A stretch of 64,000 bases of DNA from a bacterium (GCA_963675295.2 CAXXKJ010000002.1:1536001-1600000), one strand, 5' to 3'; shown: positions 1 through 64,000, counted from the stretch's first letter. The notes: generated from the letters alone by a model not told the origin. Made by a program: numbers and translations.

Positions 1-1261
1 CGATGACATCGTAGCGCCGGACGTCGGTGTAGCCGGTGTAGTGGCTGGTGCACGAGATCTTGAACTCGTCGATGATGTACTCGCCGGGCGGCATCAGGAA
101 CACGACGGCGTAGTCGTGATAGATCGTCGGTGTTCCGTGTACCTCGTACGTTCCGTCATCGTGATACACGTCCTGCGGAGCACCGTACGGTGCCAGGCTT
201 TGCACGGTGATGGTGACGCGGTTGTTGCCCTCATCCGACTCGGACAGGACACTGTCAGCATCCGCAACGAGGAAAATGTACTCGTTGTCGTACTCCGGAT
301 CGGAAGCGGTCGGGTTGTAGTAGTCGCCCGAGAGAGTGACTTGTTCTCCGGAATCCAGGGCTTCCACTTCGAGCGTGCCGAGGAAGTAGTCGGTCATCGT
401 GTCGAGGGCATTGTCGTGCGACCAGTACACCTCGACCATGCTGCCGATTTCCGTATCTCCGGGGCCGTCGTTGATCACGTCAACCGTGAGCGTGAACGGG
501 TCGTTCACTTCGAGGGTGTAGTCGCTGACAGTCGGGTTTGCAAACTGAAGGTCGGGTGCTTCCTTGACCACGACAGCGAGGCTGACCACGTCCGTTTCAC
601 CCTGCTGATCCTTGACCCGGAACTTGGGGAAGTAGGTGCCGGCGGTCGAGTAGGTCCAATCAATCTCGTCATCGAAATTGTTTTCACGTTCCCAGGTTCC
701 ATCTCCCTCGAAGTCCCAGGAATAGGTCAGTGCTTCGCCGGAGTCGTGGTCATCGGTTGTGCCGGTCGCGTCAAAGTGGAAGACGGTCGCGGTGGTACCG
801 GTCTGCGGCGAGACCGTGGCGCTTGCCTCCGGGGGTTCGTTCTGAAAATCATCTACAACGGTGTAGACACCCGTCGCGGTCCCGATCGCGCCATCGGAAT
901 CCCGCCCTTCGACCTTGACGGTGAACGCTCCGGCTGCCACAGGAATATGAGTGATGTAGCCGAGGCCCTGGGTCCAGTCCTCTTCCCACGTCCCGTTGCC
1001 ATCGTAATCCCAGCGGAAGTCCATGCTCGCGGGTTCGTCGCTGTCGTCCGTCGTCTGAACAATGTCGAACTGAATCTCGGATCCCAAAGAAATGGTGGAT
1101 GGGGAAATGTTGAGAATCACATTCGGTGCCTCGTTCCCTCCCGGCCCTGTTGGCGATGAATCATCGTCGTTGGTCTGTTCACAACCCATGATTCCCAGCG
1201 AAATCACCAGGCTCAACACCAGAACCGAAGTGAACCAGAATCTCCGTGAAAGCCCCTTCAT
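1..1261 (-). CDS. Lipoprotein with two PKD-like domains and a CARDB-like Ig domain (3' end runs off the window)
   Basis: Not in the ORF track; translated by hand from ATG at 1261 after a GGAGG RBS: MKGLSRRFWFTSVLVLSLVISLGIMG-C (lipobox), then PKD-type motifs 'FRWDYDGNGTW' and 'YSWDFEGDGTW', and CARDB-like 'PDL...ESDEGNN'. Confidence 0.8.
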   Translation of the reverse strand, partial: MKGLSRRFWFTSVLVLSLVISLGIMGCEQTNDDDSSPTGPGGNEAPNVILNISPSTISLGSEIQFDIVQTTDDSDEPASMDFRWDYDGNGTWEEDWTQGLGYITHIPVAAGAFTVKVEGRDSDGAIGTATGVYTVVDDFQNEPPEASATVSPQTGTTATVFHFDATGTTDDHDSGEALTYSWDFEGDGTWERENNFDDEIDWTYSTAGTYFPKFRVKDQQGETDVVSLAVVVKEAPDLQFANPTVSDYTLEVNDPFTLTVDVINDGPGDTEIGSMVEVYWSHDNALDTMTDYFLGTLEVEALDSGEQVTLSGDYYNPTASDPEYDNEYIFLVADADSVLSESDEGNNRVTITVQSLAPYGAPQDVYHDDGTYEVHGTPTIYHDYAVVFLMPPGEYIIDEFKISCTSHYTGYTDVRRYDVI

Positions 1262-1639
1262 ACCACAATCCTCCCGGTCGTTATGCTATCCGTGGCACAG
1301 TCAGCCAGCTGCTGGAATACGACTCCGCAGTCTGCAACTTACTGCAATGCCGTGGAAGCTCTTCGTTTTGCAATCAATACCGTGGTTGGCCAATCAATGC
1401 GTGTTCGTCAGGTAGGCATGCCAGCCCAATCATACAACGATTTATTAGGAGATCCTAACTTTATTTTCGAGGATTTGTGGTTTCTTCCCGATTTGGTCTT
1501 CTGAGCTAACAACTAGCTAATTCAGGAATTAGCTAAGTTTGCTGAATCGAGTGCTCCTCCAGGAGTTGTGCAAACCGGGGTATAGCTGGTGAATCGCGTG
1601 TGGCGCAGGTTGGGTGGACTTGTGGGATAGTCTGCGTTG

Positions 1640-1921
1640 TCAGCCGGAGGTCAGCTCGACCAGGGTTGCGCCCCATCCGCCGGCGTCGTGTCCGGCGAGA
1701 CGGTAGCGGATGACGTAGGGCAGCCGGGCGAGGATGGCGTGCACGGTCTCCCGTAAAGCACCGGTGCCCTTGCCGTGAATGATCCGTATGGAGGTGATCC
1801 CACGGCGGCGGCATTCATCGAGGTAGTCGGGAATGAGGGATTTGACCTCTCGCGGGTCGAAGGTGTGCAGGTCGAGGGTGCCGTCGATGGGGTAGTCGAT
1901 CGGATCGGGGTTGTCCATCAT
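1640..1921 (-). CDS. Stand-alone Smr (small MutS-related) domain protein
   Basis: Smr signatures 'LDLH', 'IIHGKGTGALR' and 'GGWGAT'. Confidence 0.9.
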   Translation of the reverse strand: MMDNPDPIDYPIDGTLDLHTFDPREVKSLIPDYLDECRRRGITSIRIIHGKGTGALRETVHAILARLPYVIRYRLAGHDAGGWGATLVELTSG

Positions 1922-2087
1922 CGTCTCCGGCTCAGTGTGTTGTATGAATCTACTTGAAAGTAGGATTTTCCTATGTTCGATGCACGAAGCGGTTCATTTC
2001 ATGAGTATGTTGGCCAGCAGCGGTGTGCCAGCCGGTCGGGATTGATTCCGTGGCTGAACACACCGTACCAATCAGGGGGGAGGAAAC

Positions 2088-2498
2088 ATGATATTGATGC
2101 CGGCGATACGGTTTGCGGTTCAGATCTGCCTGTTCTGGTTTGCCGTGGTATTGGTTACACGGGATACGCGGGTCGACTGGCGCTCGTTCATCCTCTGGGT
2201 TGTCGCCGCCCACCTTGCGGGCGGAATCGTCGCAGCGCTACTGGGAGACAGCGGTCCTGTCTGGATCAACAACCTGGTCGCGTTGCTCGTGACCTCCGCT
2301 GCGCTGGCATCTGTGCTATACTTCAAGTTCGGGTACGATGGCCCGAAGCAGATCCTGATGATCATCGTGATCTATTTTGTCTCGACGTTTCTGCTGAACG
2401 TGATCCTGGCGCTTTCCGCGTGTAACCTTCAAAACCGGATCAACGAAGCATTGGAATCCGGCGGGTGGCTTTCGTCGGTGGGAACTCTTTTCTGCTGA
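2088..2498 (+). CDS. Hypothetical membrane protein (~4 TM)
   Basis: GGAGG RBS before the ATG; four hydrophobic segments. Confidence 0.65.
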   Translation: MILMPAIRFAVQICLFWFAVVLVTRDTRVDWRSFILWVVAAHLAGGIVAALLGDSGPVWINNLVALLVTSAALASVLYFKFGYDGPKQILMIIVIYFVSTFLLNVILALSACNLQNRINEALESGGWLSSVGTLFC

Positions 2499-2673
2499 GC
2501 TTCCGATGTCGCGGGTAAGTTCACTCTGGAATCGCGGGTACACTCGCTGCAGAAGTTGAGGTACAGCGTGCGCAACATTGAATCTCACACTATCGGAAAT
2601 ACTGTTTGGCCCGCCTAAGAATTGTCTTATCTTTGCCCCGGGGAATGGTGGTTTGGGAGAAGGGACGAGAACG

Positions 2674-3567
2674 ATGAAGATTGTCTTGTGGGTGGTGCTC
2701 GGCATTGTCGGGCTGGTGATCATCGTGTTTGGCGGGTTTGGCCTCTGGGTGTTCACCTCCAGCAACTCTGCGATCAACGCGACGTATGACGTCGCGATCA
2801 CACCGTTTGAGATTCCGACGGATTCCACCAGTCTCGCGTATGGCAAGCATGTCGCGACGATCCGTGGCTGCATCGGCTGTCATGGTGCAGACCTTGGCGG
2901 TGGTGGCGAGGATCTCAACATGGGTCCGTTGGGGAGCTATTACCCGACGAACATCACATCGGGGCAGGGTGGAAAAACGGCAAATTACACGACGGCCGAT
3001 TGGATCCGAACGATCCGTCACGGCGTGAAACCGGATGGCAGCACCGCGATCATGATGCCATCGTACGAGTACTACCCGATTGGTGACGAGGATCTCGCGG
3101 CGATGATCGGGTACCTGAAGTCGATGCCGCCGGTGGACCGGGACAATCGTCCGCAGGAAGTCGGGCCGGTGGGACGGATCCTGATCGCGACCGGCCAGAT
3201 GAAGGTCTTGACCTCGGCGAAGTTCATCGACCATGATGCGCCGCATCCGCCCGCGCCGGAACGTGGGGTGACGGTCGAGTATGGCGAGTATCTCGGCACA
3301 ACCTGCACCGGTTGTCATGGCGAGAACCTGGCGGGCGGGGTGAGTCTCGGGCCGAACGCGCCGATGTCGTCGAACCTGACACCCGCCGGATTGACGGAGT
3401 ATGACCGGGACGCGTTCTTCACGGCATTGCGTGCCGGGTACAAGGCGGACGGCAGCCAGATCGACAAAATCATGCCATATTCCCAGTTCGCTGAGATGAC
3501 GGATGACGAGATCGATGCGCTGTGGCTGTATCTGCAGAGCTTACCGGCGGTTGAAAACGAGTACTGA
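2674..3567 (+). CDS. Membrane-anchored diheme cytochrome c
   Basis: N-terminal TM anchor; two CxxCH motifs (CIGCH, CTGCH), each followed by an NIT/NLT motif and a distal MP. Confidence 0.9.
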   Translation: MKIVLWVVLGIVGLVIIVFGGFGLWVFTSSNSAINATYDVAITPFEIPTDSTSLAYGKHVATIRGCIGCHGADLGGGGEDLNMGPLGSYYPTNITSGQGGKTANYTTADWIRTIRHGVKPDGSTAIMMPSYEYYPIGDEDLAAMIGYLKSMPPVDRDNRPQEVGPVGRILIATGQMKVLTSAKFIDHDAPHPPAPERGVTVEYGEYLGTTCTGCHGENLAGGVSLGPNAPMSSNLTPAGLTEYDRDAFFTALRAGYKADGSQIDKIMPYSQFAEMTDDEIDALWLYLQSLPAVENEY

Positions 3568-3589
3568 CGGGCCCGGAAGTCAGGAATCC

Positions 3590-3623
3590 AAACCCGGACG
3601 GTATTGTCCGGGTTTTGCTTTTT
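3590..3623 (+). terminator. Rho-independent terminator
   Basis: Stem AAACCCGGAC/GTCCGGGTTT followed by T-rich sequence, just after the cytochrome c stop. Confidence 0.7.
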
Positions 3624-3748
3624 CTGTTACCCTTTGGGCTGGACTGTGATGGAAAAATCTCCTGGAAGACTGAGTGCAATCTCTCGTGGTATTTGAATAT
3701 TGTTAAGAATTTGTTAAATTTGTGTAAACACATCAGATGGGGGTAGCG

Positions 3749-4669
3749 ATGACGCTTCCAGACTACTTGGATCATGTGAATCAGGAAATTGCGGGGATCG
3801 TTGCGCCCAGTTTCACCACGAAGCAGATGAAATTGAACAAGGTGCCGGCGACGGACTCGGATGCGCTGAGACCGACCCCCGCCGGTGAATTCACGGCGTA
3901 TCGTCTCAAGACGACAGTGTTGTATGTCGACATCCGCCGTTCGGTTTTCCCCGAAGTGAAAAGGATGGCGCACGACAAGATCAAGGTGTACCTCGCATTC
4001 CTCAAGGTGATGGCGAACGCGGCGGAGTATCACGGTGGCCGGGTGGTTGATCTCGCCGGCGACCGGATGATGGTCGTGTTCGACGAGGAAGACTGCTACA
4101 CAGACGCGATCAACACGGCGTTCCTGTTGAACACGGTCGCGCAGACGATTCTTGCGCCGCATTTCCCGCATCGCACGATCCGATGTGGCATCGGTGTTGA
4201 TTATGGTAGCATCCTGCTTTCCCGTGTGCCGGTGGAAAGCGACAGCGAGCACCGCAAGTTCGCGCAGGAGATGGTGTGGTTGGGCAAGCCGGCGTCGCGT
4301 GCGGCGAAGCTGATGGCGGTTGCCAACGGCAGCTTGACCAGCGCGAATGGGGTGGGCAATGTCGGGCGCGCGTTCCACGAGGTGAAGGAGTGGAGCTGGC
4401 GCGTGCTGGACGAGTATACCAACATGATCAACGTGCTGGGCACACGTCCGATGAACGTCTACACTGGCCCGACCTGCCGTCTGTCGAAGCTGGACGTTGA
4501 GAGCGGACGGATCGAGCCAATCCTGGTGACTGGTCGTGTGCTGACAGGATTGCGGAAGGAACGGCCGGACGACGTGTCGTTGAAACGTCTCTGGTGGCGC
4601 AAGAAGTCGCTCTATGTGCCGAACCTGAAGGAAGAAGTTTTCGGTGCGAATGTGATTTACACGTGCTAA
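3749..4669 (+). CDS. Class III nucleotide cyclase, Pycsar PycC-like
   Basis: Motifs 'TVLYVDIRRS', 'AGDRMMVVF', 'CGIGVDYG', 'VWLGKPASRAAKL'; soluble, no sensor domain. Confidence 0.75.
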   Translation: MTLPDYLDHVNQEIAGIVAPSFTTKQMKLNKVPATDSDALRPTPAGEFTAYRLKTTVLYVDIRRSVFPEVKRMAHDKIKVYLAFLKVMANAAEYHGGRVVDLAGDRMMVVFDEEDCYTDAINTAFLLNTVAQTILAPHFPHRTIRCGIGVDYGSILLSRVPVESDSEHRKFAQEMVWLGKPASRAAKLMAVANGSLTSANGVGNVGRAFHEVKEWSWRVLDEYTNMINVLGTRPMNVYTGPTCRLSKLDVESGRIEPILVTGRVLTGLRKERPDDVSLKRLWWRKKSLYVPNLKEEVFGANVIYTC

Positions 4670-4746
4670 TCGCGATCAGGATGCTTACATTGTCCTGAGA
4701 AAATACAGGTGGGGTGCACGCCCGGTGATCAGTCCGGGCTGCGCAG

Positions 4747-4780
4747 AAAGGGACGCTTCGTGTTGCGAAGCGTCCCTTTT
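4747..4780. terminator. Bidirectional rho-independent terminator
   Basis: AAAGGGACGCTTCG-tgttg-CGAAGCGTCCCTTT between convergent genes. Confidence 0.85.
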
Positions 4781-4783
4781 GAT

Positions 4784-4910
4784 TCTGGTACACGGTTTCC
4801 GGTAATCGGTAGTCGGTGTTCAGAAATCGGTATTCGGGTATCAACCTGATTGTCAACCTGTAGCAGGACGAGACACGAGATACCGCCAACCGAGTACCGA
4901 CAACCGGCTA
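4784..4910. repeat. Two degenerate heptamer tracts in inverted orientation ((NTCGGTA)n ... (TACCGNN)n)
   Basis: tccggta atcggta gtcggtg ... atcggta (4784-4839) versus taccgcc aaccgag taccgac aaccggc (4881-4908). Confidence 0.65.
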
Positions 4911-6338
4911 CCGCTTTTTCTGCGGCAGCATGTAGTGCGGCGACTGGTTGAAGATCAGGTCGGCGCTCTCCATGATGGCCTCGCTCAGGGTCGGGTGCGG
5001 GTGAATCGAGAGGCGGAGGTCATCCGCGACGCAGCCCATTTCGATGGCGAGTACGCCTTCCGCGATCATGTCACCAGCGTTCGGTCCGGCGATGCCGAGG
5101 CCGAGGATCTTCTTCGTTTTGGCGTTGACGACGAGCTTAGTGACGCCGTCGGTGCGGCCCAGCGTGATCGCGCGTCCGGAGGCGGCGAGCGGGAACTTGA
5201 CCACCTGCACGTCGATGCCCTTCGCCTTGGCTTCGTCCTCCATCAGCCCGGCCCAGGCAATTTCCGGGTCGGTGAAGACGACGGCCGGGATCGCACGTGG
5301 ATCCCACCCGGCGCTTTTCTCACCGGCGATATCCTCGACGGCGACACGGCCTTCGTGCGACGCCTTGTGCGCGAGCATCGGTTCGCCGGCGATGTCGCCG
5401 ATCGCCCAGATGTTCGCTTCGGCGGTGCGGCGCTTCTCGTCGACCTTGACAAAGCCCTTATCGTCCAGCTCGATGGTCGTGTTCTCGAGGCCGATGTTTG
5501 CGCTGTTCGGCTTGCGGCCGACGGACACGAGCACGTAGTCATACTCTTTCCGCGCATCGTCCGCGCCCTTGCCCTCGAACTCGACCTTGACCTTGGTTTT
5601 CAGCGCATTGACCGAACTGACTTTCGTCTCCAGGTGGATCGCTTCGAACTGGTTCTTCAGCCGCTTGTTGAGCGGCCGCACGAGATCCTTGTCCGCGCCG
5701 GGGAGGATGGACTTCATCATCTCGACGACGGAGACCTTGGTGCCGAGGGTAGCGTAAACTGACCCCAGCTCGAGGCCGATGTAGCCGCCGCCGACGATCA
5801 GCATCGTCTTCGGGATTTCCGGCAGGTCGAGGGCGTCCTTCGCGAGCATCATCCGCGGGTTGTCCATCGGCCAGCCGGGGATGGAAATCGCCAGTGACCC
5901 GGTGGCGAGGATCAGCTTGTCGAAGGTGTGGCGTTCGGACTTACCGTCCACCAGCTTCACCTCGAGCTCGGTGTTGCTGACGAAGGTTCCGGTGCCGCGA
6001 ATGTGCTTCACCTTGCGCATTTCGGCGATCTTGCCGACGCCGCCGGTGAGCCGGTCGACGACAGATTCCTTCCACGCGCGCAGTTTGTCGACGTCGATCT
6101 TCGGTTCGGCGAAATCGACCCCGAACTCGCTTGCCTCGCGGGCGTCGGTGATCACCTTGGCGGCGTGCAGCATCGCCTTGGACGGGATGCAGCCACGGTA
6201 CAGGCACGTGCCGCCGGGGTTCTCTTCCGGGTCAATCAAGGTGACATTGAAGTCCTTGTCGGCGGCGTGGAACGCGGCGGCATAGCCACCGGGTCCGCCA
6301 CCGAGGACAATCAGGTCGTGATGGGTTTTATCAGACAT
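4908..6338 (-). CDS. lpdA: Dihydrolipoamide dehydrogenase (E3), pyruvate dehydrogenase operon
   Basis: GGGPGGY FAD motif, GGTCLYRGCIPSK disulfide motif, HPHPTLSE; start placed at MSDKTHH. Confidence 0.95.
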   Translation of the reverse strand: MSDKTHHDLIVLGGGPGGYAAAFHAADKDFNVTLIDPEENPGGTCLYRGCIPSKAMLHAAKVITDAREASEFGVDFAEPKIDVDKLRAWKESVVDRLTGGVGKIAEMRKVKHIRGTGTFVSNTELEVKLVDGKSERHTFDKLILATGSLAISIPGWPMDNPRMMLAKDALDLPEIPKTMLIVGGGYIGLELGSVYATLGTKVSVVEMMKSILPGADKDLVRPLNKRLKNQFEAIHLETKVSSVNALKTKVKVEFEGKGADDARKEYDYVLVSVGRKPNSANIGLENTTIELDDKGFVKVDEKRRTAEANIWAIGDIAGEPMLAHKASHEGRVAVEDIAGEKSAGWDPRAIPAVVFTDPEIAWAGLMEDEAKAKGIDVQVVKFPLAASGRAITLGRTDGVTKLVVNAKTKKILGLGIAGPNAGDMIAEGVLAIEMGCVADDLRLSIHPHPTLSEAIMESADLIFNQSPHYMLPQKKR

Positions 6339-6347
6339 GGGAATTTG

Positions 6348-6624
6348 TCTCTGGTCTCTTGTCTTTCGTCTCTCGGGAAGGCCGCATAGGACGCCGGTCC
6401 TTCGAGTGACGTTGATCCCGAAGTGCGAGCACGTCGGGGCACACGCTAATCTCTGGTCTCTTGTCTTTCGTCTCTCGGGAAGGTCGCGTCCGGCAGATCT
6501 CGACGCGGGTCTTTCGAGTGACGTTAATCCCGACGTGCGAGCACGTCGGGGCACTCACCTATGGCTGCTATTCTACTGCAGTCCGCAGTTACCGATTTCC
6601 AACTACCGGCAACCGTTAACCGTC
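6348..6624. repeat. Tandem ~100-bp duplicated unit with a REP-like hairpin, followed by a heptamer tract
   Basis: Identical 34-mer TCTCTGGTCTCTTGTCTTTCGTCTCTCGGGAAGG at 6348 and 6450; hairpins at 6415-6440 and 6527-6552; heptamers 6590-6624. Confidence 0.85.
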
Positions 6625-7974
6625 TTAGACAAACATCGCCATCGGATTCTCGAGGGCCTTGCAGATCCAGTCGAGGAAGCGGGATGCGTCCGCGCCGTCC
6701 ACGACGCGATGATCGTACGACAGGGTCAGGGGCAGCACGGTGCATGGTTGCCACTGCTCGTCAATCCAGCGCGGTTCGAACAGCGACCGGGAGAGGCCGA
6801 GGATCGCGACCTGCGGCGGGTTGACGATCGGCGTGAACCATTCGCCGCCAATCGAGCCCTGGTTCGAGATGGTGAAGCTGCCACCTTCCATGTCCGCCGG
6901 GCCGAGTTTCTTCGCGCGGGCTTTGCTGCTGATCTCGCCGAGATCGTTCGCCAGTTGCACGAGGTCTTTCTGGTCAACGTCCCGGATTACCGGCACCACC
7001 AGCCCACGGTCAGTGTCCACCGCGATGCTCATGTGGATGTAGTCACGGAAGATGATCTCGCCGGCGTCCATATCAATCGCGGCGTTGAAGTTCGGGAACT
7101 TCTTCAGCGCCTCAGCGGCGATTTTCATCACGATCGCGGTCGGTGTCAGCTTGACATCCTGCTTCGCGAAGTGCTTTCCGTATTGTGCGCGGAACTTTTC
7201 GAGCTCGGTGATGTCGGCCTTCTGGAACTGGGTCACCTGCGGCACAAGGGCGTTGGCGCGGGCCATCGCTTCGGCGGTCAGCTGACGCAGTTTGCTCATC
7301 GGCTCATGCCGCACCGGCCCGAACTGGCTCAGGTCGGGCATGGTGTAAGCGATGGAAGTCGAATGCTCGATCACGTTCTTCGCGTGCTGCTTGACGTCGT
7401 CCTCGAGGATACGTCCGCGCGGACCGCTGCCGGCGACGTCATACAGGTCGATGCCCAGCTCACGGGCGAGCTTGCGCACGGCGGGACCGGCCGGGATCGG
7501 ATCACCTTCACGGTCCTTGCGTGGAGCGGGCTTCGATGCCTGTGCGGCTGGACGTGACGGCACCGGAGCGGGCTTCGACTCCTGCGCTGGTGGCTCAGGT
7601 TCGGCTTTCGCCGGGACGTCGTCCTGTTCGGCTTCGGGTTCGTCCGCCGGTTCGTCTTTGGCTTCCGGCTGCGAATCGGGTTCCTCGGTATCCTCGGACT
7701 TCTCAGCCTTGTCGTCAGACTTCGCGGAGTCGACGGCTTCGGTGTCGAGTTTCATCACGACGTCGCCGACGTTAACCGTATCGCCTTCCTTGATCAGGAT
7801 TTCGCTGATCGTTCCGGCGGACGGCGCGGGCAGTTCGACCACAGCCTTGTCGGTTTCCAGCTCGAGCAATCCCTGGTCGATTTCGACGGTATCGCCCACC
7901 TTGACGAGGATCGAGGCTACATCGCCCTTCTCCACGTTTTCTGAGATTTCCGGGACGCGAACGTCTTGTATCAT
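6625..7974 (-). CDS. aceF: Pyruvate dehydrogenase E2 (dihydrolipoamide acetyltransferase), single lipoyl domain
   Basis: Lipoyl motif ETDKA, E3-binding 'PAVRKLARELGIDL..V.GSGPRGRI', catalytic 'SYDHRVVDG'. Confidence 0.93.
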   Translation of the reverse strand: MIQDVRVPEISENVEKGDVASILVKVGDTVEIDQGLLELETDKAVVELPAPSAGTISEILIKEGDTVNVGDVVMKLDTEAVDSAKSDDKAEKSEDTEEPDSQPEAKDEPADEPEAEQDDVPAKAEPEPPAQESKPAPVPSRPAAQASKPAPRKDREGDPIPAGPAVRKLARELGIDLYDVAGSGPRGRILEDDVKQHAKNVIEHSTSIAYTMPDLSQFGPVRHEPMSKLRQLTAEAMARANALVPQVTQFQKADITELEKFRAQYGKHFAKQDVKLTPTAIVMKIAAEALKKFPNFNAAIDMDAGEIIFRDYIHMSIAVDTDRGLVVPVIRDVDQKDLVQLANDLGEISSKARAKKLGPADMEGGSFTISNQGSIGGEWFTPIVNPPQVAILGLSRSLFEPRWIDEQWQPCTVLPLTLSYDHRVVDGADASRFLDWICKALENPMAMFV

Positions 7975-8004
7975 GGTTCGTCCTATCGTTTACCCATCCC
8001 GCAT

Positions 8005-10686
<2,682 letters not shown>

Positions 10687-10954
10687 GGGACAGCTCCTGG
10701 TTAGTCGAAATCACGCCTGCGATATTGCGGCAGGCGTCAATGAAAGACAGCTGTGTCTGCAAAATGTTAGGCGCTGCAAAGATAGGGAATCCGCACGTAC
10801 CGCGCGAGTGCTTTCTGCAGGTTGGAGATCCCTCCAATGCCTGAAATTGCAATGCTGTAGCTTGGATGCGGCTAAAATGGAAGGGATGTCTAACACATCT
10901 CCCCGAGCAATCATGGGTTCAAGTGGTATCAGTTAGGTGATGCTTGCGCGGTTC

Positions 10955-12457
10955 TCAGTCACCCCGGCTGAGACGCAGCCCACGCGGGACAAGCAGGCGT
11001 TCGATCAGGTTGAACAGCAGTTGGGTGAGAATCGCCAGTCCGGCAGCGGGAAGGGCGCCTTCGAGGATCAGGCCGTAATCATCCAGCCGGATGCCGGTGA
11101 GGATCGGCTGGCCATACCCGCCGGCGCCGATCAATGCGCTGAGCGTGGCGAAGCCAATGGTGATCACGGCGGAGGTTTTTACTCCGGCGAGGATGGACGG
11201 GCTTGCCAGCGGCAGGTCAACGTGCAGCAGGCGGTCACGTGGACTCAGGCCCAGCGCCTCCGCCGACTAGCGCAGGCTCGGTGGGATGGAGGTCAGGCCG
11301 GAGTGGGTGTTCCGCACCATCGGCAGCAGGCTGTAGAGGAACAGCGCGGCGATAGCGGGCGGGGCAGCAATGCCGAGCAGAGGGATCATGAACACCAGCA
11401 GTGCCAGCGAGGGGATGGTCTGAATGATGCCGACGGTGCCGAGGATGATTGCTCCGGCGGCGGCGTTGCGTGCGGCGAGAATGCCGAGCGGAATCGCGAC
11501 GAGTATCCCCAGCAGCATCGCGACACCGACCAGGGTCAGGTGCTCGAGCGTGGTGGTCCAGAGGCGGGACGCGAGGGTCGATTCCTCGAACTCAACCGTT
11601 TCGCCGAATTCAGCCTCGAGGAACGATGCCGCGACCGCGATTTCGGTTTCGCCATCGAGTTTGACGCGTTTATTGAGTGCGCGCATACGGTCGGCGTCAA
11701 ATCGTCCCGCCAGCTCATTGAGCGTGCGGATCGCTTCGGGCGGCAGGTCGGCACGGTACAGGTAGACGGCGTCGTAAGTGGTGAAATGGGCGCGATCATC
11801 CTCGAGCACGGCGAGGTTGTAGTACGCGATCTCGGCGTCGGTGGAGTACAGATCCATCACGTCAATGGATCCGGCCGCGAGGGCACGGTAGGCTAAGTCG
11901 TGGTCCATGCCGGTGACGTCGTCCGGGTTGAGCGAATAGGCGTCACGGAGGCTCGGCCAACCGTCACCACGGTTGAGGAACTCATTGGTGAAACCGTACC
12001 GTAGCTCGGGATGATTACGGAGATCGGAGATGGTCGCAATGTCCAGCTCGCGGGCTTTCTCCGGGGTCATGCCGAGAGCGTAGGTGTTGTTGAAGCCGAG
12101 CGGCACGGTCATGCCCAGCCCGCGTTCGGCGAGCGCGGCACGGATCGCGTCCAGCGTGGGCAACTCGAGATTACGCAGAATTTCTTGCCGGATGGTGCCG
12201 GTGTAGTCGGGGTAGATGTCAATGTCACCGCTGTGCAGCGCGTTGAACAGCACCCTCGTACCGCCAAGTTCACGCTGGTGCACGGTGTTTAATCCGGCGT
12301 GTTCCAGTTGTAGCGTGGAGATCTCGCCGAGGATGACCGACTCGGTGAATTTCTTCGAACCAACACGGATCGGATTGTCCTGCGCGACGGCGGCGGAGGC
12401 AACCAACATCGTCGCGATCAGGCACAGGGTGAGGAGAAGCAGCCGGTTTCGTTTCAT
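10955..12457 (-). pseudogene. Glycine betaine/choline ABC transporter, fused substrate-binding and permease protein, interrupted by one in-frame TAG (11267-11269)
   Basis: 'VGSKKFTE' and 'GFNNTYAL' binding-domain motifs, then permease; reading through the TAG gives 'PSLR*SAEALGL...[13 protein letters not shown]', in frame with ORF 10955-11167. Confidence 0.8.
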
Positions 12458-13200
12458 CGTCCGCCCTCCGGCACCTGGTGGGCGCGTTGGGCACGGATGA
12501 ATTCGCTGACAAACGGGTCAGCGGGGTTGGCTATCATCTCAGCCAGCGAACCGCGTTGCAGGATGCGGCCGTCCCGCATCAGCACGATGTCCTCGCTGAA
12601 GAACGCGGCTTCGGCGAGATCATGGGTGACCAGCACGATGGTCTTGCTGAGTTCGCGGAACATGTCGCGGAGTTCGTCCTGCAGCGAGGAACGGACCAGC
12701 GGGTCGAGTGCGCCGAGGGGTTCGTCCAGCAGCAGCACGTCTGGGTCGAGCAACAGTGCGCGCATCAGGGCGACACGTTGCCGTTGCCCGCCGGAGAGTT
12801 CGTAGGGGTAACGGGCGAGCGCGTCTTCAGGGAAATGGGTCAGCTCGCGCAGGCTGGCGAGACGGTCGTTGATCCATGGTTGCGGCTTGCGCAGTCGTTT
12901 CGCGAGCAACGTGATGTTCCCGGCGGCGGTGAGGTGCGGGAACAGGCCGCCGTCCTGGATGACGTACCCGATCCGGTGCCGGATGGCACGGATGCGGTCG
13001 ACAGTGAGCGGTTGGCCGTCGAAGCTGACGCTGCCCGCGTCCGGCTGCAACAGGCCGAGGAACTGCCGCAGCAGGGTGGACTTGCCGCAGCCGCTGGGAC
13101 CAATCAGGACCGTCAGCGACCCACGCGGCACCTCGAGGCTGATGTCCACGAGCACCGGCTGATTGTTGAAACGCTTTATCAGGTTGCGGCAGCGAAGCAT
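12454..13200 (-). CDS. Osmoprotectant ABC transporter ATP-binding protein
   Basis: Walker A GPSGCGKS, LSGGQ, LLLDEP; overlaps the permease start by 4 nt. Confidence 0.92.
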   Translation of the reverse strand: MLRCRNLIKRFNNQPVLVDISLEVPRGSLTVLIGPSGCGKSTLLRQFLGLLQPDAGSVSFDGQPLTVDRIRAIRHRIGYVIQDGGLFPHLTAAGNITLLAKRLRKPQPWINDRLASLRELTHFPEDALARYPYELSGGQRQRVALMRALLLDPDVLLLDEPLGALDPLVRSSLQDELRDMFRELSKTIVLVTHDLAEAAFFSEDIVLMRDGRILQRGSLAEMIANPADPFVSEFIRAQRAHQVPEGGR

Positions 13201-13275
13201 GGGGGTATGATACGGGATGCGGGGGACGCTTGCAGGGAATTATCATGGTTGACCAAGCGTCCTTGAGCGGAACAA

Positions 13276-14286
13276 CTAGCGCCGAACGCGCCTGCGGCGC
13301 TGTCGTTTGCGGCGTTGCCGGAGGATGGCGAACCGTTTCGCGAAATCGTTAAGCAGCGGGATGCCGTAGGTCTGGCCGACTCCGACCAGTGCACCGGCAA
13401 GCAGGGCGGCGACGGCAGAATCGCGTTTCACCAACGGACGTATCGAGAAGCCGACGCCGAAGGTGACGACCAGTCCGGTCGCCCCCTGGATGATGCGGCG
13501 TTTGCCCTTGGGTGAATCGATCACGAACCGTTTCTGCCCGGACATGTCGTGCCCGACCGCCAGACCGCCGGCGACACCGAGTGGGAACGCGGCGAGCGGG
13601 GTGCCGGTGACGACTCCGAGGATGGACAGCGCAAGCGCGAGGGTCGCGCTGCGCGGGCCGCGCGGCGAATTGTCCCACCAGTGCTGGAACCGTTGCTCAT
13701 ACACTTTCACCCCGGCGAGGGTGCCGATTCCGAGCAGCGCCCCGGCGATAATGTCGCGCGGGTAGTGGACTCCGAGATATACCCGTGACAAGGGAATGCT
13801 GGTCGCGACCGCGAGGCCGGTGGCCTGCAGCCACGTGTTTGGCGTGCGCATGGCGAGGAACAGGCCGAGCGCGACGGCGTTCTGGGCGTGTCCGCTGGGG
13901 AAGGTGAAATCGCCCGGCGCGACGAACGCGAGGTCATGGCGCGCGGCTTGCGGCGGACGCGGAAAGCGGAACCGTGCCTTGACCAGCTGGTTGATGAACA
14001 CCGACGGCAGGATCACGGCGGACAGGGTGTTTGCCGTGCGGCGGTCGTGCGCGCTGAACATCATCCCCATGAGCGCAAAGTAGGAGAATTCCGATCCCAG
14101 CGCGGCACAGAACAACGCGCCTGCATCAAGCAGAGGAGTCCGTTTTTCCGCACGCCGGATCGCGGTCACCGGGTCCGCAAGCCAGGGAATGAAGTCGGTT
14201 CCCTCGAACTGGCCGATGCCGAACGGGTCGTCGAGCGGCGGTTGCTCGGGTTGACGGCTGGAAATGTGCAGCAGAGGAAGGTGCAT
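13276..14286 (-). CDS. PAP2-family membrane phosphatase (start uncertain)
   Basis: KxxxxxxRP, PSGH and SRVYLGVHY motifs. Confidence 0.85.
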   Translation of the reverse strand: MHLPLLHISSRQPEQPPLDDPFGIGQFEGTDFIPWLADPVTAIRRAEKRTPLLDAGALFCAALGSEFSYFALMGMMFSAHDRRTANTLSAVILPSVFINQLVKARFRFPRPPQAARHDLAFVAPGDFTFPSGHAQNAVALGLFLAMRTPNTWLQATGLAVATSIPLSRVYLGVHYPRDIIAGALLGIGTLAGVKVYEQRFQHWWDNSPRGPRSATLALALSILGVVTGTPLAAFPLGVAGGLAVGHDMSGQKRFVIDSPKGKRRIIQGATGLVVTFGVGFSIRPLVKRDSAVAALLAGALVGVGQTYGIPLLNDFAKRFAILRQRRKRQRRRRVRR

Positions 14287-14548
14287 CAACCGTGCCGGTG
14301 CTTCGTGAGTGGATTGATCACATCGTTGACCAAAAGGTACACGCAGGGGTGGCACGCGGCAACCGTGCGACGCCGGAACGCCGGACGAGTGAGAAGGGTG
14401 TACCGGGGTGAGAGGAAACCGGGCCGACCATGTGATCATGACCGGCCCTGGGATATGTTCTGACTTTTGTTCATCCCGATCAGCTCGTTTGCGATCGGGG
14501 CATACAACTGTTTGATCCGCGTCTGCAAGCAGACACGGGCACATACCG

Positions 14549-14590
14549 AATCACCAACTCACCAACTCACCACTCACGAACTCACAACTG
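14549..14590. repeat. Short (A)ACTCACC tandem tract
   Basis: aatcacc aactcacc aactcacc actcacg aactcac, directly after the stop of the 14593 gene. Confidence 0.6.
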
Positions 14591-14592
14591 CT

Positions 14593-17500
14593 TTACTTCA
14601 CCAGCGTCAGTTTGTGGGTGACGTCCAGGTTGTTCGGGCTGACCACACGCAGGAAGTAGACGCCGCTGGTCAGGCGTGACCCGTACAGCGTGAACGTCTG
14701 GTATCCGGCGTTGTAGCTACCATCGGCGAGCCTGCTGACCAGCTGCCCGTTAACGTTGTAGACCTTGACGTTCAGCTCGGCGTTCGCCGGTAAACCGATC
14801 ACGATTTGCGTTTCCGGGTTGAACGGGTTCGGGTACACGCGTGCCAGCTCGAACTTCTGCGGAATGCCGGAGAACTGGGTCTCGGCCACCGAGGTCAGCA
14901 GCACGTTGAAGTTCGCCGGGTCGGAATACTCCCCGGTGTAGTCGCCGCCGTCATTGGCGAGCACGTGCCACGAATAGTCCCCGTTCTCGATGTCCGGCAC
15001 CTGGAAGCTGGTGCTGGTAGTCTCGCCGGAGTGGAACACGTTGCCCGGTTCGACGCCGCTGCCGGTCGCCAGTTCGTAGTAGTAGCCAGACGCGCCGGGG
15101 ACAGCATCCCAGCTGAACTCGACCGGTTCGTTATCGACCGTGCTGCCGTCCGCCGGATCGAGACTCTGCGGCTGCATCAGTTCGGCGGTCAGCATGCCCG
15201 GGCTGTCGGCATAGACCAGCTCGTCGTTCGCTTTGCTGATGCGGATGGTGTAGGTTTCGCCGGCTGTCGCGTTGTCGGTCAGTGCCCAGGCGAAGCTGCC
15301 GTCGCTGGTGGTTTGCGCTTCCAGCATCGGATCCCCGCCGCCGGATGGTACCAGCTGAATCAGGACGTCTTCGTCGAAATTGTCCTGCCAGGTGATGGTG
15401 TGTTCTTCGCCGATCGCCCAATTGACATCAGTGGCCGGCGTCAGGAACGCTACCGCCGGAGTGTTGAGGATCGAGAAGTCGCCGTCGCTGATGTCCTCGA
15501 TGCCCGTGAGTTCAAGAGCGCGGATACGAAGGCGCGCGTTGGTCGTCTCGGCACCGTTCGCCAGCCACTGGATGCTACCCGGGTCCGGGAAGCCCGGAAC
15601 GATGGTTTCCCAGTCGCCGTTCGGGTAGTCACGGTTCAGCTCGAGGGCGACACTGCCTTCGATCGCAACACTCTGCCAGCTGAAGGTGGTGTACATCCCG
15701 AGGGGCAGGATTTCGCCGCCGTTCGGCTGGATGATGGTGATGCTCGGTTCGACGATGGTGAACGCAGCGTCCGACTCATCCGTATACGATGGGTTGTCAA
15801 AGCTGGAGATGCGGACACGGGCGTTGTCCGTCATCGGGCCGGTAACGGTCCACGTTTCCGAGTAATCATTCGGCGTTGCGGCAAACAGCGTCTCCCAATC
15901 GCCGGTCGGGTAGTCACGATTGATCTCGATCATGACGTTTCCGTCAATCCCGAACGATCCCCAGTTGATCGCCTGATCCTCGCCGATCAGCCATTCCTCG
16001 CCGCCGTTCGGACGGGTGAGGGTGATGAACGGATCGGTGCTGACTTCTTCGGCTTCGCTCATCCAGATCCCGCGGCCGTAGGTTGCGGCGACGAGGTTGT
16101 TTGAGTTGGCGTGAAACTCGAGTTCGTTGACGATCACGTTCGGCAGGCCGGTGCTCCAGTTCTGCCAGTTGAGGCCGCCGTCATCGCTGAAGAAGACGCC
16201 GACGTCGGTGCCGATGTAGACGTGATTGCCATCGTACGGGTGCAACGCGACGCAGTTCACCGGCAGGTTCGGCAGGCCGGCGGAGAGGTTGTTCCAGCTT
16301 TCGCCGTAGTCGTAGCTGACAAAGACCTTTTCGTCCGAATCGTAACCGCCGACGGTGACGTAAACAATCGCCTCATTGAACGGATGCACGGCGATGTAGG
16401 TCGCGGGGGATGCGCCGACGCTGTTGATCTCCCAACTATCGCCGAAGTCGGTGGTGACGAGGACTTCGCCGTTCGGGTTGACACCGTAGACGACGTCCGA
16501 GTTGGACGGCGCGACGGCGAGCGCGGTCATTTTGTCGTTGGAACTACCACCGGCGGAGGGGCTCATCGGCGCCCAGGAATCCGCGCGGTTCATCGAACGG
16601 TAGATGCGGTTGGTGCCGAACCACATCACCTCCGGGTTGTTCTGGTCGATCACGTATGGCGTCACCCAGCGGCCATCCTCCATGATCCCGCTGGTGGCAC
16701 TCTGCCAGGAATCACCACCGTTCAACGACCGGCGCATGTCACCGTAGTAAACTTCGCCGAACATGATGTCGGGGTTGTCCGGCGCGATCGCGGCTTCCAT
16801 CCCGTCGCCGCCGATGACGGCGTAGTAATCGTCGCCGTCCATCAGCTTGGTGCCGTTGTCCTGGTTACCGAAGATGATCTTTTCAACGTCCTGCGAGCCC
16901 TGGTAGACACCGAGGCGGTACATCTGCTGCACGACCATGCCGTGGCTGATCTCGGTCCAGTTGTCGCCGCCATCGACGGTACGGTACAGGCCGCCGTCAT
17001 TGCCGTTGTAGAGCACGGGGATGTTGTTCTCGATGTAGAACTCGTGCCGGTGTTGGTCGGCGTGTACGTACGGGCCGGGTCCGTAGTACCAGAATCCGGT
17101 CAGATCCCAACTTGAGCCGCCGTTGGTGGATTTCCACACGTTGATGCCGCCGACATAGACTTCGTTGGCGTTCTGTGGATTGACCGCGAGGGTGAGGTCA
17201 TACCACGCCTGTCCGCCGGAGTCGTTACCGTTCTCGTCCCACCCGAGCAGGTTCGGCTGGTTCGACATCAACGACCACGTGTCGCCGCCGTCAAAACTTT
17301 TATAGAAGCCGTAAAAGCCGTTGCCTGAATTCGAATAGAGGGCATAGACCTGGTCGGGCGCGCCATCCGCGATTTCGACGTTGATGCGGCCGGTGTTGGA
17401 TGCCTGGTAGGGGATACCGTTTGTCAGCGCGGTCCAGTTTTCGCCGTCATCGGTGGAGCGGTAGACGCCGAGCCCGTTCGCCGCGAAGAACCAGGTGTCC

Positions 17501-18330
17501 GGATCAGACGCGGAGTATTCCAGATCGTGCGCGAAGTTTGTTGTGACCGTGTAGACGTTATCCCATGTATCGCCACCGTCAACGGTCTTGTAAATGCCAT
17601 TGCTCGTCGCGGCGATCAGCATCTGGTTGTCCTGCGCGTCCATGAAGACGCGGGAGATGCGTTCGCCGTCGAGCACGTCGTAGCTGAGCCCGGTGGTGTT
17701 CCAGGTCTGGCCGCCGTCGGTGCTCTTGAGAATGCCTACGGAGTAGGTGTCTCTGGCGTCTGCGTCCCCGGTTGCCAGGTACAGCGTGCTGGTGTTGCTG
17801 TGGTCAATGACGATATCACTGACTCCGAGGACGGGCAGGTGATCGGTCAGCGGCACCCAGGAGAACCCGCCGGTCCACGTTTCCCAGAGTCCGCCGGATG
17901 CCGCGCCGGCGTACATGTGGTTGTGGTTGGTCGGGTCTTGCGCCATGCAGTTGACGCGTCCCAAGCCGCCGACGTAACTGCCGGGGATCGGATCAAACGG
18001 GCCGAGCGGCAGCCAGTTGGCTTCGTCCAGCTCGTTGTCCGTGAACATCGCCTGGGTCTGTTCCCAGCCACGCCAGCGCGCGGCGGGATCGAAGTTTCCA
18101 TTTTCATCGAGACGGGTTTCCATGAACCAGCGCCAGCGCTGGAACTGCTTCCAGCCGGTGCCTTTGGCCGGTGTTTTGTCCACCCAGTAGGCGTCAAACG
18201 CGTCGAAGATTTCTTGGATCGTGGGCTCGGTGCTCCGGCCCCGGAATTGTTCCATCCACGGCTGCGCCATGACAGCCGATGCAGCGATGAGTAACGTGAG
18301 CAGTGCGGCGAACCATACACTACGCTTCAT
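14593..18330 (-). CDS. Large secreted BNR/Asp-box (VPS10/sialidase-like) beta-propeller protein with Ig-like repeats and a C-terminal sorting domain
   Basis: Signal peptide MKRSVWF...; many SxDGGxTW boxes; two 'PNGGE' Ig-like repeats; C-terminal 'YPNPFNP...SGVYFL...KLTLVK'. Confidence 0.85.
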   Translation of the reverse strand: MKRSVWFAALLTLLIAASAVMAQPWMEQFRGRSTEPTIQEIFDAFDAYWVDKTPAKGTGWKQFQRWRWFMETRLDENGNFDPAARWRGWEQTQAMFTDNELDEANWLPLGPFDPIPGSYVGGLGRVNCMAQDPTNHNHMYAGAASGGLWETWTGGFSWVPLTDHLPVLGVSDIVIDHSNTSTLYLATGDADARDTYSVGILKSTDGGQTWNTTGLSYDVLDGERISRVFMDAQDNQMLIAATSNGIYKTVDGGDTWDNVYTVTTNFAHDLEYSASDPDTWFFAANGLGVYRSTDDGENWTALTNGIPYQASNTGRINVEIADGAPDQVYALYSNSGNGFYGFYKSFDGGDTWSLMSNQPNLLGWDENGNDSGGQAWYDLTLAVNPQNANEVYVGGINVWKSTNGGSSWDLTGFWYYGPGPYVHADQHRHEFYIENNIPVLYNGNDGGLYRTVDGGDNWTEISHGMVVQQMYRLGVYQGSQDVEKIIFGNQDNGTKLMDGDDYYAVIGGDGMEAAIAPDNPDIMFGEVYYGDMRRSLNGGDSWQSATSGIMEDGRWVTPYVIDQNNPEVMWFGTNRIYRSMNRADSWAPMSPSAGGSSNDKMTALAVAPSNSDVVYGVNPNGEVLVTTDFGDSWEINSVGASPATYIAVHPFNEAIVYVTVGGYDSDEKVFVSYDYGESWNNLSAGLPNLPVNCVALHPYDGNHVYIGTDVGVFFSDDGGLNWQNWSTGLPNVIVNELEFHANSNNLVAATYGRGIWMSEAEEVSTDPFITLTRPNGGEEWLIGEDQAINWGSFGIDGNVMIEINRDYPTGDWETLFAATPNDYSETWTVTGPMTDNARVRISSFDNPSYTDESDAAFTIVEPSITIIQPNGGEILPLGMYTTFSWQSVAIEGSVALELNRDYPNGDWETIVPGFPDPGSIQWLANGAETTNARLRIRALELTGIEDISDGDFSILNTPAVAFLTPATDVNWAIGEEHTITWQDNFDEDVLIQLVPSGGGDPMLEAQTTSDGSFAWALTDNATAGETYTIRISKANDELVYADSPGMLTAELMQPQSLDPADGSTVDNEPVEFSWDAVPGASGYYYELATGSGVEPGNVFHSGETTSTSFQVPDIENGDYSWHVLANDGGDYTGEYSDPANFNVLLTSVAETQFSGIPQKFELARVYPNPFNPETQIVIGLPANAELNVKVYNVNGQLVSRLADGSYNAGYQTFTLYGSRLTSGVYFLRVVSPNNLDVTHKLTLVK

Positions 18331-18522
18331 GGTGGACCCTCCTGGTGCGACGAAAAAACCGTATCTCTGCGCCGGGTTAAACCGGCCTTTGTGCTTGCTG
18401 GTGAACCGCCGGTTTGTTGCAGCCGTCCCCGGACAGGGCCGCTGTTCGAAACCGGTACAGACTCCTAATATATACAAAGGGGATGCCAGAACCGGGTGGA
18501 GAGCCCGCTCAGGGGCAACGAC

Positions 18523-19329
18523 CTATGCCGTGAAGAACAACCGGATCACGACAAGGATCAGGAACACGCCGAAGATTTTCTTGTAGCGTGCGGCACCGGC
18601 TTTCTTGTTTAACCACGCTCCCAGCTGCGCGCCGGGAACGGAGGTGATTGCCAGCGAGGCGGCGACCAGCAGGTTGACGTGTCCGATGTAGACACCGTCC
18701 AGCTCCATCGCCGGGGTCTGCATCATGTAGCCGATCGAACCAGCCAGCGCGGCGAAGAGGACGGTACCACTGGAGGTTCCGGCGAGCTTGCCGGTGGCGG
18801 CGTGCGCGATGTACGCCAGCGCCGGGATCAGCACCAGGCCGCCCGCGAGGCCGGTGAGTCCGGCGAACAAGCCGGTGCCCAGCCCCATCAGTAGCCACGC
18901 GAACCACGGCAATTGCCGCATCGGGCCGAGATCGACCCGTTTTTCGGTGAGGAACCGGATCGCGGCGAACAGCAATACCAGCGCCAGCCCTTTCTGCAAC
19001 CACGTGCCGGGAATGTTCACAGCGAGCTGGCTTGCGATCCAAGAACCCGCCATGCTCGCCGGGGCGAGCCACGGGACCACTTTCCAGATCACGTTGCCCT
19101 GCTTGTGGTGCTTGTACGCGGAGGAACTGACGGAGAGGACTCCGACGGTGAGCGAGGTTCCCATCGCGACATGCACGATCAATTCCGGCGGCATGCCCTG
19201 CGCGCGGAACAGCTCGAGCAGCACCGGAACCATGATGACACCGCCGCCGATGCCGATGAACCCGGCGGAAATCCCCACGGCGACACCGATCGCCAGCAAA
19301 GAGAGCACAGTTGTAACATCAATCGGCAT
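18523..19329 (-). CDS. TauE/SafE (TSUP) family membrane transporter
   Basis: 'GFIGIGGGVIMVP', 'AMGTSL', internal repeat 'GLTGLAGG...AGTS'; ~8 TM. Confidence 0.88.
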   Translation of the reverse strand: MPIDVTTVLSLLAIGVAVGISAGFIGIGGGVIMVPVLLELFRAQGMPPELIVHVAMGTSLTVGVLSVSSSAYKHHKQGNVIWKVVPWLAPASMAGSWIASQLAVNIPGTWLQKGLALVLLFAAIRFLTEKRVDLGPMRQLPWFAWLLMGLGTGLFAGLTGLAGGLVLIPALAYIAHAATGKLAGTSSGTVLFAALAGSIGYMMQTPAMELDGVYIGHVNLLVAASLAITSVPGAQLGAWLNKKAGAARYKKIFGVFLILVVIRLFFTA

Positions 19330-19460
19330 CGGGATTTCCTTTCAAATCCAACAATTTGGTCATCAACGAAGTTCGCTCTTGCAAACCACTACTCTGGAGC
19401 GGTTCATTACATCCCTTTGGGGGGAGTGGTTTTGTTTTGACCCAACCTGGAGATGTGGCC

Positions 19461-21479
19461 ATGAAAATGCGAATCCTGTCGGTCCTCGTGCTCATCCTGG
19501 CTCTCACCGTGGGCGCTGAGGCCTACGAACGAACTGTGATGGTAGAGTATTTCAGTAACAACGCTTGCGGCCCATGCGGCACCTACTACTACGAAGTCGA
19601 GAACTTCTTCAACCAGTACACTAGAGAGGAAGCGGCTTTCATGGTGTACCACATGAGCTGGCCGAGCAGCGGCGATCCGTACTATGTGGCGAATCCGTCC
19701 GAAAACGGAGCCCGTCGCAGCTACTACAATTTCAACTCAGTTCCGTATTTCCGAGTTGACGGGATTTATGCGTCGACCAGTTTCTCTTCGTTGTTTGCTA
19801 ACATCGCTGCCCGAGTGGGACAATACACCCCGGTTGAAATCATTCTCGACGGCGGATACTACAACTTCGAGGGCGAGTTAACAGCGGAAATCACAGTCAA
19901 TTCCGATATCGCATTGGATGGATGTCGCCTGCAGGTCCTACTGATTGATCTGGACAGCCCTTATCCTCCAGGTTCGAATGGTCTCGATTATGTCTACAAC
20001 ATGTTGGACATGAATCCGACGGCATCCGGTACGGATCTCGGCGGTATCGGCGCGGGTGGATCTGAATCGTTCAGTTTCCAGTTCGAAACCTGGGCGGATC
20101 ATGAGCCGGACAACTACGGCTTCGTCTTCTTCGTGCAGGACTATGCGACCAAGGAAGTTCACCAGGCGCTTCAGGTGAATAGTGTCGACATCCTCTTCCC
20201 GTTGTTGACCTATATCGATTACGACGTTGACGATGCCGGCCAGGTGATGCCGAACGGCCGCCCTGATCCAGGTGAAACAGTGGAGATGACGGTTACCGTG
20301 CAGAACGACGTCGCCTTCCTCGCGACGGATAATCTGACCGCTACCCTCACCTGCGACAGCGATGAAATCAACATCACGCATGACGTCGCAAGTTATCCGC
20401 AGATCGTGCCGGGAACGATGATGTCGAATGCGTCCGACCCCTTCGTGATCGAAGTCCCGGATGATCTGGACCCTCAGTATGTGACCTTCACCGTGCAGTT
20501 TGTTGACGGTTCCGGCTATCAGGCGGAGTTCGAGATTCTGCAGCTGGTCGGTCAGCCGGCGGTTGCCATGATCGACGACAGCCCGGCGGACGAGGAGCTG
20601 TACCAGGTGTATTTCGACCTGATGCTCGAATCGGGTATCGTGATGGATGTGTTGACCGGAACGGAAGCGGTGACCACCGACATTTCCATGTTCGATGTGC
20701 TGGTGTGGAACACGTCGAACGCGACGGATGATGTGTTGAACGCGTTCGAGGTCAATGTGATCTCCACCTTCCTCGACGCCGGCGGCAAGGTGCTGCTCAG
20801 CGGTGAGAACATCGGTGAATTTGCCGGCACGGAAGATCTGCTCGCGGATTACTTCATGGCCGAACATGAACTGGATTATGTTGGCCAGTCCTACATCCTG
20901 TTGCTGGGTTCTGCGGACGGTCCGTTCCCGGACGCCGAACTGATCATCAGCGGAGGCGTAAGTACGACGGAGGGACAGTCCTCGGTAACGCCGTTGGCGG
21001 GTGCGGAGAGCCTGTTCTACTACTATTCCATCGAAAATATCGCCGGTGTCGGCTACACCGGCGACACATTCTCGACCGTGTACCTGCCGTTCAACCTGGA
21101 AGCGGTCTCGGGTGTGGGCGAATCATGGAGTGCGGCGGATCTGCTGTGGACTTGCCTGCACTGGATGGGCGCGACGACGTCCGTCGAGGATGCTCCGGCC
21201 GCGGAGGCCGTGCTGCCGCAAAACGTCACGCTGAGCGGTTATCCGAACCCGTTCAACGCGGCGATGACGGTCAGCTACACGTTGCCGGCGGCGGCGGAGG
21301 TCGAGCTGAGCGTGATCAATCTGCTCGGTCAGACGGTTGCCGAACTCAGCAGCGGCCAGGTAGCTGCCGGTGTGCATGAGGTGACGTGGGATGCGTCCAC
21401 GCTGTCCAGTGGCGTGTATTTCCTCAATCTGCGTGCCGGCGACGACATGCGGATGGAAAAGGTGATGCTGCTGAAGTGA
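19461..21479 (+). CDS. Secreted thioredoxin-fold/Omp28-like protein with C-terminal sorting domain, paralog 1 (CGPC)
   Basis: Signal peptide; 'VEYFSNNACGPC', 'YHMSWP', 'VPYFRVDG'; C-terminal YPNPFN...SGVYFL...LLK. Confidence 0.8.
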   Translation: MKMRILSVLVLILALTVGAEAYERTVMVEYFSNNACGPCGTYYYEVENFFNQYTREEAAFMVYHMSWPSSGDPYYVANPSENGARRSYYNFNSVPYFRVDGIYASTSFSSLFANIAARVGQYTPVEIILDGGYYNFEGELTAEITVNSDIALDGCRLQVLLIDLDSPYPPGSNGLDYVYNMLDMNPTASGTDLGGIGAGGSESFSFQFETWADHEPDNYGFVFFVQDYATKEVHQALQVNSVDILFPLLTYIDYDVDDAGQVMPNGRPDPGETVEMTVTVQNDVAFLATDNLTATLTCDSDEINITHDVASYPQIVPGTMMSNASDPFVIEVPDDLDPQYVTFTVQFVDGSGYQAEFEILQLVGQPAVAMIDDSPADEELYQVYFDLMLESGIVMDVLTGTEAVTTDISMFDVLVWNTSNATDDVLNAFEVNVISTFLDAGGKVLLSGENIGEFAGTEDLLADYFMAEHELDYVGQSYILLLGSADGPFPDAELIISGGVSTTEGQSSVTPLAGAESLFYYYSIENIAGVGYTGDTFSTVYLPFNLEAVSGVGESWSAADLLWTCLHWMGATTSVEDAPAAEAVLPQNVTLSGYPNPFNAAMTVSYTLPAAAEVELSVINLLGQTVAELSSGQVAAGVHEVTWDASTLSSGVYFLNLRAGDDMRMEKVMLLK

Positions 21480-21529
21480 GGCGCACCCGAGGCAACAGAC
21501 GCAACAGACAATTGATTCAGAGTTTATCC

Positions 21530-21564
21530 CTGCCACGGACGCGAGTTCGTGGCAGTTTTCTTTT
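21530..21564 (+). terminator. Rho-independent terminator after paralog 1
   Basis: CTGCCACGG...TCGTGGCAG followed by TTTTCTTTT; a similar hairpin follows paralog 2 (~23788-23823). Confidence 0.7.
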
Positions 21565-21700
21565 CAGGCTCCCCTGTGAGCGTTGCCCTGACTGTACAAC
21601 GTGCAATCCCGCTCCAGCCCTTGCGAACAGCCTGTCTGGAGCAGTTCCTTGCAGCAGTGCGGGTTTTCAGCCCGTAGCGATTCAACCTGGAGACGAGTCG

Positions 21701-23728
21701 ATGAAAATGCGAATCGTGTTGGTTCTCATGTTCATCCTGGCCTTTTCAGCGCATGTTCGGGCCTATGAGAAGACCGTACTGGTTGAGTTCTTCACGAATT
21801 ATTTAAGCCTCACCTGCCCGAGTCAGGAACCCGTCATCCTGCAGTGGTTGAACATCACCAGCCGCGATGACGCCGTACTGGTTACATACCACCTCGCATG
21901 GCCGGACCCGGAAGACTGGTATTTCGCTGCTAATCCAAATCCGGCTTCACGCTGGAATTACTACGTGCAGGGAACTCAGGGATTGCCCTATTTCATTGTG
22001 GACGGACTGGACAACAGCAACACCTTCAGTTCGCTGTTTACCGTGATTAACAACCATATCGGCAGTTACACACCAGTGGAGATTGCGGTTCAGGACGCCA
22101 CGATCCATCTGGATGGCACGATATCCGCGCAGGTAACCATCAGCAGTGACCAGGCGCTGAGCGGACACCGGCTGCACGTCGTGCTCAACGATATCATTTG
22201 CCCGTACGGAGAAGCACCGAACGGATATCAGAACTACCGCTACAACGTGCTGGACATGGTTCCAGACACTCTCGGCACCGATCTCGGCAGCATTCCGGCG
22301 GGTGGCTCGGAAAGCTTCGACTTCTCATTTGACCAGTCGCCAGACCACGACGAACAAAACCAGGGCATCACCTTCTTCGTGCAGAATGCCGCCTCCCGGG
22401 AAATCCTGCAGGTGAAGGCGGTTGACAACCTGACGATTGCCTATCCCAACCTCAGCGTGATGGAGTACCAACTGGACGATTCGGACCAGGTGTTGCCGAA
22501 CGGACGTCCCGACCCCGGCGAGAGTGTGGACCTGATCGTGACCGTGCACAACCAGGAGCTGTATCAGGCAACGAACAATCTCACCGCCAGCATCAGCTGC
22601 GACAACGATCAGATCACGTTCTCACATGATACAGTCACCTGGCCGGAAATTGCCCCGGGAGCTTCGGTGTCGAATGCGGCGGAACCGTTCGTGATCGATG
22701 TGCCGATGGGTGTGCCCGCCCAATTTGTCACCTTCAACGTGCAGTTCGAGGACGGGTCCGGGTACGAGCTGGAGTGGGATTTCCCGCAGCTTGTCGGCTC
22801 ACCCGACCTCGCACTGGTCGATGACAGCCCGGCGGATCTCGATTTGGACACGTATCTCTTCGACCTCGTGCTGCAGTCGGGTCTGACAATGGAGATTGTG
22901 ACCTCAGCGCAAGCGTTGACGACGGACCTCGACGAGTACGACGCGCTGGTGTGGCTTACGTCCAACGCGACAGTTGACGTGTTGACGACGCAAGAGGTCA
23001 ATGCGCTGTCGAGCTACCTCGATGCGGGCGGCAAGGTGCTGCTGAGCGGAGAAAACATTGGCGAAGCTACAGGCACCGGCGATCTGTTGGCCACGTGGTT
23101 TATGGTGCAGCATGAGCTGGATGACATCGGCGATCCGGCCGCGCAGCTGAACGGCTTTCCGGCGGGACCATTCCCGGAGGCGCTGCTGTTTCTCAGTGCT
23201 GGTGGCGCAGGCACGTCCGTAGCGCCGTCATCCATCACGCCGCTGCCGGGCGCAACCGGTTTGTTCGAGTATGACGTGGATGGATCGATCGGCGGGGTCG
23301 GCTACAACGGGGATACGTGGTCGGCCGTGTACCTGGCGTTCAACCTCGAAGCGGTATCCGGCAGTACTGAGTCCTGGCGCGGCGCGGATGTGCTCTGGAA
23401 CTGCATGCACTGGATGGGCGCGACGACATCGGTTGAAGAGGATTCCACGCCGGAATCGGTACTCCCGATGGCAGTGAAATTGACCGGTTTTCCAAATCCC
23501 TTCAATGCCGAAATGACGGTCAGCTATACGCTTCCGATGGCGGCGGAGGTAGAGCTGACGGTGGTCAATCTGCTCGGGCAGACCGTTGCCGAACTAAGCC
23601 GTGGCCAGCTAGCTGCCGGTGTGCATGAGGTTACGTGGAACGCGTCTACCCTGTCGAGTGGCGTGTATTTCCTCGGATTGCGGTCAGGTGACACACTACG
23701 GATGGAAAAGGTGGTCCTGTTGAAGTAA
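21701..23728 (+). CDS. Secreted thioredoxin-fold/Omp28-like protein, paralog 2 (SLTC)
   Basis: Colinear with paralog 1; 'VEFFTNYLSLTC'; same C-terminal sorting domain. Confidence 0.8.
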   Translation: MKMRIVLVLMFILAFSAHVRAYEKTVLVEFFTNYLSLTCPSQEPVILQWLNITSRDDAVLVTYHLAWPDPEDWYFAANPNPASRWNYYVQGTQGLPYFIVDGLDNSNTFSSLFTVINNHIGSYTPVEIAVQDATIHLDGTISAQVTISSDQALSGHRLHVVLNDIICPYGEAPNGYQNYRYNVLDMVPDTLGTDLGSIPAGGSESFDFSFDQSPDHDEQNQGITFFVQNAASREILQVKAVDNLTIAYPNLSVMEYQLDDSDQVLPNGRPDPGESVDLIVTVHNQELYQATNNLTASISCDNDQITFSHDTVTWPEIAPGASVSNAAEPFVIDVPMGVPAQFVTFNVQFEDGSGYELEWDFPQLVGSPDLALVDDSPADLDLDTYLFDLVLQSGLTMEIVTSAQALTTDLDEYDALVWLTSNATVDVLTTQEVNALSSYLDAGGKVLLSGENIGEATGTGDLLATWFMVQHELDDIGDPAAQLNGFPAGPFPEALLFLSAGGAGTSVAPSSITPLPGATGLFEYDVDGSIGGVGYNGDTWSAVYLAFNLEAVSGSTESWRGADVLWNCMHWMGATTSVEEDSTPESVLPMAVKLTGFPNPFNAEMTVSYTLPMAAEVELTVVNLLGQTVAELSRGQLAAGVHEVTWNASTLSSGVYFLGLRSGDTLRMEKVVLLK

Positions 23729-23963
23729 AAGTGAGCAAAGGTCGGGAGCAGACGAACAATACAGGAAGAGAGTGTAAAATAAGAAGCATGCCGCGGGCTA
23801 GTGTTCGTGGCATTTATTTGTTTCAGGAAGCCTATTGCTGGTTTCTGACTCACGGATAAATGATCTAAGGTCGTTCTAAGACTTGCAATAGGTATATGTT
23901 GAGCAGTTTATTACCAGTCTTCGGGGGAGTGCATCGATTCCAACCCAACAAGGAGGGGTAGCG

Positions 23964-25988
23964 ATGCAACTGAGATTCGTGCTTGTCCTCTTCGTCATTT
24001 CCGCACTTGTCGTACCTGTCCAAGCCTACGAAAAAACCGTGATGGTTGAACATTTCAGCAACTATGGCTGCGGACCATGCGCGAGAAACTACGATCAGGT
24101 TGAGGATTTCTTTGCACAGTATTCCAGGGATGAAGCGGTTCTCATCACGTATCACGAGTGGTGGCCGCTTGTAAATGATTGGTATTACTTGATTAATCCC
24201 GATCCTGCAGAACGTTTTGACTACTATGAAGATCTAATGGGCATTCCAACCTTCATGGTTGACGGATTGTACACGCATATCAGAATGATCGATGCGATGA
24301 ATTCAATCGATGATCTGATCGGTGAGTACACACGGCTCGAGATCATCGTGGATACAGCCACAGTGCACATGGATGGGACAATTAACACGCAGGTGACCCT
24401 GAACACGGATCTTTCGTTGAGCGGATACAGTCTGCGGGCTGTACTGATCGACAAGGATTGTGCGTACGGGAAGGCGCCAAATACCATAGAGAATTATCAC
24501 TGGAACGTGCTGCAAATGGTACCGGATATCATTGGAATCGACCTGAGTGATATTCCCGCGAATGGTACGGAGACCTTCGATTTCACGTTCAACTTGTGGC
24601 CGGACCACAGGGCTGACAACATCGCGCTGGTCTTCTTCGCGCAAAATCGTGGTTTCCAGAATGTCGCGCAGGCAACGTACTCAGACGACTTCGACATCCT
24701 GTTTCCGGGTGTTTCGATTGTCGATTATGAGTTCGATGATTACGGTCAGTCGAAGCCGAACGGTCAGCCGGATCCCGGTGAGTGTGTTGACCTGATTCTC
24801 AACCTGGAGAATGGGGAAGAGTTCCTCTCGACCGACAACCTGGTTGGAACGTTATCCTGCAGCAATGACCAGATCACGATTTCTCAGGCTACTGCGACCT
24901 GGGACGACATATCACCGGGAGCGATGGCGAGGAACACGCCGGAACCATTTGAGATCATGATCCCGGCGAATTTTGCGCCGGAATATGTCACCTTCAGCGT
25001 GCACTTCGTGGATGGATGTGGCTACGAATCCGATTGTGAATTCTTGCAGCTGGTTGGCCAACCAACCATAGCGCTGATTGACGACAGCCGGCCTGAAGAG
25101 GACCTCTTCGACGACCTGTTTACAATGATGCTGGAATCGGGTATCACCATGGAGATGCTGACGTCGTCACAGGCTGTCGCGATGGATCTGACGCAGTACG
25201 CTGCACTGGTCTGGATCACGTCAAATGCGACCAGCTATCCGCTGAGTACCACGGAAAGAGAAACGATTGCGACCTATCTCGGCAAAGGTGGAAAACTTTT
25301 GCTAAGTGGTGAAAATATCGGTGAAGACAGTAGCACAGAAGACCTGCTGGCAACCTATTTCAAAGCTGAGCATGAGTTGGATAACGTCGGTGACTCGTTC
25401 GATCTGTTGTACGGTGTGTCAAGTGGTCCATTCCCCGAAGCCGTGATCTATATCACCTGCGACGGTATGGGTACCACACGTGACCAGGCATCGGTCACAC
25501 CGCTAGCGGAAGGAACGAGTTTATTCAGATACAACTTGATTGGAAATATTGGCGGCGTCGGGTATAACGGTGATATCTGGTCCGCGATCTATTTGCCATT
25601 CAACATCGAATCCGTGTCCGGTATCTACGATTCATGGCGCAGTGCGGACGTGCTCTGGAACTGCATGCACTGGATGGGCGCGACGACAGCGGTTGATGCA
25701 AAGCCGATTGAGCAAGTCGTCCTGCCACAGACTGTCGAGCTCAGCGGCTATCCGAACCCGTTCAACACCGCGATGACGATCAGCTACACATTGCCAACAG
25801 CGGCGGAGGTAGAGCTGACGGTGGTCAATCTGCTCGGGCAGACCGTTGCCGAACTAAGCCGTGGCCAGGTAGCTGCCGGTGTGCATGAGGTGACGTGGGA
25901 CGCTTCGGTGCTGTCAAGTGGGGTGTATTTCCTCAGTCTGCGGGCGGGTGATGTTAGGCGGATGGACAAGGTGGTTCTGTTGAAGTAA
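23964..25988 (+). CDS. Secreted thioredoxin-fold/Omp28-like protein, paralog 3 (CGPC)
   Basis: 'VEHFSNYGCGPC'; GGAGG RBS; same architecture as paralogs 1 and 2. Confidence 0.8.
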   Translation: MQLRFVLVLFVISALVVPVQAYEKTVMVEHFSNYGCGPCARNYDQVEDFFAQYSRDEAVLITYHEWWPLVNDWYYLINPDPAERFDYYEDLMGIPTFMVDGLYTHIRMIDAMNSIDDLIGEYTRLEIIVDTATVHMDGTINTQVTLNTDLSLSGYSLRAVLIDKDCAYGKAPNTIENYHWNVLQMVPDIIGIDLSDIPANGTETFDFTFNLWPDHRADNIALVFFAQNRGFQNVAQATYSDDFDILFPGVSIVDYEFDDYGQSKPNGQPDPGECVDLILNLENGEEFLSTDNLVGTLSCSNDQITISQATATWDDISPGAMARNTPEPFEIMIPANFAPEYVTFSVHFVDGCGYESDCEFLQLVGQPTIALIDDSRPEEDLFDDLFTMMLESGITMEMLTSSQAVAMDLTQYAALVWITSNATSYPLSTTERETIATYLGKGGKLLLSGENIGEDSSTEDLLATYFKAEHELDNVGDSFDLLYGVSSGPFPEAVIYITCDGMGTTRDQASVTPLAEGTSLFRYNLIGNIGGVGYNGDIWSAIYLPFNIESVSGIYDSWRSADVLWNCMHWMGATTAVDAKPIEQVVLPQTVELSGYPNPFNTAMTISYTLPTAAEVELTVVNLLGQTVAELSRGQVAAGVHEVTWDASVLSSGVYFLSLRAGDVRRMDKVVLLK

Positions 25989-26144
25989 AAAGGAAGTACC
26001 AAGTCGAAGAGAAGTACGGAGTTTAAAGAAGTACAAGACAAGTAAGGAGTAAAAAGAAGTACCAAGAAGGAAGAAGCACTGAATAGATGAGAGGAACGGG
26101 GACACTTACTCCGCTAAGTGTCCCCGATTTATTTCATCTTCAGT
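25989..26144. repeat. Purine-rich GAAGTAC repeats plus CGGGGACACTTA-N6-TAAGTGTCCCCG hairpin
   Basis: Hairpin core at 26097-26126 with extended flank pairing; related copies at 39778 and 60449. Confidence 0.8.
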
Positions 26145-26266
26145 ACTTTCGACTTTCGACTTTCGACTTTCGACTTTCGACTTTCGACTTTCGACTTTCG
26201 ACTTTCGACTTTCGACTTTCGACTTTCGACTTTCGACTTTCGACTTTCGACTTTCGACTTTCGACT
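26145..26266. repeat. Perfect heptamer microsatellite (ACTTTCG)x17
   Basis: 119 nt of perfect repeat at 26145-26263, abutting the stop of the adenosyltransferase gene. Confidence 0.97.
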
Positions 26267-26828
26267 ACGCATGTTCCTTCCCGATCCAAGGGGTCTCATC
26301 GCTGCCGGCACGATGATTTGTCCAGCGGGCGAGAGTGAACAGCGTGTCACTGAGACGATTGACGAAGGTCAGCGAGTGCTCGTTGATTGCTTCGCCCATC
26401 TCGGCGATCTCGGTCAGGCGGCGTTCGCCACGGCGGCAGATGGTGCGGGCGACATGCAGTGCCGCGCCTGCCGGGTTTCCGCCGGGCAGGATGAAGTTCA
26501 TCAGCTGCGGCAGGTCTTCGTCCATTTCGTCGATCATGCGCTCGAGACGTGTGACATTGTCCTCGCTGATGCGTGGGATGCGGGCGTCTTCCTCGGTATC
26601 GGACGGCGGAGCGGCAACGTCCGAGCAAAGCACGTGCAGCCGTTCCTGAATCCAGTCAAGCTTTTCCTCGACGGCGGTATCCTCGTTCAGCGCGCGGACA
26701 AGCCCGATCTGGCTGTTGAGTTCGTCCATGGTGCCGTATACGTCCACTCGAGGGTGGTGCTTGGGAACACGTCCCCCGCGCAACAGGCTGGTTTGTCCCT
26801 TGTCGCCCGTCTTGGTATAAATTTTCAT
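26265..26828 (-). CDS. pduO: ATP:cob(I)alamin adenosyltransferase, PduO type
   Basis: 'KIYTKTGDKGQT', 'GTMDELNS', 'FILPGG', 'RTICRRGER', 'NRLSD'. Confidence 0.93.
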   Translation of the reverse strand: MKIYTKTGDKGQTSLLRGGRVPKHHPRVDVYGTMDELNSQIGLVRALNEDTAVEEKLDWIQERLHVLCSDVAAPPSDTEEDARIPRISEDNVTRLERMIDEMDEDLPQLMNFILPGGNPAGAALHVARTICRRGERRLTEIAEMGEAINEHSLTFVNRLSDTLFTLARWTNHRAGSDETPWIGKEHA

Positions 26829-27250
26829 GCCAGTCCTGCAGAAGGTGGTTGGTTAGGGTCAAAATCCGGCACGGGTGCCTCGTCGTCGTCTTGCTCGGCT
26901 TCCCGCAGACCAGTCTGCTTGGAAGAACGCCGCAGTGCACCCAATCGTTCCAGGTCGCTGGCGGCGGTGTTGTCTTCACGGAGGTGTTCGGTCAGATTGA
27001 GCAGGTACTCGCGGTGGATGTCACCGGGCTGCAACACGACACGGTAGAGGGAAAAGCCACGCCAGCGGCGATCACGGACCCAGCCAGCAAGGCGCAGACG
27101 GCTTAAATGCCGTGACACTTTCGGTTGCGCCAACTCCAGTGCCTGGCTCAAGTCGGCAACGGACAATTCGCCTGCCTGTTCCAATAGGAGCAGAATTCTC
27201 AGGCGGCTTTCTTCCCCCATGGCACGTAACAGCTCAACGGTACGATCCAT
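26825..27250 (-). CDS. ArsR/SmtB-family transcriptional regulator
   Basis: 'RLRILLLL...ELSVADL...QPKVSRHLSRLRLAGWV' winged HTH; overlaps the pduO start by 4 nt. Confidence 0.9.
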   Translation of the reverse strand: MDRTVELLRAMGEESRLRILLLLEQAGELSVADLSQALELAQPKVSRHLSRLRLAGWVRDRRWRGFSLYRVVLQPGDIHREYLLNLTEHLREDNTAASDLERLGALRRSSKQTGLREAEQDDDEAPVPDFDPNQPPSAGLA

Positions 27251-27263
27251 CAGCCCTCCTCAA

Positions 27264-27283
27264 ATATGCGCTTATGCGAATAT
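27264..27283. promoter_or_regulatory. Putative ArsR-type operator
   Basis: Imperfect palindrome ATATGCG-N6-CGAATAT just upstream of the arsR-like RBS. Confidence 0.55.
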
Positions 27284-27440
27284 AGGTGTAGCAGAGTGTT
27301 GGGAACAAGCAATCCGGCGAGGCGTTTCTCGGGGGCAGGGACCCGTGAGTCGCAAGCTTGTCAAACGCCGGATCGCTCGCTAAGTTCGCAGAGGCGAGCA
27401 TCCCCACATCACACATTTTAACGCTTTGAGGAGAGACCTC

Positions 27441-28355
27441 ATGACGGACAGAGTTCGTGAGATTCTCAGCTGGTACGGCCACCGCAATGCCGGTGTGCGC
27501 ACAAATCTTTACCGCATGTTGATGCACGGCCGTCTCGGCGGCACCGGCAAGCTGGTGATCCTGCCGGTAGACCAGGGCTTCGAGCACGGACCGTTGCGGA
27601 CGTATCTGCCGAACGAACCGACGTTTGACCCGGATTATCATCCGCAACTGGCGTTGGCCGCCGGTACGAATGCGTACGCCGCCCCGCTCGGTTTCATCGA
27701 AGAAGCGGCCAACCGGTTCACCGGCCAGGTTCCGCTGATTCTGAAGGCGAACAACCACGACGTGCTGCACAAGGATACCGACCCGATTCCGGCGCGCACG
27801 GCGTCGGTACAAGACGCGGTCGAACTCGGCTGCGCGGGCGTTGGATTCACCATCTATCCGGGCTCGCTGGAGCGCGAGGAGATGTACGAGCAGGTTCGTG
27901 AGTACATCGAAGAAGCGCATGATGCCGGCCTGGCTGCGGTGATCTGGTCGTATCCACGCGGCGAGGACATTTCGAAACAGGGTGAGACGGCGGTGGATGT
28001 GTCGTGCTACGCGGCGCAGATCGCGGCTCAGCTCGGCGCGGACATCATCAAGGTCAAGCCGCCGACCGACTTTGTGGAGCAGGACGCGAACAGGAAGGCG
28101 ATCGAGGAATCCGGCGCGGATATCAGCACGTTGGCTGCACGCATCAAGCTGGTGGTCAAGAGTGCGTTCAACGGTCGCCGGATCGTGATCTTCTCCGGTG
28201 GTGGCAAGGGCACGGATGAGAGCGTGCTCGAAGCGATTCAGGGCATCCACGACGGTGGCGGCTTCGGTTCGATCATCGGCCGCAACTCGTTCCAGCGTCC
28301 GAAAGACGACGCGGTCAAACTGCTGCACAAGATCATGGATATCTACGCCGGCTGA
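27441..28355 (+). CDS. fbaB: Fructose-bisphosphate aldolase class I (DhnA type)
   Basis: 'ILPVDQGFEHGP', 'GFTIYPGS', 'WSYPRG', Schiff-base 'ADIIKVK', 'SIIGRNSFQR'. Confidence 0.93.
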   Translation: MTDRVREILSWYGHRNAGVRTNLYRMLMHGRLGGTGKLVILPVDQGFEHGPLRTYLPNEPTFDPDYHPQLALAAGTNAYAAPLGFIEEAANRFTGQVPLILKANNHDVLHKDTDPIPARTASVQDAVELGCAGVGFTIYPGSLEREEMYEQVREYIEEAHDAGLAAVIWSYPRGEDISKQGETAVDVSCYAAQIAAQLGADIIKVKPPTDFVEQDANRKAIEESGADISTLAARIKLVVKSAFNGRRIVIFSGGGKGTDESVLEAIQGIHDGGGFGSIIGRNSFQRPKDDAVKLLHKIMDIYAG

Positions 28356-28437
28356 TCGCAGGACACAACCGATGACATTCAACCCCGGTCAGCGTGGCCG
28401 GGGTTTGTCGTCTCAACCAATCACGGAGGAGGCTACG

Positions 28438-28965
28438 ATGAAGCTGCAGGGAAAGAAAATCGCGCTGCTGATCGGTCCGTTGTTCGAGGACCATGAATTC
28501 TGGGTGCCGTACTATCGGCTGCTCGAAGAAGGGGCGGAGGTTACGGTGATCGGTGGTGACACGAAAACCGAGTATCCGAGCAAGCATCACGGTGTCGGCC
28601 GCAAGGCGGATGTCGCGTCCGAAAATGCGAATTCCAGCCAGTTTGATGCGGTAGTGGTACCGGGCGGTTTCGCCCCGGACCGGATGCGGCGTGACCCGCA
28701 CATGACGCTGCTGGTCAAGGAGATGTACGATGCCGGGAAGATTGTGGCGATGATCTGCCACGCCGGCTGGGTCGGCATCTCGGCGGGAATCGTAGATGGT
28801 CACAAATGCACCGGCAGCACCGGGATCCGTGACGATATCGTCAACGCCGGCGGGACCTGGGTCAACGAACCGGCGTTCCGTGATGGGAATATCGTCTGGG
28901 GTCGCGTTGTGGAGGATATCCCTGACTTCTGCCGGTTGCTGGTGGAAGAGGTGGCGCAGGGTTGA
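28438..28965 (+). CDS. PfpI/DJ-1 family type 1 glutamine amidotransferase-like protein
   Basis: 'FEDHE', 'PGGFAPDRMR', nucleophile 'ICHAG'. Confidence 0.9.
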   Translation: MKLQGKKIALLIGPLFEDHEFWVPYYRLLEEGAEVTVIGGDTKTEYPSKHHGVGRKADVASENANSSQFDAVVVPGGFAPDRMRRDPHMTLLVKEMYDAGKIVAMICHAGWVGISAGIVDGHKCTGSTGIRDDIVNAGGTWVNEPAFRDGNIVWGRVVEDIPDFCRLLVEEVAQG

Positions 28966-29084
28966 CGATTCCGTCGTGCCTGTCCCGGCGATGAAGCCAT
29001 GATGGGGACTCGAATTTCGCACGAGGTCGTGTCGAGACATCGCCGACACGGCCTCGTTTTGTATCGAGAATACCAAAAACAGGC

Positions 29085-29192
29085 TGCTACGAAAAGGTAA
29101 CACTTTCTTGGTCGATCGCTTGGCAACTCTGTTATAAGAACAAAATTATCAATAGGTTAGAACTATGATCAGGTATATGGCACGCTCCTTGA
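29085..29192 (+). promoter_or_regulatory. Putative sigma54 promoter with IHF site and upstream activator-like motif
   Basis: TGGCACG-ctcc-TTGA (29178-29192); IHF consensus TATCAA-tagg-TTA (29147-29159); 22-bp motif at 29085-29106 repeated at 29669-29690. Confidence 0.6.
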
Positions 29193-29231
29193 AGGTACGT
29201 TAAGCAGCACAACTTCGCTCAGGAGTGAACG

Positions 29232-29573
29232 ATGGTCAATCGGATTGATCGGCTGTACGAGCAGGGCCGTCCGCAGCCGGTCCAGAAAAGCGACCCCGCG
29301 AAGCAGACCGGAGTCGACCGGAAGGCCGAAGCCGGGGATATCGGTATGGTTCGGCGGCAGAATGTCGCGGAACGGATCGCACCACACTTGCACGACCAGG
29401 TGGAAATCAGCGAACAGGCGCGTGCGGCGATCAAAGCCGATGAGACGAAAGGTCTGCCGGACGCGTCCCCGGTGGGTGAGCAGACGATCCACGAGTTGCA
29501 GGACTCGTGGTACGCAACCGGCTACCAGCAGGCGCTGGATCAAGCCGATGCGATGCGCGAACCGCAAGAGTAG
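29232..29573 (+). CDS. Small hypothetical protein with an FlgM-like 'DQVEISEQAR' motif
   Basis: AGGAG RBS; DxVEIS motif resembling FlgM-type and flagellar late-regulon proteins. Confidence 0.6.
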   Translation: MVNRIDRLYEQGRPQPVQKSDPAKQTGVDRKAEAGDIGMVRRQNVAERIAPHLHDQVEISEQARAAIKADETKGLPDASPVGEQTIHELQDSWYATGYQQALDQADAMREPQE

Positions 29574-29729
29574 GCTGTGAAAGGGAATACACGGCCTGTC
29601 ATCCGGGAAAACATCCCGGTGACGGCGTGGGATGAACAGGTTTCAATACTGATGGGATGCAACACGGGTGCTACGAAAAGGTGTCACTTTTCGCCGGATT
29701 TCAGCCGTTCGCACCCACATCCTTTATCG

Positions 29730-29756
29730 TTATCGGCAGCGTTTTAGAGAACTTGA
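29730..29756 (-). promoter_or_regulatory. Putative sigma28 (FliA)-type promoter on the minus strand
   Basis: Minus strand reads TCAA-N15-GCCGATAA. Confidence 0.5.
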
Positions 29757-29773
29757 GAGGCTCCGGAGGCGTA

Positions 29774-30034
29774 ATGGTTGAAACGGTACAGGCCGCGCGT
29801 AGCGAGCGGCGCGAAAACCTGATTGACAAGACGGTCCGTCAGAACCGTCGCCGGATCCGTCGCAATTACCGGCGGATGCGTGCCCAGGCGCAGGCGCGGA
29901 AGATCGCGCTGGAGATTCGCATGGCGCAGTTCAAGGAAACCACGGAAAAGATTCAGAACGGTGAGCGGCTCGAGTTTTCGAACAACTCCGGCCTGATGAC
30001 GCAGCTCGGCTGGGTGCTCGACCGGTACGTCTGA
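29774..30034 (+). CDS. Small basic hypothetical protein ending 'LGWVLDRYV'
   Basis: GGAGG RBS; Arg-rich helix. Confidence 0.6.
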   Translation: MVETVQAARSERRENLIDKTVRQNRRRIRRNYRRMRAQAQARKIALEIRMAQFKETTEKIQNGERLEFSNNSGLMTQLGWVLDRYV

Positions 30035-30054
30035 ACGATTGCATGGAGTTGACA

Positions 30055-30336
30055 ATGGATCCGACGATACAACCGGCCAACCAGCAGCGGTTTTATCCGC
30101 ACCTGGCGTTGTTTGACCCGCCGCAGCCGGAACGTGAGGCGATGGAAGAGGAAATGCGTGTGGATGAGGTGGTCGAAATCGTGACCCGTTACGAAAAGAT
30201 CCCCGACTTTGATTCGAAGGAGGATCAGGTGCAGAGTGAGAAGCACATCGCGTTCTACGCTGAACCGAGCGAAGGGCGCACGTATGGGTCAGTGTTGCGT
30301 GAACGTCCCCTCACCAACCTGGACATCTGGATTTGA
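30055..30336 (+). CDS. Small hypothetical protein ending 'NLDIWI'
   Basis: GGAG RBS; stop overlaps the hemW start. Confidence 0.55.
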   Translation: MDPTIQPANQQRFYPHLALFDPPQPEREAMEEEMRVDEVVEIVTRYEKIPDFDSKEDQVQSEKHIAFYAEPSEGRTYGSVLRERPLTNLDIWI

Positions 30337-31520
30337 CCGAATACGCCCACCCTCGCCCGGACCGGTTCGCGCTGTATGTGCATGTGCCATTCTGCGTCCG
30401 GAAATGCCCGTATTGTGCGTTTATTTCCCACGAGTTGCGTGATCCCGCCGAAACGGACGCGGTTGTCGATGCGACTCTGCGTGAGGCTGATTTCTACGTG
30501 GACCAATCCCCGTGGACAGGTGCGACGGTGCACTCGCTGTTTCTCGGTGGCGGGACGCCGTCAATGCTCGCCCCGGATGTGGTGCGGCGGTTGGTTCGGG
30601 GGCTGCGGGAACGGTTTCCGTTCGCCGTGGACGCCGAGTGCAGCATCGAGGTAAACCCGGGCACGTTGACCGATGAGCTGCTGGACGCGTGGCAGGAAGC
30701 GGGCATCAACCGTGTCAGCCTCGGCGTGCAATCGTTGGGCGAGCACACGTTGAAGAAGCTCGGACGCATCCACACGGCGGAGCAGGCACGGCAGTCGTGG
30801 GAGAAGTTGAAAGCGGCTGGGGTGCTTGACCTGAACGTGGATTTGATGTACAGCATCGCGACGGACAACGCGATGCGGGAATGGGCGGACACATTGACGG
30901 AGATCGCAACATGGTCGCCGGACCATCTCAGTGCGTACGCGTTGATTGTCGAGGAGGATACACCGTTCGCGGCGATGCAGGCGCGGGGCAGGCAGGTACG
31001 GCTCGAGGACGATGACGAGTTGGAGCAAATGCGGCTGCTGGCGGAAACCATGGCCGGGGCTGGGTTGTCGCACTACGAGGTGAGCAACTGGGCACGGGCG
31101 GGCAAGCAGTGCCGGCACAATGTGTCATACTGGGACGGCGGTTCATACTTGTCGCTCGGTCCGGCCGCGCACAGTTTTGCTGCGTCCACACGCCGCCGGT
31201 TCTGGAACACACCGGATACGCTGGCGTGGCTGGACGCGGTGCGGGAAACTGGCGCGGGAGTCGGTGGCGAGGAACTGCTGAGTCCGGTGCAGCACCTCGA
31301 GGAACGGATCATGCTGACGCTGCGCATGGTCGCCGGCGGACCGGAGGCGGAGCTGGTGGAGTTGGCGGAAGCTGCCGGAGTGAGCTGGCCGCCGAGTTCG
31401 CTGTCTCGGATGATCGCGGAGGGGTTGCTCGAACGGGACTGTGCGGTTTTGCGGTGTAGTGAGCGCGGGTTGTACGTGGTCGATGCGATCCAGGCACAGC
31501 TGGCGGCGGATTTGAGCTGA
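30333..31520 (+). CDS. hemW: Radical SAM heme chaperone HemW (HemN-like)
   Basis: 'LYVHVPFCVRKCPYCAF', 'GGGTPS', 'SLGVQS', 'HYEVSNW', 'HNxxYW'. Confidence 0.9.
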   Translation: MTEYAHPRPDRFALYVHVPFCVRKCPYCAFISHELRDPAETDAVVDATLREADFYVDQSPWTGATVHSLFLGGGTPSMLAPDVVRRLVRGLRERFPFAVDAECSIEVNPGTLTDELLDAWQEAGINRVSLGVQSLGEHTLKKLGRIHTAEQARQSWEKLKAAGVLDLNVDLMYSIATDNAMREWADTLTEIATWSPDHLSAYALIVEEDTPFAAMQARGRQVRLEDDDELEQMRLLAETMAGAGLSHYEVSNWARAGKQCRHNVSYWDGGSYLSLGPAAHSFAASTRRRFWNTPDTLAWLDAVRETGAGVGGEELLSPVQHLEERIMLTLRMVAGGPEAELVELAEAAGVSWPPSSLSRMIAEGLLERDCAVLRCSERGLYVVDAIQAQLAADLS

Positions 31521-31524
31521 GCTG

Positions 31525-31587
31525 CGAGACTAAAGATGCGAGATGTGAGATTTGAGATGTGAGATATGCGACATGAGATGTGAGACT
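31525..31587. repeat. Degenerate heptamer tract (TGAGATG)x9
   Basis: cgagact aaagatg cgagatg tgagatt tgagatg tgagata tgcgaca tgagatg tgagact. Confidence 0.8.
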
Positions 31588-31606
31588 CTGAAGGCTGACG
31601 GCGGTG

Positions 31607-31734
31607 TGTCATTCTGACCTTCGCGCAGCGAAAGGAAGAATCTACTCAAAGTTACGGAGATGGTTCTCTATCGTCGAGGCAGGTGGTTGTTCCGGCCAGA
31701 TCCTTCATCCGATACTGCCGGATTCAGGATGACA
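31607..31734. mobile_element. 128-bp nested inverted-repeat element (MITE/REP-like)
   Basis: Outer IR TGTCATTCTGA/TCAGGATGACA and inner IR GAAGAATCT/AGATCCTTC; right-half copies at 42559-42593 and 60403-60429; followed by (GCAATCC)x3 at 31744. Confidence 0.6.
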
Positions 31735-31858
31735 CCTTGTACAGCAATCCGCAATCCGCAATCCGCAGCCCCAAAAAAAGAGGAGCCCGGTCCGAAGACC
31801 GGGCGGGCGCGGAACTCCATGCGAACATGGAGAGAGGAGAATCTGGTTACGGGCTCCG

Positions 31859-32023
31859 CTACAACCCGTGAATCGTAGTTGTTGTGGGTACGTCCGTATT
31901 CACTCTGTGACGCTGATTCTGAAGATTATGTTCTTTGGGACCTTTTCCCAATCGTTTCAGGACTTTCAATCGCCACTGCCACAATTTCAGCCGCAGCCGT
32001 TTGATCAGTGATTTCCGTGCCAT
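31859..32023 (-). CDS. Possible small basic protein (MARKSLIKRLRLKLWQW...)
   Basis: Short ORF in an otherwise empty gap; weak RBS. Confidence 0.3.
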   Translation of the reverse strand: MARKSLIKRLRLKLWQWRLKVLKRLGKGPKEHNLQNQRHRVNTDVPTTTTIHGL

Positions 32024-32203
32024 CGTGCAAGCCGCGTTGAATTCGGTCCCCCATGCCATTCGCGGGTATGAAAACGCAAAAACTCCCATAATTGTCTGAA
32101 ATCCGAAAGGGAAGGCTCTCGACTCGGAGCCATTTTCACGAACGAGACCGGGAACGCCTGTCAAACAAAGGATATCGGGGAGCTGAGCAAACGGAGTATC
32201 AGA

Positions 32204-33361
32204 GTGGTATTTTGCTCACAGGGTTCCAATCCGGGGGGAATTGTGACTGGTCAAGGTCTGATTTCTAAACTCACCATCCTTCTCTTCAGCCTTCTCATGA
32301 TCGCCACAACCCCGGCAGCAGCCTGCACGCTGTTCGTCATTGACGACGATTCAACAGTCATTTTCGGACGCACACTCGATTGGGATCGACCGATCCCGGG
32401 CGCGGTGTTTGTCAACCCACGCGGTCTCGTGAAAACATCGTTGCCGTGGCACGGTGGATGGCCGGTCGCAGGTGAGGCGACCACCAGGCTGTGGGCGGCG
32501 GCGTACGGGTCGGTGACCTTCAGCGCGTACGGGCGCGACTTCATCGCAAGCGGCATGAACGAGGCGGGGCTGGTGATTGCGGAAACGAGCTGGATCGCGG
32601 AGTACGCACCGGTGGATGACCGGCCGTCAATCTCGTGCGCGCAGTGGATGCAGTACCAGTTGGACAACTACGCGACGGTCAAGGATGTCGTGTCGCATGT
32701 GGACGATCTGCGTCTCGACGGCGAGGGCTGGCATTTCATGGTCGCGGATGCGTCCGGCGATGTCGCGGTGATCGAATCGACACGGGGCGGGGCGAAGGTG
32801 TTTCGCCGCGATCGCTTGCTCAAGTATTCGATACTGACGAACGCGGGCTGCATGCAGTTGATCGGATATCAGGCAATGGTCGATCAGTCGAGTGGATCAC
32901 TCAGTTCCAATATGGCTGCTGGTGATGATTCGTATGCGCGGTACTTGCGTGGGATGCGATATCTGCGCGAACGACGCAAGGAATCATCGCCAGTCACAGT
33001 CGAAGACGCATGGCGGATGATTGACAGCGTGCGGGTGAGCGACACACGCCGAGAGATCGTGTTCGATGCGACCAACCGGACGGTGAGCTGGGTGACCGAT
33101 ACAGATCGGACCCGTCGAACCCTGCACCTCTCAGATCTCCAGTTCGAGGCGCGGTCGCCGGTGTTGATGCTGAACGTGGATGCGGCACCAGCGGAGGATG
33201 TTGCGTTGGCCCTGGAACCGTATTCGTTGCGTTGGAACCGGGAGCTGGTGGATGCAGCGATGCGTGCGATTCACGGGGAAGTGGCAGGTGACAAGCCGCT
33301 GACCCCACAGGGATTCAGCTTCGATCAGGCAGTAGAAGTAATCGCGACTCATCCGCGATAG
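32204..33361 (+). CDS. Linear amide C-N hydrolase (choloylglycine hydrolase/penicillin V acylase family), secreted; start uncertain
   Basis: Signal peptide ending AAA-C (Ntn nucleophile Cys), 'GRTLDW', 'GMNEAGL', 'LTN'. Confidence 0.85.
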   Translation: MVFCSQGSNPGGIVTGQGLISKLTILLFSLLMIATTPAAACTLFVIDDDSTVIFGRTLDWDRPIPGAVFVNPRGLVKTSLPWHGGWPVAGEATTRLWAAAYGSVTFSAYGRDFIASGMNEAGLVIAETSWIAEYAPVDDRPSISCAQWMQYQLDNYATVKDVVSHVDDLRLDGEGWHFMVADASGDVAVIESTRGGAKVFRRDRLLKYSILTNAGCMQLIGYQAMVDQSSGSLSSNMAAGDDSYARYLRGMRYLRERRKESSPVTVEDAWRMIDSVRVSDTRREIVFDATNRTVSWVTDTDRTRRTLHLSDLQFEARSPVLMLNVDAAPAEDVALALEPYSLRWNRELVDAAMRAIHGEVAGDKPLTPQGFSFDQAVEVIATHPR

Positions 33362-33386
33362 CCGCGCGTAGCCATCTCAACGTTCC

Positions 33387-34070
33387 CTACTTCTCATCCT
33401 CCCACGGTGGCGTGTTGAAATCGGGGAGGAAGGGGACGGTGATCCCGCCTCGTTCCGGGATCGGCACAGCGGCCTGTTTCGCGCCGTAGCCGTTTTCCAC
33501 CGGTGCGAGATCAACCCAGACATAGCCGCCGAGACCGGTGTCCGGAGGATCCTGCACGTAGACTCCGCTGCCCGCTCGCCATGTCGAATCGCGTTTCTCG
33601 GTAACACGATAGGTCGCGGACGATTTCGGCGGGGTGGAGGGTTCGACGCTGAGTTTGCCGCTGGCGGTGTAACGGATCATCCAGCCGGTCGCGCCCCATT
33701 CGGATCGTGGTACACCCGCGCGGAGACCAACCTCCGGCAGCATCAAGTCGACCTGTCCGGTTCCGGGTGGCAGGACCAGCCAGTAGGCGCCGCGTTTCAG
33801 GTTGCGCAGGGTACCGCGCCACTCGCCTGATGGGCCATGATACCAGGCGGCGAGGGCCGGGTTCTCGTTGGCGGTGAACAGTCGCGGGGCGGTGGAAAAG
33901 CTGTCTCCGCCTGGGATTTGCGAACCGAGCAGGGACTGGACGGTTGCGTTGTCGCCTGTGTCGCCGAACTCGAGCCAGGAGATTCCGTCACGCACGGTGA
34001 TCTCTTCCGCCGGTGCGGGATTTGCGATGCATAGAATCAGGATGATCAGGAACGGAACACTGGTTCTCAT
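33387..34070 (-). CDS. Hypothetical secreted protein
   Basis: GGAGG RBS and signal peptide MRTSVPFLIILILCIANPAPA. Confidence 0.65.
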   Translation of the reverse strand: MRTSVPFLIILILCIANPAPAEEITVRDGISWLEFGDTGDNATVQSLLGSQIPGGDSFSTAPRLFTANENPALAAWYHGPSGEWRGTLRNLKRGAYWLVLPPGTGQVDLMLPEVGLRAGVPRSEWGATGWMIRYTASGKLSVEPSTPPKSSATYRVTEKRDSTWRAGSGVYVQDPPDTGLGGYVWVDLAPVENGYGAKQAAVPIPERGGITVPFLPDFNTPPWEDEK

Positions 34071-34254
34071 CGAAAGCGCCTCCACGGGAACTGGATAGCG
34101 GTAGTGTAGGCATGCCAGCGCTTCGGATGCTACTGATACGGTTGAGTGGATTGTCTGAACCGGCTCGGGGTGGCTGGTGATACCCCTCTCGACTTGCTTG
34201 CCCTGCGAACCCTCAACGAGTAGCTTAGACGCTCGTTCCACGGAGTCCAGCCCG

Positions 34255-34635
34255 ATGGCCGAAGCGTTACGTTTGGATCACTACCTCTTCCGAGCGCGTT
34301 TGTTCAAGAGCCGTTCGCAGGCGACGAATGCGTGCAAGGAAGGGCGTGTACAGATTAATGACGTGACCGGGAAGGCGTCGTCCGACGTTCATGCGGACGA
34401 TGTCATCAAGATCCGGATGAAAGGGCTCTATCGTCACATCCGGGTGCTGGTCCTGCCTGGCAAGAACATGCCGAAGGACAAGGCGAAAGAAACGTGGCAG
34501 GATGAGACACCGGAGGACGTGCTGAAGCAGTGGGAGATGATCAATCTCGCGCAGCGGAGCATGGCTCACAAGAATGAGGGGCCGCGTCCGACGAAAAAGG
34601 AACGGCGGGATTTGCGAAAGATTCGCGGGCACTGA
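34255..34635 (+). CDS. hslR: Ribosome-associated heat shock protein Hsp15 (S4 domain)
   Basis: 'RLDHYLFRARLFKSRSQA...GRV' and C-terminal 'RPTKKERRDL'. Confidence 0.9.
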   Translation: MAEALRLDHYLFRARLFKSRSQATNACKEGRVQINDVTGKASSDVHADDVIKIRMKGLYRHIRVLVLPGKNMPKDKAKETWQDETPEDVLKQWEMINLAQRSMAHKNEGPRPTKKERRDLRKIRGH

Positions 34636-34666
34636 CGTCGCGCATGGAAGGTGGTCTGGGAGTGTG

Positions 34667-35122
34667 ATGAAGAAGAACCGTCTGCACGATAAATTGACTG
34701 ACGATAACGTGTTTCTCGATGTCGAGGCGTCGGACCGTTACGAGCTGATCCGTGAGGTAGCGAAACGGTTGGCGAAGATTGAGGATGTCAGCGACGTGAA
34801 GCAGCTCTCCGACGACGCGATTCAGCGTGAAAAGGAACTGTCTACCGGGATCGACCGTGGGATCGCGATGCCGCACGCGCGCACGAACGCGGTGTCGAAG
34901 TTGATTTGTGCATTCGTGCGTCCTGCCCAGCCGATCGACTTTGGCAGTGAGGACGGCATGCCATGCGATCTCATCTTTTTCTCAGCAGTACCTCGGAAGT
35001 GTGTGGACCAGTATCTGCATTTTACCGCAGGGATCGTGCGGCAGCTGCAACAGCCGGGTGCTCGTGAAGCATTGCGTGCCGCGCAGAACGCGAAGGACGT
35101 GTTGTCTGCTCTCGGCTTGTAG
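34667..35122 (+). CDS. PTS EIIA (Ntr/fructose-type) domain protein
   Basis: 'REKELSTGIDRGIAMPHAR' phospho-His motif. Confidence 0.88.
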   Translation: MKKNRLHDKLTDDNVFLDVEASDRYELIREVAKRLAKIEDVSDVKQLSDDAIQREKELSTGIDRGIAMPHARTNAVSKLICAFVRPAQPIDFGSEDGMPCDLIFFSAVPRKCVDQYLHFTAGIVRQLQQPGAREALRAAQNAKDVLSALGL

Positions 35123-35191
35123 CACAAGTTTAGCGATATTCAGCAATTCTTGTTGGTTACCTCTCGCAAGCTCCGAATCTCCGAAACGCTC

Positions 35192-35219
35192 TCAAGGTTT
35201 TCGCCTCTCATTCCGATAA
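35192..35219 (+). promoter_or_regulatory. Putative sigma28-type promoter for the MerR gene
   Basis: TCAA-N16-TCCGATAA about 100 nt upstream of the ATG. Confidence 0.4.
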
Positions 35220-35317
35220 GAATGACAGGAATCCTCCCGTTTTTGCAAGGGGCGGCAGGATTCGTCAATCCGCAACGATGATCCGGCGGCGGTATTGCCG
35301 AAGGGAAGGGTAGCTCC

Positions 35318-35743
35318 ATGTCCAGTAGCCATCACGCAAGTGAGGACAGCGAGCTTTATTCGATTTCACAGGTAAACGCACTGACGGGTGTGGCTGCCCC
35401 CACTCTGCGGAAGTGGGAAAACGCGTTCAAAGATTACCTCAATGTGGTTCGAACGCGGGGGGGACAACGCCGGTTCAATGAAGATGCGATACGCAAAATC
35501 GAAACGCTGAAGCGGCTCATTTACGAAGAAGGGCTCTCCTTACAGGGGGCCCGTAAACGTCTCGAAGAACTTGAATCCCGTGTCAATATCGAGTCGTCCT
35601 CCTCACCGGCGGACATCGAGAAGCTGTCGGAGATGGTTACTGACCTGCTGATCGAAAAGCTGTTCCGGCGGGGAGTGGTACCTCCAAACGGCGACAACCT
35701 GTTCAACAACGGCGAAAACGGGAACGGCCCCACCACGAACTGA
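35318..35743 (+). CDS. MerR-family HTH regulator
   Basis: 'YSISQV...TGV..PTLRKWE...RTRGGQRRF...LIYEEGLSLQGAR'. Confidence 0.9.
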   Translation: MSSSHHASEDSELYSISQVNALTGVAAPTLRKWENAFKDYLNVVRTRGGQRRFNEDAIRKIETLKRLIYEEGLSLQGARKRLEELESRVNIESSSSPADIEKLSEMVTDLLIEKLFRRGVVPPNGDNLFNNGENGNGPTTN

Positions 35744-35814
35744 TCTGACAGCCCGCAGTTGACCATTTGGACCCCGCTTGCGAAGTGCAGCCGGGGCTGC
35801 GTGTTTTATGGGGA

Positions 35815-38154
35815 TTACTCCTCGATTTCCACATCCAGTTGTGAGTTCAGCCAGATGATAACCTGCCCCTGCATTTCGGGATCGAGCGCGGCGGAGAGGT
35901 TCGGCTGCTGCAGGTCGATGTTCCCTTTCTGACGGTACAAACCGTACACCTTTTTCGCCTGCTTGTAAGCTTCCATCTGCCGGTGATGGTCAACTCGCCA
36001 GTTCAGCCGTGGTTGGATCAACAGCAGCGGTTTTGGCGCGGAGGCGGCGAGCAGGTGCGGCAGATCGTACGGTATCGGCTTCTCATTGTCCGCCAGTAAT
36101 GCCAGTTGCGGCTGGAGGAGCCGCTGTCGTGCGAACAGGTCGAGGTAGTTGTGTCCGGTGCGGACCTCGGATTTGTCCAACGGACCCGGCGGGCAGAGGG
36201 CGATGGTGCCGGCGTGACGGTGTTCGAGCGCGGCGGTGTGCAGCGCGACCCACGCGCCGAGGCCATACCCCATGATGTAGATCTGGTCCGGGTCGATCTG
36301 CGGCATCTCCGTCATCCGGTCGAATGCCGAACGCGCGTCCCAGACCATCTTGCCGAGCAACGACCAGTCGGGGAAACGGGTGTAAAACTCGGCGTCCTCG
36401 TCGATCCGGCGGCCGTACCCGATCATGTCGAAGCAGAAGACGGCGTATCCGGCTTTCGCGAGGCGGCGATAGAAGTGTTCGCCGAGACGGTAGCCGGCGA
36501 CATAGCCCTTGGGCCGGTTCGCGGCGTGCAGGAAGAGGATGCCGGGCAAGGTCTGGCCCGTCGTCGCGGCGGACGAGGAGACGTACAGGTCACCGCTGAT
36601 GTAATCCCCGAAAACAACCTCCACACGATCCACGTCACTGCCGGCGTTCTGGCGTTCAAGTAACATTCGCACATGTTTCGGATCGTGCCCGTAGTCAATT
36701 TTATCGCCCGAAGCTGCGGGCGGGTGGGTACCGAGCACGGTGCGGATGTTCTGCTGAATCTGCCAGCGCTTGCCCAGCCACGTGTCCTTGTGGTCGACGT
36801 CCTCCCCGTTGTTCAGCGTGAGCAGGTCCGGTGAGTAGTCGTCCGGCAGGTCGAGGGTGATGTCGGTTTTCTCGTTCCACGCGTCCCAGTTGGTGGGGTG
36901 GATGAACCTGTCGGTGGCGCGGGCTGGATCGCCATCGAAAGCACCGTCCAGCCAGTCGAAATAGCGCTGGATGATTTCCGGATGAGTCTCGTGGCCACCG
37001 CTCCGCCATTGAACTTGCAGGTTGTCGGCAGCATCGTACAGCTCCCACGCCGGCCGTGCGGCTTCCATCGATTGTTCGATTGCCCAGGTTTGTTCGACGC
37101 CGTCATTGATCGCGGTGCTGACGAGGCACGGTCGTGGCGCAATCAACGCGAGCTGATGCTGCATGTCGTAGGGCAGCCGGTCTTCCCGTCCCGCGAAGAA
37201 CCGCAGCCACGGGCTGAACCAGGTGGGGAAGACGCGGGTCATGCGTTCGATGCTCTCGGCGTATTCGTACTCGGAGCTGATCCGCCAGGGCATGATCCCG
37301 CCCGCTCCGGCGCTGCTGGAGATGACGGCGTCAATGCGGTCATCAAACGCTGCCGCGATCAACGATTGCTTGCCGTTTCGGGAGTGCCCGCCGATGGCGA
37401 TGCGGGAGGTGTCGGCCTTGTCGAAGGTTTCGAGGAAATCGACGACACGGCTCGCCGCCCACGCTCGTTTCGCGAGTAGTGACCAGTCGAAATTTGGATA
37501 CGCGTTGCTGAATTTCGCGGCGTCATCCTCGATGTCCGCGGCGGCGTAGACGACGCCGATGTACCCGCGTTGCAACGCGATCCGTGCCCACGACCGGTGG
37601 TTGCTCTGGGTCATGAAGACGGGGAAAGGGCCGTCGCCGTCGGGAATGAAGAGTTCGATTCGCAGCGAGGCCTGGTGGGTTGAATCCGCACCGAAATGGA
37701 GCCGATAGCGCCGGGACATGGCGTTCCACTCCATCGTGGACTCGAGGCGTTCGACGATGACCGTATCCGGCGCAGGGGGCATCAGGCCGAGCTGCCAGCG
37801 TTGCAGCGTATCCTTGATCGCGGAGCGTTGGTCCAGCCACTCGCTGATGCTGCCGACCGGGTCGCCGTCCGGATTCTCCAGCGGGATCAGCGGGTTGATC
37901 AGTCCAGGGATGGACTTGAACTCGTTGAATGCTGGTGGTTCGGCACCGGTTTGCAGCAGCCATTCGGTGAACGCTTCGCTCTCCGGCAGCACGCTGATCG
38001 CGGTACGTACCTCCCGGCTAAGTTCCGGCTTGCTGCTGGATTTCGTTGCCGCGCAGGCGGTCAATGGAATCAACAGCAGTACGATAAGCCAGGCGAAACG
38101 GCGAGCGGTACGTGACAGGTTCGGGTTCAACTGCATCCTGCGGTGAGTGGTCAT
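35815..38154 (-). CDS. Exported (probable lipoprotein) two-domain alpha/beta hydrolase: CE15/glucuronoyl-esterase-like domain plus a second esterase-like domain
   Basis: 'LTAC' lipobox; 'AWAASRVVD', 'GHSRNGKQ', 'IAPRP'; second domain has 'GYGLGA' at the nucleophile elbow. Confidence 0.75.
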   Translation of the reverse strand: MTTHRRMQLNPNLSRTARRFAWLIVLLLIPLTACAATKSSSKPELSREVRTAISVLPESEAFTEWLLQTGAEPPAFNEFKSIPGLINPLIPLENPDGDPVGSISEWLDQRSAIKDTLQRWQLGLMPPAPDTVIVERLESTMEWNAMSRRYRLHFGADSTHQASLRIELFIPDGDGPFPVFMTQSNHRSWARIALQRGYIGVVYAAADIEDDAAKFSNAYPNFDWSLLAKRAWAASRVVDFLETFDKADTSRIAIGGHSRNGKQSLIAAAFDDRIDAVISSSAGAGGIMPWRISSEYEYAESIERMTRVFPTWFSPWLRFFAGREDRLPYDMQHQLALIAPRPCLVSTAINDGVEQTWAIEQSMEAARPAWELYDAADNLQVQWRSGGHETHPEIIQRYFDWLDGAFDGDPARATDRFIHPTNWDAWNEKTDITLDLPDDYSPDLLTLNNGEDVDHKDTWLGKRWQIQQNIRTVLGTHPPAASGDKIDYGHDPKHVRMLLERQNAGSDVDRVEVVFGDYISGDLYVSSSAATTGQTLPGILFLHAANRPKGYVAGYRLGEHFYRRLAKAGYAVFCFDMIGYGRRIDEDAEFYTRFPDWSLLGKMVWDARSAFDRMTEMPQIDPDQIYIMGYGLGAWVALHTAALEHRHAGTIALCPPGPLDKSEVRTGHNYLDLFARQRLLQPQLALLADNEKPIPYDLPHLLAASAPKPLLLIQPRLNWRVDHHRQMEAYKQAKKVYGLYRQKGNIDLQQPNLSAALDPEMQGQVIIWLNSQLDVEIEE

Positions 38155-38433
38155 GGCGCAGATCGTCTCTGGATTCTTGGGTGTGACGCCGGTCACATCA
38201 ATGCGTGTCGTCTGGAACCGGCCGTTTGCTGAAGAGTATAGGCAGATACAGGCAGACAGGGACCGGGAGCCGAAGGTTCCTCCAGTGGAGACAGAGACGC
38301 AACCCGGCGGAACTCGCCCCGGTCAGAGATCGTACAACAGATAGAACAACAGCGAGCGCTTTTCGAAAGATCGTACAGTTCCCGACATCCCCTCCGCTTT
38401 CGCTTACCTCCCTGGGCGGGAGCGGTCTCCCAA

Positions 38434-38467
38434 CGGGTGGGCTTCACAGCCCACCCGGTCTTTTTTA
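38434..38467 (+). terminator. Strong rho-independent terminator with no upstream plus-strand gene
   Basis: CGGGTGGGCT-tcac-AGCCCACCCG followed by a T run. Confidence 0.75.
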
Positions 38468-38584
38468 CCTGCAGCCTCCATGAGATTTCAACCATGCAAT
38501 TGGGGTTACTGTTAAGGTTTTAATTGCGTACGCGACAAATTCGTCGTACCCTCTTCGCGATTGCTTGCTAACCGGGACACACGC

Positions 38585-39715
38585 ATGGCTCACATTTTGA
38601 TTCTGGGCGCTGGACGGCAGGGACGTGCCGCCGCGCTTGACCTTTTAAACGATGGCGACACGATCACCTTTGTCGACCGTTCCGAACTCCACCTGCAAAC
38701 CGCCCTTGAAATGTTGAATTTGCCACCGGAACGTGGACAGGTGGCGGATCTCAGCAATTCGGAGGAACTGGCTCCGTTCTTTGACGAGGCAGATGGTGCG
38801 GTGTTCGCGGCGGACTACGGCTTGAACGAACAGTTGACCCGCATCGCGATCGCGCACAAGTGCCACACCGTCGATTATGGCGGCAATCACGACGTCGTGA
38901 ACGCGCAGCATGCGATGGATGAGGAGGCAAAAGCGGCTGGTGTCGCGATTGTGCCGGACTGCGGCCTGACACCGGGACTGGCGGGTGTGCTCGTCGCGGG
39001 CGGCATCAAGCGGCTGGACAACGACGCTCACCGTGCGGAGATTCGTGTCGGCGGGCTGCCGCTGAATCCGGACGGTCCGTTGAAATACGCGCTGGTGTTC
39101 AGCGTACGCGGTCTGATCAACGAGTACCTCGAGCCGAGCGTGGTGATCGACAAGGGGCACGTGACCACGAAACCGTCCCTGACTGGACTGGAAAGCCTGA
39201 GCTACGAGAACCGGCAGTTCGAGGCGTTCTACACCTCCGGCGGGGTCAGCACCCTGCCGCGCAGCTTCGGAAATGTGCTCAAGGACCTGGATTGCAAGAC
39301 GATCCGTTACCCCGGACACGCCGCAAAGATCAAGTTCCTGTTCGATCTCGGCTTCGGCGATGATTCGCACACACTCAGCAACGGCTTTTCCTGCACGCCG
39401 CGTCAAATGCTCGAGAAAATGCTCGAACATACCTTGCCGCACGATCCGCCGGACGAAGTGATCATGCGGGTGACGGTGATCGGTGACGGCAACCGCCGGA
39501 TCATCTACAGCATGCGCGACGTGTATGACGATGAATCCGGCCTGACCGCGATGCAGCGCACGACGGCGTGGCCCGGGTCACGGATTCTGAAGATGCTGCT
39601 CGATGGGACAATTCCCGATCGCGGGGTGTTGTACCAGGAGACGGCGGTGGATGCGGATGAGCTCATCCGTCAGTTGGGCGAACGTGGAATCCGGATCCAT
39701 GTGACCGAGAAGTGA
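38585..39715 (+). CDS. Saccharopine dehydrogenase / lysine 6-dehydrogenase family protein
   Basis: Rossmann 'LGAGRQG', 'DCGLTPGL', 'VGGLP', 'GLINEY', 'KTIRYPGH', 'AMQRTT'. Confidence 0.85.
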   Translation: MAHILILGAGRQGRAAALDLLNDGDTITFVDRSELHLQTALEMLNLPPERGQVADLSNSEELAPFFDEADGAVFAADYGLNEQLTRIAIAHKCHTVDYGGNHDVVNAQHAMDEEAKAAGVAIVPDCGLTPGLAGVLVAGGIKRLDNDAHRAEIRVGGLPLNPDGPLKYALVFSVRGLINEYLEPSVVIDKGHVTTKPSLTGLESLSYENRQFEAFYTSGGVSTLPRSFGNVLKDLDCKTIRYPGHAAKIKFLFDLGFGDDSHTLSNGFSCTPRQMLEKMLEHTLPHDPPDEVIMRVTVIGDGNRRIIYSMRDVYDDESGLTAMQRTTAWPGSRILKMLLDGTIPDRGVLYQETAVDADELIRQLGERGIRIHVTEK

Positions 39716-39898
39716 GTCGGAACGAAAGTCGAACGGAAGTACTGAGTAGGAAAGAAGTACAAAGATGATGAGAACAACGGGGACACTTAACGGAGTAAGT
39801 GTCCCCGTTTTATTTTATCCTCAATACCTCCGACCTCCGACCTCCGACCTCCGACCTCCGACGGGATTTTCCGAGAGACGAGAGACCAGAGACGAGAG
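39716..39898. repeat. Composite repeat: GAAGTAC units, GGGGACACTTA hairpin, (ACCTCCG)x5 and (GAGAGAC)n
   Basis: Same module order as 25989-26266; last part matches the reverse complement of the 6348/6450 repeat. Confidence 0.85.
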
Positions 39899-39905
39899 CC
39901 TGCTG

Positions 39906-40361
39906 TCAGTACACCCACGGAATCAGCTTCCGCACCCGTTTTTGATAGTCGATGTACTCCGGGTGGCGTTCCACCAGCCATTGTTCTTCCCGCTTGGTCT
40001 TGAAATCAAACAGGCCGAGCAGCAAAATCGTCAGCAGCAATCCGAGGAAGCTGAAGCGGAAAAGGCTGTACCCGAATGCACCAATCAGCACGGCAGCGTA
40101 AATCGGGTGCCGCACAATGCGGTATGGTCCGTGCTGGACGAGATGGTTGCCGTCACGCGGATGGGGAAGCGGGGTGAGGTTGCGTCCGAGGGCATAGAGT
40201 CCCCAAAGCCCCAAAATGGCACCGATGGCAAACAAAATCGCCCCGATGGGCCGGAGCACGGGCAGAGCATGCAACGGTCCCCAACTCGGGGCGAATGCAA
40301 TCGCAAAAAAGAGCAGGAACTGGATGACAACGTATCCTTCGCCTCGGCGTCCCATTCCCAT
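39906..40361 (-). CDS. Isoprenylcysteine carboxyl methyltransferase / PEMT-family membrane protein
   Basis: 'LVQHGPYRIVRHPIY', 'EEQWL', 'YIDY...LIPWVY'. Confidence 0.88.
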   Translation of the reverse strand: MGMGRRGEGYVVIQFLLFFAIAFAPSWGPLHALPVLRPIGAILFAIGAILGLWGLYALGRNLTPLPHPRDGNHLVQHGPYRIVRHPIYAAVLIGAFGYSLFRFSFLGLLLTILLLGLFDFKTKREEQWLVERHPEYIDYQKRVRKLIPWVY

Positions 40362-40381
40362 TGGCCAGTTCCCGTGTGTGA

Positions 40382-41065
40382 TCAGAACTTGAGCGTTTGC
40401 AAATGCTTCCGGGCGATGTCCTGGTACTCGTCCCAGTGGTCTTCCGGCGACATGTAGACGATGTTCAGGTGCTTGTCGCCGTGCTGGAAGACGAACATCT
40501 CGGCCATCATCCAGCCCATGTACCGCATGTCGGTGTTGTCCGCACGGAATCGCTGGACAACATGGATCGCGTCATGGCCGATGATCTCGGTCTTCTCGAT
40601 CGTCTTGATCTCGATGTCGTTCAGGTTCGCCTGATCGCGCATTGCCTTGCGGACCTCGTCCTCGAAGTCTTTCACCGAGATGTCGTCGATTTTCTTGCCC
40701 CGGAAATCTTCGGCGATCTCTTCCTGATCCTGAATGAAGAGGGTGAAGGCCTTGGTGTCTGGACCGTACATCTCGACCATGGCGTCGCCCTCTACCGCGA
40801 CCAGCGCTTTATCAACGACCATGCCGCTCCAGCCTTCCGGGATGTCGATGGTGTAGCCATACTCTTCGCTGTGATAGGTGCCCGGATCGACGGCTTCCGG
40901 CATCATCTCGTTGAGTTGCTGCATCATCTTCTGCATTTCTTCTGCGTCAACGCCTTGTTCCTGCAACTGCTTCATCAGCTCTTCCATGTCCTGCGCGGAG
41001 GCTGGTGTGAAGGAAAGGCAGACGGTCAGCAGGGTAACGATCAACATCGCGATCAGGGTACGCAT
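40382..41065 (-). CDS. Hypothetical secreted protein (PsbP-like fold possible)
   Basis: AGGAG RBS; signal peptide; 'YGYTIDIPEGW' motif. Confidence 0.65.
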   Translation of the reverse strand: MRTLIAMLIVTLLTVCLSFTPASAQDMEELMKQLQEQGVDAEEMQKMMQQLNEMMPEAVDPGTYHSEEYGYTIDIPEGWSGMVVDKALVAVEGDAMVEMYGPDTKAFTLFIQDQEEIAEDFRGKKIDDISVKDFEDEVRKAMRDQANLNDIEIKTIEKTEIIGHDAIHVVQRFRADNTDMRYMGWMMAEMFVFQHGDKHLNIVYMSPEDHWDEYQDIARKHLQTLKF

Positions 41066-41105
41066 GGTACTTCTCCTTCTTCGCACGTTTGCTGTGTTGC
41101 GGAGT

Positions 41106-42506
41106 TTAGCCGTGGATCGCGCGTTTGTCGACGGCGAGCGCGGTTTCCTTGATGATTTCGGCCAGGGTCGGGTGCGCATGCGAGGTGTACGCGACATCCT
41201 CCCACGACGCCTTGAACTCCACCGCCAGCGCGAGCTCGGCGATCATGTCGGACGCGCGTGCGCCGACAATCCCAGCGCCGAGGATGCGGTCGGTCTCGGC
41301 ATTGACGACGATCTTCGCCTGGCCGTCAGGCTCGTTCATGGTCAGCGCGCGGCCGTTGCCACGGTAAAGGAACTTGCCGGACTTGGTCTTGTAGCCCTGC
41401 TTCTTCGCTTCGTCCTCGGTGATGCCGACCTGTGCCAGCTCGGGCCAGGTGTAAACGATGTTCGGGATGGCGTCGTAATTGACATGTCCCGGTTCGCCGG
41501 CGATCAGTTCGGCGACCGCGATGCCTTCCTCTTCGCCCTTATGCGCCAGCATCGGGCCGCGCACGATGTCGCCGATGGCGTAGACGCCGTCCACGTTGGT
41601 GCGGAAATGGTCGTCGATCTTGACGCGTGGGCCATCCATCTCGACACCGGCGTCCTCGAGGCCGCAGTCCTCGGTGTACGGGACACGTCCGACGGAAACC
41701 AGCACCACCTCGCCCTTGAGTTCGCCGCTCTCGCCCTTTTCGTTCTCCCAGCTGAGCTTGGCCTGGGTCTTCTGCACCTCGGCGGCGGTGACCTTGGTCG
41801 AGAGCATGAAGGTCAAGCCCTGGGCTTCCAGTGACCGTTGCAGCGCCTTGGACAGCGACTTGTCGGCGAACGGCGTGATCTGCGGGAGCATCTCGACGAC
41901 GGTCACCTCCGCGCCGAGCCTGCTCCACACTGATCCCAATTCGAGCCCGACCGCGCCGGCACCGATGACGATCATCGACTTGGGTACCTTCTTGAGCTCG
42001 AGCGCTTCGGTGGAGCTGATGATGCGCTTGCCGTCGAATTTCATGAACGGCAGTTCGACCGGCTTGCTGCCCATCGCAAGGATGATGTGTTTCGACTCGA
42101 TCCCGGACTTCTTGCCGTCCTTATCCTCGAGTTCGAGCTTGCCGGGGCCCTTGAGACGGCCACGACCCTTAAGCACCGTGATCTTGTGCTTTTTCTCGAT
42201 GATCATGCGGACGCCGTCGGTGAGCTGTGTGACGACGTTCCGCTTGTTCTCGAGCATCTTCGCGATGTCGGCTTTGACGTCCTTCACGATGACGCCCTGC
42301 TCGGCGAATTTGTGCTGCACGTCGGCGTAGTGTTCGCTGGCCTCGAGCATCGCCTTGGACGGAATGCAGCCGATGTTAAGGCACGTGCCGCCAAGGGAGT
42401 CCCACTTCTCGATCAGCGTGACCTTGAAGCCGAGTTGCGCGGCGCGGATGGCGGAAACGTATCCGGCCGGTCCAGCGCCGATGACGGTGTAGTCGAAGGA
42501 TGGCAT
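41106..42506 (-). CDS. lpdA: Dihydrolipoamide dehydrogenase (E3), 2-oxoglutarate dehydrogenase operon
   Basis: GAGPAGY, GGTCLNIGCIPSK, HAHPTLAE. Confidence 0.95.
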   Translation of the reverse strand: MPSFDYTVIGAGPAGYVSAIRAAQLGFKVTLIEKWDSLGGTCLNIGCIPSKAMLEASEHYADVQHKFAEQGVIVKDVKADIAKMLENKRNVVTQLTDGVRMIIEKKHKITVLKGRGRLKGPGKLELEDKDGKKSGIESKHIILAMGSKPVELPFMKFDGKRIISSTEALELKKVPKSMIVIGAGAVGLELGSVWSRLGAEVTVVEMLPQITPFADKSLSKALQRSLEAQGLTFMLSTKVTAAEVQKTQAKLSWENEKGESGELKGEVVLVSVGRVPYTEDCGLEDAGVEMDGPRVKIDDHFRTNVDGVYAIGDIVRGPMLAHKGEEEGIAVAELIAGEPGHVNYDAIPNIVYTWPELAQVGITEDEAKKQGYKTKSGKFLYRGNGRALTMNEPDGQAKIVVNAETDRILGAGIVGARASDMIAELALAVEFKASWEDVAYTSHAHPTLAEIIKETALAVDKRAIHG

Positions 42507-43106
42507 GGTAATCGGTTCTCGGTTTTCGGTAGTCGGTACTCGGTTAACAGATACCGCAAGATCCTGCTCACGCCTGTGGCGTGTCAGGATGACTTCTTTT
42601 TCACCACGGATTCAAGATGACTTCTTTGTTGCCGCGGACTTAGGATGACTTGTTACTTACCACGGACTTAAGTCCGTGGTAAGTAAAACGTTTGGAATCC
42701 GATTCGAAGCGGGATCTTCTTCACTTCTCTTCGTTCCGTTCAGAATGACGCGCGTTGTTATCTTCTTCTCAGTCCACAGTCCACAGTCCACAGTCCACAG
42801 TCCGCAGTCCGAAGTCCGAAGTCCGCTACTCTGATCTAGCAGGTTCTACGTCTGCCCCGACGAGCTTGCTCGTCGGGATTATCCGTGCTTTCCAGCAAGC
42901 AGAACCTCGTCTCCGATGCACCCACATCAGCTTTCCGATACGGATGATCCGCGTCAGCAAGCTGACACGGCCACTTTGTTCATTCGTCGCTACAGCCCAT
43001 GGCTCATAGCCTACAGCCCTGTTTTTTCTCAGGACTCAAGACTCACGTCTCAGGACTGGTTTTGAGGTTTTACTCACCACTCAGAGCTCATGGCTCACAG
43101 CTGTTT
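42507..43106. repeat. 600-bp repeat mosaic inside the suc operon
   Basis: Heptamer tracts (42511-42547, 42770-42825, 42990-43105), three ~28-nt units (42584-42668), a perfect 34-bp palindrome (42653-42686) and a REP-like hairpin (42854-42879). Confidence 0.85.
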
Positions 43107-44408
43107 TCACACCCCAAACATCATCCGTTCCGGGTTCTCGATGCAGTCCATGATGCGTTTCAGGAATGTCACTGACTCGCGGCCGTCGATGACACGGTGG
43201 TCGTACGACATCGCGAGGTACATCATCTGTTTAACGACGATCTCGCCGGTTTCTTCGTCCACCATCGGGCGTTTCTTGATCCCGTGCATGCCGAGGATCG
43301 CGCTCTGCGGCGGGTTGAGGATCGGTGTCGAAAGCAGCGAGCCGAACACGCCACCGTTAGTGATGGTGAAGGTGCCGCCCTGCAGGTCGTCGAGTCCGAT
43401 CTTGCCTTCACGCGCGCGTTTCGCGTAGTCGGCGATCGCCAGCTCGACCTCGGCGAAGGACAATTTGTCGGCGTCACGGATGACCGGGACCATCAGCCCA
43501 CGGTCGGTGCTGACGGCGATGCCGATGTCGTAGTAGTGGTTTTCGACGAAGTCGTCACCGTCGATGAAACGGTTGACTTCGGGGAAGCGCTGTAAGGCAT
43601 CGACCACAGCCTTGACGAAGAAGCTCATCACGCCGAGCTTGATGCCATATTCCTTCTCGAAGCTGTCCTTGTACTGGCCACGCATCGCCATCAGCTTGCC
43701 CATGTCCACTTCGTTGAAGGTGGTGAGCATCGCGGTGGCGTTCTTCGCCTCGAGCAGACGCTGGGCGATCCGTTTGCGGATCTGCGTCATCGGCACACGG
43801 GTCTGGCGTTCCGAGGGATCACGCTTCGGCTGTTCTTTCGGCTTCGGCGCGGGCTTGGCGTCGGACTTGGCCGGGGCGTCTTTCTTCGGTTCCGGCTTGG
43901 CTTCGGCGGCGGGCTTGCTGTCCGTGCTGTTGAGGAAGTTCTGCACGTCCTCTTTCAGCACACGTCCGCCCTTTCCGGTGCCTTCGATCTTCGACGGATC
44001 GAGCTTATGCTGCTGCACCATGCGGCGCGCGGCGGGCATCAGACGGTCATCGTCCGGAGCGGATTCGGGTTCTTCTTTGGCGGCAGGTTCGGATTCCGGT
44101 TCGGCTTCTTCAGCGCCGGTATCTGCCTCGTCCTCGGCGGGGGCTTCGTCCTTGGATGGCGCAGATCCCGCGCCGTCGGGGTCGATGGTACCGACAACCT
44201 GGCCGATCTGCACGGTCTCGTCCTCGCCGACCTGAATCTTGACCAAACCGCCGGTTTCCGCCTGGACGGTCATCGTGATCTTGTCGGTCTCGAGTTCGAA
44301 CAGGGCGGCTTCCGCTTCGACGGTGTCGCCGTCCGCAACGTGCCATTCGACGATCACGCCTTCGGTGATCGATTCGCCGACTTCCGGAACCTTGATATCG
44401 ATTGCCAT
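43107..44408 (-). CDS. sucB: 2-oxoglutarate dehydrogenase E2 (dihydrolipoamide succinyltransferase)
   Basis: 'VPEVGESITEG', ETDK lipoyl site, 'AMLTTFNEVDM', 'SYDHRVIDG'. Confidence 0.95.
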   Translation of the reverse strand: MAIDIKVPEVGESITEGVIVEWHVADGDTVEAEAALFELETDKITMTVQAETGGLVKIQVGEDETVQIGQVVGTIDPDGAGSAPSKDEAPAEDEADTGAEEAEPESEPAAKEEPESAPDDDRLMPAARRMVQQHKLDPSKIEGTGKGGRVLKEDVQNFLNSTDSKPAAEAKPEPKKDAPAKSDAKPAPKPKEQPKRDPSERQTRVPMTQIRKRIAQRLLEAKNATAMLTTFNEVDMGKLMAMRGQYKDSFEKEYGIKLGVMSFFVKAVVDALQRFPEVNRFIDGDDFVENHYYDIGIAVSTDRGLMVPVIRDADKLSFAEVELAIADYAKRAREGKIGLDDLQGGTFTITNGGVFGSLLSTPILNPPQSAILGMHGIKKRPMVDEETGEIVVKQMMYLAMSYDHRVIDGRESVTFLKRIMDCIENPERMMFGV

Positions 44409-44429
44409 GACTTCGCTCTCTCTGAAATC

Positions 44430-44511
44430 GCAACGGATGCAAAAGACGCAACAGATGCAACTGACGAAACAAGTAACGTTTGATGATCCCGACCAGCAAG
44501 CTGGTCGGGGC
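44430..44511. repeat. Nonamer tract (GCAACAGAT-like x5) plus REP-like hairpin
   Basis: gcaacggat gcaaaagac gcaacagat gcaactgac gaaacaagt; ATCCCGACCAGCAAGCTGGTCGGGGC at 44486-44511. Confidence 0.75.
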
Positions 44512-44581
44512 AAACTTCAGACTTCGACCGCTGACCGGAGAACGGTCAATGAGAATCGCCCAGCGGAACTGGGCGGTAAAG

Positions 44582-47545
44582 TTAGTTTGCGCTCTTGGCT
44601 TTCGCTTTCTTCTTCGGGGCCTCGGAGGAACTCTTCTTCGGCGTCTCAGAAGAACTCTTGTCCACTCCCTTGTTGGCTCCGTTGCCCTGGCCGTTCGTGT
44701 GCAGAAGCTGGTCGAACGAATCCGGCAGCACGGTCTCGTCCTGAATCCGTTCGGACGATGTCAGTGCCATGTCAATGATCAGCTGTTGTTCCTGCCGGTG
44801 CCGGTTGAGCGAACCGGTCGCCGGGCTGGCGGCGTACGCTCGGCCGACATAGCGAATCTTCAGCTCGGGGAAGAGGTGGCGTAGCAACGGGTACATGAAG
44901 GTCCAGCCGCCACGGTTCTTCGTCTCTTCCTGCACCCAGACCAGCTCTTTCGCGTTGCTGTATCGGCCGACGATTTCCCGCAGCAGATCGTCCCGTGTCG
45001 GATAAAACTGTTCGACACGGATCAGGGCGGCGTCCTTGAGATCGTCCTCGTCCCGCTTTTCCGCGAGGTCGTGATAGATCTTCCCGCTGCACAGTATGAT
45101 GCGCCGGGCCTTCAGGGGTTGCTTCGGATCGTCGAGGATCTCGTGGAACTGGCCGTCCACGAGTTCGTCAATGGTCGATACCGCGCGCTTGTCACGCAGC
45201 ATGCTCTTCGGCGCCATGATGATCAACGGCTTGCGGAACGGCTGCCGGATCTGACGGCGCAGCGCGTGATAGTACTGTGCCGGGGTGGACAGGTTGCAGA
45301 CCTGGATATTTTCCTCGGCGCAGGCGGCGAGGTAGCGTTCGAGGTATGCGTTCGAGTGTTCCGGTCCCTGGCCCTCGTAGCCGTGCGGCAACAGCAAGAC
45401 GAGGCCGCTGTTGCGTTGCCACTTCGACTCGCTGGAGGTGATGAACTGGTCGACGATCATCTGCGCGCCGTTGGTGAAGTCGCCGAATTGCGCTTCCCAA
45501 TGGATTAACATGCGCGGCTCGGCGAGCGAGTAGCCGTACTCGAAGCCGAGGATTGACTGTTCCGCCAACGGGCTGTTGTAGGCGCAGAAATGGCCCTGCT
45601 CCTCGGCGATGCTGTTGAGCGGGAGGTAGCGTTCGGCGGTGTCGGTGTCAACCCAGCCGGAATGGCGCTGGGAGAACGTGCCGCGGATGCTGTCCTGACC
45701 TGACAAACGGACCGGCGTCCCTTCCTGCAGCAGGGTACCCCAGGCCAATGATTCGGCGAACGACCAGTCGACCGGACCGTTCTGTTCGAACGCTTCGACG
45801 CGTTTCGGCAGCTGCCGGGCGATCTTGCGGTTGATGTTGAAGCCGTCCGGGACAGTGGTCAGTGCCTTGACCACCTTACCGAGGTCTTCCCGCGTCACCC
45901 GGGTGTCGACAGGTTCACGGGTGTACTTGCCTTCCAACCCTTTCCAGTAATCATCGTAGGCCTGGACTTCGAGTTCGGTAACCTCGCTGCGGGCGTATTC
46001 GAAGTGACGCTGCAGTTGTGTCTGCAGATCATCGGTGATCTTCTCGGCGTCTTCCTTTGTCAGCACCTTTTCGTCGAGCAGATGCTTCGTATAAATCTCA
46101 CGTGTGGACGGGTGCTTCTTGATCTTCGCGTACAGTTTAGGCTGGGTGAACGCCGGTTCGTCGCCCTCGTTATGGCCGTGCTTGCGGTAGCAGAGCATAT
46201 CGACGACGACATCCTTGCCGAATTCCTGCCGGTACTTCAGCGCGAGGTCCATCGCGTAGACGACCGCTTCCGGATCGTCGCCGTTGACGTGGAAGATCGG
46301 CGCGTCAATCATCCGCGCGATGTCGGTGGAATAGGGCGAGGAACGCGAATCGGACGGATCGGTGGTGAATCCGATCTGGTTGTTGATGATGACATGCACC
46401 GTGCCGCCCGTGGAATAGCCCTTGAGCTGGGACATGTTGAGCGTTTCCGCGACCATGCCCTGCCCGGCGAATGCGGCGTCACCATGCACCAGCAGGCCGA
46501 GCACCTTCTTGCGGTTCTCGACATCACCACGCTGCCGTTGTTTCGCCCGCACCTTGCCCAACGCGACCGGGTTAACCGCTTCGAGGTGGCTCGGGTTGGC
46601 GGTAAGGCTGAGGTGGACCGACCGTCCCCAACGATTGCGGTGTTCGCTGCTGTAGCCCTTGTGGTACTTGACGTCTCCGTCGCCGCCATACGCTTCGGAG
46701 AGCATCGCCCCCTCGAACTCGGAGAAGATCATTGCGTATGACTTGTCGAGGATGTTGCTGAGGAAGTTGAGCCGGCCACGGTGGGCCATGCCGATGACGA
46801 TCTCCTCGATATCGTGTTCCGGGGCCTGTTCGACGAGATGGTGCACGCCGGGAATAACCGCTTCGGCGCCTTCGAGGCTGAACCGTTTCTGGCCGGGGTA
46901 GCGTGTCTGGATGAAGCTTTCGAAGATTTCGGCGTCAGTGAGGTGCGAGAGGATTTCGAGCTTGTCGTCCTGGTCGAGATTGGGCTGGTTCTGGTTCGGC
47001 TCCATCTGGGCCTGCAACCAGCGCCGCACCTCGATATTCTCGATGTGAGTGTATTGCACGCCGATGTGGCCGCAGTAGGTTGCTTTCAGGGCGTCGATGA
47101 TCTCACGCAACGACAGCCGGTCAGGGACATGCAGGTGCCCGGTGTCGAACTCACGGTCGAGGTCGGCCTCGCTGAAACCGAAGTTCTCGATGGAGAGGTC
47201 AACCGCGCCGGCGTCCGGCGACTGCAGCGGGTTGATGTCGGCGATCATGTGGCCGAGACTGCGGTAAGCGTAGATCAGGCTGGCAACACGTGACTGTGCT
47301 GCGGCTTCGTCGGCGGAATAGCCCTGCGCCGAACCCGGAGCGGTTGCACCGGCGGGCGCACCGTCCTGCTCAGACTGCATCCCCTGGGCGAACTTGAATC
47401 CCTTGAAGAAGAACTGCCAGGTTTCGTCCACCGATTCCGGGTCTTCCAGCCAGCGTTGATACTGCTGGTCGACGTATTCCGCGTTGTCCAGTCCGAGGCC
47501 GGACAGGTTGATCAGGTCCGTTGAGGCGTTTTTCTCATCCGCCAC
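44582..47545 (-). CDS. sucA: 2-oxoglutarate dehydrogenase E1 (start uncertain)
   Basis: 'KRFSLEG', 'GMAHRGRLN', 'NPSHLE', 'HGDAAFAGQG', 'WEAQFGDF', 'HGYEGQGPEHS'. Confidence 0.97.
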   Translation of the reverse strand: MADEKNASTDLINLSGLGLDNAEYVDQQYQRWLEDPESVDETWQFFFKGFKFAQGMQSEQDGAPAGATAPGSAQGYSADEAAAQSRVASLIYAYRSLGHMIADINPLQSPDAGAVDLSIENFGFSEADLDREFDTGHLHVPDRLSLREIIDALKATYCGHIGVQYTHIENIEVRRWLQAQMEPNQNQPNLDQDDKLEILSHLTDAEIFESFIQTRYPGQKRFSLEGAEAVIPGVHHLVEQAPEHDIEEIVIGMAHRGRLNFLSNILDKSYAMIFSEFEGAMLSEAYGGDGDVKYHKGYSSEHRNRWGRSVHLSLTANPSHLEAVNPVALGKVRAKQRQRGDVENRKKVLGLLVHGDAAFAGQGMVAETLNMSQLKGYSTGGTVHVIINNQIGFTTDPSDSRSSPYSTDIARMIDAPIFHVNGDDPEAVVYAMDLALKYRQEFGKDVVVDMLCYRKHGHNEGDEPAFTQPKLYAKIKKHPSTREIYTKHLLDEKVLTKEDAEKITDDLQTQLQRHFEYARSEVTELEVQAYDDYWKGLEGKYTREPVDTRVTREDLGKVVKALTTVPDGFNINRKIARQLPKRVEAFEQNGPVDWSFAESLAWGTLLQEGTPVRLSGQDSIRGTFSQRHSGWVDTDTAERYLPLNSIAEEQGHFCAYNSPLAEQSILGFEYGYSLAEPRMLIHWEAQFGDFTNGAQMIVDQFITSSESKWQRNSGLVLLLPHGYEGQGPEHSNAYLERYLAACAEENIQVCNLSTPAQYYHALRRQIRQPFRKPLIIMAPKSMLRDKRAVSTIDELVDGQFHEILDDPKQPLKARRIILCSGKIYHDLAEKRDEDDLKDAALIRVEQFYPTRDDLLREIVGRYSNAKELVWVQEETKNRGGWTFMYPLLRHLFPELKIRYVGRAYAASPATGSLNRHRQEQQLIIDMALTSSERIQDETVLPDSFDQLLHTNGQGNGANKGVDKSSSETPKKSSSEAPKKKAKAKSAN

Positions 47546-47772
47546 GGGAGCCCCCTGAGCGTGTGTTCGCTGCGTGCGTGACAAGTTGTATCCTGCTCAC
47601 GCAGAACTTGCAAGATAGATTCCTGCGATGCTGTGCGATTGCGGAGCACAGATCGCCCGCGGAGGTGGATCTCCTTCGCGGGCGTAAAAATTAGGAATCA
47701 CTAAGATAAGGTGCGGAGCTCAGGAAAGAGAACTCCTCAACGCGAACGGGGAGAACCCGAGCGCACCATGTC

Positions 47773-48612
47773 TCAGGTCGAGATCAGCGGACGGTAGAGG
47801 TCGACCCGGCGATCGTTGAGACGATGATTGTGCGGCGTGATCATCTTCTCATCGGCGAGGTTCAGGTCGATGGTCGCCAGTCCGACATGGTCCTGATCTT
47901 CCGGTGCGGACACGAGAATGTCGCCGCGCGGGCTCATCACCTGGCTCGCGCCGGTGAAGGTCAGGCTGCGGCCGACACGATCTTCACGTCCGATCCGGTT
48001 CGAGGTGATGGTGAAGACACCGTTCTCCACGCTGCGCGAATACATCGCCTTCTGGCAGTAGCGGAGGACGAGGTTCGACGGATGCGCGACGACTTCCGCA
48101 CCGGACAGCGCCAGCAGGCGGGTCGTTTCCGGGAACAGCCAGTCGAAGCAGATCATCAGGCCGATGCGTCCGGCTGGAGTCACGATCACCGGCGGCTGAT
48201 TGTGGGCCTTGTCGAACAGTTCCTTCTCACGGTCGAACAGGTGGATCTTACGGTAGGCATGCGCCATGCCGTCCGGGGTGATCAGGACGGCGGTGTTGAA
48301 AATGCGGTTGTGACGGGTATCTTTTTCCGGGAAACCGATCACGAGGGTGGTTTTCAGTTCACGCGCGAGGCCGGCCATTTTCTTGGCGGTGGGGCCGCTG
48401 TTGAACGGCTCAGCGTATTTTTCGACTTCATCCCGGTCCATGAACTCATAGCCGGTGGTTGCCAATTCGGGGAGCACGAGCAAGTCGGCGTCGGGCGCAG
48501 TGCGGATAAGTTCTTCCGCCATGTCAAGATTCTTCTTGACCTCACCGAATTCCGGTTTAAACTGCACATACCCAACTGTTTTCTCGCGTCTTTCCTTGGC
48601 AGGCTTGTTCAT
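47773..48612 (-). CDS. Carbon-nitrogen hydrolase (nitrilase superfamily)
   Basis: E-K-C triad: 'VLPEL', 'YRKIHL', 'ICFDWLFPE'. Confidence 0.92.
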   Translation of the reverse strand: MNKPAKERREKTVGYVQFKPEFGEVKKNLDMAEELIRTAPDADLLVLPELATTGYEFMDRDEVEKYAEPFNSGPTAKKMAGLARELKTTLVIGFPEKDTRHNRIFNTAVLITPDGMAHAYRKIHLFDREKELFDKAHNQPPVIVTPAGRIGLMICFDWLFPETTRLLALSGAEVVAHPSNLVLRYCQKAMYSRSVENGVFTITSNRIGREDRVGRSLTFTGASQVMSPRGDILVSAPEDQDHVGLATIDLNLADEKMITPHNHRLNDRRVDLYRPLIST

Positions 48613-48965
48613 GGCTACTCCGTCTATCCTGAAAAATAATCTTGAAGTTACGAATCCCGAACTTTTTCCCGGAACGAATCCCACGGTGCGTAAACCACAC
48701 CAGATCGCTTAGAATGCGATAAGAATCACAAGGTGGGTAACCGCCTGGACCCATCGGGGTATGTGAACTGCGTGTCAGCAGAAAGCCTCGGAGTACACGT
48801 ACGTCAAACAGATACTCCCGTGTGTTTGGTCAGTTCCAGCCGGGGCTCCTGATCACGAATCCGGGAGGATACGACAAACCCGCACCATTTCGCAAGTTTC
48901 GGGCATCGCGTTAGAAACTCGTTCACGCTTAACGCGGGAAATCGTACCGAGATCCGCGCCTCCAC

Positions 48966-50522
48966 TCAGTTTTCGTCCATCAGGCGCTTCGAGCCAGCCA
49001 GTTTGCGGATTTGGCTAACATCCTGAACCGATTCAAGGCAGCCGAGGTAGGTTCCGTCCTCGTCGCGCACCGCATCGTAGCGGATAAATATGAACTTCCC
49101 GCCGAAGTCATCCATCCAGAATTGAGCTGTTTCCCGGGTTCCTGCTTTCATTTCGCTGAGGATGCGGTTAACCATGTTGAGACTTTTGGGCGGGTGGCAG
49201 TTCTGCACCTTGCGTCCGATCACGGCGGGTGTGCGCGGGAAGATTTTGTCCGTGACGCCGGTAAAATAGCAGACCTCGTCGTTCTCATCCACGAAAGACA
49301 GCTCCACCGGAAGCGCGAGCAGGATGCGGTCGAGCTGCTTCCCAGTGAGATGGCCGTGGGTGATGACCACAGAATCAGCATTCGCCGCTGCGTTTTTGCG
49401 GTAGGCCGGTTCGTTGTCGGCATCCGTCTCCTCGGCAAACAACGGGTGATGCTGCTTGAAGTGGTCGGACGCGGTTTGCTGCACAGGTCCTGGCATCTTG
49501 ATTCGTGGCGACCACTCATCACCACGTTCGACCAGCGTGAAGCCGAGTTCTTCTTCCTGCTTGTAAATGTCGGCCCAGTGCTCGTGCTGCAACATCTCGA
49601 TGGAGGTGGGCAGCAGGATGGTCTCCTCCTTGGTCACCATGTCGTCGATTTTGGTCAACAGCGGCGGCAGTTGCGATGCAAGAGCGGCGGTATCCGTGTC
49701 TTCCAGCGCCTGGCCGGCGGCTTTCAATCCGGCGCGGATCTCATCATGGATCGCCCACATCACTTTGCTCGGACCTTCAAAGCCTTCGCGTTCCAGCTTC
49801 GGGAAGAGCAGGTTTTCCTTGCGCAGGTAGTGGCGTTCGACTTGCTGCAGGAGGGGGAGCTGGTCGTTCAGGGCGGCAACCAGCTTGTCCGGGTCGCCGG
49901 AGTGAGATTCGACAGCTTGCCGGATCGACTGCGTAATCTCCTTCAGAGCGAGATTTTCCGCGACGAACGTATAGACCGGATGGCCGGGAGTTTGTTCGGC
50001 AACCTGGGTTCCGGCTGCTCCTTCGCCCATGATGCTGACGTGCACATCGCACAGCTCCTGGATCATTTCAACGGGCAGTCCCTCGCTGATCAACTGCTGT
50101 TCCATCAGCGCGATGTCTTTCGCCGGGACAGACCCGAATTGATGCTGGAATCTCTCCTTCGCCGATTCCATCGTTTCGTTGCCGGCATGGAGAGAGAGGA
50201 TTAAAGCCTTGAGGTCGTCCAGCTGCTGCTGATCGTCGGCGACAGGCTTGCCAGGATCGACCTGAACCTCAACCTGCTCGTGTTCACGGATCGCCCCGGC
50301 GACGACGGCAAGCAGATCCTCCAGCTTGAGGCTGCCCATCGCGGCGGCACGGCGGAGAGTTGCGACACGGCCGATGGTGTTGCGCATCAGTGGATTCTTC
50401 AGCGCCTTGAAGTTGCTGGACAGCTCAATCAGCCGGTCCGCGAGCCACGGGTAGTCGCGGAGCAGATCGTGGATTCGTGTATCGGCTGAAATCGTTACGG
50501 GCGTGCGGTTATCGTTACTCAT
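48966..50522 (-). CDS. DUF1858/DUF438 protein with hemerythrin-like and PAS domains
   Basis: 'LCDVH', 'GHPV..F..EN', 'HYLRKENLLFP', 'VMWAIHDEIR', PAS 'VIGRKVQNCHPPKS'. Confidence 0.85.
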   Translation of the reverse strand: MSNDNRTPVTISADTRIHDLLRDYPWLADRLIELSSNFKALKNPLMRNTIGRVATLRRAAAMGSLKLEDLLAVVAGAIREHEQVEVQVDPGKPVADDQQQLDDLKALILSLHAGNETMESAKERFQHQFGSVPAKDIALMEQQLISEGLPVEMIQELCDVHVSIMGEGAAGTQVAEQTPGHPVYTFVAENLALKEITQSIRQAVESHSGDPDKLVAALNDQLPLLQQVERHYLRKENLLFPKLEREGFEGPSKVMWAIHDEIRAGLKAAGQALEDTDTAALASQLPPLLTKIDDMVTKEETILLPTSIEMLQHEHWADIYKQEEELGFTLVERGDEWSPRIKMPGPVQQTASDHFKQHHPLFAEETDADNEPAYRKNAAANADSVVITHGHLTGKQLDRILLALPVELSFVDENDEVCYFTGVTDKIFPRTPAVIGRKVQNCHPPKSLNMVNRILSEMKAGTRETAQFWMDDFGGKFIFIRYDAVRDEDGTYLGCLESVQDVSQIRKLAGSKRLMDEN

Positions 50523-50610
50523 GAATCGCTGTTCCTTAGCTACGGGTTGTGTTGCTGGTAGAAGGATACAGCGAATCGGTCCGAACGGAATTGACGAATG
50601 CAAAAACGGC

Positions 50611-50663
50611 AAACTCCACCCGGAGTCAGGACAAATGGCGATTCGTGACTCAGGGTGGAGTTT
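50611..50663. other. Long inverted repeat (hairpin) between the PAS and DUF438 genes
   Basis: AAACTCCACCC(G)GAGTCA ... TGACTC(A)GGGTGGAGTTT. Confidence 0.6.
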
Positions 50664-50687
50664 CAGTAACGATGGGATGTAAGCGGA

Positions 50688-51086
50688 CTATTCGAGCGTA
50701 CGTTTCTCGCCGGTGAGCGGCTGGAGTTTGGTGATGTCCTCAACGTATTCGAGGCAGCCAAGGTACTGGTTGCCGAGCGCGCGGACGGCGTAATAGCGGG
50801 TGAGGATCATACGGTCCTGCGAATCCTTGTGCCAGAATTCGGCGACATCACGCTTGCCGGATTTCAGTTCCTCGAGCAGTTGATTGACGAGGTCAATGCT
50901 GCTTTCTGAATGGCATTGTCGCACGTCGGTTCCGATGATGGACAAGTCGCGTTCGAAAATGAGATTCGGCCGGTCGGTGAACCAGGTGACGATGTCATTT
51001 TCATCAATGAACGTGATTTCGCCCGGCAGGGCGGACAGGATGGCTTCGATCTGTTCGGGAGACAGTTCCCCCGTATTGAACATCAT
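50688..51086 (-). CDS. Stand-alone PAS domain protein, paralogous to the C-terminus of the adjacent DUF438 protein
   Basis: 'LPGEITFIDEND', 'IIGTDVRQCH', 'YLGCLE'; GAGGAGG RBS. Confidence 0.85.
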   Translation of the reverse strand: MMFNTGELSPEQIEAILSALPGEITFIDENDIVTWFTDRPNLIFERDLSIIGTDVRQCHSESSIDLVNQLLEELKSGKRDVAEFWHKDSQDRMILTRYYAVRALGNQYLGCLEYVEDITKLQPLTGEKRTLE

Positions 51087-51127
51087 CTGCAGTGTCCTCC
51101 TCAGTGATCTATGATGAAGTCGGGGGG

Positions 51128-52336
51128 TCAGGCGTTGTTGAGACGCCGCGCCGCTTCCGCGATGACGTCTGGCGGTTCCGCGGTGTAGCAGAAACGCGCC
51201 CATCCGTCATACGCCACACCGAACGGACCGCCTGGGCTGACGACCACGCCGGCATTCAACATGCGGTCGAGTCGCTGGGCATCGTTGAGGCCGTCCCAGG
51301 TGTCGCGCATGTCGACGAAAAGATAAAACGAACCGTCCGCTGCCATGTACGGTCGTCTCACATTTTCCATCGCCGCTGAGCGGCACTCGAGATACGCCGC
51401 GCGCAGACGCTCGGTGATCGTGAAGTGATGGGCAAGCGCGCGAATTCCCTGCACTTGCGATGGCCGGTTGGGCTCGTACCCGACACCGACATGGGCGGGA
51501 TGCATTGCCGCGAGAGGCCCCGGCGCGGCAGTGATCCAGCCGAGGCGGAGGCCGGCGGCGGCGTACGATTTGGATGCGCTGAACACCGAGACCGTGCGCT
51601 CATGCATCTCGGGCAGCGATCCGATGCTGACGTACGGTTGCTGCGCCCAGACGTAATCCTCGTACGCTTCGTCACTCAGGATCCAGAGGTCATGCTTCCG
51701 TGCAAACGCGGCGATCTGTTCGAGAATCGGCTGCGGCAGGAACACGCCGGACGGGTTGTTCGGGTTGTTGAAGTAGATCGCGCGGGTGTTTTCGGTCAGG
51801 AACGGGGTGAGGATCTGCTCAACGTCGGCACCAGCTGAAGGCGTTGGATGATCATCAATCTGGATGTCTTCCGCGTTCGGGGCGAAATGGTGGAAGAACG
51901 GCACCTCGACGGCGCAGACTTTCGCCGTGGATGCAACCACCTTGAAGATCGTCCAGTGCGGCGACAGGGTGAGGACTTCGTCGCCCGGTTCCAGCAGCCG
52001 TGCCATCGCGAGGAACAGGCCGCCGGTCGCGCCGAAGGTGATCTGGATGTCGCGTTCGGAGTTCAGCGGCAGCTTGTTGACCGTGGTCAGCTTGTTGAAC
52101 AGACGGCGGCGCAGCTCAGGTTCACCCTGCGTTTCGCCGTACCGGCTCATGCGATCATTCCACGGTTCGGCGTCCAACGGTTGGTTCAGCTCAGGCGGCA
52201 GGTCAGAGTAGGTGTCGCCGACATGCAGCGCGATCGGCGCTTCGCCGGAACCGGAACGAGCATCGATTTCTTCGCGGATACGGTTGAAGATGGTGGCCTT
52301 GAAGCCATGATCACGAAGGTCTGCGGGGCGGGGCAT
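51128..52336 (-). CDS. PLP-dependent aminotransferase, class I/II
   Basis: 'NNPNNPSG', 'SDEAY', 'SASKSY...GLRLG', 'ARFCY'. Confidence 0.9.
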   Translation of the reverse strand: MPRPADLRDHGFKATIFNRIREEIDARSGSGEAPIALHVGDTYSDLPPELNQPLDAEPWNDRMSRYGETQGEPELRRRLFNKLTTVNKLPLNSERDIQITFGATGGLFLAMARLLEPGDEVLTLSPHWTIFKVVASTAKVCAVEVPFFHHFAPNAEDIQIDDHPTPSAGADVEQILTPFLTENTRAIYFNNPNNPSGVFLPQPILEQIAAFARKHDLWILSDEAYEDYVWAQQPYVSIGSLPEMHERTVSVFSASKSYAAAGLRLGWITAAPGPLAAMHPAHVGVGYEPNRPSQVQGIRALAHHFTITERLRAAYLECRSAAMENVRRPYMAADGSFYLFVDMRDTWDGLNDAQRLDRMLNAGVVVSPGGPFGVAYDGWARFCYTAEPPDVIAEAARRLNNA

Positions 52337-52339
52337 GGG

Positions 52340-53926
52340 TCACTCCTGCGCGTCGCGTTGATTGTCGTCGTGGGGGATCTGCACGGTCGCCGAATACGGG
52401 CCGGGATTGAGCTGATCCGGGGTCAGGTCGAGTGGGAAGCGCAGGATCAGGGTCGTGCCTTCACCACGCTGGCTGTGGATCTCGATCTCTCCCTGATGCT
52501 GTTCCATCACGTTGTGCGCGATCGCCAGACCCAACCCCATGCCGACACCGGGGCCCTTGGTGGTGAAGCCGGGGTCGTAGATGAGGGCGAGGTGTTCCTC
52601 GGCGATGCCGGAGCCGTTGTCACTGAAACGGATCACGGCGTGGCTGTCTACCGTACTCGTTTCGATCCGGATGAAGCCGTCTCCCTTGATCGATTCGATA
52701 GCGTTGGTCAGCGTGTTAAAGAAGACCTGGTTCACCAGCACCGGGAAGCCGAGCACGGGCGGCAAGTCGCCAAATTGTTTCTCGATGGTGATGCGGTCTT
52801 CCCAGCCCGGCGACAGCATGGCGATGGAATCTTCGAGGCCCTGGTGCAGGTCAAAGGTTTGGATCTCGGGTTCGTCCAGCCGTGCGAACGACTTCAACCG
52901 GTTGACCATCGTCGCGATCCGGTCGGAACCCGTCTGCACCACCTTAATCGCGGATTGAATGCTCTTCAGGATTCGCGCGGCTTTCTTGCGGTTCGCTTCG
53001 GAGTCCGGTTGTTCGAGCAGCGTGTCCAGCGAGGCGCTGGCAACCTGAACGGTTTTGGTGCTCGATTTGACAGCGCCCAGCGGGGTGTTGAACTCGTGCG
53101 CGACTCCGGCGACAAGGTGCGCGAGCGAAGCGATCTTTTCGGATTGAACCAACCGTGCCTGGGCGTCCCGGAGGTGACGGGTGCGGTCAGCGACTTTCTG
53201 TTCGAGGCCGAGGTTAAGCGCTTCGATCCGGTCAAACTGATGGTGCACGATGGCGATCAGGAAAAAGATCGCGCCGATTGCCGCACCAACGAAGCTGAGG
53301 AACTGGCCGGTGAAATTGAAATGAACCATCAGCAGCTCGAAAATCGGCTGCGCCAGGATCAGCACCGCGAGGCCGATTGTGTTGAGCGTGAGAAAGTGAC
53401 GGTCCGCTTCCTCGTCCGCTTCCCGAATCGCACGAAACAGCATCGGCCAGACAGTGAACGGCAGCGGGAGCATCGCCACCATCAGCAACCAGCCCAATGG
53501 GCCGTAACTGATGTTTAATCCGGTACTGGTAACCGTGACATTCTCGAACATCTGGTCGGTCAGACTACCGTAGATGATCATTGCCGGGATCGCAATGCCG
53601 AGGTAGATCAAGTTGTATTTTATAGGGATACCGAGGAATTTTTCGCGCAACCGCTTGTCATGTCCCGTCAGGACGATGATGAAATAGATCGTGCCCGCCA
53701 ATGCCAGCAGCGACGTCAGGATCAGCACCGGAATCCACTTGGACGCGTCCGGGTGATCCCAGTTGTTGAGCACGAAAAAGTTGACCAGCGCATCGGTTCC
53801 GAATGCTCCCGCGAACAGGGCGAACGCGACATTCACCCGTTCCTTGGTCCGGAACAGCCAGCCGACCAGCTCAAGAGTGTAGAGCAGAACGGCGGCGATC
53901 AACGCAGGTATGGCGTACGGGTTCAT
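52340..53926 (-). CDS. Sensor histidine kinase with N-terminal 7TM region
   Basis: Seven hydrophobic segments; H-box 'AGVAHEFNTPLG'; N, G1, F and G2 boxes. Confidence 0.92.
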   Translation of the reverse strand: MNPYAIPALIAAVLLYTLELVGWLFRTKERVNVAFALFAGAFGTDALVNFFVLNNWDHPDASKWIPVLILTSLLALAGTIYFIIVLTGHDKRLREKFLGIPIKYNLIYLGIAIPAMIIYGSLTDQMFENVTVTSTGLNISYGPLGWLLMVAMLPLPFTVWPMLFRAIREADEEADRHFLTLNTIGLAVLILAQPIFELLMVHFNFTGQFLSFVGAAIGAIFFLIAIVHHQFDRIEALNLGLEQKVADRTRHLRDAQARLVQSEKIASLAHLVAGVAHEFNTPLGAVKSSTKTVQVASASLDTLLEQPDSEANRKKAARILKSIQSAIKVVQTGSDRIATMVNRLKSFARLDEPEIQTFDLHQGLEDSIAMLSPGWEDRITIEKQFGDLPPVLGFPVLVNQVFFNTLTNAIESIKGDGFIRIETSTVDSHAVIRFSDNGSGIAEEHLALIYDPGFTTKGPGVGMGLGLAIAHNVMEQHQGEIEIHSQRGEGTTLILRFPLDLTPDQLNPGPYSATVQIPHDDNQRDAQE

Positions 53927-53948
53927 GTTCCTCTCAACGGCTTCTCTC

Positions 53949-54322
53949 AACCACGGAATACACGGAACACACGGAAAAAGACTTTTTGAACCGCGAAAGG
54001 CGCGAAAACAGCGAAAAAAACCTGAAGTAATTGGTAACTGCGAAAGAAAAAAAACAAATCTGAATGATTGGAAAAGAAAACAACTTAAAAAATTTAAAAA
54101 TAAAAAGTATGTATCAATACAAAGAATAACAGGTATATCCAGTTACTATGATTATAAATATATAGGTAAATATTGGTAGTTATTGTTTTGCAATTAAAAG
54201 TATTTATTTTTTTTTAACATAAAGTAATTCTTTTATCTTTTCTTTCCTTTTTTCGCGCCTTTCGCGGTTCAATCTGTTGTTATCTTTCCGTTTATTCCGT
54301 TTATTCCGTGTATTCCGTGGTT
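53949..54322. mobile_element. AT-rich insert bracketed by two nested pairs of inverted repeats
   Basis: Outer 9-mer-periodic IRs (53949-53981 / 54283-54322); perfect 23-bp inner IR (53986-54008 / 54250-54272); interior 54061-54240 counted by hand at 33/180 G+C. Confidence 0.7.
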
Positions 54323-55448
54323 ACCTGTCTTTCAGGTATACCGCGCCGGGTTCGATCATCGCGCCACGCGGCTGGTACTCGAGGCAGTGCGCCATCCAGC
54401 CGGTCTGGATCGCGAGGCAGAACGGGATCGGGAACGAGCTCACCGGCAGGCCGATGGGTGCGTACACGAGGCCGGTGATGCTGTCGACGTTGGCGTAGAT
54501 ACCTTTCGGTCCGAGGGCGGATTCCACCTCACCGCGTACCGCTTCGTAGACTTTCCAGCGGCCGGCCATGCCCTTGTCGGCGAGCAGGTTCTTGGCGAAC
54601 GGTTCCAGCACCCGCACGCGTGGGTCCGGGCACTTGTAGATGCGGTGGCCATACCCGGGGAAACGGTACTTGCCGGCGGCTTTCACCTGCGCCCAGGTGC
54701 GCGCGTCTTTCGGTTTGTCAAACTGGGCCAGATCTTCGTACGCGAGCTGGTTCGCGCCACCGTGGCGAACACCGGAGAGCGCGCCCATGCCAGCCAGTAC
54801 CGCCGAGCCGAGATCGGCGCCGGTGCTGATGACGATCAGTGCGGCGAACGCGGCGGCGTGGAGGCCGTGTTCGGCCTGCACGATCAGGCTGACGTCGAAC
54901 GCTTTTTCCTCGTGTTCGTTAACCCGGCGTCCCAGCGCCTGGTAAAGGAAATTCGCGGAGAAGCCGAGATGGTCTTTCGGCGGCAGTGGTTTCTTGCCGT
55001 TCAGGTGTCGAATCGCTCCGGCAGCCAGAGCTGCCGACCAGCTGAGGATCCGGGCCGGACGCCGCCACTGGGCCTGCATGTCGGTGCGGGAGGCCTCCGG
55101 GATATGGCACGCGGCGATGGTCAGCATGGTGCGATACTGCGCCAACGGGTGCGCGTTGGACGGGATATACTTCAGCGCGTCGAACGCTTCCTGCGGCGGA
55201 GTGCGCCACTTTTTCAGCTCTTCGTCCCACATCGCGGCTTCCTGCGGAGTGGGCAGATTGCCGTGCAGGATGAGGTACGCGACCTCCTCGAACGAGCAGC
55301 AATCGGCCAGTTCGTCGAGCGGGTAACCACGGTACATCAGGCGGCTGTTTTTGCCATCAATTTGGCCGACCCGAGTGTCGGTGACGACGAGGTTTTCGAG
55401 CCCGCGGTTGTAGGTTTGAATCTGGTAGCCGGAGGTGTAGGGTCTCAC
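54321..55448 (-). CDS. Citrate-synthase-family protein B (catalytic His/His/Asp present; substrate Arg residues lost)
   Basis: GTG start overlapping the upstream stop (GTGA); 'RHGGAN', 'GYGHRIYK.PDPR', 'ANVD'. Confidence 0.85.
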   Translation of the reverse strand: MRPYTSGYQIQTYNRGLENLVVTDTRVGQIDGKNSRLMYRGYPLDELADCCSFEEVAYLILHGNLPTPQEAAMWDEELKKWRTPPQEAFDALKYIPSNAHPLAQYRTMLTIAACHIPEASRTDMQAQWRRPARILSWSAALAAGAIRHLNGKKPLPPKDHLGFSANFLYQALGRRVNEHEEKAFDVSLIVQAEHGLHAAAFAALIVISTGADLGSAVLAGMGALSGVRHGGANQLAYEDLAQFDKPKDARTWAQVKAAGKYRFPGYGHRIYKCPDPRVRVLEPFAKNLLADKGMAGRWKVYEAVRGEVESALGPKGIYANVDSITGLVYAPIGLPVSSFPIPFCLAIQTGWMAHCLEYQPRGAMIEPGAVYLKDR

Positions 55449-56650
55449 TTTTCCGCCCCCCGGTTGATGCGGCGGATCGGGTGGCCGACATAACGGTCGA
55501 GCGGACGGTACAAGCGCGGGTTCTCCAGTTCTTCGTGCACCCGTGCCATCAGGCCGGCCATGCGTCCCACCATGTACAGGCACGGCAGCATCGGCTTATC
55601 CGCGCCGATCAGGTGAAACAGAAGCGCGGCGTAGAAGTTGATGTTGACGTGCACGCCGCGCGGGGCCAGTTGCCGCAGGGCTTCATCCTCAACGGCGCGA
55701 GCGATGTCAAACAGTTCCGGGGTGCTTTTGCGCCGGGCCTGGGCGGCGACTTCCTTGCGCAGGATGACGACGCGCGGGTCGGGCATGTGGTACAGCCGGT
55801 GACCGAAGCCTCCGATACGTCCGCCGGAGGCGATGGTCGAGGCGACCCACAGCCGCGCTTCTTCCGGATCGTTCAGGGCGAGAATCTGCTCGAGCACTGT
55901 CTCGCCCGCCCCGCCGAGCTTGTCTCCACGCAGGGCGGACAATCCGGCGACGACATTGTAGTACGGATCGGCGAGTGTGCTGGCGACGACCATCGAGGTG
56001 AAGGTGGGCGCATCGAGGCCGTGATCGGCGAAAAGCACCCAGAGCAGGTCGAGCGAATGGACGTCTTCCGAGTCTGGGTCGCGATCCTGCAACACGCGCA
56101 GCATCTCGTGCGCGATGTCGTATTCAGAGTGGAACAGCACTGGCCCGCGTCCCACGCGATGCGCGGCGATTTGCGCGACCAGCGCCGCAACTTGTGCGAT
56201 GATGCGCAGCTCTCGCCAGTGACGGTCGCCGGATAGATCGTCTTCGACAGTCATTTCGTGGCACCCGAGCGCGGACACTCCCGCCCGCAGCATGCGTGTC
56301 GGATGGATACCGGGGTCCATCGAACGGATCAACGCGATGACATTTTCCGGTAGTTCCCGGCTGGCGCGCAGGTTGTCGCGGAAGCTGGTGAACGCGGCTT
56401 CGTCCTCAGCCGGTTCGTTGCCGGTGATCAGCAGGTGAGCGATTTCCTCGTAGCTGTGCATACCGGCCAGCCGTTCGATCGGTACGCCGCGGTATTCGAG
56501 TGTACCGCTGGACGGATCGAGCCAACTGACGCGCGTCGCGGAAGCGATCACGCCGGACAGTCCCGGACCGACCTCGCTGGTGACCGGCCAGTCGAGCTCG
56601 TCCAGCGCCCATGAGTAATTGGAACTGAGGGTGCGGAAGGCTTTCATCAC
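55445..56650 (-). CDS. Citrate-synthase-family protein A (catalytic His and Asp substituted)
   Basis: 'GTLEYRG', 'ADHG', 'GDKLGGAG', 'GFGHRLY..PDPR', 'VNINFY', 'RLYRP'. Confidence 0.85.
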   Translation of the reverse strand: MMKAFRTLSSNYSWALDELDWPVTSEVGPGLSGVIASATRVSWLDPSSGTLEYRGVPIERLAGMHSYEEIAHLLITGNEPAEDEAAFTSFRDNLRASRELPENVIALIRSMDPGIHPTRMLRAGVSALGCHEMTVEDDLSGDRHWRELRIIAQVAALVAQIAAHRVGRGPVLFHSEYDIAHEMLRVLQDRDPDSEDVHSLDLLWVLFADHGLDAPTFTSMVVASTLADPYYNVVAGLSALRGDKLGGAGETVLEQILALNDPEEARLWVASTIASGGRIGGFGHRLYHMPDPRVVILRKEVAAQARRKSTPELFDIARAVEDEALRQLAPRGVHVNINFYAALLFHLIGADKPMLPCLYMVGRMAGLMARVHEELENPRLYRPLDRYVGHPIRRINRGAEK

Positions 56651-56763
56651 GATCCTTGTCAGCTCTTTGGTTGCCGAAAGGTACGGTCAGGGTGCGGGTG
56701 GGACAACGTACGCGGGTGGAAAATCAAGCCGCGTGGCGATCCGGCAGCCTGCTGGTTGATCTC

Positions 56764-57264
56764 TCATTCTTCCCGCAGCAACCGCCGGAACTGAGCGACC
56801 TGGCTGGAATGATAGATCGCATGAAACGCGGCGCCGGTGACCAAGTATTCGAGCTCATCATTTGGAACGGCGGGTTGGATTGTCTTGTCTCGCAGCTCGA
56901 CAAGTGTGTCGAGCAATCTGGTGTATTCCTCACGCAACAGCTTGCGATCCGCTTTCCACTGGGTTTCGGTCGCTTCTGCTGGTTGTTCAAGCCAGTCGCT
57001 GCCTGTACGTGGAAAGCTACCCTGTCCGGTGCCGCTGATCTTGACCCGCACCCGGTAGCACCAGTAGGCGCAATGCAGGCAGATCTGCCAGATAGTCTTG
57101 CTGCGTCCCGGGACGGCACGACGGGCGGTTTCGGCATCCACGCCCTTCAATGCGCTGTTGAGGTTCTTGCCGTGCCACGCGCCGCGCATGTAACTCATTT
57201 CAACACTGGCGATCAAGCTATCCCAACCGGGAGGAGTATCTGAGCGCCGCCAGAACTTAGCCAT
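56764..57264 (-). CDS. DinB/YfiT-family protein
   Basis: 'AWHG', 'TIWQICLHCAYW', 'HAIYHSSQ'. Confidence 0.8.
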   Translation of the reverse strand: MAKFWRRSDTPPGWDSLIASVEMSYMRGAWHGKNLNSALKGVDAETARRAVPGRSKTIWQICLHCAYWCYRVRVKISGTGQGSFPRTGSDWLEQPAEATETQWKADRKLLREEYTRLLDTLVELRDKTIQPAVPNDELEYLVTGAAFHAIYHSSQVAQFRRLLREE

Positions 57265-57464
57265 GGTGAAGTCTCCCACAATCAACTTCTATCCTGTTGT
57301 ATTTATAGATGATTGTAAGAATATGATCGGGGAGCCCACAACAAGAAAGTGTTAGTTAACGATTGAATAAGTACTTAAGCAGTACCATATTGCCCATAGC
57401 GAAACAGAAATAGTTCTACTTGCTTGCGTTACAGTATTGTCAGGAAGAGATGAGGTGCCGTCGT

Positions 57465-57980
57465 ATGCGTCGTGTTTGTTCGTGGTGCAATTCGGAAATG
57501 GATCCGATTCCATCCTCGCTGGTGGATCCGCGCGGCATTACCCACGGCATCTGCGAGGATTGTTCCAGACGGCTGATCCGTCCCGAATCGCATACCATTC
57601 AGGAATTCCTCGAGAAGTTACCGTTCCCGGTGATGGTCGTGGATGATGATGTTGTCGTACTCGCGGCGAACAAGCTCGCGTTGACACTGCTAGGCAAGTC
57701 GGAATATGAAGTTGTCGACAAGCTCGGTGGTGTGGTAGTGGAGTGTGCGTACTCCGAGCAGCCCGGCGGGTGTGGCAAGACCTCGTTTTGCCGCGGGTGC
57801 CAACTGCGTGAAAGTGTTACCCGGACCTACATCAGCGGCCGCTCATTGAAGGGGATTGAGGCGACGTTAACCACGATGATGGACGATACACTGGTGGACG
57901 TGATGCATCACATTACCACGGAGAAGATGGGGGATCTGGTGCTGGTACGTCTCGACGACCTGAAATCGAACCTGCCGTAG
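57465..57980 (+). CDS. Cys-rich protein: N-terminal CxxC...HGICxxC finger plus PAS-like domain
   Basis: 'CSWC', 'THGICEDC', PAS-like 'PFPVMVVDDD...AN', 'CAYS...GGCG...CRGC'. Confidence 0.7.
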   Translation: MRRVCSWCNSEMDPIPSSLVDPRGITHGICEDCSRRLIRPESHTIQEFLEKLPFPVMVVDDDVVVLAANKLALTLLGKSEYEVVDKLGGVVVECAYSEQPGGCGKTSFCRGCQLRESVTRTYISGRSLKGIEATLTTMMDDTLVDVMHHITTEKMGDLVLVRLDDLKSNLP

Positions 57981-58001
57981 CTGGTGGGTTGAACGGAACG
58001 A

Positions 58002-58031
58002 CAAAGCCCCCGGTTTTGGCCGGGGGCTTTG
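58002..58031. terminator. Bidirectional rho-independent terminator
   Basis: CAAAGCCCCCGG-ttttgg-CCGGGGGCTTTG between convergent genes. Confidence 0.85.
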
Positions 58032-58051
58032 CTGTAGGGATACGTCAGGGA

Positions 58052-58501
58052 TCAGAGAAAAACTCGCTGGTTGACGAATTCGTCTTCGCTCTGGTACGTG
58101 ACGCGCAGGTAGAAGGTTTCAATCGGCAGCCGGTATTCACGGAAGACGAAGGTATGCCGTCCCTCGTTCAGCTGGCCATCGTGCAGCGTCAGGACTTCGC
58201 GTCCGAGACGATCGTACAGCACCATCTTGACGTTCGCGCGTTCCGGCACGTCGAGCGTCGCGGCGGTTTCACCGTTCAGCAGGTTGACCTGCATTGGGTG
58301 CAGAAAGAACGTATCGCTCAGCTCTTCGCAGCACTGGTCGAAGGTGTCCTCGATATTGATCTCACGCATCGGGACAGTTGCTTCCGCGACGGTTGCGGCG
58401 GCGGTCTTCGTGGCTGCAGTGACGGCGTTCTCGGCCGCAAAGCTTACACTGCTCAATCCTACGAGTATCATCACGGTGATGATGGTCATTTTCTTCATCA
58501 T
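58052..58501 (-). CDS. Small secreted protein consisting mainly of a sorting-domain-like (FlgD-Ig/CTD) fold
   Basis: Signal peptide; 'VKMVLYDRLGREVLTLHDGQLNEGRHTFVF...FYLRV'. Confidence 0.7.
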   Translation of the reverse strand: MMKKMTIITVMILVGLSSVSFAAENAVTAATKTAAATVAEATVPMREINIEDTFDQCCEELSDTFFLHPMQVNLLNGETAATLDVPERANVKMVLYDRLGREVLTLHDGQLNEGRHTFVFREYRLPIETFYLRVTYQSEDEFVNQRVFL

Positions 58502-58712
58502 GGTCCTTCTCTCCTCTTCAGGGTCGGCTGCTGTCGCGCCCTGTTGTTCACCCTCCACGCCCCTGTGACGACGGGTTCGTGCGCTGGGTTACTGCGAAGG
58601 GAGCACATTGAGAGCCCCCGGGAGCCGGACAGGGCAATCGCAGGTCATGAACGGAGTTCAGCATGAGCCACGATTCCCCTGGTGCGACCTCGCGTTCCCG
58701 GATGGTGCCGGG

Positions 58713-58997
58713 TCAACGCGCGTGATTCACGTTCGTACTCGTCACCGGCTTGACCAACCGCTGGAACGGTCCGTCGTCAGTTCCCGGTTCCGGAGTCAGC
58801 GGAATCGGAATCCACGGCAGGTAAGGTTGGAAGATCGGAAGACATGCGATCTTGTCGGCCGGGACGTGAATCCGGGGATTCAAATCTTCGGCGTAGAAAG
58901 CCCTCTCATTGGGGAGGGGATTGTTGGCGAGGGACGGTGCCGCAACTGCAAGCACCAGCACCAGGCAGGCCAAAAGCATCATCGATTGTGTACGCAT
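58713..58997 (-). CDS. Small Pro-rich secreted hypothetical protein
   Basis: AGGAG RBS; signal peptide ending PSLA. Confidence 0.6.
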   Translation of the reverse strand: MRTQSMMLLACLVLVLAVAAPSLANNPLPNERAFYAEDLNPRIHVPADKIACLPIFQPYLPWIPIPLTPEPGTDDGPFQRLVKPVTSTNVNHAR

Positions 58998-59163
58998 CGT
59001 CGTATCTCCTGTTCAGGATGTCAGACGTCGCGCAGCACCCACGTTCCGTACTTAGTAGACGCAAACATGGAGAGGATAGTTACAGGAGTTTTTTCGGGTG
59101 TGACTCCGTGGAGGAGACAAAGGGAAGGCAATCACCGGAAAGGCAGTCAGTTCCGGGGATGGA

Positions 59164-59913
59164 TCAGGGTTTGACCAGGCGGGCGTAATCCGGTGGGATG
59201 CCGTCGCCGCCGGGTACATACAGAACGTCGCCACCATTCAGCAGTTGGTATGTGTCCATCACGGTACGATTCCCGTTTTCCTCGATGACGAAATTGAAGG
59301 TTGAATCATTCTCCTGGACAAGCGGTCCGACGCCCCCGATGTACCACTTGCCATCGCGCTGGATGATGTCGTACCACGATGCCGACCACTCACTGAAACA
59401 GGAGCCGACACACCCCTCGGGCTGGACATGGGTCTGCCGGATCTGATCGACCTGATCCGCCTGCCTCCCCTGAATGTGAACACGCGCGGTGCGTTCGCCG
59501 GTGTCGGGGTCGGTCGTCAACGCGCCGGTGCCATAGATCTGCGGATCGGGCGGCATGTACTCCGGGTAGTGAAACACGATCGTCGGTGTGGGGTAGAGGG
59601 TGTCGCCGTCCACGGTCAGCAGCTAATACATCCGTTCGCTGTACATCTCGAACGTCTGATTGTACGGCCTGGATATGTCGGCCCATGCGTTGATGGCGAA
59701 TACGATCTCGCGAAGCTTGTCCTCGTCGTAACGTTCATAGACCTGAACGTCGATGGTGCGTTTGGGCGTGTCTTTCTCCAGACCGCTCCACTTGATCCGG
59801 TCCGAGGCGATGGAATAACCGTCGAAGAAACGGCCGGCGTGGCTTGAGACAGGTAGCGCAAGCGTAACAAAAACGATGAGGGCTACCACCAGAATCAAGT
59901 GCCAGCGTTTCAT
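59164..59913 (-). pseudogene. Secreted hypothetical protein interrupted by one in-frame TAG (59623-59625)
   Basis: ORFs 59623-59913 and 59164-59613 are in frame: ...ATG TAT TAG CTG CTG ACC GTG GAC... Confidence 0.6.
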
Positions 59914-59969
59914 TGCGGACTCCGACAGATACGGCGCCGGAATCACCGGCGCCGTTCGGATGCATACGA

Positions 59970-60368
59970 TCAGGCCTGGACGGCTTTGTAGCCGTAGTAG
60001 ATGACGCTGGCCTCGTTGTCATCGTACAGCTTGCGGAACTCGAAGTTGACCGGCATGCCGATCTTGACGTCGTCGACGTCGAGGTCGGTCAGCTGGCAGG
60101 TGAGCCGGACTCCGTCTTCGGTTTCGACCACGGCGAGTGCGTACGGCGCGAGGTCGGCGTACGGTGTCGGCGCGACACGGATGATGGTGTAGGTCACCAC
60201 CTTGCCGCTGCCGCTGAGCTGCACCTCTTCGAATGTCGCGTCGAGGTTGCCCGGCGCGACGAGACGCGGCGGGAAGTAGATTTTTCCCGTTTCGGTGTCC
60301 TTGTTCGCGATCATGCGGTACCGTTGCGGCTGTTCACGCCACACCCGGCCGGTTAATGTCTGGGCCAT
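59970..60368 (-). CDS. DUF35 (Zn-ribbon/OB-fold) scaffold protein of the thiolase/HMG-CoA synthase complex
   Basis: 'WREQPQRYRM', 'YFPPR', 'GKVVTYTII', 'IGMPV...FRKL...IYYGYK'. Confidence 0.88.
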   Translation of the reverse strand: MAQTLTGRVWREQPQRYRMIANKDTETGKIYFPPRLVAPGNLDATFEEVQLSGSGKVVTYTIIRVAPTPYADLAPYALAVVETEDGVRLTCQLTDLDVDDVKIGMPVNFEFRKLYDDNEASVIYYGYKAVQA

Positions 60369-60402
60369 CGCTTTATCTCCTTACAATTCAATGTCTTCGA
60401 CA

Positions 60403-60474
60403 AGATCCTTCACTTCGTTCAGGATGACACCCTGCTGTCGCATCCTGTGGGACACTTTGTCCTCAAAGTGTCCC
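60403..60474. repeat. Right half of the 31607 element plus a GGGACACTT hairpin
   Basis: AGATCCTTC...TCAGGATGACA (60403-60429); GGGACACTTTG-tcct-CAAAGTGTCCC (60449-60474). Confidence 0.7.
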
Positions 60475-60490
60475 CGATATCGTCCCCGGA

Positions 60491-61648
60491 CTAGACAGCC
60501 TCGAGAATCGAGACGACGCTGGAACCGCCCGAACCGCCCATGTTCTGCGCAAGGGCACGGTTCGCCTTCGCCAACTGGCGGCCGTTCTCGGCGGTGCCTC
60601 GGAGCTGCTTGACCAGCTCCACGATCTGCGCCACGCCGGTCGCGCCGACGGGATGGCCCTTCGACTTCAAGCCGCCGCTCGGGTTCACCGGGAACTTGCC
60701 GTCACGCGCGGTTTCGCCGGCCATTGATGCCGGGCCCGCCTTGCCGGGTTCGTAGACGCCCATCGCTTCGAGCACGGCGATTTCCGCGATCGTGAAGCAG
60801 TCGTGCACTTCGCAGAAGTCGATGTCATTGATGGTGACACCGGCGAGGTCGAGCGCGCGTTTGGTCGCGGTGGCGACAGCGCCGAGGTGCGTGATTTCCT
60901 TGCGGGCGTGCAACGCGAGCGTGTCGGTCGCCATGCCAACGCCGAGGATCTTGATGATCGGCAGGCCCATGCTCTTGGCGAGGTCAACCGGCGCGAGGAT
61001 CGCGGCCGCCGCGCCGTCCGTGACCGGGCTGCAGTCGAGGATGTGCAGCGGGTCGGCGACCATGGTGCTGTTGAGCACGCCGTCCACGGTGATCTTCGCC
61101 GGGAACTGCGCGTTCGGGTTGAGTGAGCCGTTGTCGTGGTTCTTCACCGCGACATGCGCCAACATTTCCGAGGTGGTGCCGTACTTGTCCATGTGCGCGT
61201 GCGCGAGCATCGCGTACAGGCCGGGGAAGGTCGCGCCGTGGAAGCCTTCGTACTCGGCGTCCGCCGCGGTGGCGAGGGCGTAGGTTGCCATGCCGCCGTC
61301 CACGTCCGTCATCTTCTCCACACCGCCCGCGAGCACAATGTCGCTGAGGCCGGAGGCGACTTCGATCCACGCCGACCGGATCGCCGTACCGCCGGAGGCG
61401 CAGGCCGACTCGACGCGTGTCGCCGGGATCGGCGCGACGCCGAGGTAGTCGGCCATCAGGCTGCCGATGTGTTCCTGGCCGACGAACAGGCCGCCGGACA
61501 TGCAGCCGATGTACATGCTGTCGAGGTTGTCGACGCCGGCGTCTTTCATCGCGCCCTTGGCCGCTTCCACGAACAGATCGCGATAGCTGCGTTCCCACAG
61601 TTCGCCAAACTTTGTCATCCCGATGCCGATGACCGCCACATCCCGCAT
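60491..61648 (-). CDS. Archaeal-type acetoacetyl-CoA thiolase
   Basis: '[10 protein letters not shown]', 'VESACASGG', 'EVHDCFT', 'GHPVGATG', 'QNMGGSG'. Confidence 0.92.
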
Positions 61649-61787
61649 CGTCATTCCCCTTCGTTTCTGTTCTGCTGTATCTGAAGTTTTTCGTTTCGAA
61701 TCAGATAGATTCAGTCCTCAGTCAACGGGTCCGCGTCCGCAAGCGAACACGGGCACATTGTTTTCCGCCGACAGCAGCCCCGCAGCC

Positions 61788-62102
61788 CTAGCCTGTCAGC
61801 CGGTCCTGGATCGTTTTCCCGCCTATGTACACCAGCGGCAGGAACGGCAGCAGGCCGATGATGTCCAGCCGGCCAACGAAGATCCAGATTTCAATGTTCA
61901 CCCACGCGGTAAACGCCAGCCCACCAGCGAAGATGAGGACATTCAGCCACGCATTCCCCAGCGCGCTGCTGCGCCAGATCCAGACTGCCAACGCGAGGAA
62001 CGCGGCCACGTTCAGATAGCGCAGGATCTTGAGCCAGATCGGCATGCCCTGCACCATCGCGAGCACCTGTTCGCGCAGTGCTTCAACGTCGAGACTGTCC
62101 AT
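61788..62102 (-). CDS. Small membrane protein (~3 TM)
   Basis: Hydrophobic 104-aa ORF in a tightly packed co-directional run. Confidence 0.6.
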   Translation of the reverse strand: MDSLDVEALREQVLAMVQGMPIWLKILRYLNVAAFLALAVWIWRSSALGNAWLNVLIFAGGLAFTAWVNIEIWIFVGRLDIIGLLPFLPLVYIGGKTIQDRLTG

Positions 62103-62109
62103 CGGCCGG

Positions 62110-62376
62110 TTATCCCCGCAGTCGTCTCACTTCCGTGTACCAGCCGTTGAGTACAGCGCTTGCCAATCGTTCACAGGGACACTCGCCGTCCCGGATCTCG
62201 ATCTGGTAACTCTCCCGGGCTTCGGTTTCGCTGATCTGGAAGCTCAGGATCTGACGATCACCCTGTTTCATCGTGAGGATGAAGAAGCGTTCGTCGCGTC
62301 CGTCCCATCGTTTCACGATCTCCGTGCAACAGGTGATGATCGGAGGAGTTTGGTCCGTTGGACTCACCATACGCAT
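62110..62376 (-). CDS. Small soluble hypothetical protein (CC and CPC motifs)
   Basis: 88-aa ORF in the same run. Confidence 0.5.
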   Translation of the reverse strand: MRMVSPTDQTPPIITCCTEIVKRWDGRDERFFILTMKQGDRQILSFQISETEARESYQIEIRDGECPCERLASAVLNGWYTEVRRLRG

Positions 62377-62394
62377 ACACCTGAGTTCATCGAA

Positions 62395-62544
62395 TCAGAT
62401 TTCGTCCCGGTTCCGCCGGAAAAAGATGAACGGCAGGAACAGGAACAGGCCAAATCCCCCACGTGGCCCAAGCCACAACCACAGGATGGCGTTGATGATG
62501 ACCATGGAAAGAATGGCAATCAACCACCAGCGTTTGCGACTCAT
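62395..62544 (-). CDS. 49-aa membrane microprotein MSRKRWWLIAILSMVIINAILWLWLGPRGGFGLFLFLPFIFFRRNRDEI
   Basis: Translated by hand (below the ORF-track cutoff); hydrophobic hairpin with basic ends. Confidence 0.55.
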   Translation of the reverse strand: MSRKRWWLIAILSMVIINAILWLWLGPRGGFGLFLFLPFIFFRRNRDEI

Positions 62545-62561
62545 GACCGGCTACTCGTTGT

Positions 62562-62660
62562 TCACGACTTGCTGCACGTTATCGGGCAGTATTTTCCACA
62601 CACCTTCGCCAGCAGTGCAAGGACAACCGCCACGATGGCGAAAATGATCAGTTTCTTCAT
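62562..62660 (-). CDS. 32-aa microprotein MKKLIIFAIVAVVLALLAKVCGKYCPITCSKS
   Basis: Translated by hand; GGAG RBS 6 nt upstream; signal/TM segment plus a three-Cys tail. Confidence 0.55.
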   Translation of the reverse strand: MKKLIIFAIVAVVLALLAKVCGKYCPITCSKS

Positions 62661-62695
62661 CTGTATCTCCATTCAGGGGTGCTCAGCGGCATCCC

Positions 62696-62989
62696 TTACT
62701 CACCCCAAATCTGCTTATGCAGCCACTTCAGTGCCGTCGGGATGATGAGCGTCAACACGGCGGCGATGGTGAACAGCCAGATCATGCTCACCGGCCGCCA
62801 GCCGAATCGCTCAAGAACCTGGTAGTTGACGAAGGTGATGATCGCAAAGGTGGTCCAATAGGTCCACGGCTGCGCGCGTTCAATCTTGTGCTCGATCACC
62901 GTCAGCCACCAGAACCCGGCAAGCACGCCGATCAAGGCGACAATTCCGCCAATGCCGATCAGCCATTCGCCGGGCGTCAACGGCGTCAC
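62696..62989 (-). CDS. Small membrane protein (~3 TM), coupled to the HMG-CoA synthase gene
   Basis: GTG start overlaps the upstream TGA (GTGA); hydrophobic. Confidence 0.6.
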   Translation of the reverse strand: MTPLTPGEWLIGIGGIVALIGVLAGFWWLTVIEHKIERAQPWTYWTTFAIITFVNYQVLERFGWRPVSMIWLFTIAAVLTLIIPTALKWLHKQIWGE

Positions 62990-64000
62990 GAGTTCCGCAG
63001 AATCTTGTGGCGGAACTTGGCGTACTGGCCGTAGCTGAGGTAGCGCTTGTCCTCATCCAGCTGCGGACGTGTATGCGGCGCCTTGTCCTGCAGCGCGGTG
63101 ATTTCGTCGGTGACGGTGAAGATGAAGCCGTCCGAACCTGCGCCGGAGCCGTAGCTGACCATAAAGATCTTGTCGCCCGGCTTGGCGATGTCGAGCACCG
63201 CGCTCAGCCCGATCGGGCTCGCGCCGGAATAGGTGTTGCCGAGCCACGGGGTCAGCCAGCCGGTCTTGAACCCGTCACCCTTGACGTCGAAGCCGAGCAT
63301 TTTCGCCGCACGTTGCGGGAACTTGCCGTTCGGCTGGTGGAAGACACAGTAGTCGAAGTCTTCGGGCTTCATGCCGGACTTTTCGAGCAACGCGTTCGCG
63401 CAACCCATCGTGGTGCGGAAGAACGCTGGCTCACCGGTGAAACGTCCGGCGTGTTGCGGGTAGTGTTCGTACTCACGGCGCCAGAAGTCCGGCGTGTCGC
63501 TCATCCACGAGTGGGTGTAATCGATCGTCGCGACGACTTTGTCCTTGCCCATGATGAATGCTGCCGCGCCGGCGGACGCCGAATACTCAAGCGCGTCACC
63601 CGGGGCGCCTTGCGAGGTGTCCGCACCGATGCCGACGGCGTAGTCCATCTCACCGGCCTTGACCAGCGAATGGGCGACGTACATCGCCTGCGATCCAGCC
63701 TTGCATGCAAATTCGAAGTCGGCACAGTGGGTATCGTGTCCCGCGCCGATGGCTTCGGCGACGGTGGTCCCGGATGGTTTCACGGCGTACGGGTGGGATT
63801 CCGACCCGATGTAAAGCGCGCCGATTTTGAGCGGGTCGATGCCGGCACGCATCAGGGCGCGACGCGCGGCGGTGACAGAGAGGGTGATCACGTCTTCGTC
63901 CGGACCCGGAACGGACTTTTCATACAACAGCAGGCCCTTCTTGTAACTGGGAGCGTCCGCCCCCCAGACTTCAGCAATGGTCTCCAGCTTGATTCGGTTC
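62986..64000 (-). CDS. Archaeal-type hydroxymethylglutaryl-CoA synthase (5' end outside the window)
   Basis: 'RIKLETIAEVWG', 'EKSVP..DED', 'GSESHPYAVKP', catalytic 'EFACKAG', 'HQPNGKFP', 'GNTYSG', 'SYGSGAGSD'. Confidence 0.93.
   Translation of the reverse strand, partial: NRIKLETIAEVWGADAPSYKKGLLLYEKSVPGPDEDVITLSVTAARRALMRAGIDPLKIGALYIGSESHPYAVKPSGTTVAEAIGAGHDTHCADFEFACKAGSQAMYVAHSLVKAGEMDYAVGIGADTSQGAPGDALEYSASAGAAAFIMGKDKVVATIDYTHSWMSDTPDFWRREYEHYPQHAGRFTGEPAFFRTTMGCANALLEKSGMKPEDFDYCVFHQPNGKFPQRAAKMLGFDVKGDGFKTGWLTPWLGNTYSGASPIGLSAVLDIAKPGDKIFMVSYGSGAGSDGFIFTVTDEITALQDKAPHTRPQLDEDKRYLSYGQYAKFRHKILRNS

Follow-up and report, generated by a model that had tools for sequence, protein, structure and literature searches.

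The window, i.e. the whole 64,000-nucleotide stretch of bacterial DNA that was analyzed, carries two adjacent genes, A and B, on its minus strand (Table 1). Both open reading frames were free of frameshifts and stops. For A, the ATG at 56645-56647, which yields a 400-residue protein, is a more likely start than the GTG from which the length in Table 1 was counted. Both translations were compared to Pfam, in which the family Citrate_synt (PF00285) has a gathering score of 27 bits; both passed over the full length of the profile, A with residues 30-383 on profile positions 1-356 of 357 (293.6 bits) and B with residues 16-366 on positions 1-355 of 357 (297.9 bits). The two proteins are 29% identical to each other. 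A preliminary description of this DNA had reported two full-length genes of the citrate-synthase fold overlapping by GTGA, and this was borne out by the ORFs, the Pfam matches, and the sequence itself.

The GTGA overlap is a translational-coupling junction. A G-rich run within the 3' end of A (GGGGGCGGA) would serve B in a Shine-Dalgarno-like role, and runs resembling GGAGG or GGGAGG occupied the equivalent place in many related loci. A scan of positions 53900-57400 returned no promoter-like element and one terminator-like element on the wrong strand, counts that were no better than those of shuffled sequences. The stretch occurs in four sequencing runs, all of them from a single study, and no RNA data set was among the listed matches.

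Table 1. Features of the gene pair. Positions are counted from the first nucleotide of the window; residue numbers in parentheses and after "at" refer to pig citrate synthase.
Feature	Coordinates	Strand	Detail
Gene A, citrate-synthase-fold subunit	55445..56650	-	401 aa from GTG 56648-56650; ORF and translation
A Asp213 codon, at Asn242	56012..56014	-	Asp new to the A pocket
A Leu245 codon, at catalytic His274	55916..55918	-	Residue mapping
A Asn338 codon, at catalytic base Asp375	55637..55639	-	Residue mapping
A Arg363 codon (Arg401)	55562..55564	-	Residue mapping
A Arg382 codon (Arg421)	55505..55507	-	Arginine expected to enter the B active site
G-rich Shine-Dalgarno-like run	55452..55460	-	Within the A 3' end, 3-11 nt upstream of the B start
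GTGA overlap	55445..55448	-	B start GTG 55446-55448 over A stop TGA 55445-55447
Gene B, citrate-synthase-fold subunit	54321..55448	-	375 aa from a GTG start; translation
B His197 codon, at Asn242	54858..54860	-	His new to the B pocket
B His229 codon (His274)	54762..54764	-	Residue mapping
B His268 codon (His320)	54645..54647	-	Residue mapping
B Asp322 codon (Asp375, catalytic base)	54483..54485	-	Residue mapping
B Ile347 codon, at substrate-binding Arg401	54408..54410	-	Residue mapping
B Glu366 codon, at trans-donated Arg421	54351..54353	-	Residue mapping

Residue complement of the two proteins

Citrate synthase is a textbook homodimer with active sites shared across the interface. Active-site positions in A and B were assigned codon by codon, using HMMER alignments to solved citrate synthases and an alignment to the canonical citrate synthase of the same genome; all positions (274, 320, 375, 401, 421, etc.) follow the numbering of the pig enzyme. 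The best PDB matches had E-values of 6.3e-75 for B and 1e-60 for A. Both proteins share their full-length fold with the dimeric type II (archaeal/Gram-positive) citrate and 2-methylcitrate synthases (PF00285, TIGR01800), of which 1IOM (Thermus thermophilus), 1VGP and 1VGM (Sulfolobus tokodaii), and 8AN1 (Citrate synthase) are solved examples.

Protein A, with the motifs GDKLGGA (Leu245), NINF (Asn338), GRMAG (Arg363), and LYRP (Arg382), lacked the equivalents of His274 and Asp375 and retained those of His238, His320, Arg329, Arg401, and Arg421. Protein B (RHGGAN, His229; GHR, His268; NVDS, Asp322; AIQTGW, Ile347; MIEP, Glu366; HGLHAA, His197) held the complete triad His229/His268/Asp322 and Arg277, the equivalent of Arg329, as known dimeric citrate synthases do; at the positions of Arg401, Arg421, and Asn242, however, it had Ile347, Glu366, and His197. 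Thus, all of the motifs quoted in the preliminary description were present, and the pattern of losses that it had noted (catalytic His and Asp in A, the C-terminal arginines in B) was confirmed. A full triad within one chain was found in B and not in A (Leu245/His284/Asn338), and the pair is therefore not a set of two competent chains. Of the three oxaloacetate-binding arginines, of which Arg329 and Arg401 belong to one chain and Arg421 to its partner, B kept only Arg277 and A kept all (Arg293, Arg363, Arg382).

Whereas known citrate synthases are homo-oligomers in which every chain has all of these residues, A and B each carry a part of them. A cannot catalyze the condensation because it has neither His274 nor Asp375; B alone, or a B/B dimer, cannot complete a site because Arg is missing at both 401 and 421. 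In an A/B dimer, the B site would hold two of the three arginines (without Arg401), as would the A site (without the Arg421 of the partner).

Linkage, conservation, and the modeled dimer

Related loci were collected from both sides of the pair. When they were found via A, B lay directly downstream in 57 of 59, the other two being contig ends (57/57 assessable); when they were found via B within the window's phylum, A lay directly upstream in 18 of 19, the exception being a contig start (18/18 assessable). The co-occurrence of A and B, proposed earlier as a check, thus held at every assessable locus. Of 56 evaluated loci, 53 had an overlap of exactly 4 nt (ATGA, GTGA, or TTGA) between the A stop and the B start, and these reached down to a protein identity of 46%. 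No fused A-B protein was found; a search of longer proteins gave two matches, neither from the A family, which is weak evidence of absence. Pair-bearing records were labeled Acidobacteriota (Thermoanaerobaculia, Holophagae, Sulfomarinibacteraceae), Calditrichota, and others.

In the phylogenetic tree, the A and B families were each monophyletic (support 1.0), with long stems of 1.15 and 1.01 changes per site, respectively, and they were not sister clades. The B family formed a single full-length cluster at 50% identity (542.6 bits), and the next full-length representative scored 258.5 bits at 36% identity. Among the 135 full-length representatives nearest to B, 129 had Arg401, and 109 displayed the full pattern H-N-H-H-x-R-[DE]-R-R. 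One representative, P0357, initially seemed B-like because Leu and Gln stand at 401 and 421. Its match to Pfam, though, ends at profile position 274 of 357, and the C-terminus is probably not comparable.

Conservation was tabulated for the query and its 120 best homologs in each family (121 sequences each). At the His274 position, the A family had T (65), L (33), Q (19), or S (4) and never His, nor did His occur there in any of 59 genome loci. Asn replaced Asp375 in 121/121 A homologs and 58/59 loci, and Asp stood at the Asn242 position in 121/121 and 59/59. Arg401 was invariant in the A homologs (121/121), as was Arg421, which was also Arg in 56 of 57 assessable loci. In the B family, His274, His320, and Asp375 were each present in 121/121 homologs, and His was found at Asn242 in all 121; Ile was at Arg401 in 119. 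The Arg421 position of B was variable (E 76, S 13, A 13, D 10, N 7), and Arg was not among the five commonest residues. Across loci, B His229 was kept in 55/57, Asp375 in 53/57, and all B catalytic residues in 53/57. The mean column identity was 65% for A and 76% for B (30 sequences each), and both families are under strong purifying selection. Simple decay, which the earlier account had offered as the alternative, does not describe substitutions that are held in this way through 121 sequences per family.

Since the complementary losses are conserved in many uncultured bacteria, it is most likely that A and B function solely in combination, with a single working site. It could be argued instead that A and B form separate homodimers with unrelated functions and that their adjacency reflects nothing beyond co-regulation, given that citrate synthases are normally homodimers and that A and B share just 29% identity and are not sisters in the tree. 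This we find scarcely credible: Arg would be missing from a B/B dimer at both 401 and 421, an A/A dimer would have neither His274 nor Asp375, the losses are exactly complementary, neither gene was found without the other where this could be assessed, and the 4-nt overlap is widely kept.

Dimer modeling covered the A/B combination. The model had an ipSAE of 0.93 (0.92, 0.93, and 0.93 in individual runs) against 0.00 for the best control, a pass that may stem from the likeness of the pair to the many solved citrate synthase homodimers; of 157 solved complexes, 116 attain the ipSAE mark used, as do 2 of 215 mismatched pairs. At least 94% of the contacts were common to the runs, and the pLDDT of the partner was at least 90. 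In the modeled interface, which also contained the N-terminal extension of A (14-40), residues 378-395 of A (including Arg382) lay against active-site segments of B (195-199, 218-231, and 269). According to a study of dimeric citrate synthases from archaea, the final substrate-binding Arg is contributed by the neighboring subunit, and the C-terminal loop reaches over to the N-terminal strand of the partner (PMC5021468). The A/B model is similar in that the C-terminal arm with the last Arg is predicted to cross to the partner. With conserved complementarity, adjacency, coupling, and this model taken together, an obligate A/B heterodimer with one catalytic site, in which B would be catalytic and A would donate the trans arginine, is well supported by inference, and it is in that form that the earlier proposal of such a heterodimer stands. 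Binding, stoichiometry, the role of the trans Arg, activity, and substrate are what we infer from these data.

One subclade departed from the family pattern. In four of the 57 pairs (L050, L051, L052, and L054), B had Tyr or Gly at the catalytic Asp, and L051 additionally had Gln at His274; in L053, the sister of these four, A had His at Asn338 and Tyr at Arg382. All five loci had intact, coupled ORFs. L051-L054 adjoined a common set of sensor-kinase, response-regulator, NrfD, and 4Fe-4S genes, which L050 lacked. Because neither subunit of L050, L051, L052, or L054 has a full triad, a non-catalytic role is possible in these loci.

The subclade also bears on whether the pair as a whole has ceased to be an enzyme: citrate-synthase scaffolds could have been turned into a complex for ligand binding or regulation, both proteins could be pseudoenzymes, or the genes could be heading toward decay. 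Intact reading frames despite the loss of the B Asp in four of its five loci, the gene neighborhood shared by four of them, and an A subunit that is catalytically dead everywhere and still highly conserved are in keeping with that idea. Caulobacter CitA, which acts as a homodimer, offers a parallel bearing both on A and on the subclade, as an example of a citrate synthase scaffold with a non-enzymatic function. This citrate synthase is reported to have a regulatory role independent of its enzymatic activity; it is catalytically competent, as judged from its listing as the Krebs-cycle citrate synthase (PMC7083601), and it is not known to have a paired degenerate partner. The subclade, however, sits on a long branch (0.69 in a quick tree) with deviant composition, and the window shows no decay. 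Furthermore, a B triad that is invariant in 121/121 homologs and kept in 53/57 loci is hard to explain without catalysis. A non-enzymatic pair was accordingly judged very unlikely.

Canonical citrate synthase and genomic context

The genomes bearing the pair were searched for a canonical gltA, the presence of which had been named as a check on the heterodimer proposal. In 16/16 pair-bearing genomes examined (G000-G015), a citrate synthase of the canonical kind, complete in its nine key residues, was found apart from the pair, so the A/B pair is accessory and stands beside the canonical enzyme.

The NCBIfam models used included TIGR01800 and 14 models of citrate or methylcitrate synthases. A and B were under the cut-offs of all 22 models that they matched. 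The best was TIGR01800 (cit_synth_II); its cut-off is 421.3 bits, of which A reached 277.5 and B 286.9. The citryl-CoA lyase models (PRK06224) gave at best 71.1 bits for A and 94 bits for B, both with NF004864, for which the cut-off is 261.

Phylogenetic profiles were drawn for 79 genomes of the window's phylum, 18 of which carry the pair. Genes of the MmgE/PrpD family occurred in 13 of these 18, in none of the five pair-bearing genomes outside family f1, and in many genomes without the pair; sucA occurred in 14 of the 18 and was also common in pair-less genomes. The 79-genome profiles hence displayed no dependency of either gene on the pair. Within the window's family, sucA lay within about 10 kb downstream of the pair in 8 of 13 pair-bearing genomes, and the gene order in the window was aminotransferase, nitrilase-family hydrolase, sucA, sucB, lpd. 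When the ORFs around 59 loci and the window were clustered, no neighbor was common to different clades, and synteny was confined to the clade level. Neither this clustering nor the phylum profiles yielded a pathway context or a co-occurring partner gene. The commonest neighbor was a 366-residue protein with no Pfam or NCBIfam match, which was convergent to the pair in 20 loci.

Replacement of an HMG-CoA lyase by the pair was also considered and found to be unsupported. NF004283 (PRK05692.1), which we take to represent HMG-CoA lyase, was matched in 13 of the 79 phylum genomes, none of which had the pair, and by the controls from B. subtilis, Caulobacter, Thermus, and Haloferax. However, G002, a pair-bearing metagenome-assembled genome labeled Holophagae, had two copies over the cut-off, and G005 had pieces of the gene. 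The split between NF004283 and the pair follows family lines and so is not independent evidence.

These data bear on the possibility that the heterodimer is still an ordinary citrate or 2-methylcitrate synthase isoenzyme, with A in a regulatory or structural part and with His197 or a flexible pose of oxaloacetate offsetting the loss of Arg401. B retains the triad, Arg329, and the acetyl-CoA motifs RHGGAN and GHRxYK, A would supply the trans Arg, and B never varies from His at the Asn242 position. The pair stands alone, as many gltA genes do, and the nearby sucA and the gene order of the window lend it a TCA-cycle flavor; that synteny, however, is limited to one family and may have been inherited by descent. 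Against an ordinary function, a canonical citrate synthase is already present in 16/16 genomes, the scores of both proteins lie far under all of the citrate and methylcitrate synthase equivalog cut-offs, and Arg401, found in nearly all of the nearest full-length representatives (129/135), is absent from B. For the methylcitrate version specifically, PrpB (TIGR02317) was over the cut-off in none of five pair-bearing genomes, and the single MmgE/PrpD-family protein of the window's genome scored 93, 87.8, and 67.3 bits against PrpD cut-offs of 950, 575, and 458; no methylcitrate cycle appears to run alongside the pair. An ordinary isoenzyme was on balance considered unlikely.

Proposed mechanism, substrate, and precedent

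The reading that we favor, with a probability of roughly 0.6, is that A and B form an obligate heterodimeric enzyme of the citrate-synthase fold with one catalytic site, working beside rather than in place of the canonical enzyme and perhaps acting on a substrate other than oxaloacetate. Translational coupling on a shared transcript would keep the output of the two subunits equal. B would be the catalytic subunit, contributing Arg329, the Asp base, and two His residues, one enolizing and the other serving as the general acid, and the C-terminal arm of A would place the invariant Arg382 into the B cleft, as Arg421 of the partner does in ordinary citrate synthase dimers. The catalytic site would thus comprise the body of B and Arg382 of A, position 401 being occupied by Ile and position 242 by a new His; known dimers, by comparison, are not limited to at most one catalytic site and do not have these two substitutions. 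They also differ from A and B in the curated scores and in the coexisting canonical enzyme described above. The other, non-catalytic pocket would be composed of His210, Asp213, His284, Arg293, Asn338, and Arg363 of A together with Glu366 of B. It most likely binds a regulatory ligand, or it may simply lock the heterodimer; its conservation is too strong for a mere scaffold.

Most likely, such an enzyme would join a short acyl-CoA to a carbonyl acid by a Claisen-type condensation or carry out the cleavage in the opposite direction. The electrophile pocket of B is remodeled, with Ile in place of Arg401 and His in place of Asn242, and this suggests that a compound other than oxaloacetate, possibly a new substrate, is used. 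Judged from the residues, a different 2-oxo acid is plausible, and His197 of B could compensate for the lost Arg401. According to a preprint, the Arg that B has lost touches oxaloacetate on its keto/alpha-carboxyl side; its loss would speak against 2-oxo acids. Acetoacetate and malonate semialdehyde, a 3-oxo acid and a semialdehyde in which only the distal carboxylate is kept, can be offered as guesses from the residue roles.

More tentatively, and at somewhat less than even odds, the pair may constitute an undescribed enzyme class in which A is a pseudoenzyme that donates the trans Arg to the only catalytic site, that of B, the A pocket is an allosteric or second-ligand site, and the substrate is a carbonyl acid other than oxaloacetate, condensed with acetyl-CoA or another short acyl-CoA, or a hydroxyacyl-CoA that is cleaved. 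If true, and with carbonyl acids such as the two guessed above, chemistry of the HMG or 3-hydroxyglutarate type would take place on the citrate synthase fold.

Hetero-oligomers of a catalytic and a degenerate paralog are known from the NAD-isocitrate dehydrogenase of yeast (IDH1/IDH2) and the trypanosomatid AdoMetDC/prozyme. They resemble the proposed heterodimer in that one subunit is catalytic, the other is binding or regulatory, and sites lie across the interface; fold and chemistry differ. The citryl-CoA lyase and ATP-citrate lyase modules (6HXP, 6HXJ) are distant members of the superfamily that work in the cleavage direction, with B scoring 47 bits to 6hxp, but they are about 260-280 residues long and lack the N-terminal half, whereas A and B are full-length. 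A search of open-access papers and bioRxiv yielded no description of a heteromeric or paired citrate synthase. Gmet_1124/Gmet_1125 of Geobacter metallireducens was considered as a heterodimeric 2-methylcitrate synthase and discarded: of the two, only Gmet_1124 is related to citrate synthase, Gmet_1125 being homologous to CoA-transferases (PMC2700814).

If the favored reading is true, two paralogs have divided a shared active site between them in a conserved, natural setting. This would illustrate cleanly how a homomer passes into an obligate heteromer with a pseudoenzyme partner, and a fold of central metabolism would gain a new activity or a new mode of regulation. In their source records, the homologs are annotated as "citrate synthase" or "2-methylcitrate synthase", and metabolic reconstructions may therefore miscount a step of the TCA or methylcitrate cycle, a risk that may concern widespread uncultured bacteria of sediment and soil.

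Genes A and B and their active-site residues

The best-supported reading of the overlapping genes A and B is an obligate heterodimer of two citrate-synthase-fold proteins with one catalytic site and one conserved pocket in A. Although a GTG start is tabulated for A, the ATG at 56645-56647, the codon after that GTG, is the likelier one. The TGA of A and the GTG of B overlap (read as GTGA), and a G-rich run is located 3-11 nt upstream of the B GTG. Both products span the whole Pfam Citrate_synt profile (293.6 bits for A and 297.9 bits for B). They are only 29% identical, and solved dimeric citrate synthases are closer to A and to B than A and B are to each other; the nearest found with HMMER were 8AN1 for A (E = 1e-60) and the Thermus thermophilus enzyme 1IOM for B (E = 6.3e-75).

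Positions in the window of genes A and B and of neighboring features
Feature	Position	Strand	Details
ORF A	55445-56650	minus	401 aa from GTG
ORF B	54321-55448	minus	375 aa from GTG
DinB_2-superfamily gene	56764-57285	minus	173 aa; 113 nt upstream of A, same strand
Downstream block	41106-52336	minus	histidine kinase gene to lpd; includes the 2-oxoglutarate dehydrogenase complex (sucA, sucB, lpd)
Archaeal-type trio	59970-63927	minus	ca. 3.3 kb upstream of A, same strand
Spacer, B stop to next gene (histidine kinase)	53949-54322		370 nt; very AT-rich, palindromic

Residues were mapped by two routes: HMMER alignments to solved enzymes, and alignment to the canonical citrate synthase of the same genome, in which the motifs agreed with pig numbering. 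The motifs quoted for A and B in the preliminary description were all found in the translated sequences. The roles given to the mapped residues are supported by two sources.

Residues of A and B at pig citrate synthase active-site positions
Pig enzyme	A	B
His238	His210	His194
Asn242	Asp213	His197
His274	Leu245	His229
His320	His284	His268
Arg329	Arg293	Arg277
Asp375	Asn338	Asp322
Arg401	Arg363	Ile347
Arg421	Arg382	Glu366

Two Sulfolobus tokodaii enzymes are among the PDB matches of A and B. In their description (PMC5021468), the substrate-binding set is His, His, His, Arg, Arg and Arg'; the last is supplied by the other subunit, and the C-terminal loop crosses to that partner. In a bioRxiv preprint, Arg329 and Arg401 are assigned to the keto side of oxaloacetate, with His238, His320 and Arg421* positioned at the carboxyl groups; flipping of oxaloacetate by 180 degrees is described as well.

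Conservation, linkage and spread of the pair

For each family, conservation was assessed in the query and its best 120 homologs (n = 121), which were 59-96% identical to A and 65-100% identical to B. In the A family, the position of His274 is occupied by T, L, Q or S and by His in none of the 121 sequences, while positions 242, 375, 401 and 421 are Asp, Asn, Arg and Arg, respectively, in 121/121. In the B family, all three catalytic residues and His at 242 are invariant (121/121 each), and Ile occupies 401 in 119/121; at position 421, E, S, A, D and N predominate, Arg being absent from the five commonest residues. The substitutions hold across both sets and are not decay, which the preliminary description had named as a refuting case. 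Since the pocket residues of A are as invariant as those of B, their conservation exceeds the need of a pure arginine donor.

Of the full-length representatives (50% identity) nearest to B, 109 of 135 have the canonical pattern H-N-H-H-x-R-[DE]-R-R, and one, B's own representative, has the pattern of B. The B family is a single tight cluster (542.6 bits), the next full-length protein having 36% identity and 258.5 bits. A FastTree of 186 sequences recovered A and B as separate monophyletic groups (support of 1.0 each) on long stems of 1.15 and 1.01, respectively, and not as sister clades; the deep topology of this tree is weak, and its outgroups were picked by likeness to B.

Other domain arrangements were observed among proteins with citrate synthase domains. 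One protein of 864 aa (P0393), encoded on a metagenome contig of 10,927 nt, carries two citrate synthase domains in tandem in one chain (Pfam, 830.7 bits over two stretches). Read by eye, its first half keeps every key residue, and in its second half Ala replaces Asn242 and His replaces Arg421. This chain may be a further example of unequal citrate synthase halves, here joined covalently, or an assembly-error merger of two genes. Six of the nearest representatives (P0260, P0273, P0367, P0276, P0285 and P0315) are fusions to other modules, including phosphate propanoyltransferase (PTAC), AMP-binding adenylation domains (some with a carrier domain), sigma-70 region 2/4 at the N-terminus and a response-regulator receiver at the C-terminus.

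Pattern scanning, with each species represented by one genome, yielded 59 loci encoding an A relative, in MAGs labelled Acidobacteriota (Thermoanaerobaculia, Holophagae, Sulfomarinibacteraceae), Calditrichaeota, LCP-89, Electryonea and a few others. The expected co-occurrence of the two genes was borne out from both sides. A B relative directly follows A in 57 of the 59 loci, and in the remaining two no more than ca. 75 nt separate A from the contig end. In the B-side search of the window's phylum, B was found in 18 of 79 species genomes (13/16 in the window's own family, window included; 3/16 and 2/9 in families f2 and f3; 0/38 elsewhere), and A lies directly upstream in 18 of the 19 matches, the remaining one beginning at a contig end. 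From these counts, neither gene occurred alone at any locus that allowed a judgement. The 4-nt stop/start overlap is present in 53 of 56 evaluated loci (three of the 59 were left out); L035 and L047 are frameshifted, and L049 differs, with a computed value of -1.

A concatenated A+B tree was built from 47 loci and the window as a quick tree with a midpoint root only. The window's clade (10 rows) includes MAGs labelled Calditrichaeota, Thermodesulfobacteriota and Pseudomonadota; its sister clade has 27 rows, of which 23 carry the label Acidobacteriota (SH-aLRT of 99 for the joint clade). Other pairs of the window's own phylum branch outside both. This placement suggests that the operon was transferred between phyla.

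A subclade of five loci (L050-L054) has a long stem (0.69) and deviant composition in this tree. Its ORFs are intact and keep the 4-nt overlap; the B-type gene lies at ca. 11218-12300 in L050-L052 and at 1612-2694 in L054. In four of the five (L050, L051, L052 and L054), Tyr or Gly replaces the catalytic Asp of B (NVGG, TVYG, NVYG), and in L051 B the His274 position is Gln as well; in L053, it is A that is changed, with Asn338 and Arg382 lost. The genome of L051 holds an intact pair too (L058). A response regulator, a PAS histidine kinase, NrfD and 4Fe-4S proteins are common neighbors of L051-L054. The losses may reflect relaxed selection in one lineage or a role of the complex with no need of catalysis.

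Genomic surroundings

Neighbors of the pair are conserved within clades only among the 59 loci. Downstream of it in the window are, in order, genes for a histidine kinase, a class I/II aminotransferase, a PAS_10 protein, a DUF1858-DUF438-hemerythrin-PAS_10 protein and a nitrilase-family C-N hydrolase, then sucA, sucB and lpd. This order is partly repeated in 5-7 related loci of the same family, where the pair is upstream of the aminotransferase, PAS/hemerythrin, nitrilase-family and sucA-sucB-lpd genes. The distance from sucA to the pair is at most ca. 10 kb in 8 of the 13 pair-bearing genomes of this family; such proximity was not found outside it. No DinB-family cluster was found among neighbors common to at least four of the 59 loci.

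PrpB was above cut-off in none of five pair-bearing genomes, and the sole MmgE/PrpD-family protein of the window's genome was far under the PrpD cut-offs. Its gene (locus L115, G000:C2:1282000-1299000) lies among unrelated genes, between three large FG-GAP proteins with Por_Secre_tail (type IX secretion sorting) and surE and guaA. Across the window's phylum, neither MmgE/PrpD nor sucA tracked with the pair.

The trio upstream of A encodes an HMG-CoA synthase (NF003274, 460 bits against a cut-off of 244; its N-terminus is beyond the window end), a thiolase (NF004720, 529.7 bits) and a DUF35/OB-fold protein; it was not among the neighbor clusters common to at least four of the 59 loci. Replacement of HMG-CoA lyase by the pair was considered. 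Model NF004283, which we take to be that of the lyase, matched 13 of the 79 genomes of the phylum, and none of these was among the 18 with the pair. The idea is not supported: the complementary split follows family lines, and G002, a MAG labelled Holophagae, has both the pair and a match to the lyase model.

The spacer after B has 31-nt terminal inverted repeats (90% complementary, with CACGGAA-like units) and an inner 80-nt inverted pair. Its end sequences occur at a dozen or more other sites in the same genome, and it resembles a small dispersed repeat or a MITE-like insertion.

The proposed heterodimer

The A/B complex was predicted with an ipSAE of 0.93 (0.92, 0.93 and 0.93 in the individual runs) versus 0.00 for the best control; among solved complexes 116 of 157 reached that mark, and among mismatched pairs 2 of 215. 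Because solved citrate synthase homodimers are abundant, this pass reports likeness to them, not a preference of A for B over itself. At least 94% of contacts agreed among the three runs, with partner pLDDT values of at least 90. On the A side, the modelled interface includes residues 378-395, the arm with Arg382, and the N-terminal extension 14-40, with its invariant Trp14, Trp21 and Pro22. The B side comprises 195-199, 218-231 and 269, which carry His197, His229 and the residue following His268. In mirror fashion, B 362-375 contacts A 211-214, 238-245 and 285.

We put the probability of an A/B heterodimer as such at about 0.8. Its single catalytic site would be composed of the body of B and Arg382 of A, as the preliminary description had proposed, and A would retain a second, conserved, non-catalytic pocket; this one-site logic is probable, to a lesser degree. 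An acceptor other than oxaloacetate is a tentative proposal, at slightly under even odds. If Arg401 holds the keto/alpha-carboxyl side, a reading based on one bioRxiv preprint, which also describes the 180-degree flip, the remodelled site would suit a carbonyl acid with a distal carboxylate only.

Three citrate-synthase-fold genes are present in the window's genome: A, B and that of a 444-aa enzyme with nine of nine canonical residues. The canonical citrate synthase anticipated elsewhere in the genome was likewise found, with its residues checked, in 15 further pair-bearing genomes. G010 and G015 have two pairs each, and G008 and G009 have short citrate-synthase-like matches in addition. With the canonical enzyme beside it, the pair is no replacement for citrate synthase.

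A candidate heterodimeric precedent, Gmet_1124/Gmet_1125 of Geobacter metallireducens, proved wrong, Gmet_1125 being a CoA-transferase homolog (PMC2700814). No description of a shared active site split between two coupled paralogs was found in the literature searched. The heterodimer would act alongside the housekeeping citrate synthase; its fold and class of chemistry are known, and what would be new is that two coupled paralogs divide a single shared active site between them.
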